Shown in pieces: positions 1-64,000 of a DNA stretch of 64,000 bases. The stretch's first letter is position 1; each line of letters starts with the position of its first letter. The notes beneath the pieces are model-generated. The model had not been told where the DNA came from and searched no databases. It worked only from the letters and a program-made list of their open reading frames with translations. The position numbers and the translations under genes were made by a program. This DNA comes from Styela clava (lineage: Eukaryota), in NCBI RefSeq assembly GCF_964204865.1, contig NC_135252.1:3720001-3784000 (forward strand), read 5' to 3'.

Positions 1-260
1 TAAAGATAATATTTGTATCTTAAATCTTCACAATTCCAAATATAGAAAGTATTTATATATACAATGTTTAGAAGTCGTAGGGGTGAGTTGCCAGTCAATG
101 ATATGATTTATAGGGATACTTAATTTCATTTAGCTCATAAAAATATTAGTGAATCATGTATGAGTCATGTATATTTATATATCTATGTAACGGAGGATGT
201 GTTTTAGGTAGAAAACAATCATTCCTTATGATAAAATCAGTAACATAGTTTTTATTGCGT

Positions 261-2543
261 TCACTTTGTCTTAGCAGTATTTTCTTTGTCTGTTTTGCCT
301 TTCTTGCTGAACATCTTCTTGACTTTATTCTTCTTTTTCTTTTTGCTTGGATTCTGTTGTAACCTTTTCATTTTTTCATACGCTGAATCTTCCTCTGCCT
401 CTTTCACGCGTTCTTCTTCAATGGAATTAACAATTACATTCCTCCGTTCAACAACCTCAAGAAGTTTTTGCAGCAGATTTTCTTCATCGATTTTATCTTG
501 ATCAGTTTTAGTAGACTCCGGTTTGTTAAAAAGCTTCCGCAATTGAAATTCAATATCTGCATGCTCCTGTTCATGTTTTTGTTGTTGCATCTGAAACACA
601 AGGTCAGACTCTTGCCTGAGCAATTGATTTTTCTTATTAACCAGTTGAAACCACTCCTGCAGCAACTCATCTTCTTCTGATGTCCACTCACATTCACTAT
701 CCATTGCAAACCGCAACATTTCTTCTAATTTTACACCCTTTGTTTCATAATCAGTTAATTGAACATCGAGTAACTTCAATTCGTTAGCAATCTCTTGTTC
801 CGACATTTTTATTTCTACTTTTCGCTTAACAAGTGGATATCCATACCCAGGTGCTGAACGGGCCTTGGGGCTTTTGTGCATGGCTCTAGCTTTTGAAGAC
901 GACTGTGGCTTGGTACTATTTTTAGTATAGCGTGGATCTTTTTCATTAGCCTTATTCAATTCAACCATTTTCTGACTTGATGTATCCTTCCATCCTGGTG
1001 GCCTAGATGGGGCAGCTGTTTTTTTGTGTGGTGATTGTGTTGATAGAAGAGCTGAAGTTGATTTTGGTGGTGCTGGAGCTGGCCGTTTCTTCTTTACTAC
1101 TATCTTGTCATCAAGTTTTGCAGAATTCTTATAAACTTCAGTATTAAAAGGGTTGACTCTATCAACAGCTTTATTCTTAGGCTCTTCTTCATCTGCATCT
1201 CCAAATGGATTTCCTTCATTATCCGACTCTTTATTGGAAACTTCTTCAGGCTGATCAATTTCTGGTGGATCACCAAAAGGATTGCCGCCTTCATCTGCAC
1301 TATTCTCATCATTGATGATCTCAGTAAGTTTATCTTCTGTTCTCTCGTTTTTAGATGCATCTTCCTTTCTCTCCTGTACTTTGGGGGTAATTTCAAACGG
1401 ATTGCCATCTTCTTCAGAGGATGTAGAAGATAGAGTAGTGTCAGAATCTGACCCAGATTCCAATTCAAATGGATTCAACGATTTCCTATAGGATGCTTTA
1501 GAATTATCTTCGACTTGATTTGAGTCATTGCTAACATCTTTAGAACGAGGCCGTGCAACTGGAACTGGAGCAATTGGTTTTTCCTCATTAGAATGCAAAG
1601 TTCTTGCTCTGGGTTTCGGCTTTGTTGGTGAACTCTTGATTTCGCTTTGTTGTTTGTTAGTATGTCTGGCGACTGGTAACTCACTGACAAGAGATGGAGC
1701 TACATCATTAGGATTGTTTGGTAGTGGTTTATTTTCTGTGGTTGGTGAAGGTGTAATTTCTGCCATATTGACTGTTTTAACTTCGGCATCTGCTAGAGAC
1801 TGAACCATATTTGGCAATTCTTCTAGTCGATTCGGTTTAGTGTAGTTTTCCCTTTCAGATACAACAGTGGGCACTGGCTTATGTACGACATTTTTGGTCG
1901 TCTCTTGCTCGACTGCAGTTTTCGCTTTCTCTTCATCATTTACATTTTTCTTAGGCAACTCTGGCTCATCTTGGTGTTTTATGAAGTAATTTTTACCTCT
2001 GATTTTTTCAAGAGAATCATTTCTGTGACATGTTCGATGGTAAAGCTTGCCTTCATCAAAGTATCTTTGAACCAAATGAACCCGTTTTCCACAAATACAA
2101 CATATACTATCATCTGTTGATCTTCTCTGAGGAGAAGCTGTCTTACTTGGACTTCCAGCTGTAACGGGATTAAGTACTGGTGCATCTGGCTGTGTTGTTT
2201 CCTCTGGCTTGCAGTGACGGAAACAATTATAGTATTGAGCTAAATATGTCATAACACTGAGCCTGTCAGGGACTGCCATTTCGGCCATATCTTCAGCATC
2301 CAAAAGTGCGGCAATACCAAGCTCCTTCTCGGCTATTCCAAAAGCCAGCTGGTGGTTATAAAACACATTCTCTTTTGATAAGGATTCAAAATCAATCAAA
2401 TCAGGGCGAAATCTGTGAAGAAGAGCACAAAAGCCCAACCCGCTACTCCAAGATGAAGTCATGTTTGTTATATTCACATCTCTATATCCTTCTGTGTGCT
2501 TTTTGCACCAGGTCAATAAACCTTTCATCCCCTTATTAGCCAT
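261..2543 (-). CDS. MICAL-like protein (MICAL-L1/L2 family): CH domain, partial LIM, NPF motifs, C-terminal bMERB coiled coil; intronless CDS
   Basis: 760-aa ORF. N-terminal type-2 CH domain (LLTWCK..TEGY..VNITNMTSSWSSGLGFCALLHRFRPDLIDF...PDRLSVMTY), CxxC-x17-HxxC, five NPF motifs, and a bMERB/DUF3585-like region (LLQEWFQLVNKKNQLLRQES). No monooxygenase domain. Confidence 0.92.
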   Translation of the reverse strand: MANKGMKGLLTWCKKHTEGYRDVNITNMTSSWSSGLGFCALLHRFRPDLIDFESLSKENVFYNHQLAFGIAEKELGIAALLDAEDMAEMAVPDRLSVMTYLAQYYNCFRHCKPEETTQPDAPVLNPVTAGSPSKTASPQRRSTDDSICCICGKRVHLVQRYFDEGKLYHRTCHRNDSLEKIRGKNYFIKHQDEPELPKKNVNDEEKAKTAVEQETTKNVVHKPVPTVVSERENYTKPNRLEELPNMVQSLADAEVKTVNMAEITPSPTTENKPLPNNPNDVAPSLVSELPVARHTNKQQSEIKSSPTKPKPRARTLHSNEEKPIAPVPVARPRSKDVSNDSNQVEDNSKASYRKSLNPFELESGSDSDTTLSSTSSEEDGNPFEITPKVQERKEDASKNERTEDKLTEIINDENSADEGGNPFGDPPEIDQPEEVSNKESDNEGNPFGDADEEEPKNKAVDRVNPFNTEVYKNSAKLDDKIVVKKKRPAPAPPKSTSALLSTQSPHKKTAAPSRPPGWKDTSSQKMVELNKANEKDPRYTKNSTKPQSSSKARAMHKSPKARSAPGYGYPLVKRKVEIKMSEQEIANELKLLDVQLTDYETKGVKLEEMLRFAMDSECEWTSEEDELLQEWFQLVNKKNQLLRQESDLVFQMQQQKHEQEHADIEFQLRKLFNKPESTKTDQDKIDEENLLQKLLEVVERRNVIVNSIEEERVKEAEEDSAYEKMKRLQQNPSKKKKKNKVKKMFSKKGKTDKENTAKTK

Positions 2544-3348
2544 GACAACCTAATGGGGCTGATTAGAATAATATTATAAACTAAAAATGAAATCAGAACA
2601 AACTTAGGTTATTAACCCTTACGTTAGATATTGACTGACATAAATAAACAAGGTCAATATTGCATGGCAAAGTAGCTGTAAAGCAAGAATAACATGAACA
2701 CCTGAATGTAAAGCTGCAATAATTGAGAGTTCTAACACAGATGGCTATAAAATAAATTTACATCTTCACAACAATCTAAAATGTTAGTTAAGGAGTTCAG
2801 CATTAAGTATGTCGAATATACAACAATTACCGGTATAAGCGTATAGAATACAAAAATAAAAATTTCACAAATACCGTAGTTTTTTTAGATTTGGAACCCG
2901 TCAAAGGAAATTGATAAAATACAAATCATGATATACAATTACAATCCAATATAAACTTTACTGAACTCTTCAGGGGATATGATAAAATTCTTTCCAGTGG
3001 TAGCCTACAACATGGATAAAACAGATCATGAACATTTTCAGTATAAACTAAGCTTGATTGAAGACATAAAGATTGGTAAGTAACAATGTGTTGGCATTTT
3101 TATACACAATCCTATGAATATTAACCCAAAAAATTCTTCAGTGAAGGCACTCATATTATTTACTTGATAAATCTAGTAAAGATTTTGAAATAGAAGTACT
3201 AGCGATATGACTGCTTGAATTGTCAGATACATTTGACAATTAATCCTCCTTTTCGTGAAGAATATGAATTTCTTATTTTCAAGTGCAGTTAAGGTTATAC
3301 ACATTTGGCATAGTTGTTTTGAGTGAATAGAAATAACCAATGTTTTAT

Positions 3349-3610
3349 GTAGGATTTGCATATCCCGGGGAAGAGGTAAGGGGATCGGGTATGAGATTGG
3401 TTAGCCAGTTATTCTTTTCAGATGCATGGATTCGATGGTGGAGGAATCCGTAACCGACCAGCAGTTAAGTAAACCACTGTATGGTGGCGAGGAGTCCAGC
3501 AATCTTCTTGCAGAAAATTATCACCACAGGATTCGAACCTGCGAACCCACGTAGGGTAATCAGAGGCGCGGTGGCAGGCATACTCCTAATGCTTTGCACG
3601 ATGCGCCACA
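3349..3610 (-). mobile_element. tRNA-derived SINE copy (internally deleted)
   Basis: Colinear with 55894-56237; B-box GGTTCGAATCC on the minus strand at ~3528-3538. Confidence 0.75.
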
Positions 3611-5708
3611 TATATGCGACATATATTGGTGGTGAATGAATGGACTTTTGGGAAAGATAATACTGAGTAAAATTTCGCTTGAGTATTGGTCAAATCTATT
3701 CCAGAGCTACCACTACTAAAATACTGGACAAGGTAAAATTTATATATAGACTACGGTGATACAAGAATATCCATATGTTAATTCATATTACTATATTAAT
3801 AATGAAACACAAGTTATTGCTAATTATGAGAACCGACAGCAACACGGTAAACACGGACGTTTAAGGCTGATTTGCCTCGCCTTCTATCAGACTGTGGCGC
3901 GCGCAAAACATTTTTAATCAAGTAAACCAGCAAGTTGGTTTTACGTATTATGATAATGGAAAAATTGCCTCGTCATCCTAACTCGTCTTTACAACTTATG
4001 GTAAAAGTTTCGCTTCTGACAAGCAGACACGCATTTATGTTAGTCAGGGCGCTTGTTGCGTGATCAATAGCCGGAATAACTTCTTCAGTCAGGGTGACAG
4101 CGCTTTAATGCGATAAATTACAGGTACCATAAGAATATACGATGACTGATGCATTTTTCTAGTACTTAGAGGGCATCTGCGAAAACAACTTGAACTTGTA
4201 TTTATATTATATTTATTTACGGCACAACTAGCGAGTACAGTTTAAGTTATACTTATACACGAGTTAGAAAACTGCCTGTCGCTCGTCAAACTGCAGAACT
4301 GCCAAAGGCTTAAAGGCGTTGGCCATTGCTGTATTGGTTTATGGCCTTCTGTTCTCTTCTTAACTCTGTTGTTTATCGACAGACTTGGCGATTTAACTAA
4401 GCTAATTAAATGTAACTTTGTTGATATCTTTATAGGACATTCAGTTCCCGGGAGCACCGATACTGCCTAAGCAAGAATAAGCGTACGCTTACCAAAATCT
4501 TTTTTAAAAATATGGTTTTGTGGGCAACCTTGTCAGTTGCCACATTGGAATTTTCTCCCATCCAATCCACCGTTTGTACGTACGGATGTACGGAAACAGA
4601 CAGGTGAAAGGGAATTTTAAAAAGCCTTAGTTAATAAAAAGGGCATTTCATTTTTGAAGCCTAAAAGAGTATATGCACAAATGAAGGTGTTATTGTCTTC
4701 TAAACAAAATAGAATATGAACTGCTACTTGCCCTAAAAATGTACAATAATTTTGCTTGAATCCATCTCGCACCGCTGACTACTAAAATCGCCGCCAAACT
4801 TTTGTGTACAAGATAGTGATGTACTTACATCGTAGCGCCAAACTTAGTAATGCATAAATCTTGTGTGTATGTTATCAGACAACATACATGACGTGCTGCG
4901 TCGCCCGTACTGATAGTGGGGGAAGTATCGATGACAGCGCCGCTGCTGCGTGTAATTCGAGAACTTCCGTGTGAATTTGTCTGGCTTGATTAATTACGTT
5001 GGTAAATTTGTGCTGTCAATTTATTTTATGCTAATAAATGCGGGGTAATCGTATTCCATTGGCAGGCGAGTTCACCACTTAAACTCTGGTATTTCGTAAC
5101 TATCTCGGTATGAATCACGCTGCGAAAGAGTTTTGTAATTCAGATATTAACCAATCCGTCGCAAACGGAAGATGGAAAACGCAGTATATTCAACTAGTAA
5201 CTTGAGAATCACAATTTGGGTCCGTACCTTAATGGCCACAACTTACAGTATTGGTATACCTATGCAGATACGAGTACAGTATTAATATTTTGATAAGTAG
5301 TCATCATGAATGTTGATAAATGGCGTATTAGTAATAATTTTAATCGTTCAATTTTGCCAATACTAGAATTTCCATCAATCAAAACAAAAAATGATGTCAG
5401 CTGAACAATATTCCAATCTAAAAACAAATTGTCCAAAAAAGTCGCCCGATTTTATAGTAATAATAATTAAAAATTGCATTTTCTTTGTTTATTATTAGTT
5501 TTTATTGTGATTGTAGTTCTCATTTATCATACAATAAAATGTATTTAAACTTACAATTGTTCTTACTATAAAATTGGCGAATTTTGTTATTGATAAGATA
5601 TGAGTTGAACTTTTCGGACATCCTATATATTATATATTTAGCAGATAATTATAGTTTATTGAGAAGACGGACTGAAGAATTCTCAAATCCAGAAAATTTT
5701 CAAGCTGA

Positions 5709-8700
5709 ATGATGTCAGACGATCCAGAAATGGTAGAGGCTGTGGTATGTAACATGAAAGACTTGCCAGAAAAACAGGAATTTATGAAAGAGGTTGACGT
5801 GGGTTCTTCAGGCAAATGTCTTCTAATAATGTGAGTAATTTTGGCTAATATCCATATCATATACTTTTTTAATGCACAAGCACACATCTTGTATAATTTT
5901 ATTCGCGAATTACCGTATATCTTCAAAAGCTTTTGTATTCTTTGTTCCATTTGTAGGTTGAGGTTCTTCGTAATTTTGACTATCTTTTGAAATGAAATAG
6001 CTTGCATCGCATATACATATCTAAAATTCCATATATATGAGAGTAAGAGGCATAACACCGAGACTAACATAGATTTTTTACTCTTCAAGCGACAAACGTA
6101 CTTTTATAATTAATTAAAGGCTCGTCAGGTATGGCGCATCTTGTTAGCGTTTGGAATACGCTCGCCACCGCACCTTTGATTACCCTGCGAGGGGTCGGTG
6201 GTTCGTCATTCTTATTTGTTTGCTTTATGTTTGATTAAAGTCTGCGCAACAGCAGTTCCGGAATCTCGCCAACTCGTATACCATTGTCTACTATCTCTTT
6301 ATATATATTTATGTATAGAATATACCTTTCCCCCTTTTTAGGAACGAAAATGGAGATTTGACTGCGCTCGGTCATAAATGCACACATTATGGCGCGCCGC
6401 TTGTCAGGGGAGCGTTAAACAATGGCAGGATTCGGTGCCCGTGGCACGGAGCATGTTTTAGTGCAACGACTGGAGACATCGAAGATTACCCGGGACTCGA
6501 TTCTCTGCCCAAGTATCAGGTAATTGCGCATAATCTGTTAGCTACAATTTCATTTGAAAAAGATTAGGCCGATTCATATATGCCTTGAAGGTTATTTCTA
6601 ACCTGACTTGCTTTCGCGCAATCAGAAATTTTTCGAATTAATTTGTGTATGTTGGTCCTTCGTTTCTGTGCGTGATTATACGATTCCATCATGTTGAAAA
6701 TTTGTAACAGGTCATAGTGGACGACGAGAGTGGGGATGTTAAAGTTAGGGCCAAACTTGAACACTTGAAGGTAGGAAAAAGAAATGCATGCATGGATACG
6801 GAAATTCGCTCGGGTAGGTATTACGATATTTCTCTTTTGTCGTAAATAAATGCAGCCGTTGCAGAGAATTAAACATGAACCACGTTATTTCACAAGTTAA
6901 TATCTTAATATAAACGCATAATAATCATAGAGAGCGAAATCAGTTTAAAAATAACAACAGAAATGTATTCACAAAAGTGATTTTTGTTACTTGTAAAATT
7001 TAGACAAACACAATAGAACGAATTATCACATGACGTAATGTGCGAGGCAAGATGATTGACCGGTCAATTCGTAATTGGAAATTTGGTTTGCTTGACAAAT
7101 GAATTACATTCAGTCTTTGATTTACATTTGCTAGCCCATAAATTGCTCATAATAAAAGGACCACGGTAATTCTCATTAAGATGGACAGCAACATACCGAA
7201 CAGAGAATAGTTATTATTGGAGGCGGCCCAGCGTCTATTGTCTGTGTGGAAACGTTACGCAAAGAAGGTTTCACTGGCAGCATAATCATTGTATGTAAAG
7301 AACCACATCCTCCATATGACCGCGCAAAACTGAGCAAGGCCCCCGATGCAATACCACAAGATGTTTATCTCAGGGGCGATTTGAAATATTACGACGACAT
7401 AAAAGTGGATCTTCGATTAAACACGGTTTGTGACCTGAATTATTGAATAGTTTTTTGTTTTGTTTCCAGATGACATAATAGTTTTATTCTTCTAATATAT
7501 ATTTACTGTTTTTATATTGTTTGCTCAGTCTCTTTTGAAGCGAGATACATGGCGTCTGTTAGACATTATTACACAAAGCGACTTAAAACAGACTGACGAT
7601 AGGTTTTAATTCAATAAAAAATGAAATGTACATTCATTCACCAAATGTAAACTTTAAATAGTGAACTGAAAGTCAATATATAGATATCATTATATGCAGA
7701 TAGCATATAGAAATCACACATAGCATAATGACAAAACTTAGACATGTGAAATCACGCCATATTATGAGGACCAAACAATATTCAATCAAAACAAAAAGTC
7801 CTAGCGCGAGGCGTTTATAACACGACAGTCGCGCAGATCAGCCTATATTCACATGAGCGGGCCAAGATGAAGTCAAACAATTTAACTTCAATTTAGTTAG
7901 TTTCAATCGAAAATACACAAATAGTTTGTTTCGTCATTTGTTAATTATTCTAGTCGAAACTGCAGACCACGTGCGTCCGGACTGCCATAGAGTGACGTTT
8001 TGTACGTCCGCTGCTCTTGGAGAAATGTGTAAAGAAATTACGTACAAAATTTTCATTTATTTTTGAACTTTTTTTTAAAATATCTAAACTATGAATTGGT
8101 AATTCTGGTCCAACAGTGTCAGCCGCCATTGACACTAAAGGTAACTATATGATATGGTCTTTTCAATAAGTGCCTTTCTCACTGCGGCGCTTTGCAAAAT
8201 GATTTTCTTAATGTGGCCACTGCTCTAGAATATGTTCCAAATTACCTCCTTGGCATCAGAGTCAGATTTGCAGTCGTTGCACTAAATTGGTTTCTCAGAA
8301 GCGCGCTGCTTTCAGGATACGTCAATAGCAACAATATTGTTTACTGGGGCACAGCACCCCGAACGAAGGCACACATAGACATTTACACCTAGTAAAGTGC
8401 ACAGAATGAGTAATCATTTCCAAACATGGCATCGTCGGTCCGTATTGGTTTAAAGACGAAAATGAAAGAGCTTAAACGGTGAATATGGAACGTTAAGGAA
8501 TGGTGCCAAGGAAATTCTGGATATCACTCGGACGATGTGGAGAGATTGACTGAGATGACCTGGCAACACCCACATATCAAATGACACCCTTGACTGGATG
8601 GGAGAGCGATTTCAGCAACGGCTGATCGGCAGTGACTTTGAATGGGCACTTCATCACCGGACTTGAACCCCCTCCCTTTCCACATTTTTATTTGGTAGAG

Positions 8701-11700
8701 TATTAGCAGGAAAATTTGTATCTGAAGAACGTTCAAACAATTGGTGAACTAAAGACTGCAACTGCAGCGAAAATCAGTGAAATCCCCACAGAGGAGTGTG
8801 TACAAGTGATTGACAACTTTGCGCATGTGATGCAAGTCTTCTCCAGCGCCAAGGACGGCATTTTAAAAATTATTCTAGAATCTAGAGAGAATATAACTCC
8901 TATGCGAAGCGTCCTATATTTCTGAAACTTGGATACAATCATACACAAACAAAAGTTCAAATGTAGGCAAAATTAAATGACTTACTCTATTCTTGTAGAA
9001 GAATCAAAAAATTTAAGGGTTTTGTATTATTATCCTTTTGAGTAGAATTCCTAGTTGGAAAAATGTGTGCTTTGTTAGTAGTAGTGCCAAAACCCACATT
9101 CGCCACCTTTTCTCTAATACCAGTCTAAACTTGAAAGATCTGGCTCAAGGCAAGCTATTCACTGCGTGATAAAATAAGTTTATTAGAAAACAATGAGTAT
9201 ATTCAAAACACAATAAAACACAATTTAATGCTTCGTGTTACTTGATTGCTGTAAATTTTACAGGAAGCTCTTTCGGTAGACGCCGAACAAAAAAAAGTTG
9301 TTACCCGCGCTTGTGACGAGAATGAAGACCGATCAATTAGTTTCGATCATCTGTTTATTGCTACAGGCGGAACACCACGTACGCTGCACCCCATGACTGG
9401 TTCCGATTGTAACAATATATTCGTTTTACGCACCTTGGACGACGCTAATAAATTAGCATCACAATGCAAGGGTAGGCGTATTTTATTTTATAAGACTTTT
9501 ATAAATGACGTAAATAAGCCAATATGTTTTAAGTTGTCAAATTTGAAATGTAAATAGGTCATTAAATTTGAAGAAAATTTTTATGCAAACAGTAGTTAAT
9601 TAACAAATAGATCTACGGATTTCAGTTTTTAAAATTATCTTCTACTTGTTATATATAAATACCAAAGTACTGTAACATATCAACCAAGTGCGTTTAGTTC
9701 AACATCGCTTATTTTAAGATAAAAGAGTGGCACTTGTTGGCTCCTCTTTCATTGCTATGGAGATAGCAGCGTTTCTGGCAAAGAAGAAAGAAAGCACATC
9801 TCTCTCCGTGATCTGCGGTCGAAGATCAAATGTAGGTTTTAATTTTTACGTCGCAGTCGTAGTCATAAACTAAGGTCTGAGACAATTCTGATTTCAGGTT
9901 CCCTTTCAATCATCGTTGGGACCGGACATAGGTGGTCGCATAATGAAAATGCACGAGGAAAAGGGAATCAAATTCTATACATCTGTCGGTGTTGCAGAGT
10001 TGAAGTGCAATGACGAAAAGAACGTCACTCATATCCGGCTTTCCGACGACACGGTTCTCGAAGTAGACCTGGTGATCTTGGGAATCGGTAATTCGAAATG
10101 ATAAATTATTTTTTTACACCACATATCGCTATGCTATGGTGTTTAAGATTTTCATCAATTTTATACAGCTTCTTTAAGATTGACGCCAGTGACGTTTTTC
10201 CTGACCCAAATATTAAAAAAATCCATCTCCCCAAAACAAATATATACTGTAATATGTGATCATGTAATAAATGCATCGTCGTGTATCATGCATGTGTCAT
10301 ATATAGTTATCTCAATAAACACATGAACTGCACTCTAGTCCAGAGCTACTCAACTATTTTCCGTTCCGTTTACAAAACTTCAAAAATACTGGGGTCCGGA
10401 CATTACAGAAAATTTATTTCAATAAATGAACGAAACTTCAAATGCAATATTAAGTTAAATACAAGAGCAATGAATAACTCACAAAAATGGACACAAATGT
10501 CGCACATCGGTACCAGTACGACAAAATGTATAGCTTTGTATTAGAATTGTATCAAAATCATCTAAAACTATGAAACGATGCTTATGCTGCCAAAATAAAC
10601 AAGCAAACGCGGCCCAAATTGAATAGTCGGAAGGTCACTCGGTGTGATAATTTTCCAAAAATGTGAAATAACCCTTCTCAATTATGGAATATAAACTTCA
10701 GGAGTCACACCTTCGACCAACTTCTTGCAATCAAGCAAAATTGACTTGGACGATAAAGGTTTCATCCCGGTCGATGGAAATATGAAAACAAACGTAGACA
10801 GCGTGTATGCTGGAGGTGATGTTGTGACTTTTCCGCTTGGAATGAAAGGTGAAAACGCTTTAAAATATTGATAATATAATAATACATATTTTGTATTTCT
10901 CGCTAAAAGGAGGTTTTTTGTATTGTTGATTCTCTTGATTTACGCTATATGTTTTTTAATTGTGTAGTATTCATTTAACAGCGTATGATAAGTTCAAATT
11001 ATTTTAATTGTGTTTTACGTCATCTACTAATGAACACAGCAATACTGATGTTGATAATAGCTTTTCGCCACCCACAAATCTAACAGAAATATTGTATGTC
11101 TATTTTATCAATTTTTTTTTTTGTTTAGTTGTACAATATTTCTCACACGACTAGAATAAATAAAATATAAGAATCTGATATTACTTTTCAGGAGGCGAGC
11201 GTTGTAACGTACAGCATTGGCAAATGGCCCACAATCATGGAAGAATAGCAGCGTACAGTATCATTAAATCGTGTGAGGACTCTCAAGTCGGCGATAGTGA
11301 GTATAGAAATATCTACAATAGAACATTATACAAATATGGAGTTTACATCAGGGTCCTCCAACCTGTGGGCCATATATGGCCCACGGAAGCATTTCGAGTG
11401 GCCCGCGCTGTATTTTTCAGAAATAATAAATAAATTGGAGTAAAACTATTTTTCGAGTGATGTAGTATACAAATAAGTGATACAAACCATTTGTTTATTT
11501 TCTTGAAATGTGCTCTACCAGCCCTTTCGAACGAGCCATTAGTGCCATTTTGAACCGAAACCAACTGGGGGGAGATATCGACAAATAAAGGTGCAATAGA
11601 CGCTTACACACTTAGTCTATTACTACTCTATATGACGTTATCGCAAAACAATCGAAGCCATTCTCAGATTAAGAATTCGTTAAGGAATGTATATATATTA

Positions 11701-12264
11701 TGTATTGTTTGGGTTGTCAATGTTTTAAGTCCGGAAATAAAAGAGGTGTTTGCAAAAATAGCCTGTCAAGACAGACAAAACTCGTCATGTCGAAGAGCTT
11801 GAGAACTCTATAGCGGATACTTTAATTCCTCCACCTGGGGGTAAATATGAAAATCTTACGGTATATTATTAAACAGTTTGCATCCAATTATCTATCTTCA
11901 AGGTCACGGAAAGGATCAACATGTTCAGTCAATTCCCTTCTTCTGGACAGTCCAGTTTGGAATCAGTATAAGGTACGCGGGACACGGAGGAGGCTTCGAT
12001 AATATCATAATCAAGGGCGTAGGAAAAAATGGAAAAATCGTTAAAGCTGGTGAGGCCCTATCATCTAAAAAATTTGTCGGGTTTTATGTGAAGAAGGACC
12101 ATGTGATAGCGGTGGCAACAATGATGGCTGATCCAATAGCTGCAAGGTTTGCAGAGCATTTAAATGACAAAGGCCCTCTGAAGGTAGATCAGATTGACAG
12201 TTTCTTGAAGGGTGACACTGGCGATGAAGGGAAGGGACACGTCGATAAATGCTCAATAAACTAA
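5709..12264 (+). CDS. AIFM3: Apoptosis-inducing factor 3-like Rieske 2Fe-2S / FAD-dependent oxidoreductase. Exons: 5709-5830, 6342-6519, 6711-6813, 7181-7425, 9264-9471, 9719-9831, 9898-10087, 10702-10848, 11192-11296, 11903-12264
   Basis: Rieske motifs CTHYGAPL and CPWHGACF; FAD motif IIGGGPA; PPYDRAKLSK; LFIATGG; NAD site VGSSFIAME; VYAGGD; HWQMA; SIPFFWT. All junctions are GT-AG with matching phases, and an in-frame TGA immediately precedes ATG 5709. Confidence 0.9.
6119..6206 (+). mobile_element. 5' head fragment of the tRNA-derived SINE (AIFM3 intron 1)
   Basis: ggctcgtcaggtatggcgcatcttgttagcg...cgccaccgcacctttgattaccctgcg...ggttcg matches the reverse complement of the right end of 55894-56237. 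Confidence 0.7.
8190..8890 (+). mobile_element. Decayed Tc1/mariner-superfamily transposase remnant in AIFM3 intron 4
   Basis: Broken frames give GIVGPYWFKDEN, SPDLNP and ENLYLKNVQTIGELKTATAAKISEIPTEECVQVIDNF, typical of the C-terminus of mariner/rosa-like transposases. Confidence 0.65.
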
Positions 12265-14083
12265 TGCGAATTACACACAAAGTAAATATGAAAAACTTCA
12301 AGCGTATTTGAGGAGCGATTAAAACGTATAGAAACTTGTCAGTACAACGAAATGACAGTGCGAAGTGCAAGTTATTAGTTGTATTTTTAAACTGGCCTAA
12401 ATTGAAGTTACAGTACTGCGTTTCATTTTTTTCGCTCATTCGCATTGTGCAATCGAAGAATTCCTGTACATATCATTCATATCAGATAATGATTGACATG
12501 TTTGTTTCCATTTATATTATTAATAAACAAGAATTGGAAATAAGACTTGTAAATCTCAAAAATGACTGCCAATTACTGCTGGGAATCTCGAATGCCATTT
12601 AGCGAAATCACCAATGAACTGAACAGAGTCAGAGTAATATTTATTATGATGACAGTAAATTGCACAAAACATAAAAACATTATTATTTAATTTTTCAATC
12701 AATAAATATCTTGCCAGTAAATCAAGTTTAATCACAACAACATTTCCTACTAACTAGTAAGTTAGTTGATTTAGATTTCCCCCCAAAAACAACACATACA
12801 CAGAAAACTAGTTTAATAAAATAAATGTTCCAGTTTGCCCATATTACACAAATGAACATGTATAAAAAAAACTACTATAAATATTGTGCATGGTTTACCA
12901 TATATACCTCACCAAGAGCCAACTGATGAGGTAGCAATAACTGACTTTAGCCTAACTTCTCAATTGGTTTGCAATATTGGATTGCTAAGTAATATTTATT
13001 TTATTAAACATAAAGGTACACAAATGAAGAATAGATAGCTGAGGTGAGAGTTGTGGGGGTCAGGTATGGCAGCACTCCAGATATGTATAAAGGAAAAAAA
13101 TAATAAAACTAAACATTCACAAAAGTGTATACATATATTTCACGAGTCAAAGCTGATTGACTCATGTTTACTGGCATCCGCGGCATATTATAGACTGTTG
13201 TCTTATGTGGGGTCCATTACCTTGCTTTGAGAAAATTTACCCCTAAATATAGTTAGCTTTTATAAGAATATCTCCACAAGAATATCTCCACAAAATCTGA
13301 CAAGATACATTAATTATATGGAGTGTAATCATCCACCCTTGTCTTATTTAACTTCTGGACAATTCTTTTAATACTTATAGGAAAATATTTTTAGCCTCCA
13401 TACCCTGTTGTATATTCTCATCCATTTACTGTTATTACACCAGAGACAAAGAAATTTTTATGCTCAAATGGGATTTTCCTTCAGTTATATTAAATTTGCG
13501 GCGCTCCAGAAGTATGTGTAACAATATGGAGGCAAATAATCTTGTTTACATCAAGTGTAAAGGGACTGAAATCTATTCACTTGGCTAACACAGACAGTCC
13601 CCAAACTCGTAATCTAACTAAAATAAGGAAAATCGAAATAAAATTATGCCCTAACCTGGTACACGTACTAAAGGAGTACCGAATTCACTCCCATTTTACT
13701 GTCTTCCTGATAGTTTTGACTGAAACTGCCTCGAGCCTCTTGTGGATTGACTACTGGCACATATTTAAGTATGGTTTTAGTATCTTTTGTGATTTCAGAG
13801 GCCACCTATAATTTTAATCGAGGTGACATACTGACTGATACTTCATAACTTCTGAGTGAGTGTGCATTTTCTGAAAGCAAAGAGCACATATTCATGTATG
13901 GTTTTAGTATCTCTTGGCATTTCAGAGGCGAGAGAAGCAAATTTTAATTAAAAAAGACCCTCAAGGTGTCCTTTCTCATCCTAAAAATAGAGAAATTGTG
14001 AGACCACAGCAATTCATATGCTAGGAAAACCTCCACTAGATATTTTGAAAGTACAACATGAACGAAAAGTTGGTCGTAATACA

Positions 14084-14664
14084 TCACAGTACATGAGCTG
14101 AAGTTGACTTTTTCATTTTCACAATTGCAGCATTCGAAGTAGACTCTCGTAGAAGTTTTTCAATATTTGAAAATGCTTCACTGCTGTTAATTATGCTACC
14201 GATGGCATCTGTTGCATAATTAGCATCATACACAAGCCCCTACAAGAAATGTAGTTTTAAAAACTATTTAATATAGGTGAATTTGACAAATAATGATCTT
14301 AACAACAATATGCACCAGTGGTATTTTGCAATTTTGGGAGTGAATTGGTGACACTATGTTGAATAATTCTGCACAAAAAATCCTTCTTCTTCAAATGGAA
14401 AAGCTATTTTATTCATGCCAACAAGAAGATGGCATCATCAATAGATAAACACTTATATACCTTGATTTGGTCATTTGTTTTCTTCATGTCATTACTGGCA
14501 TTAACTACCCTTGGAAGAGTCTTTTTTACATGTTGTTGTATTCGGTACAGTCCAAGTGAGGGTTCGTTTGCAATCATGTGTACAGTTTCATTAACTCCAA
14601 CGGAGGCTCTTTTGACTTTCAAGTCTAACTCCCTTTCTGGCCTATGTTGCATTGAAGCAGCCAT
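14084..14664 (-). CDS. BORCS8: BLOC-1-related complex subunit 8; exons 14664-14461 and 14239-14084, 119 aa
   Basis: ETVHMIANEPSLGLYRIQQHVKKTLP signature; phase-0 GT-AG intron; exon 2 reads GLVYDANYATDAI...; stop at 14086-14084. Confidence 0.88.
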
Positions 14665-15543
14665 TGGCTATCAAAAGAAATGAGAGAGGATATTCAAGGG
14701 AATTCAATATTTATTTCAGTTAGAAAAAAAATTCGATCGACAGATTATTGATATAGAAACATATGGTATGCCAACCGAAGACAAAATGATATCGCAAAGA
14801 ATTTCAAGCAGCTCAATTCTGTGACATATACTGATATAGTTATAACTTGTAACCATGTTATTGTGGTAGTCAAGCATCAACTGTCTACCATCCTGAGAAT
14901 GGCTTATATTGGAACTTTCAGTATAACATTTGGCAGTTTTCATGATAGCACAAAAGACATTTTATATTTTCCCATTGACTAGTAAAATTCAATTTTACGT
15001 CTTCTCGGATGCGGTGTGACAGTGTCAACTGTCAACGATTACAGATTCTAAACTACTCGTATGTATAATGGAAATATTATACATCAAACCGAGTACGTAG
15101 CGTTGTGGAAATGTAAAGAAAAGCTTGTAATACCTGAATCGAGCTGCTGTGCATGTCCAAAAAAATGCCGAGTGAAAATAACTGACTGGTTCCTACTGGA
15201 CGTCAAGTATACTGCACCTGTACCGTACCAGGGGAATTCCCAGAACTTGTCAGCTAGTCTTTTAATGAAATCTTAGTCGTTGGTTCAAACTTAAAGTAGA
15301 TGACATGTCAAGATGTGCCATATGAAAAATGTTGTGTGATTGCACTTGTTAATTATTAGTTACCGTATATTTTAAATTTTCGAAGAAAATTATAATAGCC
15401 ACCACCGTTTGTGTTACTGTTGACTCGATTTTGCAGTTTTGGAATATATTTATAAGATTTCAGTTATGTTTATTCTAAAATAACAACAAACTGAAAATTT
15501 AGAAATTGTACGGTAGTAACTGCATAAACGGAATACGGTTCTA

Positions 15544-15663
15544 CCGTGTTTCCTCGAAAATAAGACCTACCCTGAAAATAGGCCCTAGCCTGAATTTTAA
15601 AAATGATTTCAGTATAAGCCCTACCCTTAGAATAAGACCTAGTCAATATTCGGGGAAACACGG
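15544..15663. mobile_element. 120-bp pogo/Tigger-like MITE
   Basis: TIRs ccgtgtttcctcgaa / ttcggggaaacacgg flanked by TA on both sides; about 4 internal copies of an AATAAGACCTA-like motif. Confidence 0.75.
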
Positions 15664-17102
15664 TAGTTCAAGTGACGATAGGCCGAAGTTAAATTTTCTT
15701 GCCAGCGCCTTCTATTAGCAGATTTTTTAATATCAGAAAGTCGTAAATTTTAGAAATTTCAACTATTTTTCAGAAAAATTAACGTAAAAGCTCTTAATAA
15801 AGCACAGTTAGAGCAATGACATTAAACAACATGATAGGCAACTCTGACGTCACTCCATAAGACTACAGGCGAAACATTATATTTCATGATACGCACCAAT
15901 GCACGTATTTCTCGTCGCCTTTCGCGTCCGTTTTCCGCTCGCTTTTGCTACTCGGCGTCTTTTTTACGTGTAGTACCTGTCTTTTTGCGCCTGTAACGAA
16001 ACAAAATAATCTCTATATCTAAGAAGTTTTGCTTACTTGGAAAGCTGGAATAACAGGCAAGCTGTAAAGAGCAATTCTGGACATCATAGACGTTTTTTTT
16101 TATCAGAGAAGATTACAAACGCGATAGCGGAAAGATTTGTGTGGAACATTGTGCAGATAATGACAAAGTTCAAAGTTAGTAATTTTAATGTTTGCGCTTA
16201 ATCATTGAAATTTCATTTAAAGAGGGTGTCATACAAAACTGTGCTGCGATACAATTCCATAACACAAAGTTTGCACCTATCGAACTTGCTTTTGTAGGTG
16301 AATTTATTAGACATATTACATATTCAGTTAATCGTAGGTAACATTGCTGGTACATAATGCATCGTAGATAGGTTTGTTTAAATTTAGGAATTTAGCTCAT
16401 AGCCCACTAATTAATATTATCTTCTATGCAGGAGGTTGCAGGGCTGAATTCAACTTGCAGCCTTACCGATCACCTGACGATGCTCATTTAGTTTGGCTCG
16501 AGCAAGTCTTCTTGAAATGCTTGTGTGGATGGAAACTACCTATATTTTTTGCCTTCCTCCGATTTTAGACACATTTATTCTGAGGGATTTCGCATATAAT
16601 TCTCACTGATTGTTGGCTGTTTATAATTCCTATTGATTGTGAATTCTGATTATAACAATGAGTTGAAAATTTTTTTACCTAATTTACTGGCACCTTTTTC
16701 TTGTCAATACTCCAAGCTGAGGTAATAAACATGACAATACATTTATGTCATCTGGAAGCAAAATATGCACACTAATTAATAGTTTGGCACATTGAGATAA
16801 TACATCATGACAGAAAATACAAGTTAAAGATATGTATGACCATCACATGGTAATTAAAATTAAAAAAATTAATAGGGGCTGTGGAGTATGAAAAGTTCAA
16901 GACAAAGAAAAGAACAAATGTTCATAGCTCATGAACTCTCAATTTTGCCTCCATTGCTTTGTGAAGGCCAATATATTTCGAGTGGCTGAATTGGTTTATC
17001 TTTATGATAGCAACGATTTTGTATTTAATATAGCGAGATTATTTCAATTTAATTGAAGTGATATAATTTCCCAAAGCAATGCTTGAATCGTCTAGAATAG
17101 AT

Positions 17103-18288
17103 CAGTGGTGTCAAACTCATGGCTTTTCGAGAGCCGCATTGCATTTTGAAAATTGTAAAAAGAGCCGCAAACAGTTTTTGATAATGTATACTTAAAAGAT
17201 ATTTTTAAGATAGTTTTAGTTTGTGACATATATTGTGATGCAACTAAACAGTTGGATTAAGTTTTATTATTTTCTTCAATTTCAAATGCAATTACATATT
17301 AATATTTGCATTCCACTATTATTGCAACATTTGCAAGTTACAGTATTTATTATAAAAAATCGTAAAATTCTATGTACAACCATCAAAATCATTTTTGAAC
17401 AAGCTTTGAATAAGGAAAGAATAATACATACACTAAAAATAACTTAATCTAAATATATGAACCTAAAATTAACAAAAATACTACAGTATAAACTCAATGT
17501 TTTAATAATTACATTTGTCCTGGCGTTTGGCATCTTTTTTGTGTCACCAGCATACTAAGGCCAGTCTGAAATGATTTTATAGTACCAACTCTAACTAACG
17601 AGGCCACATGATCATGGGTTTATCTGGATCTTTACGAATGTTTAATCAATTCCAGTAATGTAAAAAAGTTACTTTTATCATTTCATGTATAGATCAGTAA
17701 AAAAACAAATGACAGATTTTTTCGACAAGACATTTCGCACTACATTGCGTGGCATAGGATTGCTTGAATTATTATTGATATTGATTTTTAGTAACTAAGT
17801 CGTTGTATAATTATATTAATATACAAACACATGGAAATTTTCTGTTCGAAGTTGGTCTTCGAATTTGTCATATTGACTGCTGAGCTTATTGTGTTTTTTG
17901 ATTGTTTTGATGGAAATATGACAAATTAAACAATGTGCTTCAGAATTTTGTGAAGAGCAGAAATGTTACAACTCCCATTTTCTTCGAAAATGCCACCTTC
18001 TTCATGTACTTTGCGTTTAATTTAATCACTCAAGTGTTTTATTCAAGTATTCTTTTGCTAGCTTGATGTGTATTCTTAATTGGGTCAAAATGTGGACAAA
18101 AAAAATTAATATTCCAAAACTACTTTCAGTAAATTGTTTTCTGTGTGAATAATCAATTTCACTTTAGAAGGTTTGAAAAATCTATTACATTTAGATAAAA
18201 AAAAACTTCCAAAATACTATTACAATTATTGTTAAGCGTTCGAGGGCCGCACTGGAAGTTCTCTGGGGCCGCGAGTTTGAGATCCCTG
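17103..18288. mobile_element. Non-autonomous hAT (Charlie-like) element
   Basis: Ends cagtggtgtcaaactc / gagtttgagatccctg; subterminal GGCCGC/GAGCCGC motifs; degenerate 8-bp TSD gaatagat / gtctagat. Confidence 0.75.
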
Positions 18289-20066
18289 GTCTAGATTGAA
18301 GTTGTTCAAAAAATATATGATAGTATTTTATCATGAATGATGATTATACCCCTTCCGGAATTTCTTCTATAGTACTACCAAAAGTTGATGAACCAAATAT
18401 AACACAGGTGCAGTGAGGTACCCGTAATCCTCATTTCCAAAGCTGTTTTAAGTATGTCTGGCGTGTTTTGTGCCTTTTTACAAATAAGACCGCTTATGCA
18501 ATCTTACGCTTTGGAATTTTTAGTTATTTTCCTCAAGCCCTGCAGGATGTGGGGGCCATAAACAACTCTACCGGAGGGTCAAATGTCTTTGCATGCTCCC
18601 ATAGGTTGTTTTTCTATTGCAAACATTATATTTCTTGGAATCACACTGTCACTGATATGTCGCCAGACTTCTGATATCTCCCCGTCTGCTATAGTTGTCC
18701 TGTGAATAAATAATAGGAAATTGAGATTAGACGAATAGTTGAAAGTTTTGCTTTATGTCGGCTTAATTTCTTGATTGATATACTTACTATTTCTGCTATT
18801 GCCTCTTGTACTGCAAGAGTCTCACAATGCTTAGACAGGTTTGTCCACAACTTTCACATCTGAAGAAAGAGAGGAGATTTATTAATTTTCGTTAAGAATA
18901 AATGAAGCAGTCTATATGATTTAGAATGGAAAAGCTAATAAATCCAATATCTCATGTTTTATGTAAAAAATATTTTACTGAATTTGGTATATAAACCAAC
19001 TAATAAAAGGGTTTAGTCAGAAAATTACAAGCATTCGTGGCTCCAAATACTTGAGAAATCAGACTATACAATATAGACCGGTATGAGTGAAATGTTAGGT
19101 GAACTTGTTAACACTTTGATTCAATACGCAAATAAAAGTGAATGCGCAATAGTATGTTACAATGAGCAGCAATCAACAATGAGTATATATCCTCACTGAT
19201 TATTCCTCACTGACTATTTGAAACCATAAGGGGTAAGTAAATATGTAATTTCGGCAAATGGGCAACTACGTACCGTACTGAATTAATAACTTCGTAGTAT
19301 TTGACAAAGGCTGGCTTTCCCACATGTACTTAACAGTGCGATGCCCGGGTGTGATATACAACAATAGTATTCACCTTACCTTTTACCGATTTCTTTTTAC
19401 CCCAACTTTCAAAAATATCATTAAAATCGACAACAACTGTCAAAGCAGGCACGAACACCATTCGTACTACGCCTCGAAAGCAGCACACATCCGATCGTTT
19501 TCGTCTCGTCAAGTATGTGCATTGGAGCGTGCTATCGAATACGATCTTCGGACAAAAATGCCGGAGTTGCGCATCATGTTGTTTAATGTCATTGGTTAGA
19601 GCATAAATGTTATTACATACGGATTTGGTTTTCGAGAATCCCGCATGTTCCATTGTTAAGGGGGTGATAGGTCAGGTACTTATCTGAATGGATTAGGCTA
19701 GCAGTTATCTGAGCATTGACGACGACGTGCGAAGTCTGAAAGATAATTGCACGGAAGTTATAAGATTATCTATTCTAGACTGCGTTATGAACATAACATA
19801 CCGTACCATAAATTATTTCTTCATTAGCAAATGTTGGATTGTTGGTATTCATATGATGTTAAGTGGCCGGGTCATATTTCAGTATTTTGTTGCGTTAATT
19901 CTGTAATACTAATTATGCTGGCAGTTGCTAAAGTTCTTACCGTACCATATTACATGTATAACGCTACAGTATTAGTTACCGTACCGGTTGCTTGTAGTTT
20001 AATGTAAAACAAATTTCGTCCCCGTCATACCTACTGCAGTACTGTGAATATACCGGTAGTCTACTT

Positions 20067-21409
20067 CATTGGTTCCCAACCGCCGGTCCGCGGACCGGTG
20101 CCGGTCCGCGAAGCTTTTTTGCCGGTCCGCGAGAAAATTTTGGTGTTTTGTTGTTTTTATGCCGTCTAAATCGCTTTACCGAGGACGAGGTCGCGTTGGT
20201 TTATTACGCAATTTCTCTTCCGCCGTCATATTGCGACATCTTGGCGCCGAGTAATCATACTTTTCGCTTTTTCGGCTCCGATTCATCTCGAATGCGCTCC
20301 GATCTCTTTGACGAGGTCGATTTATTACGCAATTTCTCTTCCGCCGTCATATTGCGACGTCTTTCGCGACATCTTGGCGCCAAGTAATCACACTTTTGCT
20401 CATCGTGAATGCGCTCCATCGAATCTCGCAAGATTCAGAAACCTAAAAATTGGCACGCGTGCTTTTTCTGTTTTGCATGCTTTTTCTGATTAATATGACC
20501 ACCCAAATAAAACGTTACGCATATTTCTTTGTTCAAAACAAAAAAAAGTCAAGAAAAGTATAATACTACAGTAAAATATGACAGGTGGTCACGAGGAGCG
20601 CAAAAAAGCATGGGCCGCTGAGATCTTTCCCAGTATCTTGAGCAGACAAAGTAGGATTTTGAGCCTGGTGCCAAATTACCGACGACTTTGTCATTGTAAT
20701 GTAAATTCCCTCCGTTTGAAGCATCGATCAACTGCAGAGGGATTAATATGATGAACCCAATGAAAAAGCTTGATTCAAATTGTGATTCTACTTTACAGTC
20801 CAGATTTAAAAAAGAATCACTGTCACAATTTTGGATATCTCTTGATAACGAATACCCATCGCTAAGTAATCGAGCAATCAAACTGTTGTCCGTATTTTCA
20901 ACGAGTTACTTATATTTTTATTACTTATATATAAAAATATTTTCATCACTAGCTTCAATTAAAGCGAAGCAAGGAAATTGGCTGCACGCCGCTGCAGGGC
21001 TACGTGTTGCAGAAACTTCCTTGAGGCATCGTTTGCAATCCTATATTGGAAACTAAACAGCAGCAAAATTTTCACTAGAGTTAATTGCGTTTGTACATGA
21101 TTTGACATGTACATGTTTTTTATGTGAGATGTTTTATGTGTGCCTTCCTTACGAATAATGGGCGCCCAGCACCAAAGCATTACGCAAATATTTTTGGCCG
21201 TCACATTATTTGATAGTTTTTCTTCGTGTGAGCTGTTTTTAAGTGTGCCTTTTTTTGTCTAGATGCATATTGAGTGCCCGACATTGCATTGTATTACGCA
21301 AATACATGTTATTCTTTTATGTTCCGGTCATTTCAATTTTTTGCCGGTCCGCCAGTACATTTAAATTAATTTTACCGGTCCGCCAGGGTAGAAAGGTTGG
21401 GAACCACTG
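20067..21409 (+). mobile_element. hAT (Charlie/Buster-type) deletion derivative retaining the C-terminal dimerisation-domain remnant
   Basis: TIRs cattggttcccaacc / ggttgggaaccactg; perfect 8-bp TSD gtctactt (20059-20066 and 21410-21417); subterminal CCGGTCCGC repeats; ORF 20748-21056 reads FWISLDNEYPSLSNRAIKLLSVFSTSYL. Confidence 0.92.
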
Positions 21410-21417
21410 GTCTACTT

Positions 21418-21550
21418 CATGCTGCCGAAAACAAATAACTAATCCCATACCCGACATGGAATGGTAACCGGACTGCTGTGGTTTGCCATATGGTTAAGCC
21501 GTCTTATCAACTTTCCTCTCCCCCAGGATAAATATGTAATTTTATCCTTA
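21418..21550 (+). mobile_element. 3' part of the tRNA-derived SINE
   Basis: Matches the reverse complement of 55900-56045 (aactaatcccatacc...catatggttaagccgtcttatc...ggataaatatgtaa); another fragment lies at ~43720-43798. Confidence 0.7.
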
Positions 21551-21945
21551 TTTCTAGGCTTACCATACCTCCCGCTTTTTAGCGTCTTGTCCCGACAAGT
21601 CAGCCAAAAGTCCCGCTTCGGCGTTCAGCCATCCAGCATAATACACGAACATGTTCCCATTACTGTTGTTGCTGTGTAGCGCAGCGCTAGCCTACTTACT
21701 GAAGGTGAATGCGAATCTGAAGTAGACACTTTAATTTCATTGCATCTTATCATAAGTTTGTGCAGATGGCTGAAAGTATGTCCAAAACAAATGTTTTCTG
21801 TTTAGTCATATTGCATATTTTCTGTTATGATGTTATATTACATAATGGTATGATAATTTTTCAGAAATTTGTTCAATACTGCAGTAGAAAATACTTCTAC
21901 CAGTCTACCAATTCTACCTAAAAAGTCGAATACATGCTATAGCCT

Positions 21946-23385
21946 ATGATGTCTACTGAAAGTAAAGATATTGGACAGCTCGATGAAACAAAAAAGAAGG
22001 AAATAAAACATGACACAGTGGATAAAAAAATTCGATTTCCAAAGAAAAATGCTCAATATCGTGGAACTGGCAAACTTCCATGTCCAGATTTGGGAGATAA
22101 CTGGAAAATGGAACAAATTGTTCGACAACAAGGAAAATCTGCAGGAAAATATGACACATATTATTACAGTCCTGATGGTATAAAAGTCCGATCGAAACTT
22201 AAGCTCCAACAATTTTTAAACAAAAGTCTGGATAATTTCGATTTCAACACTGGAAAATATATTGAAAAAAATGAAAAACTTGAAACATCACCATCGGGTA
22301 AAGGAAAAATGGATAAAATAAAGACAAGTGAATTGAAAGTTATTGACAGACCAGTGGGTCGTGCTAGTAATCCATTGAGCATCAAAAATCGTGTAAAAGG
22401 ACCTTATTCTGCAACATTACAAATGCATGAAAGAAGAAGAAAACAGAAAGAGCTCAGTCATAGAACACAAGCTGTAAAATCTAAAGATATGAGCACAAGT
22501 GCTGCTATTCAGAGAGCAATCGAAATTGTTGAAAAAGATAACATTGATGAACAACCTTTCAGCCTTTTCAAGAATGAGGCCTTGCTCCTTGCTGACCATT
22601 TTACTGACATGGGATCAGAATTTGAAGATCTTGTTTTGTCTGCTTGGAAATGTCTCAGTGTCAAAAGCAAAAAACAATTTGAACAATACAGTTTTTTCCG
22701 GGCATCAAGCAAAAAAACGAATGTTAGAAAATATAGACGTTTTAGTGAAATGAGAAGAAAACGATGCAGGCAATGTACGGGTTGCCTAACAAATAATTGT
22801 GGAATGTGTGATGCTTGCAAAAATATGAAAAAATTTGGAGGGGATGGAAGTAAAAAGCAAAGTTGTGTATTACGTAGATGTGTGGCGATCCATTCGTCCA
22901 AAAACCCTTTAACAATGGTTCCCCAGCAATTACACAGTTTTTCTATTTCACAAACACTCTTGCCAAAAACAGTTCCACCATCTCGTAAAAGTTTCAGTGA
23001 CGTATTAGATTACAGCCCACTTGTGCCACATTCTTACCACAGTGATGAATCAAGAGGAATACATTCATATGGAACATTTTCTAATGAGCAATCAGCATTC
23101 ACTGATTTTCAGGCAAGAACAGGACAGTTATGTTTGGACAATGATGGCCAATTTCCAGACATATCTAAAAGTCAGGTTATACCAGATTTACAGTATCAAT
23201 CTTTTACCACCATTTCTGTTAATGATGAAATTATCAATAGCAATAATACCACAGATGCGCATGAGGATCATCCTGTTAATATGGACCAAAGCAACTCGCA
23301 GAAATTGCATAAAAGAAAGTCCAGAGTGCCTGTCTACATTAAGCAGGATAGTAAAGACAGGGAAATGGATATTTTTGTTTCATAA
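21946..23385 (+). CDS. MBD1-like protein: methyl-CpG-binding domain, degenerate HMG-box-like segment and CXXC zinc finger; intronless CDS
   Basis: 479 aa. MBD: [46 protein letters not shown]...FDFNTGK. CXXC: [43 protein letters not shown]. Confidence 0.88.
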
Positions 23386-23601
23386 ATGACCATTCAATTT
23401 GTGTGTTTTTTCCTCTTACTACATTGCCTTTGCTGTATTGTCTTCAATATTTTATCATGCTCACCTTGAAGTAAAATAGACACCTCATACTAATCACAAG
23501 TGACTAAAGCAGGTGGCTGAACAATTTTCCAGAATTAAAGTGAAAATGTAAACTGATGGAAAATACTGGATGTTTTGACTTTTGAGCCTAGTGCTTGAGA
23601 C

Positions 23602-23877
23602 CAGTGTTCCCTCTAAAGTGTGCGCGTGTGCGCGCGCACACAGCTTTCAGAGGCTGCGCACACGCATAGATTTACTGTGCACAGACGTATTTCGATGTAG
23701 TGTAACAATGTTCTCGGTTGGCAGGTTGAGAAAGTTTGTTGTTGGCCCACCCATTACCCGGTTAGAACGCCAAAATTTCTTCATTGGTTTTTGCACAAAT
23801 ATTAGTCATTTCCAAAAAAGTGCGCACACACCAAAATTTCTGCGCACACATACTACAAAAAATTAGAGGGAACATTG
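23602..23877. mobile_element. 276-bp hAT MITE
   Basis: TIRs cagtgttccctctaa / ttagagggaacattg; perfect 8-bp TSD cttgagac; GCGCACAC subterminal repeats. Confidence 0.92.
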
Positions 23878-24624
23878 CTTGAGACCCTTCAAATGTCCCT
23901 AAAGATCATTGAAGGACCAATAAAATTCTCAACGATCAATATAGAAAATGAAAAATATTTAACAGATTAAGAGTATTTTTGACCGCCTATCTTCTGAGTG
24001 CTCTTTTTAGACAAATCCATTATTTCAAGAAAAAAAAATGCATTGCATTATTCTTCAATTTGTGCATTTACTACATTTATCAGAAATTATTTGTAAAATG
24101 ATTTTTTGTTCATACTACTTATTTACAGACAGCGAAGGATCCCCGCATTTCAGTCTAATTCTAATGAGAGTGATTGGGTGCCACAGGATTGAATGAATAA
24201 TAATTAACAAATTTGTTAGCTAATTCAGGCATGTTGTTTCTTTGGTTAGGTTCTCCCCCCCCCCCCCCCCCCTCAAAAAAAAATCCAACATTTTTTAATG
24301 CAATTCTGCTGCATTGTTAATGAAATAATGAATAAAATAAATTCTTGCATATTTTTCAACATTTTGGTCCATTCTTAACGATTTACTGAAAACCATTTTT
24401 TCCTGACTCGCTACCAATAATCCTTTCTCAAAAAGAGCACAGATAGATGAAAATGCGCGCTCATGTGGCTTGATATATGGCATAACTAAGTTCAAAGATA
24501 ATGGAACCCTTGAAACATTTCACGTAAAGAAAAACTACCATATGTTTGCGTAATAAAATGCAGTGCTGGGGACCCATTATGCGTAAAAACATGCACAAGC
24601 CTAATCATGTAAAAACACAATTCA

Positions 24625-25029
24625 CTCCAGTGGGAATTTTGCTGCTGTTTCGGTGCTAATATGGGATTGCAAACGAGGCTTCAAAGGAATTTCTGCAACA
24701 TGTATCTCTGAAGCGGCGTTCAGTCGATTTCTTTACTTCTTTAATTAAAGCTGGTGATGAAAAAGTTATTTCGCGTAGGTAACTAGTTGAAAATACGGAA
24801 AACAGTTTGATAATACGAAAAGTGTGATTACTCGGCGCCAAGACGTCACCGCACTTATCAAACAGCAATCTGACGATGGAAGAGAAATTGCGTGATAAAC
24901 CAACGCAACTTCGTTTTTACGGCTTCGGTGAAGCGATTGAGTCGGCAGAAAAACAACCAAATTTTTCGCGACCGGAAATATGCTTCGCCGACCACTGCCT
25001 GTCCACGGACCAGCGGCTGGGAACCACTG
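24625..25029 (-). mobile_element. Truncated relative of the hAT element at 20067-21409, in opposite orientation
   Basis: Ends ...gctgggaaccactg|gtctacac; the minus strand encodes IKLFSVFSTSYLREITFSS and shares the cttggcgccgagtaatcacacttttcg block. Confidence 0.8.
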
Positions 25030-26539
25030 GTCTACACGACAATCTCAAATAGTCATCACCGAGAAGATTTGGGCACCGTTGCCACTGGCCCGTGCCAGAC
25101 CCACATTTATTCAGTTTGTGGCTGCTGCTTTGTCGCAAGGATTCGAATTTCTTTTAGAAGTCAGTGATTTATGCCCTGCTCGGTACTGTGCTGATCAGGT
25201 GTTGATTTTTTCGCAGTTGTCACTAGGATCCACTTATGGCCTTCTACTTGATATCATACTGTTAGTTTCGCGATTCGGATCCACCAAGTGTGGAATTTGT
25301 TGAGAACATGATTAAGCCCCGATTCATTTATGTTTTTGCTCATTGAGTGAATGTAAATTAAATAAATAATAATGCAAAGAAATACTACAAATTGAATTTA
25401 TTTTGCAGTTTCATGATATTTTCCAATTTCTTTCAAACAGAATTATTTATATACTTAATGTATTCATTATATTAACTAACGGATGCAAAAAATATATATA
25501 TATATGAATTCTTACAACCAGATGTCCAAATTCAATTTAGTTTCCATATAATTTCGAATCCCTCTTTCGAGGGTATTGTTTTTTTCTCCAACTTTCTATA
25601 TGATTATCATTTTCACCTGTTTTTAGGAAAACAGCACCGGGTGTTTTATTTTATATATAAATACGTAAAAGTTGCTACATTACTTGATGAAGGATCATTA
25701 AAATTAGGGAATGTAATTGAATCACGTTTTTTTACAAAATAAATTTGGATCAGTTTTATAATAAATGAACATACAAAATCATCAAATACTTTTGAGTAAA
25801 TTTGCAAAACTCGAAAAGTTGTGAGACAGATCCAAGTTCTTTATGCCAATTTATACATATTTCATTTCCTGCAATATTTTTAATTTCTCGTTTTGTGTTC
25901 AATAACAAGTTATCGCAAAATAGTGTAAACAAACTATACATAATTAAAGCTTTCATGGAATTCTTCAAAATTGTATTATATATATATATATAACTCTATT
26001 ACGTAGTTAAACGGACCTGCCTGCTTAATTCGTCCACCTAATTCAGACCACCAAATGTTTTAGCCTATTTCGCCACTAAGCCGGACCCCTCTTATATGTC
26101 GCCCTGGATGTCTACATAAATGATGTTGCTTGTATAAATAACTTTTCAGTGCATAACGAACACTTATCCATTTGTGGGAATTGTTAATAATAGCAAATTG
26201 TTTATTTGACATCTATAAATGTAAACGGGTATTCGTGTTAGTACTACACATTTTAAAGTGTATGACCTCACTTAATTTTCCGATGGATTCGAACCATTTA
26301 GCAATATTTATCACAGTCACAATCTCCACATGGTAAAAATTACTCAAAATGCGACGTGAAGGTAGACAAATCGATCCGAAAGTGGTATATATTTGAAACT
26401 GAGAAATACACAGAGCATATCACAAATGTTCGAGTAAGAATTATGGCATTCCAATAATATTGGTAAACATTGCGCAAAATATATCTCAAAAGCCTCTCAT
26501 ATCTATATGGCTAGTTATTAAGCGTGACATAAAATTGAA

Positions 26540-28700
26540 AAACAAAATTTTGAAATGCTAATCATATTGAGAAACAATACACAAAATATATTTCAACGTA
26601 TCACCATTCCGATTGCTTAGTGTGGATTATTATTTTGAAAAGGTAGTGTGGTATATAATGGTATAACTAAATATGAAAGTGCTAATAATATTGAGAAACA
26701 ATAAAAAAAATTATATCTACGCAGAATGTAACCGCAAAATAAAATTCGGAAATGCCAATAATATTGAAAAAATATCACACGAACTTCATCTCAAATGTCC
26801 ACCTATCCGGCCTTTCAAGTTATACTAATAAGTGTAAATGGGAATTCTGGTATGTCATTAATGAAGACAAACATCACACAAATTGGATTTCAAATGTTCA
26901 TCTATCTGGTCACTCAAATGTGGCACGTAATTGAAAATGAACACCAGCCCTATTGAGAAACATTACACAAAATATATCTCAAAGGTCCACCTATCCGACC
27001 ACCTAAGGTTGGCATACAACATTGAAAGAAGATTCTTAAAGCATATTGAGAAACATTGCACAAAATATATTTCAAATGTTCACCTATCCGGCCATTTAAG
27101 TGTGGAATACAACAATTGAAAGAAGATTCTTAAAGCATATTGAGAAACATCGCACAAAAATATATTTCAAATGTTCACCTATCCGGCCATTTAAGTGTGG
27201 CATACAACAACTGAAAGAAAATTCCTAAATCATATTGAGAAACCATTACACGAAGAAAAATATCTCAAATGTCCACCTATCCGACCACCTATGTGTGGCA
27301 TACAGCAATTGAAAGAAGATTCGTAAAGCATATTGAAAAACATTACACGAAATATATCTCAAATGTTCACTTATACGACCGCTTAAGTGTCGCACACAAC
27401 AATTAAAATGAAAACTCTGAAATCATATTGAGAAACATTGCACAAAATATATTTCAAATGTTCACCTATCCGGCCATTTAAGTGTGGCATACAACAATTG
27501 GAATGAAAATTTTGAAATCATATTGAGAAACATTATACAAATTATATCTCAAATGTCCACCTATCCGGCCACCTAAGTGTGGCAAAAGAGTGAAATGAAA
27601 ATTCCGAAATCATGTCGAGAAACATCACACAGGGTATATCTCAAATATCCACCTATCCGACCACTTAAGTGTGGCATACAACAATTAAAATGAAAACTTT
27701 GAAATCATATTGAGAAACATTGCACAAATCATATCTCAAATGCCCACCTATCCGGCCACCTAAGTGTGGCCTACAAAAATTGAAATGAAAATTCTGAAAT
27801 CATATTGAGAAACATTGCACAAAGTATATCCCAGATGTCCACCTATCCGGCCACCTAAGTGTGGCCTACAAAAATTGAAATGAAAATTCTGAAATCATAT
27901 TGAGAAACATTATACAAAGTATATCTCAAATGTCCACCTATCCAGCCACCTAAGTGTGGCAAAAAATTGAAATGAAAGTTCCGAAATCATGTTGACAAAC
28001 ATTACACAAGGTATATCTCAAATATCCACCTATCCGACCTCTTAAGTGTGGCATACAACATTAAAATAGAAACTCTGGAATCATATCGAAAAACATTGCA
28101 CAAATCATATCTCAAATGCCCACCCAATGTCGGATAGACCACCTAAGTGTGGCATAAAAAAATTGAAATGAAAACTCTGAAATCATATTGAGAAACATTG
28201 CACAAAGTTTATCCCAGATGTCCACCTATCCGGCCACCTGAGTGTGGCCTACAAAAATTGAAATGAAAATTCTGAAATCATATTGAGAAACATTACATAA
28301 AGTGTATCTCAATAGTCCACCTATCCGACCACCTAAATGTGGCACAAAACAATAAAATGAAAACTCTGAAATCATATTGAGAAACATTGCACAAAGGATA
28401 TCCCAAATGTCCACTTATCCGGCCACCTAAGTGTCGCATACAAGAATTGAAATGAAAATTCTGAAATCATATTGAGAAACATTACACAAAATATATCTCA
28501 AATGTCCACCTATCCGACCACCTAAGTGTCGCATAAAACAATTAAAATGAAAGCTCCGGAATCATATTGAGAAACATTACACAAAATACATACCTCAAAT
28601 GTCCACCTATCCGACCATTCAAGTATGGCAAACAAAAAAAATTAAATAAAATCTGAAATCATATTAAGATACATTACACAAAGTATATCTATATTGAGAA
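26540..28700. repeat. Tandem satellite with ~95-bp monomer; ~18 well-conserved copies in 26950-28690 and degenerate flanks
   Basis: Monomer aatcatattgagaaacattgcacaaaatatatctcaaatgtccacctatccggccacctaagtgtggcatacaacaattgaaatgaaaattctga; for example copies start at 27421 and 27516. Confidence 0.95.
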
Positions 28701-29320
28701 ATAATACAGAAAATATATCGCAAATCGTTATCTACTCAGCTACGTATAAGTGTGTCATGTAAATGCAAAATGATATTTTGGAATGGCACTAATATTCAGC
28801 AGCATTCAAAGAAAATTTCAACCATCCGACCATTTCAGAAGATAAGATAAAACACGACATTCTGAAAAAATATCGAGAAACATTACACACAATATATCCC
28901 AAATGTTCAATTTTGTGACACTTCCAGTGAGGCCTATAAACTCGAAACGAAATTTTGCCACGTCAATTAAAATGAGTTACGTCTACCTATCAGGGCGCTC
29001 AAGTATAGCAGTGATTATACAGTCAACTATACAGGCGATCAACATGAAACTATTGAACCCCAATATCAATTTAAAATCTTTGCACAATATATATACAATA
29101 TTTGCATCAACTCGGAATACAAAAACATGATTGCTATTTTGAATATAATTAGAGAGTAAAAATGTATGCCAAGTATGTATACAAATGTGGATATGCCCAC
29201 TAGATTAAGTTGTTGGGGAGTGACAAAATTATGCTTACTGCCGGTTCATCTTTATGAATTATACAATGATGTCTGAAAGCTTCACAATAAACTTCTCGCA
29301 AGATATACAAGGCCGTGCAA

Positions 29321-29607
29321 TTATTACTTATCGATCTTAAGATCGGTAAGTGTGTCGGTAGGTATTTGTCTGTCTGTCTGTCTGTTAGATGAACGCAATA
29401 TTTCACGAAGGCGAGGTTGAATCTGCTCCAAATTTTGCATGTGCATTCATCATATCTCGGACATGAAGCCATTTTGGATGAATTATGTCGTCTGATTAGC
29501 GAGTTATTAATTAATTAGTGATGGGACACGCGGTGTCACTATAGAGTCATAAATCGAAACCACATTTTCGAACGATACGTCTTCGGTCTCCGACCGATAT
29601 TCTCGTT
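29321..29607 (+). mobile_element. HINE/DINE-1-like non-autonomous Helentron-type element, copy 1
   Basis: 5' subTIR acttatcgat with nearby inverted partner atcggtaagt; (TCTG)n microsatellite; degenerate 3' subTIR; 3' hairpin tcggt-ctccg-accga; T-rich ends with no TSD. Confidence 0.75.
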
Positions 29608-30171
29608 TTTCTTTTTCACGTTTCTTTTCTGGTTTGCGTTTATTTAGAAGCTTATTTTGGGAATTGATTTACAGACTTTTTTTTCCATATATATGGTTTT
29701 CTTTGAAATCACTTACAATGCTTATTGAAAGTGATTCTGAAGATGGTGCGGTATAGTCTGTTGACTCATCTGAAACTTTGGTCAAAAATACATGCATAAG
29801 TCACAAAACATCATCACAGTGTTTTGGTCCAATTCAGAATTACGGTACTCTTGATTGATCGAACAAACGAAATGTTTGAAATGGGGAATTGCATTATTAC
29901 TCAAATAAACCAGAGTTTCCAAACGGGTGCACTACAATTATTCGTAGATAGCTGCGCTATTTGTGATGGGCTACAAGATATATATATATATTATGATTTG
30001 GGTATTATCATTCATTGGTAACAATTTGAGATATTCAATAAAAACAAGCATAGCAAACTCCTTTAGTCGCCTTCTGGCACAGCTTTCTCCGAATCACTAC
30101 CCGCGTTTCCGTCTGCCAAGTTCTAAAACGTAGACCATCTCGTTGGAGAGTCACCTACATGTGAACAAAAA

Positions 30172-30302
30172 TACAGCCCAGTAAATAACTAGGTAAGGAT
30201 GGTAAAATACCACAGGGATATGTGCCAAATCACAAAACAGCCCAGTAAATAAATAGATAAGGATGGTAAAATAACACAGGGATATGTGCCAAATCACAAA
30301 AC
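30172..30302. repeat. Direct tandem duplication of ~65 bp
   Basis: acagcccagtaaataa.tag.taaggatggtaaaata.cacagggatatgtgccaaatcacaaa occurs twice, with 3 mismatches. Confidence 0.9.
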
Positions 30303-32398
30303 AAAATTGCTTGCAATGCAATTCTTCGAAACTGTTTACCGAAGATAAAATATTTTAATATGAAGCGGTGTATTATATGTTTTTATTTATACCAAGCTAT
30401 ACAAACCTATACTGAGTGGCGTCAACTTGACTATGACTTACGAACGCAAACCCAGTCGTAGCATTATTTTGGTGTTCAGATCAGAACTACGACCAGTATA
30501 GGCACAGCAGTATCAGTAGTCTATATTTTGATAATCTGGATCACGTGAAAAATCTTAACACCAAACATATAGATATTAAGAATCGTTATGACTAGTTACC
30601 TTATCCGATGAGTGATGATTTCCAGCAGCATTCCTCGGTGACGTTTAAAACCTTGTTTCAAGTTATTATGACTCGAATTTAATTCACTGGGTAAACTATA
30701 ACACCTGACACAAAAGGCTTGGATCGCTTCTCTAAACACAACTGTTCCTTTTTATCTAAATTGATGCAATCACGCACTCATGAAGATCCCAATCCCCTCA
30801 CGGCGTCCAGGCTATTCGCCAACAAAACGGCGAACGTGGTAAAAAAGTTCTCGGCGAAACGATAATTTTGCTATTGCGACACAAAGCCTCTTTAGTACGG
30901 AGTTGTGAATTGAGGTCCTTTTCATTTTATTGAGCTTTTATAGAAAAAAACAGAACGGACGACGTTCATGTTCTGCCTGGTTATTGTATCAAAATTATCA
31001 AACCTACTCTTCAAAAATCGTAAAGACATATACCAGACAATTAAAAGATTTTTCCATAAACAAAATGTCCACTTAATGTACGAAAATTATACCCGTTGAT
31101 TATAAACCAGCAGAACTACTGTCCCCTTAAAGTTGGCGAAAATATTCAGACATTTTGAAAATATTGAAAAAACATATAGTTTTTGATACTGTTTATCAGA
31201 GAAAAAAAGATTTCAGCAAAAAAATCGCAAAACGTTTCAATTATGGAACGTGGAATAATTAAGCGGACAGGAAAATGTCTACCCAATTTTTCCGTCTACA
31301 TAACTGTCGCTTTTTTAGCACGGTATGTCTACTTAACTACCGTATTAGATATATATGTACTATATATACACTATTACACGCCACAGTCTCTCTCATTTAT
31401 GTTTTTCACAACTGTGTCATATAAATATCTATGCTTAATAATTTTAATACATTTAAACTATTACTTCCCAGAAAACAAAAAACACTTATATAGTACACTG
31501 GTAGACGTGCAATTATTTCATGGAAGACGTAAACAAACACTTGACTGTTATACTTCAAATCATTAAAATTCTGTGTTAAATAGAACAATATTTTTCCCAT
31601 ACAGTCGTGAACGTACATAATCATTGTAGATATTGAATATGTCATTGACCGCACCCAGGACATTTACAACCATAAACATTTGCACCCACAGCCGTTTACA
31701 CTCGCGACTATGTTTCATTTTTTTATTGAATATATATTTACCCTGATATAATAATTTTCTTTTACGGATCAGGACCTTCAATGCATTCGCCTTTCATACC
31801 CAGACTATGCCGACGGAAGTTTTATGGATCATTCTCTTCATAATAGAGATCAGCATTTTATATACCACGTAAATGAGGTAGACTTCCTTTCATCACATAT
31901 GTGGGATGTTATTATCAAAGTTGTTGGGTTTTTATGCCAGGCGCTTGATACGAGTGATTTTAGAGGCCGAATTACTAAATGTCCACATTGTCCAGGGAAG
32001 CGATCAGAGGGGTTAGTTTGATAGAGAAATTGGATTTTATGGGGTCCGAAACTATGTAAGTCACAATTATTTTTTCCTATTTCCAATGGTTTTGTTGTGT
32101 ACTGATGGTATCGAAGATTCTGAAGTTATATCCTCTCTATTTCGTTTCAATTTGTCCGGGTTTGATGGTGGCACGTGACTTTCCAAGTTTGCTGGTGCCG
32201 ATGAAATTCTGATATTATTTAACGTAAGATGAAAAAAGAGAAAGGTATGCGCTTAATTTAAACTTGTGCTCTTGTGTCATAGTTGTGTATGCCGTCGCGT
32301 GTTGTTTTTCACTTTTCGAGGTCTCACTTGAAAAATGTCGACGGGTGGAAATTCAAATGAATTTCATTTAGGTTTATTTTCATTATTATTATTTATAA

Positions 32399-32714
32399 GA
32401 GGGGTGTGCAACCTGCGGCCTACAAGGAAAGGTGCCAATTTTTAATGGTTTACGGCGCGCGGAACGATTTTTTAATGAAGTTTAATCCGATATGAACAAT
32501 TTCAATCCTTTGCGTTGAGTCCAATTTAGGATCTATGCCTATGACGTTTCAATGCCCGAACAGCTAGCTTGTGCGAGGGACGCATATCATAAGATCAATA
32601 AACACAAATTTTGTCTTGCAACTATTAGAAAGCCCATGTTAAATAAAAGTGCGGCCCGCTGTTTCACTCCGTTATTTTTTTTTATCTCTCCTGTATTTAT
32701 GGTTCCACACCCCG
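32399..32714. mobile_element. hAT-like MITE
   Basis: Ends ggggtgtgcaacc / ggttccacacccc with GCGGCC subterminal motifs; TSD not clear. Confidence 0.55.
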
Positions 32715-34096
32715 GATTCATAACATTAGGATGATAGTCGCTCGGCAGTACATTGCTTCATTTACTACGCATACTTGTCCAAAGGGCCGAAGTTCCCCAA
32801 AACTAACTCAAATGAACCATAAATGAAATGAAGAAATGAATTTGGTTTTATTTTATTTTTTATAATTTTCAATCTCTACCCAAATTGTCACGCTATGCTG
32901 AACACGCGAGATATACCCAGAATTATGCTAATGATTTACATAGTTATTTAGCGCGTTTTTCTCGCAGTGGGTTGGAGCCACGTCTCTGTGGTCGTGTGTG
33001 TGTGTGCCCGTATTGACCTTGCATGTGCAATATTACACAGTCTCTACTTATTCACAAGCGGGATTGAACAATACCGTTGTTTGAATAACAACCCCACTCT
33101 TTATTTTACAATATTCTATGAAACGGTTGACTGGGTATGGTCCTTTGTCTTCTAGGTGTTTACTTCCCCTTACGTTATATGCCTTGGAATTTCATTTGAA
33201 CATTTCGGGTTGGCGAAGGTTCGCATTCTTCTGCGATCAGACTGGAAGACAATCTGTAGTTAGTAGAACGACAAGAATAAATAGTGCCGTGCACAGTGAC
33301 AAAACCGTAAATTAGATGCTGGATGAGTGAAATTTGCCATTTTTTATGTATTTAAGATTTTTATTGTGGATAGCTTCGAAGAAAATGTTTAGTTTCAAAT
33401 TCGTATATATTTTAAATAAAGGGGCCAAAAATGCACTCATATTCTTCCTTAACCTATAGTTTACATGTAGTCATATGACACAAATTTGGATTTACGCATT
33501 TATATAAAAACTTACAGTCAGCAAAGTTCGGATCTATTTTAGTCGTTGCAGGTGGATTTATCTCAAGTTTCTAACTTGAAAAATCAATTACGAGTGTTTT
33601 AATATCAGTATTAACGCTAATGGTAATGTCAGTTTGATTGGATGCACGTAAAGCACTGCTCTTATTTGTTGAATTTTTGTCCGAATAGCCTCTCGATTTC
33701 TGTTTTGAAATCATAATGAAATGTATACGTTGTGTATTTTTTTGAAAAAAAATTTTTATTTACAAAATAGAAGGTACCGGTAGATATTTACACTGCGAGC
33801 AAATCTTTTTCTCGTAAATATCTACCATGGGATGCGAAACCACAGTAGCTTTTCAGTAACGTGATGGAAAGTGTGTTATCGTCACGACGCGCTCGCTATT
33901 TCACTTATTTAATATGATTTCAATTTGTATGGTGCCTCAGTGATAGCTTGCAGCAAATGTAATGAAGTCCCACTTTTAGACGAGTGTTAACGACCTCGAT
34001 TTGAGATATCCAACGGACTACAATATCAACTCGAATTTGAATAACGTCATTCCAATTATTTAAATTAAACCAATCATGAAATAACTATATGTATAT

Positions 34097-36451
34097 ATGC
34101 CTTATACTATACACAGCTTTGATACTAAAACTAGCATGGATTCGGATCATTTATTGAATGATCTGGAGGCAATACCTGATGAAAAAATATCCGACGAGGA
34201 GTACGAGTGCGCGAACGATCTACAGCGACTTTGTACAAATTTTGGTGTAGAAGAAGAATGCAATTTAATAGCTTCCGCTGACGTGATTTTACGACTGGGA
34301 AAAATATATTTGGCGAAAGCGCGTTATAATGGTGTTCCAATACTTCAGAAACTGTCGTTCATAAAGTGCTGTGCACTATTGAATGGTGCAAGAGTTAGGT
34401 TCGAGATGAAACAAGCACATGACAAAGTAGAAAGTACAAATAAGCTACTTGATCAGTTCAGCGATCGATTATTAGATGCATGTAACGCACGGAAGAGGGA
34501 TAAAACTCTTCGTCTCATTTCGTGTGAAATTGCAGAAACTCTCAAGAAAATGAGAGCAGAATCCAAAGAAAATTTGTTTCGAATTAGTCCCAATGACGGC
34601 GAAGGAACGCACGAAAAAGAAAATATACTTATTTCAGAAGTCCAGAATTTATATTCTGATATCACTCAAATGTATAAAAGCCTCATGATAAAAATAACAG
34701 AGATCTGCATTGACATATTGGGTGAACCGCCCTGTAAATTCTGCCAGGTAGGGCTCGGTTCGATGGCTCGGGAAGAGATAACTTTATACTCTGACTTCGA
34801 ACACGTCATTATTCTTCAAGACGATATTGAGAAAGATGTTATCAGATATAAACACGCTAAAAACTACTTTAGATGGTTCGCCGTACTATTTCAATCCATA
34901 ATAATAGGCTTAGGTGAAACTTTTATTCGGAGTGTTGGCGTGAAATGCATTAACGACCTTTACAGTGGAGACCGCTCGAAAAATTGGTATTTTGATAATT
35001 TGACTCCCTGCGGTATTTCTTTTGATGGAATGGTTCCACATTCATGCATGAATCCATTAGGGAGACAGATTGCAACAAAAGCGAGAAAACATAAAGTTGA
35101 GTTGATTCAACCCGCAAAAAAGATGGCAAATTTTCTCACAACTGACGAACATGTGAAAAACGGTTACTATATGAAGGATATTTTAACAAGAACTTGCTTG
35201 GTTTACGGCGAAAGACAAGTATACGAGTCTTTTCGCTCTGCATCTCAAAAAATTCTTTTTCTAGAAGACACGTTAGTAGTTGTTGAGGATTCTTTGAATA
35301 AGATTACAGACAATTGCAACGAGTTCATTCGTGGGGCAAGAATGAGCCTACACTCGGAGGTATTCAATGCAAAAGTCACCTTCTACAGGCCTATTACTGC
35401 CTTATTGGCGTATCTGGGACGAATTTGCGAGATAGATGAGTCATCCAGTTTCAACATCGTTACTGAACTGTGTATAAATGGAATGATTCCGAAAAAAGTG
35501 GCTCACAAGATTCGTTATGCTGTTGCAGTTTCCTGTAAAATGCGAATGAAATCATATGTAGTTTCTGGTAACCAACGACACTCCTCACATGAAGCAATAC
35601 TTGACGAAATTGGAGAAAATGACTCATGGAAATGCTACAGGGTAATACAGTATCTTCACATTGCATTGCTTATTATTATGAAAGCTACCAGCGAACACGA
35701 TAATTGGCCTGAGAGATTAGAACAATTTAACACCGATTTCTTCGCTGATAATATTACAGAAGATGTTTTCAAACTCGTTGAGCTGGGCGAGTTCGAAAAA
35801 GCAGCCAGCGTAGGCGAAAAACACCTATATTTGATGAATAAAAAGCGAGATTATTTAAAATTATGTTGGCATTTGGTGGATTGCTATCGTCATTTAGCTA
35901 AGAAATACGAGGATAAACAAGATGAATACTTTACCAAACTCATTAACATATGTGAAAAAGTAATTCCAGATCCAGACTTGCCAGATGCTCCAAAAGGAGA
36001 CTTCTTATACACTTTGGCAGTAGCTTTGAAATACAAAGGAGAATTTGAATGTGCTGCTCGTGCATGTTGTGACTTTTTTGTATTGTGTCGTGAAAGCAGC
36101 GTCGCAAGGAAGGAACATGCGAACAATTATCCCAAAATGCTCAAGAGAGAAATTAAAATGAGATTGCAGTATATGGATCCTACCAAACTGCTACTCTACC
36201 TTCGAGCTCTCATGTTGGTAGAAGAAAAGAAAACAACTCGGATTATTATACGATTTGGAATTGCCCAGACGGAAATTCGTTTGGGAAACATGCCTATTGC
36301 AAAACATATGTTGGCCTCTCTGGTGGGAGATTTTCGAGACAATTCTCGAGAGACTCTCGATTTGGTGAACACCCTCGATCGTGTAGCTTTATTGCAAGAA
36401 TCTCAAGGATGGATGGAAGATTCTCTTATTGCTTTAGAGCAATTAGCGTAG
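34097..36451 (+). CDS. Pol-beta-fold nucleotidyltransferase (GlnD/GlnE/DUF294-like) with helical substrate-binding region and TPR-like repeats; N-terminal part of an interrupted ORF
   Basis: 784 aa. Motif PPCKFCQVGLGSMAREEITLYSDFEHVIIL fits hG[GS]x9-13Dh[DE]h. TPR-like helices follow, e.g. FLYTLAVALKYKGEFECA. Confidence 0.75.
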   Translation: MPYTIHSFDTKTSMDSDHLLNDLEAIPDEKISDEEYECANDLQRLCTNFGVEEECNLIASADVILRLGKIYLAKARYNGVPILQKLSFIKCCALLNGARVRFEMKQAHDKVESTNKLLDQFSDRLLDACNARKRDKTLRLISCEIAETLKKMRAESKENLFRISPNDGEGTHEKENILISEVQNLYSDITQMYKSLMIKITEICIDILGEPPCKFCQVGLGSMAREEITLYSDFEHVIILQDDIEKDVIRYKHAKNYFRWFAVLFQSIIIGLGETFIRSVGVKCINDLYSGDRSKNWYFDNLTPCGISFDGMVPHSCMNPLGRQIATKARKHKVELIQPAKKMANFLTTDEHVKNGYYMKDILTRTCLVYGERQVYESFRSASQKILFLEDTLVVVEDSLNKITDNCNEFIRGARMSLHSEVFNAKVTFYRPITALLAYLGRICEIDESSSFNIVTELCINGMIPKKVAHKIRYAVAVSCKMRMKSYVVSGNQRHSSHEAILDEIGENDSWKCYRVIQYLHIALLIIMKATSEHDNWPERLEQFNTDFFADNITEDVFKLVELGEFEKAASVGEKHLYLMNKKRDYLKLCWHLVDCYRHLAKKYEDKQDEYFTKLINICEKVIPDPDLPDAPKGDFLYTLAVALKYKGEFECAARACCDFFVLCRESSVARKEHANNYPKMLKREIKMRLQYMDPTKLLLYLRALMLVEEKKTTRIIIRFGIAQTEIRLGNMPIAKHMLASLVGDFRDNSRETLDLVNTLDRVALLQESQGWMEDSLIALEQLA

Positions 36452-36478
36452 ACTCCTTTTATTAAAGAAGAACAAAAA

Positions 36479-37711
36479 ATGTCAGTTGATCGTCGTATAC
36501 TGGAAATGCTGGTAAAACTACAACGCTGGGGTAAAGGAGTAAATTATATCAAAATGTATATGACTACGCTTTCCATAGAAAATAACTATGATCTTGTTGA
36601 GGCATTTAAACCGACTAAACAGAGTACACCGGGAGATTCAATGCTGAATAGTCGCAATATAGATGTTGGTCGTAAAAGCGCGAAAGGGTTTTTTCCTGGC
36701 GATGTACCTAATTTTTATGAAGTAGAACGGCATCTCACAAACGAATTTGAGAATAAGGCGGAATTTGAAAAGACGGGCTCACCCGCTGATGCGGTCGTGA
36801 AAATGATCAACTCCATTCCAAAGGATTACATGGAACTCAGTCAGCTACAACATTACAGCACATTGACAAGAATATTAATTTTATTAGGACAGTATGGTTA
36901 CCTTTTATTGAAAAACAATATTGAATGTCTGGCAAAGCTTGCCAATCTAATGGTTCTTGAACATTCTGAATATGTAGCTACTCTTTGGAGAATCATTCAA
37001 GACGTTGAATACGACCAAGCAAAAAAGTGTGATGCAGTGAGATATTTTTTAGATTACGTTTCAAAGAACTTGAAATCATCTAAGACAGTTACACGGAAAT
37101 CTCCAGAAATTGTTTTGAAAGATCACTTGGATGCCGCTACGATTGAAACATCCGCCTTGGCACTGATAGAAAATGCAAATAAGTGTATTGATAAGTGCAA
37201 GAATCAAACAGAAAACTTAGAATACTACAATCGAGTCTATGCCCAAATGCTTTCATTTGTGCTTCTTCGAATCGGAATTTCTGAATTTGACGAAGTAATA
37301 CTTATGCTGTTGGACGCACCGAATGACATACTTGAAGATGTGGTATTGAAAGAGAGCCTACTGATTTATTTCAGAACGTTTTTTGATGAGGCGCTGAAAA
37401 AGTTGAGCAAACAATATGACGAAGTTTGTGTTCGCAGATTGTCCATAGTGATGGAATTGATGTCACAAAATCTTGATGCCAGTGTTTTTTCCGCTGTGTC
37501 TGCAGTTCAAAAATCTGTGATTGAAATATCTGAGAAAGTGAAAAACGACAAGGACGGCCACTTTGTCGATCTTATCGATAATTTTTCTGAAATTGGCACA
37601 TTAAAAAATGAGGAATACGCTCCGATATTATGGAAGATAATAAACCGCGAATTATCTTCGAAAAAAAGGTCAAAAGCAATCTACTACTTGATCAATATTT
37701 TGGAAACTTAA
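36479..37711 (+). CDS. All-helical C-terminal continuation of the NTase-TPR gene (same frame, after a single TAG)
   Basis: 36479-34097 = 2382 (a multiple of 3); the nine intervening codons after the TAG are open (TPFIKEEQK). Confidence 0.65.
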   Translation: MSVDRRILEMLVKLQRWGKGVNYIKMYMTTLSIENNYDLVEAFKPTKQSTPGDSMLNSRNIDVGRKSAKGFFPGDVPNFYEVERHLTNEFENKAEFEKTGSPADAVVKMINSIPKDYMELSQLQHYSTLTRILILLGQYGYLLLKNNIECLAKLANLMVLEHSEYVATLWRIIQDVEYDQAKKCDAVRYFLDYVSKNLKSSKTVTRKSPEIVLKDHLDAATIETSALALIENANKCIDKCKNQTENLEYYNRVYAQMLSFVLLRIGISEFDEVILMLLDAPNDILEDVVLKESLLIYFRTFFDEALKKLSKQYDEVCVRRLSIVMELMSQNLDASVFSAVSAVQKSVIEISEKVKNDKDGHFVDLIDNFSEIGTLKNEEYAPILWKIINRELSSKKRSKAIYYLINILET

Positions 37712-37722
37712 AATACAGAACT

Positions 37723-37778
37723 AATCGAAACCGCAGTTTCGATCGATAAGCCTTCAGTCTCCGACCGATATTCTCGTT
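37723..37778 (+). mobile_element. Isolated 3' terminus of the HINE/DINE-1-like family
   Basis: aatcgaaaccgcagtttcgatcgataagccttcagtctccgaccgatattctcgtt matches 29552-29607. Confidence 0.8.
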
Positions 37779-39827
37779 ATTATCTTGGTAACTCTGCTAC
37801 GGTTCCCAATTTGCTGATTTGTATAGGGTTATCCGGTAAAGTATCGGAAACCAATCATTTTGTTTTTTATTCAATATTCCTGCAATTCAACAAGATCTGC
37901 ATAATCACGATATATAATGTAAATTAAGAGAATATATCGAATGTTTGTAATCCCACTAATGACTAATAGAAGCTTCTAATTACCTTGCATAACAATGCTC
38001 CCGCTGTCTTTAATACTGTGTGTACATATGTTATTTTGGCAAATATATTGTGGTAGGTTCATTAATGACAACCTTTAATAAAATATGTATTCAATAGTAT
38101 TTATATTTCTTGAACGGGTCTTTTCTTCAATAGTATTTATATTTTTTGAGTCCAATTACTTGTGCACTGAACCCCATTCGAAATTTTACGCATTTCAATT
38201 TTTTACTTTCGCTGTTTGTCAAAATTAGAAAGAGTAGATAACTAAGTTGTGGATGAATGACCCAGCAAATAATGCTGGAGGATAAATATAAAAAGTTGTT
38301 CTGGCTGCAAACCACGCCAGACGTCCACATAGCATGTGCAATAAATCCGGGAAATTCACTCAACACATCTAGCAATTATTGATCAAAAATAGGCATCATT
38401 ATTGCCCAGTGCTAGCGAAACAAAATGAAGATCAGCGTTCAAAATATAACAAACGGAAAGTAACTTGCCAGACAGCAACACACAAAATATGGCAGAGTCA
38501 GGCCGAGATAGGAACCCGTCACAATCACCAAGACCATTCGACGGGACAATTGGAACAATGTACAAGTACCATAGCGCTTCGCCTCCACAAAGTCAAGAAG
38601 AGAGTGGGCAGGGCTGTCGAGCCACCGCTGGTGGTAGTCAGATATTCTTGATGACGTCGATCCGAGTGATCGTACAATTTATCTTCGATCAGGGCTAGTA
38701 AAAGGCAGAGAATCGATAGTGCGATAATGGCTCCGAATAACGGTTCAGCATTTTTAAACGTTAACGAAAACAATGGCCAACTTGCATAGTTATAAATAAC
38801 GACTGCTTGTGGATCTGTAGCTTTTACATTTGTTTATAAAATATTGTATTCCGTCGTATTATAACAAATATCTAAATTTACAGGAAATTTGGATTTGGTT
38901 TATTTAACCATATCGACGTAATATATATATCTTTATTTGAATATACCAAAAATAATCAAGTTCATAAGTCCAAATTGACAATGGATTTTAATTTGCCCAA
39001 AAAGGGTTATTTATAACTGGGAAGTCGTTATTCCGAAGAATGGATTCGCACAGTCGTCGTTCCAATTTATTGCATTTTATCGCCATGATCGTCAGTAAAA
39101 CAACATTTAAAGTATTTCGCGGCGGTGGAGAGTTAAAAATTCATAAAACTGCAGACCTTCATATATTGCACAACAATGTTATTCATTGGCGTTGAGTTTC
39201 TCCGTGTCTAATAGAGCTACAAGTGTGAAGTCATCGTCAAAATAAACAGCAGGGCTTATAATTTTTTCCTTGTCAAAAATAATTTCACGCGTTTTTTTTT
39301 CACATTATATTGCTCTACATCGAGACTGAATTTTGGTTGGTGGAGAAAAGGCTGGCATGAGTAGCCTAACAATCCTGCAGATATAATCCAGACCACTGAG
39401 ATTCAAAACTATTTAACTTAACAGTAAATGCTTTATGTGTTTAGAAACATGTATTTGAGAACAAAATACAGTTGTTATTTGGCAAAAATCTAACATTACA
39501 GACACAATCACTGGATAAGCATGTTATTGTCTACACAGAAATTGGCTGAAATAAGCAGGCATCAAATGTTAAATGCGGAAACATTGTTTTGCATGGGTTG
39601 TTTCATTACTTTAGTTTGATAAGCAGCATTGGGCTATCACGAGTGATGAGTATTGCTCTGAATACATACAGCAAGCAAGCAAATCATTCTGTTGAAAATT
39701 GGCTTCCTTGCCTATTGGAGTGCCATTGTTGATTTGGTTGAAGAAGCATGGAAGGCTATTATCACTATATTTGCCTTTGATGCATTACGAGTTCTGGAGC
39801 CATCTGCAAAGTACACATTCGGCTGAA

Positions 39828-42018
<2,191 letters not shown>

Positions 42019-42661
42019 CTATAGTAAACCAGAAACTATTGTAATGTATAACCTTTTGTGCATACATAATAGGATTTTTATTCTGGCGTGAGTAAATTCA
42101 AGAGCTAGAATTTTGTCCTTATCAATAATTTGAAAAAATAAGCAATTCTACTAATTTTATTCCGAATAAGTGAATATTATCTCCTTACAAGATCAATTCA
42201 ATTCATCAAAGAATACAGCTTTGGGAGGGTGGAGGGCAACTTGTCACAGCGCTAACTCGCCATTGGCAACTCGCCTGCTCCATATTTGATTATGATAAGA
42301 CAGTGCAAGAAGAACTATAATATGCGGTATAGAGATGTAAAGGACCACACTATGATTATTTAACACTAATATTGCATCAGCATTTGAAACTTTGAAAATT
42401 ACTGATATTTCAGCGAGTCGAGTAAAACATCAAAATTATATAGACTATTCAAAATGACTTTGAGTGAATAACAACAACTGACAAAGCTGAAAGTATCTCA
42501 AATTATGTTTTTAAAGTAGTTAAATTGTAACGAAGCTCACGATATCCAAGGAATTCAAAGAATGGCAGTGTCACATCATTATCATTTGAGAATGTTTGAT
42601 AAGAGATTTGTAGCATCATCCAATTTCAGGTATCCAAATAGATCATATTAAGCAATAACAA

Positions 42662-42953
42662 AACGAGAATATCGGTCAGAGACCAAAGACTTATCGATTG
42701 AAAGTTAGGGGATCCCCAAAACAGCGCTCTTGCTCCATAGTGACACCTTGTGTCCAATCACTAATTAATTAATAATTCGCTAATTATACGACATAATTCG
42801 CCCAAAATCAATAGGCTTCTGGTCCGAAATATGATGAATGCACATGCAAAATCTGCAGCAGATCCAATCTCACTTTCGTGAGATATCGCGTGAATCTAAC
42901 AGACAGACAAATATCTATCAACATACTTACCGATTAAAATCGATAAGTAATAA
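42662..42953 (-). mobile_element. HINE/DINE-1-like element, copy 2
   Basis: Reverse complement of the 46016-46314 copy; both subTIRs and the hairpin are present. Confidence 0.8.
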
Positions 42954-44539
42954 ATTAGGAATTTAGTCTTGCTATTAGCAACAAATACTAAAATAAAGTA
43001 TGCGTACATTCGTTATATATAGTCTAGATACCTAAAACACTTACGTAAACTGCGAAAATATGTAACTTGTAAATAAAATATTCCACCCCTTTTATCTGTG
43101 CTTCTATAAGAAAAATTCAAAATTGGGGTTATATATATTATATTGATTATAGAATATTCAACTTTCAACACCAAACTGACAGTGCTATTTCAGTACTGCA
43201 ATATGTAAGTAGTCTATAGACTAGATGATACAGTAATATGACATGATAAAGGATATGTGGATCAACGGATGTACTTAATGCAAAGAAACCCGAAATCTGA
43301 TAAATCACTACCGGTATCTGAAAAAATCCCCCTACAGCCCTAACAGTGGCAGCGCAGCTTTGGTTTAGAGATGTTACTTGATTTTATCTATTTACCGTTA
43401 GTCTATATCAGGGTGGGCAAACTGCGGCTCAAAGAAGATTTTTGTGTGGCATGCAAAAGCCTTGAACAAATAGCCTACTTGAAAACAAATAAAAGTCATG
43501 AAAAAAATTACTACAATTCTGTAAAATTCGATTCATAACAAGCATAGCCTATCCGCATAAGTAATACCTCTGGCTCTGGGAATGTCAAAAAAATATACCG
43601 GTAACTTAGATGGTTAATTTATCAGTTTGTAGGGTTTGATGACAATATCAGCGGTGCACTGCAGTTCTCAGATGTCTCAACATCTGGTTAAATACAACGA
43701 ACATTCTATTCGTCTCTGATTAAGCCTAAGCCGTCTTACTGACTTTCCTCTTCCCCGGCAGCCCGGGATAAATACGTACCGTACATCCTAAATCCTATCA
43801 GGACAGATGCTTAAGGCAAGGCAAAAATGAAATAAAAACAGCGCGAAGCAGGAATGGAGGATGTTTCCTCAACCCTTGACCCCAGAGAAATTATCTTAGT
43901 ACTTTATTTTGGAGGTGGTTTGTAAAAAGGTGACAACTCGGCCCTAATTTGCGGTGGTTCAGAATCACCGCACCTTTATAGCACGCGAAGCGTAGGTTGA
44001 AAAACAACTGGGACATGAATAATGAAAAGCAGCACCCCTAGTCCCCACCCATTAAGATTGCTCTATCCCAACTTCTATCTTTTTGGCATATATTCGTGAA
44101 TTAAGGTCCTGTTCGCCAAAGTTAATATAAAACATTCAGCCCTATCAGACAAAAATAAAGAAATCTTGATCTGTCAAAAATGCGTGTTTGTTTGTGAAAG
44201 AAATAATATATGCTGGTACGTCGAAGGGCCTACTGTTTCACTTTTCAATTGATTACCCTGAATAAATTTGCCCAAGACGGGCTTATGTAATTAAATATTA
44301 TGATTTTTGAGCGTTCTTGTAGTGGGACACAAAGTTGTTAGCTGCAGTTAGGAATTTTGCCATGTTTGCAGTACAAGTTTAGTATGATAATTTATAATAC
44401 ATAGAAATGAAACATATGAGTAATAAAAATGTTGAGGAGTAATAAAATGGTGATGAGGTTCCTCTGTAATTATCTATCTACAGTATATCCATACCTACGT
44501 CTATATCTATACCTACAAAAAAAAATAGATTTACTGAAA

Positions 44540-45264
44540 CTCATGGAGCCATACATGACCGTGTTGTCTGTATGGTAAACACTCAGTTCAGTGATTCAGA
44601 AATTGAAAGGGAGAAGGAAGTTGAAGACATAGTCCAGAAATCAGGGCATGATTCGTGTGTGTTATATTCGTCAGAACAAGTATCGCTGGCTTCAGACAGA
44701 AATACAGATGATGAATATATTAGATGCTCAGAATGATGCCACCAATAACTAGCACATATATAGCGTCAGAGTCTAGGGAAGTATTTTCCACACAGTCAGC
44801 ATCTAAGACAAATATGACCTTGAGTTCAGAAGCAGATAGATAGATGTAGAACATCAAGAAACAAGTCGTCATCAAACATCTATGACTGACATTCAAATGC
44901 GATGGAGAGCAAGATCTACACTACAAGTTGCGTGTAACTTCAAAAGGCCACCTTTACCTCCTCAGCCAGAAAAGACATCGACGTGTTTACAATATTTTCA
45001 GCAGTTTTTTGATAATAATAATTTAATTGATCACATTGCAGAACTGACCAATTTGTATTCGGTACAGAAAGTAGAATTTTCCGATGCTACAAACCACAAC
45101 GAATTCGAACAATATTTGGGAGTAGTTGGACATCCATGATGGGCATTCTGGAATTACCGCGTTATCGAATGTATTGGGCACAAGAGACTAGAAAACAACC
45201 AATGGAAAATGTAAGTCCAAGAAAATGTAATTCTATTCCTCAAGAAGAAAAGCATGCACTAGAT
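44540..45264 (+). pseudogene. piggyBac (PGBD-like) transposase fossil, N-terminal part
   Basis: YFQQFFDNNNLIDHIAELTNLYSVQK...EFEQYLG..MMGILELPRYRMYW...IPQEEKHALD; broken frames; interrupted at 45265 by a hAT end (caggggttcccaaacc). Confidence 0.75.
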
Positions 45265-46015
45265 CAGGGGTTCCCAAACCTTTTCAGCTTGCGGCACACT
45301 AACAACAACATTAAAAAGTCGCGGCACACTTATTACAAATCAGTTTTATTAAATCCCGTATTCGTAAATATTATGTGTATCGGCATTAAATATGATTAAA
45401 ACAAGATTTTGTGGGTCAATTGTAACGAGTCTTTATCGTTTTTAGTCTTTTATTTCTGTCAGCGCATGAAATTAATATTTGCAAAATCATGAAAATGCGA
45501 ATGGGAAAAATATTTTGTTGTACTATATGTCTATATATATATATATTGCAAGGGTGGCCAACACGCCGATCGCGATAGACCGGTCGATCGCGTTTGATGT
45601 TGAGTAAATTTGCCAAAATTCCAAGCGAGCAAAGAATCGGACTTGAAGAATATTGTAAATTAGATAGAGAAGTTTGAGCAGTCATGGAACATTTATGGTT
45701 TGAGATTGTTCATTATTCGCTGTTTAGATAGTACATGGACACTTTCATTCAAGGTTTTTGGAGAAATTGAAAACACTTACAACTGAAAATTAGACAGGCC
45801 CTAGATCTGAAGTGTATGATTTCAATAAATCTGAAATAAATGATAAAAATTCTACTCCGGGTACAATTACATAATCAAAAAATTAACAAATTGAATGGAA
45901 TATGAAAAATGCCTACTTTTGTGGCAATTTCATTGAGAATGCGCCCGCGGAGCCGAGCTTATTGGCAGTAGTGGAATTTTTGTATGCGTGTGTGCGGTTA
46001 TCTGCGTATTCGTAT

Positions 46016-46314
46016 TCATTACTTGTCGATTTTAATCGGTAAGTATGTTGATAGGTATTTGTCTGTCTGTATGTCTGTTAGATGCACGCGATATCTCACG
46101 GAAGCGAGATTGAATCTGGTCCAGATTTTGCATGTGCATTCATTTTATCTCGGACCAGAAGCCCATTGATTTTGGACAAATTATGCCGTATAATTAGCAA
46201 GTCATTAATTAATTAGTAATGGGACACAAGGTGTCACTATGGAGTAAGAGCGCTGTTTTGGGATCCCCTAACTTTCGATCGATAAGTCTTCGGTCTCTGA
46301 CCGATATTCTCGTT
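46016..46314 (+). mobile_element. HINE/DINE-1-like element, copy 3
   Basis: 5' acttgtcgat-ttta-atcggtaagt; TCTG repeats; 3' atcgataagt followed by hairpin tcggt-ctctg-accga and tattctcgtt. Confidence 0.8.
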
Positions 46315-46398
46315 CATTTTTGTTTATGACATTACAACCGATCAGTCGATCGCGAGCTATTTTGAAAATTTCAGTCAATCGCGGTCGGAAGCAGGTTG

Positions 46399-47005
46399 TG
46401 TCGGCAGTCCGTGTGGTCCTAAAGTTTAGTTTAGTTAGGATCCCTTCAGTTGTACATCGTCATCGTGATGATTATCGCTAACTCGTCGTCGTCATCATTA
46501 CTGTGTTGTTTTCTCGTATTCGACGTGTCGCATTTTTCTCTTTCACGTGTTATCGTTTTACGTATTTATTTTATTATCGTCCCCTAAGCTCAGCAAGATG
46601 TTTAAGATTGCATTTCTGGTGGTAGCAGTTTAGGATTTCATTTCTTGTTATGGCAGTTTAAGATTACATCGCCTTTATAGCGTTGAAGTTTGAATTCATT
46701 CAGTAGTCTCCTTTTATACTGTATTTCGAATCGTTCGATATAACATTATGATATTTGCATGTCTACAGCTCGTATTGTATTGCATTTATAGTTACTGTTT
46801 TACCTTGGTTGTATATCTGTCGTTTTGGGACTATGCTATTATATGGAGTTGTTTTGTGTAAGTATTAGTTTTATATTCTGTATCATTTGTCTTTGATTTA
46901 TTTGGTGCTAATTATTTCATTTGTATTTTAGTCAACCGTTTTGAATACTTTCAATAAAACGAGTCTGGCAAATCGACTTATCATTTCCGGGTCCCAAAAG
47001 TGACA
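46399..47005 (+). repeat. 5' LTR
   Basis: tgtcggcagtccgtg...aaaagtgaca; about 6 substitutions relative to the 3' LTR by eye. Confidence 0.96.
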
Positions 47006-47033
47006 AAGTTGAACAAATCTCCCTGCGACGACG

Positions 47034-50000
47034 ATGAACGAAGCAGATGAATCAATTACACAAGATTTGAATAGACGAGAAGCTTCTTCTTCGCCTGCAG
47101 TTCCTCTCGCGGAAACAGACGACGGTAACTCTGAAACTATTGGACGCAATGTATTATGCCACGAAAGACTACAAAATGAACTAAATGGTTTGTGCGACAG
47201 ATTTTCAAAATCGATTACTGAAAATGCTCAAAATCCTATCGTTACTGATCTTAAAATTAAACTTCATGTTAAACGAATTGCTTATGACCAAGTGATGGAT
47301 AAACTCATTCCGACTACCCGTAATCCAAATGTTTTGAAGAAATATGAAACTGGAATGCAAATGATGTTATCGAAAATCGATCAAATTGAAAGCAGAAATT
47401 TTATTCTTACCTTGACGAGGAGATCGTTTCTGATCATTGGTCTGCCGAATCCAATACAAGCAAATGCAGTGTTGAATCACTGAAGCGATTGCAACTTGAG
47501 CAAGAACGAGAGGTAGAAAGAGCCGATTCTCTTGTACGTATGGCTAAACGAGACTTTCTCACAGAAGAAGATACCATTCGCAATAAAATATCAGCACTAG
47601 AGCGTCGCCTTGATCACAAACGTCGAGACATAAACGAAAAAGAACGAATGGCAGATCTAACACGTCGCCAAGCTGACGAACTTATGCGTGAAATTGAACA
47701 AGAAAAGACTGAATTGGCTACCAAAAAGATGCCTAAAGATAACTTACGTGGCGTCAATATTGAATATCCGTTAGAGTCAACACGCAGACGAAGTGCAGCG
47801 AACTTTTTTGTTCCGACGAAGAGTCAAGTGACAACAAATTCAGAAAAGACCAAAGAATTGCACTTCCCGACAGCACGAACTTACAAACGCCCGTCTCCTG
47901 CAAACAGAATGCTTATACCACAAGAAGCAGTCGACGCGTGGATTGACCACTTGGAACCTAACCAGTCTGGTAAATTTTCTGTTAATTCTTTTAATATGTC
48001 AGTAGAGGAACAAACTATGTTATCATTACAGTTGAATTCTAGAATATTGTCCCAGTACCATTTATCACCGATTACGATTCCTAGTTTTAGCGGAACGACC
48101 CTAGAATGGCCAAACTTTATTGAGTTATTTTTTGATAATGTACACAGTTCTCTTGACGACGACGGTTCGCGTATGGTTCGCTTAGTCGCGTCTTTGACGG
48201 GGGTGGCTAAACGACATGTCGATGGCTTAGGGACGGTGGGAAGTAATTTATTGTCGCGTTGAGTGAATTGAAACATATATTCGGCCAACGGGTGACGATT
48301 GCTCGGGTCTTTATCGAGAAGGTTGTAGATGGTAGACGAGTAACAGAATTCAGTATCCGGAAAATATCTGATTTTCATTCTGAAGTTCGCGACATTGTGA
48401 TAAATTTGAAGAAAATGCGATTGCTTGCAGATTTGTATAGTATTGAAAATGTTAGAAAGACAGCAATGCGAATTCCGACCGAACTGACCTCGAGTTGGAA
48501 TAAGTTTGTGACTGATATGATTCGTGCCGACGAAATGCCGAGTTTACTGGACTTCGAGCAGTGGTTGTGGGAACGATGCGAGGAATTAGGAAATCCTTTT
48601 TCACCAAATCTTTTCAGAACTAAAATAGATCGTGACGATCGCAGACAGTCATTTCCTAAGAAGAATGTGGTATACCCTTTATCGGGTCATTCAAATCAGC
48701 CGCTCGACCAACCGCGAATGCAATGTTTCTATTGCAATGGTTTTCATTCTTTGAGTAACTGCGATAGCTTCGGGTTTAGTGCCAATGACACGAAAAGAAG
48801 ATTTCTACTAGATTCACGCCTGTGTTTTAACTGTCTCGAACCTGGACATTTAGCTATTTCGTGCCGGTTCCGCAATATGTGTCGTGTTTGTCCTAGTAAG
48901 CATCATTCAGCCATCTATGGTTTGAGAATCGTTCCTAATAGATTGAGTGATAACAATCAGCCTGATCTTCCTCCTCATATGAGCGGCGTTGCCAATTCTC
49001 ATATTTCAGGCGTTAATGGTGTTCAGTTTCAGATTTTGCCAGTCGTAGTAAAAGGCCCATTGGGATCCTCTGAATATGCTATTGCTGTTCTAGATTCTGC
49101 CAGTCAAATCTCAATAATACATCCCAAATTAAAACAAAAACTTGGTTTAAAAGGAAGTCCTAGGTGTCTAACCATTAACACCTTATGCAATAAGGGCGTT
49201 TCGCAAAATACGGAGGTGGTGAAATTGTCGGTGCGATCTGCTCACGACGAGAGTGGTCAAATTCTGATGTTAAGCAACGTGTTTGTGGTCGAGTCACGCA
49301 TACCACATCCAGCTAGAATCCTTAAGAACGATCACAATATGACTCACCTGCAGGATATTCCGTTAACCGACATTGAAGCGAACAAAGCTATGATTTTAAT
49401 CGGAGCCGATAATCCCTTAGCGCATTTCTAGCTTGAACGTAGAGTCGGCCAGCAACATGAACCAGTGGGTATTAAAACTCCTCTCGGTTGGACTTTGATC
49501 GGGTCTTTAGGCGCGATTAATGAAGATGAAACTGTTTCAAATATGCTGTGTTGTGATTTGCGTGACCAGTATAACATGCTGCAAGAACAAGTCGAGCGAT
49601 TTTGGTCCACTGAAGCTGTAGGCACGGCGTACAATTTGACCCGTAGCGAGTCGATTGAAGATAGACAAACTGATAATTTGATGGAAAAAAAAATTAGATT
49701 TATCGACGGTCATTACGAGGTTAGGTTTATGTGGAGAAATGAAAATTGCGAAATGCCGCAAAACGAACACGTAGCGCTTAACAGGTTCGAAAATCTTAGA
49801 AAACGACTCCAAGGAAACGAACGTTTGCGAAACTTATATTGTAAAGAAATGGCAAAGAATATTGAAAGGGGTTGGGTGCGTAAGCTAACTTCAGATGAAA
49901 AGGCGTTTCGCGGTCCTCGAACTTGGTTTCTGCCTCATCATGGCGTTGAAAATCCCAACAAGCAAAATAAAATAAGAATTGTTTTTGACGCGGCATCTAC

Positions 50001-53000
50001 TTGCTGCGGCGTCAGTCTGAACAGTCGATTGATGTCCGGGCGCGATTTGATCAATAATCTAGTCGGGGTGCTTTTACGTTTTCGGGAAAGACCAATCGCT
50101 ATAAACGCCGATATAGAAGCCATGTTTCATATGATTTGATTGCCGGAAGATGATACGGATTCTGCACGTTTCCTCTGGTCGGAAGACCTTTTTTCAACCA
50201 AACGGCCAGATGTGTATAAATTCTTAGTTCGTATTTTTGGAGCTGTGGATTCACCTTATGTCGCAAACTTTTGTTTGAAGAGAGCTGCGTACGATAGTAG
50301 AAATAAGTTTCCTAGAGACGTAATATTAACTACCGATAGAGACTTTTACGCCGATGATTTACTTACTTCGAAATGGAATGTTGATTCCGCGGTATCGACA
50401 GCTAAAGATATGATTAAGATGTTACACGATAAAGGATTCAAGTTGACCGAGTGGGTTTCGAATTCTAAATCGGTTTTACGTGAAATATCCAGTGGACGTG
50501 TCGTCACTAATGTTGACTTAGATCTGGTCAGATTACCTGTTAGAAAAGCTCTTGGCTTGCATTGGGACATCGAGAAGGATTGCTTTATATTCGACCACCA
50601 GAAATTTACTGAATTTACCACGAAAAGAAAGGCCCTTAGTGTAACCAGTTCAATATTCGATCCACTAGGATTTGTAGCACCAATCATATTGTATGCCAAA
50701 TTATTACTGCGGGAATGTTGGCGTGACAATTTAGCTTGGGACGAAGTATTCGATAATAAGAGATTGAAGTGTTGGGAAAATTGGATAAATTCGCTGAAAT
50801 GTTTAAAGAGTTTTTTGATTCCACGTCAATTTAAAGGTGTTAAATGTGAAAGTTCCTCGTATGAAATTCATATATTCTGTGATGCATCAGAAGTGGCATA
50901 TGGCGCGGTAGCATACATAATATCGAAGCATTCCCGGGAGAATTTTCAGTGTAGTCTTATCGCGGCTAAAGCAAGAGTCGCACCTATGAAAGGTATGACC
51001 GTGCCTCGTTTAGAATTGCAAGGTGCTCTCTTGGCCGTGCGATTGTTAAATTTTCTCCGAAAAGAACTATCCCTTCCACTAGGCGACGTACATATGTGGT
51101 CCGACTCGACTTGTGTATTGAGATATTTAAAAAATAAAACTCGAAGATTTAAAACATTTGTAGCCAATCGCGTTCGCGAAATACTCGATCACACTCGGCC
51201 ACACCAATGGAAGTACGTCGACTCCGCACAGAATCCCGCTGATTACTGCACTAGGGGAATGACGGTTTCCAGATTTCTAGAAAATTTTGATCGATGGCTA
51301 CATGGACCAGAGTTTTTGCTCATGCCCGAAAGTGATTGGCCAAGCCAGATAGCGTTACGTGCAGTTGACGACTATGACCAAGAGATTAAATATCAAACAT
51401 GCATAATAGCAGATTGTTTTATAACCGCGGATAACCCGTGCCTCGTTTAGAATTGCAAGGTGCTCTCTTGGCCGTGCGATTGTTAAATTTTCTCCGAAAA
51501 GAACTATCCCTTCCACTAGGCGACGTACATATGTGGTCCGACTCGACTTGTGTATTGAGATATTTAAAAAATAAAACTCGAAGATTTAAAACATTTGTAG
51601 CCAATCGCGTTCGCGAAATACTCGATCACACTCGGCCACACCAATGGAAGTACGTCGACTCCGCACAGAATCCCGCTGATTACTGCACTAGGGGAATGAC
51701 GGTTTCCAGATTTCTAGAAAATTTTGATCGATGGCTACATGGACCAGAGTTTTTGCTCATGCCCGAAAGTGATTGGCCAAGCCAGATAGCGTTACGTGCA
51801 GTTGACGACTATGACCAAGAGATTAAATATCAAACATGCATAATAGCAGATTGTTTTATAACCGCGGATAACAGCGATGGAGTACTTGATTCGGAAATCG
51901 AAAAGGTCGTTGATGTCAAACGTTTTGATTCGTGGTTTTCCTTATGCAAACGAACTGCCGTGGTTTTGTTGGCAGCTCGGTATTTTAAGAATCTTTCTGT
52001 GAAATGTCCGACGTATAGCCCGCTGCCAGCTCAACTTGTGACGCCTAAACAGTTGGAACTCGCGGGCCGGTATTGGATAGTTTCTGCTCAAAACAAGCAT
52101 TTCCGCGTGGAGCGCAAATGCATAACTAACGGAGAAGATTTATCATCAAAATCAACGTTACTTAATTTGACGCCATTTTTCGATGGACAAGTGATCCGCG
52201 TCGGGGGCCGTCTTGAAAATGCCAATATCCCACTGCGTTCGAAACATCCTATTATACTGCCGTATTCAAGTTTGAAATGTGATTCGAACTGCCCATGTCG
52301 AATTTCATGGTTGATAATGAAAGCTGCTCATATTCGACTCGCACATGCCGGTCCAGAGGCCACGCTTAGCGAATTAAGACAGCGCTACTGGCATATAAAA
52401 GGGAGAAAACTTGTCAAACGAATAATTGATAATTGTTGGGAATGTAAAAGACGTCGAGCAAGTTGCAGAACCCCACTGATGTCGAATCTGCCCAAAGTTC
52501 GTGTTACTGAAGCAAGACCGTTCGAAAATGTCGGGCTGGATTTCTTCGGCCCGATTCAAACAGAGGCAGGGTTTTAGAGAAACGATGGGGGTGTTTGTTT
52601 TGTTGTCTTTCAATGAGAGCTGGACTATGGATACCGATTCCTTCATATGTGTACTTTTGTCTTTCATTGCGATACGAGGACCTGTATCCCAAATATGGTC
52701 GGACAACGGATCAAATATAGTTGGTGGTTCCCGAGAGCTGAAAACCGTCATTAACTCGATAGATAAATCTCGCGTGGCAGAACTGTGCTTAAAACACAAT
52801 ATTGAATGGCATTTCACTCCACCTTACGCTCCCCATTTTGGTGGCGTTTGGGAAAGATTAGTAAAGTCCGCAAAGCGTGCTTAGAAAGCAGTTCTGGGGA
52901 ATGTGCGCGTAACCGACGAAGTCCTGAAGACCGCGTTTGCGAGGGTTACCGACATCATGAATAGTAGACCCATTACAACAGTGAGCGACGAACCAACCGA

Positions 53001-53382
53001 TTTTAGTGCCATTACACCAAATTGTTTGTTGAAAGGGCATTCGGCCGAAGTGTTTCCACTGGATTCAGACGTAATGAAATTATGCTACAGAAAACGATGG
53101 AGGCAAACCGAAGCTATTTGTAATCAGTTTTGGAGAAGATGGCGAAAAGATTACCTACCGAATTTGATGACACGGTGTAAGTGGCGGAAGGAACAACGAA
53201 ACTTACAAGAAGGAAATCTGGTGCTCGTTTCTGACCCCGTTGCACCGAGAGGACGTTGGCAACTTGGTCGTGTTATTCAAATTTACCCTGGTTCTGACGG
53301 ACGAGTCCGAACTGCCGCGGTTAAAACTATAAATGGCATATATATTCGACGCGCATCGAAAATCTGCCTCCTAGAAGAATGA
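47034..53382 (+). pseudogene. Disrupted gag-pol polyprotein of the BEL/Pao element
   Basis: ORF pieces 47034-47483, 47489-48262, 48259-49431, 49465-50139, 50140-51450, 51438-52577, 52501-52884 and 52903-53382, separated by stops and frameshifts. Confidence 0.92.
50999..51872 (+). repeat. Exact tandem duplication of 437 bp within the RNase H region
   Basis: 50999-51435 equals 51436-51872 (ccgtgcctcgtttagaattg...accgcggataac). Confidence 0.95.
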
Positions 53383-53410
53383 CTTCCTGCGGATAGTCAT
53401 GGGGTGGCTT

Positions 53411-54017
53411 TGTCGGCAGTCCGTGTGGTCCTAAAGTTTAGTTTAGTTAGGATTCCTTCAGTTGTACATCGTCATCGTGATGATTATCGCTAACTCGTCG
53501 TCGTCATCATTACTGTGTTGTTTTCTCGTATTCGACGTGTCCCATTTTTCTCTTTCACGTGTTATCGTTTTACGTATTTATTTTATTATCGTCCCCTAAG
53601 CTCAGCAAGATGTTTAAGGTTGCATTTCTGGTGGTAGCAGTTTAGGATTTCATTTCTTGTTATGGCAGTTTAAGATTACATCGCCTTTATAGCGTTGAAG
53701 TTTGAATTCATTCAGTAGTCTCCTTTTATACTGTATTTCGAATCGTTCGATATAACATTATGATATTTGCATGTCTACAGCTCGTATTGTATTGCATTTA
53801 TAGTTACTGTTTTACCTTGGTTGTATATCTGTCGTTTTGGGACTATACTGTTATATGGAGTTGTTTTGTGTAAGTATTAGTTTTATATTCTGTATCATTT
53901 GTCTTTGATTTATTTGGTGCTAATTATTTCATTTGTATTTTAGTCAACCGTTTTGAATACTTTCTATAAAACGAGTCTGGCAAATCGACTTATCATTTCC
54001 GGGTCCCAAAAGTGACA
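53411..54017 (+). repeat. 3' LTR
   Basis: Direct repeat of 46399-47005, preceded by a G-rich tract (atggggtggctt). Confidence 0.96.
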
Positions 54018-55269
54018 GGTTGGCCACCCCTGATATACTGTATTACATATGTTTCACTGCTATACTGACAGAAAATTTGCATGGCAAAATTTGAGGAAAA
54101 TTTAACAACCGGAGGGATAGACCAGGCTCAAGTTGGTCCAAACCCTATCATGCTGATACATTCTGTGCGGCCCACAGAACAATTATAGCGTATATTTGTA
54201 TCTAATAGTAGAACGTTTTAGAGTTTTATCTTAACTATTCCAACCGGGGTTGGGATCCCAAGATTCAAACCTTTTTTTCTAACGCTTCGTGCCTTTATTT
54301 TAGTAAAAACACTTCTCTGTTTTCAAGCGTGGGCCATGTGACAATAGTGACGAAACGCAGAGCCGACTTAACGCCGCGCTAACCAGGTTTTTCAGGTCCC
54401 GAAATACCAACTTCGACGTACTTGGTTGTTATTTGACGATGGCACCAAGCTTGCTCACGCTGCAAGATTTTATATTACTCAAATATATATAACAATTCGT
54501 AATTAATTAAATGAGTGTCACAAGAAAGGTGACATGAGGAAAACACGGCGGAAACGTATTTCCTTGCCCATCACACAGTATCTGGTTTGATTTCAAGTAA
54601 TATCTGTCAAGAAAGAATATAATTTGAAGCGACATTAAACGCAAGATGCGGAATATACAACGGTAGTTCTCGAGAATTAATTTTAAAATAACTGAGGGCT
54701 TTATATATATATCTTTTAAGACTGCCATCCATGCAACATAATAATAATCTGATTAGAACGGTGAACTCTCGTTGTTTATTAAATTGAAAGTAATTAAACT
54801 CCCGATATTTCGATCACTTTTGGGTTTTCTCCGCCTTGCGGCCAGTGAGACCTCCTCAAAAGTTTTTGCGGTCCTCCAACCTAGCAACCTGAGATAGACT
54901 ACTAGGTACCGGTTAAATTTCAAACCCAGTTGTGACTTGTATCCCTTGGTATTTCGACCCACGTTGAGACTGGAGGCATGAATCTTCATTGTCATACTCC
55001 CTCAGGATTAGAACTCGCCCGATATTGCGTGTTTGCCAATATATCATATCGGCAGTAAACGACCGATATATATCTCGGCTATATATAACAGTTGAGAAAC
55101 CTAAAAATGTTAGTAAAAGTTGTTTTTTTTACCTTTGGTTGTGGTTATTTTTATTGGATGATACACATATGTGGTTTATTGTTTTTATAAATAAATTACA
55201 CATAAGGGGGCACCAAAGTCTTCAGTGCCCAGGGCACCAAAGGGGCATAATCCGCCCTCGCTGCTCAGC

Positions 55270-55826
55270 TTCTGAAAAAAAAAATACATCAAAATTGAAC
55301 GTTCGGCAATAGTCGAGGAATATAACAGACATATGGCGGTGGAGATCTTTGTGATATGCTGTTGTCCTTGTATCGGATCAGAAATCGTACTACCAAGTGC
55401 TATTCACACCTCGTGTATTATCGTCTTGAAATATCTGTTGTGAATGGTTGGCTATTAAATCGGCGCCACTGTGATCAGGCCGAAATATCTTCAAATATGG
55501 ACTTGTGCCCCACATTTAAATCTCGTATCGCAAAAGCTCTAATCCTATCTGGAAAAGAGCTACCACTTCGTCGTGGAAGACCACTATTATCACCACATGA
55601 GTCACCACAACAATCCAACAGAGGCCGCAACCCAGCAACACAAATTCCCGGGGATGACGTGGGTTTCGACCGATCTGGACATTTTCCTTATTTTACAAGC
55701 ACTCAAAAAAGATGTAGATTTTGTAGAAAGGGGTTTTCACACATTGTGTACAAAAAGTGTAACGTACAACTTTGCTTGTCGAAGCGGAGAAATTGCTTTG
55801 AAAACTTTCACATAAAAAGAAAATGA
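55270..55826 (+). pseudogene. piggyBac transposase fossil, C-terminal part with Cys-rich domain
   Basis: IVEEYNRHM(G)GGDLCDMLLSLYR (the YN..MGGVD motif, frameshifted); SVVNGWLL; HFP...KRCRFC...CNVQLCLSKRRNCFENFH. Confidence 0.85.
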
Positions 55827-55893
55827 AAATGAGAACTTTTTTAAGACTTTAAGATAATATACCCAATTTCGTTGCTATGTTTAGGTGTGTAAT

Positions 55894-56237
55894 TAGGATA
55901 GGATAGGATTTACATATTTATCCCGGGAGAGAGGAAAGCCGATAAGACGACTTAATCATATGGCGAACCACGGTCTCTCGCCCGGTTACCAGTCCAGGTC
56001 AGGTATGGGATTAGTTAGCGAGATATTTGTTTTCGAAGCATGGACTTGATGGTGAAGGAAGCCGTAACCGACCAGCGGTTTAGTGAACCACCGTACGGCG
56101 GCGAGAAGTCCAGCAATCCTCTCGCACATGAGCATCCCCGCATGGGATTCAAACCTGCGATCCCACGAAGGGTAATCAGAGATGCGGTGGCGAGCGTATT
56201 CTTAGCGCTTAGCACGATGCGCCACACCGCCGAGCCG
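55894..56237 (-). mobile_element. Full-length tRNA-derived SINE (~340 bp)
   Basis: On the minus strand: A-box-like ggtgtggcgcatcgtgctaagcg, B-box-like ggtttgaatccc and an (ATCCT)n tail; at least four other partial copies in the window. Confidence 0.8.
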
Positions 56238-57037
56238 TTAATTGTAAATTAGGCTATAAGTTATTTCATTGTGTCAGAAAAGTTTTTATAAATTTTGCTC
56301 GGAACTATTTTGTCATGATGCTGTTCCCAAACAAAGTCGCAGATCTACATGATGACATCACTGAAAAGTCATAAACGGAAGGGATTTATATTATACTCCT
56401 CAGTGTCGTGGATACCTAATCGCTTGCGCCATCTTGCGATTCAATTTATTTCGACCACACTTACCACTTTACGACATACAGCTGCGGGTTGCCGTTTTGC
56501 GGCTTGGGCAAGGCTAAAAAGCACATACAGATATACGACTCGGGTAAGGCTGGTTTTCCTATTACAGTGTTAAATTATATTAGTACAGTGGGATTCAGGT
56601 ACCTATGAAGAGAATAGCAGCAGCTTCAATTATAACTTCACTGACTTTCATATTGCACTGTCTGAGTGTGCATTCTGATTCTGACACTGACATGCTGACA
56701 TGTCACATACAGACATAATGCAATAACTGAATGTTAGATTCGCATGGAACCGGAAGCAGCTGAACTCAGTTATAATGTCAATGACAACACAATGACAAAC
56801 TAATGGAATACCAACAAGGGGAGTACTGGCTTATGAATCATGCGAAAATGAAAAGAACATTAAGGAAACATAACAGAATCCTAAGATTTTGAATCAGGAA
56901 TATCTGAATATGGAGAAATGTATGGAATGCAAATAGTCTACTGCAAATGCTTTAAAATAAAATTTTACTTAAATAGTAAATGAGAATTCAAACCCTTTTC
57001 AATTTTCTTTTACCATCTTAGATTTAATTTAACTAAC

Positions 57038-58067
57038 GTACGTTACCCTATTATCGCCACTTTTTATTACAATCCATCCGAAGTCTATCTACTTCTGGTT
57101 ATAATTTCTCTATATTGTCTCTGAACATTAGCTACCGATCGGAGGAAAAAATGCCAACAGCAGCGAGTCGCGAAATGGATTTGCTATAGCGACACCTCAC
57201 GAATATAGCGGAAATGTGGGTATGGCGATAATAGGAACTACGATTATCCTATTATCGCCACTCATGTCAAACTTTTTTTTCAATAGCTTTTCTCTTTAAA
57301 TACATAATCATTTGCTATGAAATTTTCAATGATTGAAGAGTGTTGCTGCTGCTAGAAGGTTATTACTTTTATTTATTTCAAACATTCATGTAGGCCCTAC
57401 GAGATTTGTTTTTCACTTCAAAATTTTATATGATGACATCATCAAAATTAAAAAATGCGCATCGTAGCATGGTGGTTCTGCGATCACATTTAGGCGATCT
57501 GGCGGTCAGCGAAATCGGGAGTTTTTTTAATAAATGAGATAACTGTTACTGTGAAAGATTTGATAACACTTCTTTTTAGTATTTATCCTCACGTTATTGA
57601 GCATTGCTGTTTTGTTTTTTCTCGATTTTTCCGGTTCTCCCTTTTGGCGAGCCAAATTTTTTTTATCCTATTATCGCCACCCTGCGGATACAATAATCAA
57701 CAACAGCACGATATTTACAAACACTTCCCATTTCAAACTTGATTCAACGTCGATCTAACACTGACTGACAAAAACTAAAATAAATAAACACTGTCGCGCT
57801 ATTTTGGGCTGCTAATTAGTAATTACCGCCCTCCCAAAAAGTTGGCCGAGCGTGATATCAGCTGATTTTTACATTTTACAAAAATTTATGTTTTTATTGA
57901 AATGTCTTTACGCCACCGGGTGACAGAATATGTTTAATATTTATCACTTATGACGTCGCAATCCGAAAACAACTCATATTCAGCGCTATCTGAAAGTGCG
58001 ACTGCAGCAGGGCGATTCTGAAGGCGTGTGGTGAAAATTGGCGAATGGCGATAATAGGGTAACGTAC
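57038..58067. mobile_element. ~1-kb non-autonomous TIR element upstream of calcineurin B
   Basis: Perfect 22-bp inverted repeat gtacgttaccctattatcgcca / tggcgataatagggtaacgtac (may include a TA TSD); internal copies of the core cctattatcgcca. Confidence 0.8.
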
Positions 58068-58580
58068 ATTATGTATGTATCTCAAACTACTCTATCACCT
58101 TTTTAGTAATGCCCAATCAGCGTAACCTTTTGTGGCTATCTTTATTCTCTTATCACATTGTATTCCACACATTATCTGTGAATCAGATTGAATTATAAGA
58201 TTGAGTGTTTTAAAAGTACAACAACCCGAAAGTGCAAAACATTCCAGCATTTGCATATTTTTTGTTTGTTCTGGCCCAAGCCTTGTTTAACTAGGTTTGT
58301 GATTTTGTAATTTTTTGTGTATGATGGTGATATTTCTCATGTTTCGAAAGTTTTACGGTACTTGCACTCGAGAATTTTATGTGTTCAATTTATGTGTATT
58401 ATGGAGTTTTCAAAATATTTTATATATCTACATACATTGTCACTGAAGTGATTGAAGAAATTTTGAAATCGATATTGTTGTGAAAAAGTTGTTAGCTATG
58501 ATGATCATTTTACTAACTACTATCTTTCCTCTAAATTCAGTAATATTTTATATAGTTCCAAATTGCTATTAAATAGAAAA

Positions 58581-59093
58581 ATGGGGAATGACTTATCTTT
58601 ACCGATGGAAATGTGCTCTCATTTTGACCCGGAAGAAATTGCCAGATTGGGGAAGCGATTTCGAAAACTTGATCTTGACAACTCTGGTTCTCTGAGTGTT
58701 GAAGAATTTATGTCTCTACCAGAACTGCAACAAAATCCTCTTGTGCAACGAGTAATTGATATTTTTGACCAGGATGGAAATGGAGAAGTGGATTTCCGAG
58801 AATTTATCGAAGGAGTTTCTCAATTCAGTGTGAAAGGTGACAAACAGTCCAAGCTGAAGTTTGCATTTAGGATTTATGACATGGATCATGATGGCTTTAT
58901 CTCCAATGGCGAACTTTTCCAAGTGTTGAAAATGATGGTTGGAAGCAATCTCAAAGACTCACAGCTACAACAGATTGTTGATAAGACAATCATTTATGCA
59001 GACCTTGATGGCGATGGTAAAATTTCATTTTCTGAGTTTTGCGCCATGGTCGATACTCTTGATGTTCATAAGAAAATGGTGGTAGATGTATGA
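58581..59093 (+). CDS. PPP3R1: Calcineurin subunit B (4 EF-hands), 170 aa, intronless CDS
   Basis: MGNDLS myristoylation-type start at ATG 58581; [42 protein letters not shown]...[10 protein letters not shown]. Confidence 0.97.
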
Positions 59094-60018
59094 TTATATA
59101 TATGTATATATTTCGCATGTTTAAATTATATCTGAACAAAAGTATAGATGGGTATTTAAAATGAAGCAGGTATTATATTATTGTTTGCACCAACAACTGT
59201 ATGTGGAAAATACATATTACACATTTTATGGGCTGTTGCTTTTGCAATCATGCATTGCAAATAGATTGCCGATATATTATCAATTTCTTACTGTTGTGAT
59301 ATGTAAGTATTTCAATTTACTTGCTGTACTGAATGTTATATTTGGTTGACATATTGGTAATGCAGATGCCCCTACTATTAAATTTTCCTGAATATATGTT
59401 TTAGGTTTATGTAGCATAGATATGTTTGATATCAAGACTTGTGAGTTTGTTTGTGAAATGTATTCTTCTGCCATGTATGTTCAGTGTTTTGTCTTATATT
59501 ATAAAGAGATTATTTGTGAATTGCCATTATTTCTATAATACTTGATCATAATAAGGTTTCATTCAGATCTATTTTCATTTGAATTGGTCAAAGTCATTGA
59601 CAGAAAAAATTCTACAAATGAATGTCATTTAAAGCTTATTAGCCCAATACGTTTTAATGGACTACAGAATTACGAGTTTAGAGATTCCGATAGTCTGCCT
59701 AATAGAACCTTGACAAAAGGTGTCTTCCATTTATTCTTCATTTCATGTGCCTTATATTTTGAATGTTTTTTATCAGACCTAGTGTATAATCTTATTAGAT
59801 TATAAAAAAATACCTAAAACATGTTGCGTTTCTATATGTGATGCTGTCTCAATATTTGCACTGTATGTCTTCTGATTTTCAAAGTGATGTCTGTAATCTT
59901 GTTTATATGTATTTGTAGGTTTTATATATTATATTTGTTGTTATTATTGCAAACACTAAATGTATTTATCTGTGATGTTTAATTTTTTCAGGTTTATAGG
60001 GAAAATAATATATGTAAT

Positions 60019-62703
60019 ATGGAGTTGTCTGAATTGCAGCAACTAAGTTATTTGATTGAGAGTTTAACAACAAGTTCTAAATCTGAGCTTGACAAAGTCA
60101 ATTTGAAGAAACTGAAGTCAATGTGTAAAAAATCAAATGAATACGTTGAACATGCATTTCGATTATTGTTCACTCAATTGGAAATTGATCATTCAGAAGT
60201 ACGCTTGAATGCAGTATTAATAGTTGATGAATTGTTTCAACGATCTCATGCATTTCGAGAGCTCTTATTAGACAATTTAACCAATTTTCTCGAATTGACT
60301 GCTGGAATTAATTTTGATATGCCCTTACCAGAACCAACTGGTGCTGCCAAAGAACTCATGAAAAAATCTGTAAAATGTGTACACGCTTGGCACCAAAAAT
60401 ATGGTCCTGCCTACAAGAAATTGGTTCTTGGATATAATTTTTTAAAGAGCTCAAAAAAGATACAGCTGGTCAATGCTGATGAGGTTCAAACTCAAATACA
60501 GAGGAATGCTTTGGAGGAGAGAAAGAGAAAAAAGGATGAACATAATAAGAAAAGACTTGAAAAACTGACCACTGACATCGAAAATAACATAATGGATATT
60601 AAAAGCTGTCTTGCTGAAATGGAAGCTTGTTTTACTCTGTTGGTTCCCAAATTTGATGATGATGATGAGACTAATGAACCAGGGGAACAGAGTCAAACTG
60701 ACGAAAGTCGCCAAACTGGATTCTTGTCCCATAGTTACAACATTGAATTAGATCTTTCCAAGGATATATTCGAATTTATGAGAGTGAATCGTACTGAAGA
60801 CAATGCAGTTATACTGGAAAATTTAAGAGACCGAGAAAAGATAATGAAAAATGTTCATTTGCCTAAGGTTAGGAAATGGCTGGCTCATCTGGGTATGTGT
60901 GGTGCTCCAAGTGAGCTGTTGAAACAAATAATTGATTTGAAGACGGCCATCACAAAATGTATTGAAAAGAATAAAGATATGATAGTATCAGCTGATCAAC
61001 CTTCCACTAGTGGAGTTTCGTCAAACAATATCTTACATGAAGAGTCTGAAGACTCTAGTGACGATGATTTTGAAGAAGTTTTAGAAAAACCAAAGCTATT
61101 TAACAGCCATGCATCCCAGAATATAAATACTGATGTTAATAAAAAAATAACAGCAATTGATACAAGCAAAAAAGAATCTTTTAAATTATCGTCCAATGAT
61201 ATAAATGTTTGGAAACCAATTAGAAGTGATGACAACTTAAATGACCCCACTTCCTATTCTAGAGCTCTTGCGGTTCAAAAAGAGCAGTTGGAATCTCTGA
61301 AAAGGGATAATACCACTTCTGATAGTTTTTCTCCACCTAAGATTGCGAAGATTCATCCAAAATCATTAAAATTAAAACAGTCAACTAGCAAATTAGGCAA
61401 CAGACAAACAAAGGCTGAAATTCCTGCCCCCATTGTTTCATTTGGGCCTGATCTCCTGGAATGGGATGAATCTAAAAAACAAGAGTTGAAGGAAACTTTA
61501 AGTATGGGAGCTGCAAAAGCCTTAGATATAGGGCACAGGTTGGTATCAGTTGGTGATAAATATTTTTTATACCTGTTCTGTATTTTTTTGATGAGCATTT
61601 TAGTTTGGTCAATTGAATTAAACTTCATATTTTTTCATTACTCGCTCAACGTTATTTTTTTGTACTCATAGTTGTCAAATAATCCACTCAGAATACTGCC
61701 CAGAATATATTGATGGTTATTTTTTATGCATAATGATTTACCATTGAATTTACTATAAATTTTGTTTCCCTAATAAGGATTCATAAGCTATTAGCCCACT
61801 GATGTTCTGTATGACTGAATGTTGACCTTTTTAGTGCTGATTTATTATTCCATTCAGGCATTCATACTAAATGTTGGAAATATTCTGCTGCAGAAAAGTA
61901 TTTTATTGTTATTAAGCATCAATATTTTTACTGCAGATGAGCATGCAAAACCTAAATAGGACACTGAGCATCTGCTCGCATCCGTATTTTAAAAAGTTTA
62001 ATGAAGCTATCACATTTGCTTAGTTGAATGAATCAAATGAAGCGAAAGAGATGCTTGTGATCTGAAGATGCTGTATTAACTGTATCAATATTTAAAAAGT
62101 ATATATTAGAGTATTTTTTATTTTTTTTAATCTTGTTTTGGCAGGTTTTGGTCTGCAGACACAGCTTCAAGAGGGGATGCAGTTTCGGAAGCCGCTCTGA
62201 CAGCATTAACAACAAGGAGTATAGCATTTACTGGAGAATTTGAACCTGTAAAGTGGAGTTGCCGGGCTCCATTGCCTAGTGGTAGACTATGTCCCCGTAA
62301 AGATCGGCACAAGTGCCCTTTTCATGGAAAAATCATTCCGAGAGATCCCAATGGTAATCCTACTGATCCTGAAGATATTAAGAAGATAAAGAAGGACAGT
62401 AACGAAACTGACACCACTGAGCAATGGCAAGATCCAGCTCTTTTAAGGGAACTAAAAGCGATAACAGGAATTGATTTGAAGATGCCAGATAAAAAAGGCA
62501 CGAAAAGGAAGAAAAAGGGCAAGAAGGAGAAATATGAAAACTTGACAAATGTTAAAGATATAAAGGACACTAGCCGACATCGATTGGAGAAAAAAGTTTT
62601 AGATCCAAAGAGTATTAAAAGAGTCTCTGAGACATTGGAAAGAATTGAAACAAAAAGGAACATGCAAAAATTTGGAAATAATTTCAATTATGCATTAAAC
62701 TAA
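60019..62703 (+). CDS. UVSSA: UV-stimulated scaffold protein A; exons 60019-61538 and 62145-62703, 692 aa
   Basis: VHS-like N-terminus (HSEVRLNAVLIVDELFQRSHAFRELL); the phase-2 splice restores HRFW; zinc finger CRAPLPSGRLCPRKDRHKCPFHGKIIPRD; C-terminus FGNNFNYALN. Confidence 0.94.
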
Positions 62704-64000
62704 AAGCTCATTAATTTTCCTTTTTTTCATTAGGGACTGTTCAACCACTATACTCACTAGATCAACTGAACTAGAAATATTTTCAATTAAATAACAGCTA
62801 ATTAGATAACGAATTAAAAGTTCATGATTAAATACTGATTTATAGTCTTATGATTTTGATTGTATAACTTTTATCCTTAGGAAGCATGGAACCTACTATC
62901 CATATTATGAGACACTGGCTCTATGGATAAAACATACAACAATTGATGTCATTTCAAATACAAAATAATGAAATTTTAACAGAAGTAAACTTGAGTTTTT
63001 ATAGATGGTAAATGGGTCTAGGATTGCTTCATATGTATAAATATGGAGTACATAGTGTTTTTATGATTAATTACTGAAATGTTTACACTTGGAAATGCAC
63101 AAAAATTAATGGAGATGTGGATTGCTGAGAATGGATAATTTGTTATGACTGTATTGTATTGATATCTATATTATGGAAGTCTTACTATGTATGCCTGGTA
63201 AGTTTGATCAATGACATATGGATTCATTTATTCAATGACTAGTTTGCATGATAAGAATAATGATTTATTACCTTGTTGGTGATATCTTACAGGTATTCAT
63301 AATGATTTGATGAAATTTGTATTCTGCCAAGATGTCATTGATTCTAATGGTACAATACTTTGGTAATTTGTTGATCAGTAATTCAATACATAAACAACTT
63401 TTATTGGGTATGTGACAATTACTGTTTAATCTTGTTAATTGAGCTATCAATCAATATTCTAGTGCCAAAGTAAGCAAACATAACCGTAAATGTCAACTGG
63501 AATTTGAATCTCTTTTGTAACACTGATGGTTTTCTTTCTTTAAATCCCATAGTTTTCTTATTTTATTATGTGATTAGAATAGGGATGTATGAACTGATGT
63601 TGGTAGCACCGGACATGTTATTAAATTCAAAATTTTTCACCTCAACATTTTTACTTAGTTTTGCAATATTAATTATTATTTAATTGTAGAATAAATCAAT
63701 CTCAATAAAACTTATATTATAATTTCTTGCTTTTTTGTTTGTTTTGTTCTGTTTGCATTATAAATACATTTTTACAGTATTGTAACTTTAACCTACAGTC
63801 TACAGCTGTAGGAATTTTGATGATAGATGAAAATTAGGATTGGGAAGGCAATAATTACGGTATCACGTGCATCATGTTATTAATTTATAATACTTTTTTT
63901 TACGTAATGGACCAATTGGCTAGTTCCAATATATTTGATGAAAAGTTCAATACAACATATTTTAGTTGTGAAATCTTTTTATTTCATGTAATGAGTTTTA

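Follow-up and report, generated by a model that had tools for sequence, protein, structure and literature searches.

A likely protein-modifying nucleotidyltransferase with a TPR-like tail in the tunicate Styela clava, related to proteins of intracellular bacteria

Background

GlnD modifies or demodifies proteins. The same holds for all the characterised members of the GlnE/DrrA structural clade, as described in sections of PMC8097203 and PMC12409994. Table 1 of PMC3710099 restricts the HEPN family of the GlnD/GlnE/DUF294_C type to bacteria, and a 2015 survey reported DrrA-like proteins to be very rare and limited to Legionella (PMC4454073). In the corresponding part of a 2021 review, metazoan AMPylases fall into two classes, Fic and SelO, and the substrates of the Fic protein FICD are also selected via TPRs (PMC8097203). 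A combination of DUF294 and TPRs has been described in Neochlamydia, whose NEX2 proteins have the architecture F-box[-OTU]-DUF294-TPR; the portion of PMC4209131 that deals with them proposes that they are host-directed effectors and gives no experimental characterisation of NEX2. Finally, cGAS-like receptors are expanded in invertebrates and some of them carry TPRs (excerpt of PMC8195603).

The gene studied here belongs to a family of which we found no description in animals in the literature. PMC2794190 makes no mention of DUF294, GlnD, TPR, Branchiostoma or Ciona, and the main text of the Styela genome paper (PMC7540406) mentions neither nucleotidyltransferase nor TPR nor DUF294.

Results and discussion

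Gene structure, alleles and transcription

The window is a 64,000-nucleotide stretch of the Styela clava genome. The gene (Table 1) had been presented in a first-pass annotation as an intronless open frame of about 1200 codons. Its lack of introns is confirmed by an RNA-like run in which one contig of 3,620 nt covers positions 34132-37750 without any joint. The frame itself is not open: an overlooked in-frame TAG at 36449-36451 cuts the 34097-37711 frame into 784 and 419 aa. Base 36449 is a C (Gln) in five of the six contig sets covering the site (X5, X9, X10, X1, X7) and a T, as in the window, in X3; X17 and X12 do not cover it. Since X1 and X3 come from one sample, both letters are present in that sample, and the C read by five of the six sets identifies the TAG as a nonsense allele in a transcribed gene of ~1,190 codons. 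The window haplotype would encode a product of 771-784 aa with an intact enzyme core and no distal tail, and other alleles would yield the full-length protein. Besides the upstream in-frame ATG at 34097, there is a second one at 34136, which we infer to be the start codon because the RNA-like contigs over the gene begin at 34125, 34132, 34181 and 34182 and the alignments of the paralogues start near this Met. RNA-like contigs from three studies cover the gene, which is thus transcribed, the RNA status of these runs (none of which is recorded as RNA) being deduced from RBBP4 splicing and from empty intergenic bins.

An intronless gene with a bacterial-type domain could raise the suspicion of bacterial contamination or misassembly, which the first-pass annotation had named as fatal to its reading. 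Both are refuted by a 4,111-nt DNA contig that spans 33000-36688 with two differences, by the presence of paralogues on eight chromosome-scale contigs and by the cover of the gene in the same RNA-like runs that splice RBBP4. The neighbouring genes (MBD-CXXC, the spliced RBBP4, MICAL-like), a GC content of 0.38 that equals that of the window and the grouping of the paralogues in a clade of their own, separate from bacteria, also speak against an artefact, to which we give almost no credence.

Table 1 Features of the Styela clava NTase-TPR gene, in positions of the window
Feature	Position	Strand	Basis or remark
Single-exon coding region	34136..37711	+	~1,191 codons from the second ATG (34136); TAG-interrupted in this haplotype
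N-terminal helical module, aa 33-135	34193..34501	+	Family-wide HMM matches; predicted helices
GlnE/DrrA-type Pol-beta nucleotidyltransferase and C-terminal HEPN-like helical bundle, aa ~138-532	34508..35692	+	Pfam, Foldseek, structure comparison
Catalytic motif G221-x11-D233-x-E235	34751..34804	+	Counterpart of DrrA G98/D110/D112
GISFD310G, candidate third metal-binding acid	35012..35029	+	Putative equivalent of DrrA D150, unaligned
HEPN-like four-helix bundle	35267..35650	+	Near-invariant K426, R431, R483, Y487; T434 at the DrrA Asp249 position
Putative degenerate TPR-like helical solenoid, aa ~545-784	35729..36448	+	Helical hairpins; structure and profile comparison
Premature TAG, polymorphic nonsense allele	36449..36451	+	Gln codon in other haplotypes/individuals (contig comparison)
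Distal tail, aa 786-1204	36452..37711	+	Two copies of the Styela-type 'LW[KR]II' repeat (aa 963, 1178)

Domain architecture and predicted fold

The description of the core as a GlnD/GlnE/DUF294-type nucleotidyltransferase (NTase) followed by a helical bundle was borne out by Pfam, Foldseek and structure matches. Pfam DUF294 (PF03445) matches aa 181-258 (E 2.7e-10, 40.7 bits for a cut-off of 21) over positions 16-87 of the 138 of its profile only; it was detected at E<=0.05 in 44/44 family members, and DUF294_C in 22/44. SidM_N, the Pfam domain of the DrrA AMPylase, reaches 12.6 bits in the window protein, under its cut-off of 27, and matches 8 of the 44 members (best E 4.9e-7), some of these relatives exceeding the cut-off. 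The NCBIfam GlnD equivalog scores 13.3 for a cut-off of 799 in the window protein.

The motifs previously read from the letters, namely GLGSMAREEITLYSDFEH (aa 219-236), GISFDG and the helix A..CKMRMKSY...NQ (aa 475-493), were all recovered in place. The NTase pattern used by the earlier reader did not occur once when the protein was shuffled 20,000 times, and G-x11-D-x-[DE] is kept in 401 of the 406 family core domains. Across 92 domains from tunicates, amphioxus, an annelid and bacteria, identity reaches 95% or more in 24 columns, among them G221, S222, S232, D233, E235, E274, D300, D310, K426, R431 and R483. The D310 position holds a D in 91/92 rows and an E in the degenerate paralogue; its region has a low pLDDT in the model and HMMER gave no alignment to DrrA D150. 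The core also has a family-specific insertion (GET...WFYD..TP.G..FDG), and the HEPN RNase motif Rx4-6H is not conserved (8/92 domains).

The structural search that had been proposed as a check returned a Pol-beta NTase fold, with DrrA and GlnE as the closest solved structures. The best Foldseek matches of the core are DrrA (E 1.8e-6) and GlnE domains. In a VIA search of 48,161 chains, the core model matched the GlnE structures 1v4a (Z 22.9) and 3k7d (Z 20.8) and DrrA (Z 20.8), the only ones with Z>10; DrrA fragments followed (Z 9.1 and 8.1) and other families did not exceed 6.6. A longer model ranks DrrA 6yx5 first (Z 22.5 vs 19.4, rmsd 3.9, 326 aligned residues). DrrA is also the best PDB match by sequence, and profile A4 retrieves 6yx5 (E 9.7e-4), with a colinear alignment of both the motif and the bundle. 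The bundle (model residues 244-371) matches 3l0i at Z 8.1 and HEPN domains at Z 4.6-6.5. For the core we therefore predict the fold of the domains with which GlnE and DrrA adenylylate proteins.

In these models, the fold of the N-terminal AMPylase domain of Legionella DrrA/SidM (6yx5, 3nku) would be shared over 326 of 339 residues, together with the G-x11-D-x-[DE] motif and the aligned K and R of the bundle. The two proteins are nevertheless only 15% identical, and the tunicate one is an endogenous animal product with a TPR-like tail and without Pfam GEF or P4M domains. Moreover, the passage of PMC8097203 on the DrrA active site describes Asp249 as a metal ligand. Its counterpart, T434 here and T, S or H across the family, is acidic in 0/92 domains, so the active site differs from that of DrrA. 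An NTase followed by a HEPN-like bundle is likewise common to the AT and AR domains of GlnE (GS-ATase), GlnD and DUF294/DUF294_C (Z 18-23), from which the tunicate protein differs by its insertion and by the lack of any detected HD, ACT or CBS domain.

The tail had been described as all-helical/TPR-like, which structure and profile comparison suggest for its proximal part. The model of aa ~545-784 matches the TPRs of LGN and KLC at Z 13-16, values that a shared arrangement can already give to helical repeats, and hhalign relates it to the TPR tails of relatives (prob 83%, E 8.7e-6). Pfam TPRs, which are numerous in relatives and present in paralogue L046, match neither the 784-aa nor the 419-aa part of the window protein, and aa 786-1204 matched neither a TPR profile in hhalign nor any Pfam or NCBIfam family. 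Between paralogues, identity falls from 38-48% in the core to 11-18% in the tail.

Possible functions

Judging by analogy with these relatives, the protein would be a cytosolic enzyme that moves AMP or another NMP to a hydroxyl of a protein target picked by its variable tail, a reading to which we assign a probability of about 0.5. In this mechanism, D233, E235 and D310 would bind Mg2+ and the NTP, and K426 and R431 would contact phosphate. The substrate would be a protein, as for GlnE, GlnD and DrrA, and the divergence of the tail relative to the core suggests that the former would select the target or regulate the enzyme. The proposed chemistry, which can be directly tested as NMP transfer by the expressed core, would be that of the metazoan AMPylases FICD and SelO; these have unrelated catalytic folds (Fic and pseudokinase) and are conserved as single copies rather than expanded.

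The de-adenylylating GlnE domain, 1v4a, scores above the other structures in the core search (22.9 vs 20.8), which runs against the reading as a writer. This match and the absence of an Asp249 counterpart could instead indicate an eraser: like the N-terminal domain of GlnE, it would strip proteins of NMP through phosphorolysis, perhaps reversing AMPylation by intracellular bacteria. Yet the longer model and the sequence search both put DrrA first, and the host-directed role that the relevant part of PMC4209131 proposes for the bacterial kin fits writers better, which makes an eraser quite unlikely.

The first-pass annotation had left open whether the enzyme NMPylates proteins or makes nucleotide signals. 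Repeats resembling a sensor next to an NTase, the lineage-specific expansion and weak structural neighbours such as Hailong HalB (Z 6.0) and aminoglycoside adenylyltransferases (Z 6.0-6.6) would be compatible with a tail-activated synthesis of oligonucleotides or cyclic nucleotides, or with the adenylylation of a small molecule. Nevertheless, these Z values are one third of those of GlnE and DrrA, and the window holds no effector gene linked to the NTase-TPR gene. cGAS and OAS, which share the Pol-beta superfamily with the tunicate protein, are absent among the matches listed in the Foldseek and structure searches, and the window protein has no Pfam match to a Mab21/OAS-type domain; its top structural matches and its HEPN-like C-terminal lobe place it in the GlnE/DrrA clade instead. 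As the fold and this bundle are typical of protein-modifying enzymes, protein modification is favoured and signal or small-molecule synthesis appears unlikely.

Distribution and evolution of the family

Far from being an orphan, the gene belongs to a large, expanded animal family. The paralogue count suggested earlier gave 23 loci in the Styela clava genome, 17 of them with open frames >1,000 aa. Relatives were found in Clavelina, Branchiostoma and Owenia, where P0162 contains an OTU domain, and on gene-sparse metagenome contigs, attributed to animals on their low coding density and tree position; Pfam searches on 42 selected flanking ORFs of four such loci returned one endonuclease fragment as the only eukaryotic marker. 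The HMM of the N-terminal module (iE<1e-3) matches 18/20 Styela, 8/8 Branchiostoma and 1/1 Owenia proteins, 247/259 rows without species assignment, 15/102 Neochlamydia proteins, 1/13 environmental NEX2-like proteins and the bacterial L099, and 0/2 canonical DUF294 proteins. An ESM Atlas search with the homologue P0004 returned bacterial DUF294 clusters only (top 0.95, 13% SidM_N) and is uninformative on the animal range.

The closest bacterial kin are the Neochlamydia NEX2 proteins and one bacterial contig, so that the NTase+TPR layout does exist in bacteria. NEX2 proteins are true homologues (E 3e-24, 27.8% identity across 91% of the core; a single replicon carries 12 matches) and share with the tunicate protein the conserved residues, the C-terminal TPRs and a lineage-specific expansion. 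Most of them have an F-box, whereas Pfam finds none in the tunicate protein, whose tail is degenerate. This kinship ties animal genes to an uncharacterised family of bacterial effectors.

The phylogeny separates the tunicate proteins from NEX2 in a clade of their own (100/100). Bacterial sampling is thin throughout, and the tree that includes L099 is a quick one. The lateral transfer envisaged at first may have run in either direction: an AU test neither rejected nor demonstrated a single clade of animal and unassigned rows (p 0.516). Rooting on two Vibrionaceae DUF294 proteins proved unreliable, with a branch of ~6.8 changes per site. In a GTDB scan with tunicate-type patterns, three of 82 pattern matches passed, all of them 20-aa Streptomyces hits judged spurious; since these patterns also miss Neochlamydia, this negative covers the tunicate-type subfamily in those genomes only. 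None of eight pattern matches in viral contigs passed. The 1.5-kb flanks of the paralogues have no common terminal repeats except between tandem neighbours and in dispersed repeats, so a mobile-element vehicle is unsupported.

From the models and comparisons above, the gene likely encodes a hitherto undescribed animal enzyme that modifies proteins and is akin to proteins found in intracellular bacteria. That kinship and a birth-and-death expansion suggest that it may act in host-microbe conflict. A conserved, transcribed and expanded animal family with a GlnE/DrrA fold would make a third metazoan AMPylase class. A bolder and rather doubtful version of this idea is that marine invertebrates captured an effector with this fold from intracellular bacteria and multiplied it to tens of copies in each genome; the variable TPR-like tails would sense pathogen or guarded host proteins, with NMPylation as an innate-immune output.

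Alternatively, the family could be non-catalytic or decaying, its members being decoys, scaffolds or drifting duplicates of little function. This scenario would fit the nonsense allele of the window, the metagenome loci, where many copies are broken, and the near-identical tandem pair L036/L037, with a stop in the tail of one copy and no N-terminal module in its neighbour. In addition, six of the 23 Styela loci are broken and the intact paralogue L046 has lost the catalytic motif, which makes some of the copies either non-catalytic or dispensable. A non-catalytic or decaying family is improbable, given the retention of the motif in nearly all core domains, the 17 long intact frames, transcription and dN/dS ratios below 1. 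The test for positive selection suggested for the tail gave region-wide values all <1 (0.39-0.73 between paralogues), and the core, with 0.14-0.51 in the 10 of 11 pairs that were computable, is under purifying selection. The nonsense allele, which keeps the enzyme and loses the distal tail, constitutes a natural test of the role of the tail.

Gene structure, transcription and surroundings

The sequence motifs named in the first-pass annotation are present at their positions, but the open frame of ~1,200 codons that it described is broken by an in-frame TAG (36449-36451) into 784 and 419 aa. This stop is a real polymorphic nonsense allele, since position 36449 is C in five of the six contig sets from public sequencing runs that cover it (X1, X5, X7, X9 and X10) and T in X3; X12 and X17 are without cover of this base. 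X1 and X3 are two runs of a single DNA-like sample. X5, X9 and X10, from three studies, behave as RNA, because the RBBP4 intron is spliced out and the intergenic bins are empty, and X7 is a fourth RNA-like set. The gene is transcribed and its coding region is intronless; a single X5 contig of 3,620 nt covers 34132-37750 with no joint. The RNA-like contigs begin at 34125-34182, which favours ATG 34136 as the start codon, assembled contigs being uninformative on expression level and on the true 5' end. Within the core, the X3, X5 and X7 alleles differ by at least 6 non-synonymous and at least 4 synonymous changes, and no listed change falls on a conserved catalytic position. Shortly 3' of the stop codon that ends the coding region lies a very high-copy repeat of ~55 bp (37723-37780), where every RNA-like contig breaks.

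Contamination or misassembly, raised earlier as an objection, was looked for in assembled contigs and is not the case: contamination is ruled out by an X1 contig running across 33000-36688 with 2 differences, by base composition (GC 0.38 vs 0.35-0.37 around; GC3 0.36 vs 0.26-0.31 in four neighbours) and by the adjoining genes, which are ordinary animal genes. Several neighbours also lie in long uninterrupted frames, which shows that genes with few introns are common in the window.

Genes and elements neighbouring the NTase-TPR gene
Feature	Position	Strand	Remarks
MICAL-like CH+bMERB protein	261-2549	-	
Exons presumably of an AIFM3-like Rieske/FAD oxidoreductase	~6300-12260	+	Name suggested by translation
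Exon(s) presumably of BORCS8	14413-14667	-	Name suggested by translation
MBD+CXXC protein	21943-23385	+	
RBBP4	39828-42018	-	One intron, 40008-40875
Pao/BEL-type LTR retrotransposon remnant	47013-53382		Zinc knuckle, protease, Peptidase_A17, integrase zinc finger, DUF5641; across several frames
EF-hand protein	58467-59093	+	
UVSSA	59983-62703	+	

Predicted fold and putative activity

The protein is predicted to fold like GlnE and DrrA. Foldseek on an AlphaFold2 model of aa 1-784 (44 aligned sequences; pLDDT 87.1, pTM 0.83) returned the Legionella AMPylase DrrA (PDB 6yx5) first (E 1.8e-6) and two GlnE domains next, bearing out for the predicted model the Pol-beta NTase fold proposed before. With VIA-align, this model matched DrrA with Z 22.5 (rmsd 3.9, 326 aligned, model 69-535), the GlnE domains 1v4a and 3k7d with 19.4 and 18.4, and, in its tail, LGN/KLC-type TPRs (Z 13-16). 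A core-only model (pLDDT 78.5, insertion at low confidence) searched against 48,161 chains matched 1v4a (Z 22.9), 3k7d (20.8) and 6yx5 (20.8); two DrrA fragments scored 9.1 and 8.1 and everything else 6.6 or less. An eraser activity, such as that of the de-adenylylating 1v4a, is nevertheless unlikely. By sequence only, the family profile matches DrrA in two colinear stretches (E 9.7e-4).

G221/D233/E235 align to DrrA G98/D110/D112, and K426/R431 to K241/R246 (DrrA numbers are those of the printed alignment with an offset of 12). In contrast, D249 of DrrA, which passages of PMC8097203 give as a metal ligand, aligns to T434, a position acidic in 0/92 family domains, bacterial ones included, which disfavours an active site identical to that of DrrA. 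The family-invariant E274, D300 and D310 could compensate for the absence of this acid. The HEPN RNase motif is not conserved in the bundle (8/92 family domains).

By analogy with GlnE, GlnD, DrrA and FICD, from which its chemistry, substrate class and tail role would follow, the protein is most likely a protein NMPylase, with a probability of about one half. Binding of Mg2+-NTP would fall to the NTase lobe, while the helical bundle would touch the phosphates and the substrate and the fast-diverging solenoid would pick or gate the target. A signal or small-molecule transferase seems rather improbable. The NMPylase proposal is directly testable.

Some members are already labelled DUF294 or "PII uridylyltransferase N-terminal domain" in databases, so the domain assignment itself is not new. 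The gene is real, its parts are ordinary and their setting is unusual: a known kind of enzyme, apparently undescribed in print for animals. No description of animal members was found among the listings and abstract starts of a full-text literature search in which subscription journals are largely absent. Keyword passages came from PMC4209131, PMC3710099, PMC3482391, PMC8195603, PMC8097203, PMC4454073, PMC12409994 and PMC7540406; in PMC2794190 the keywords had no match.

Paralogues in the Styela genome

The paralogue count suggested in the first-pass annotation gives at least 23 loci on 8 contigs (26 core matches), a lower bound. Open frames exceed 1,000 aa in 17 of them and six are broken, including the window gene; database entries for these copies read "uncharacterized protein". 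Core identity to the window protein is 38-48% for eighteen paralogues; their tails, whose alignment is uncertain, are 11-18% identical to its tail. Selection on the paralogues is purifying and a little more relaxed in the tail: across 11 closely related pairs chosen for the comparison, NG86 dN/dS ranges from 0.14 to 0.51 for the core, where 10 pairs could be computed, and from 0.39 to 0.73 for the tail. Positive selection, for which the first-pass annotation suggested testing the TPR region, was thus not seen region-wide in these pairs, nor was it in the core. A non-catalytic or decaying family, of which the broken loci might be taken as a sign, is quite unlikely.

The divergent paralogue L046 (L046:1880-6190; G000:C2:21.80 Mb, - strand; 1,437 aa) has a degenerate catalytic motif (GP...SKVE) and TPRs recognised by Pfam. 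Its identity to the window protein is 26% in the core and 14% in the uncertainly aligned tail, and it groups in the tree with non-Styela sequences outside named taxa; it is a candidate older pseudo-enzyme. L036 and L037 (G000:C5:24.107-24.118 Mb) form a tandem pair with almost the same sequence (dS about 0.006); a stop at codon 742 interrupts the tail of one, and the open frame of the other is without the N-terminal module.

Distribution and evolutionary relationships

The core profile matched 2,319 representatives among 1.84 billion searched at E<=1e-3 (1,550 at 1e-10; 621 at 1e-30), the weakest probably including canonical DUF294 proteins. Named members, with the best 150 of the 2,319 covered, come from Styela, Clavelina, three Branchiostoma taxa and Owenia fusiformis; of 10 members looked up, 5 had a name. 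Most others are ENA proteins without organism name, with DUF294 and canonical TPRs. Metagenome contigs bearing family genes are otherwise poor in coding sequence, consistent with eukaryotic DNA. Of 55 metagenome loci (L053-L107), 54 belong to the tunicate-type subfamily; their contigs are nearly devoid of further long frames, and many of the loci are interrupted by in-frame stops, a birth-and-death pattern as in Styela but in other organisms.

The Neochlamydia S13 replicon matches with 27.8% identity over 91% of the core and has 12 matches. Its proteins have the F-box, DUF294 and TPR architecture of the NEX2 family, described in passages of PMC4209131 as 50 proteins, ten with OTU, proposed to be host-directed. 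A search with the Neochlamydia core gave 838 matches; among the 120 of them listed, Branchiostoma was the only named source outside Neochlamydia. The animal-type layout (N-module, NTase and TPR) is also found on the gene-dense contig L099 (L099:7488-10316), whose protein best matches Branchiostoma proteins. This contig looks bacterial (GC 0.32; PD-(D/E)XK nuclease and integrase neighbours) and, at a guess from gene content, is host-associated. The expansion pattern and the kinship with symbiont proteins might hint at an immune role.

For the trees, 408 core domains were reduced to 94 by removing those <300 aa and redundant ones, then 5/45 remaining unnamed rows; for slower models, two subsets (45 and 44 rows) were used. 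Joined by one unnamed row, the Styela paralogues make up an expansion of their own (support 100/100), and the NEX2-like rows form a clade (100/100). With the latter as outgroup, named animals and tunicate-type unnamed rows share one side of the quick tree (SH-aLRT 92, not starred), and L099 and P0066 fall apart from it. Since the architecture is shared and the range patchy, exchange between animals and intracellular bacteria, in either direction and in one or more events, is likely. This retains part of the lateral acquisition proposed earlier; neither direction is favoured, the root being unstable when canonical DUF294 serves as outgroup and the AU test giving a neutral result (p 0.516). The Branchiostoma proteins P0059, P0060, P0061 and P0095 and the Owenia protein P0162 carry 2-3 NTase domains each, and P0162, like ten NEX2 members, also has an OTU peptidase.
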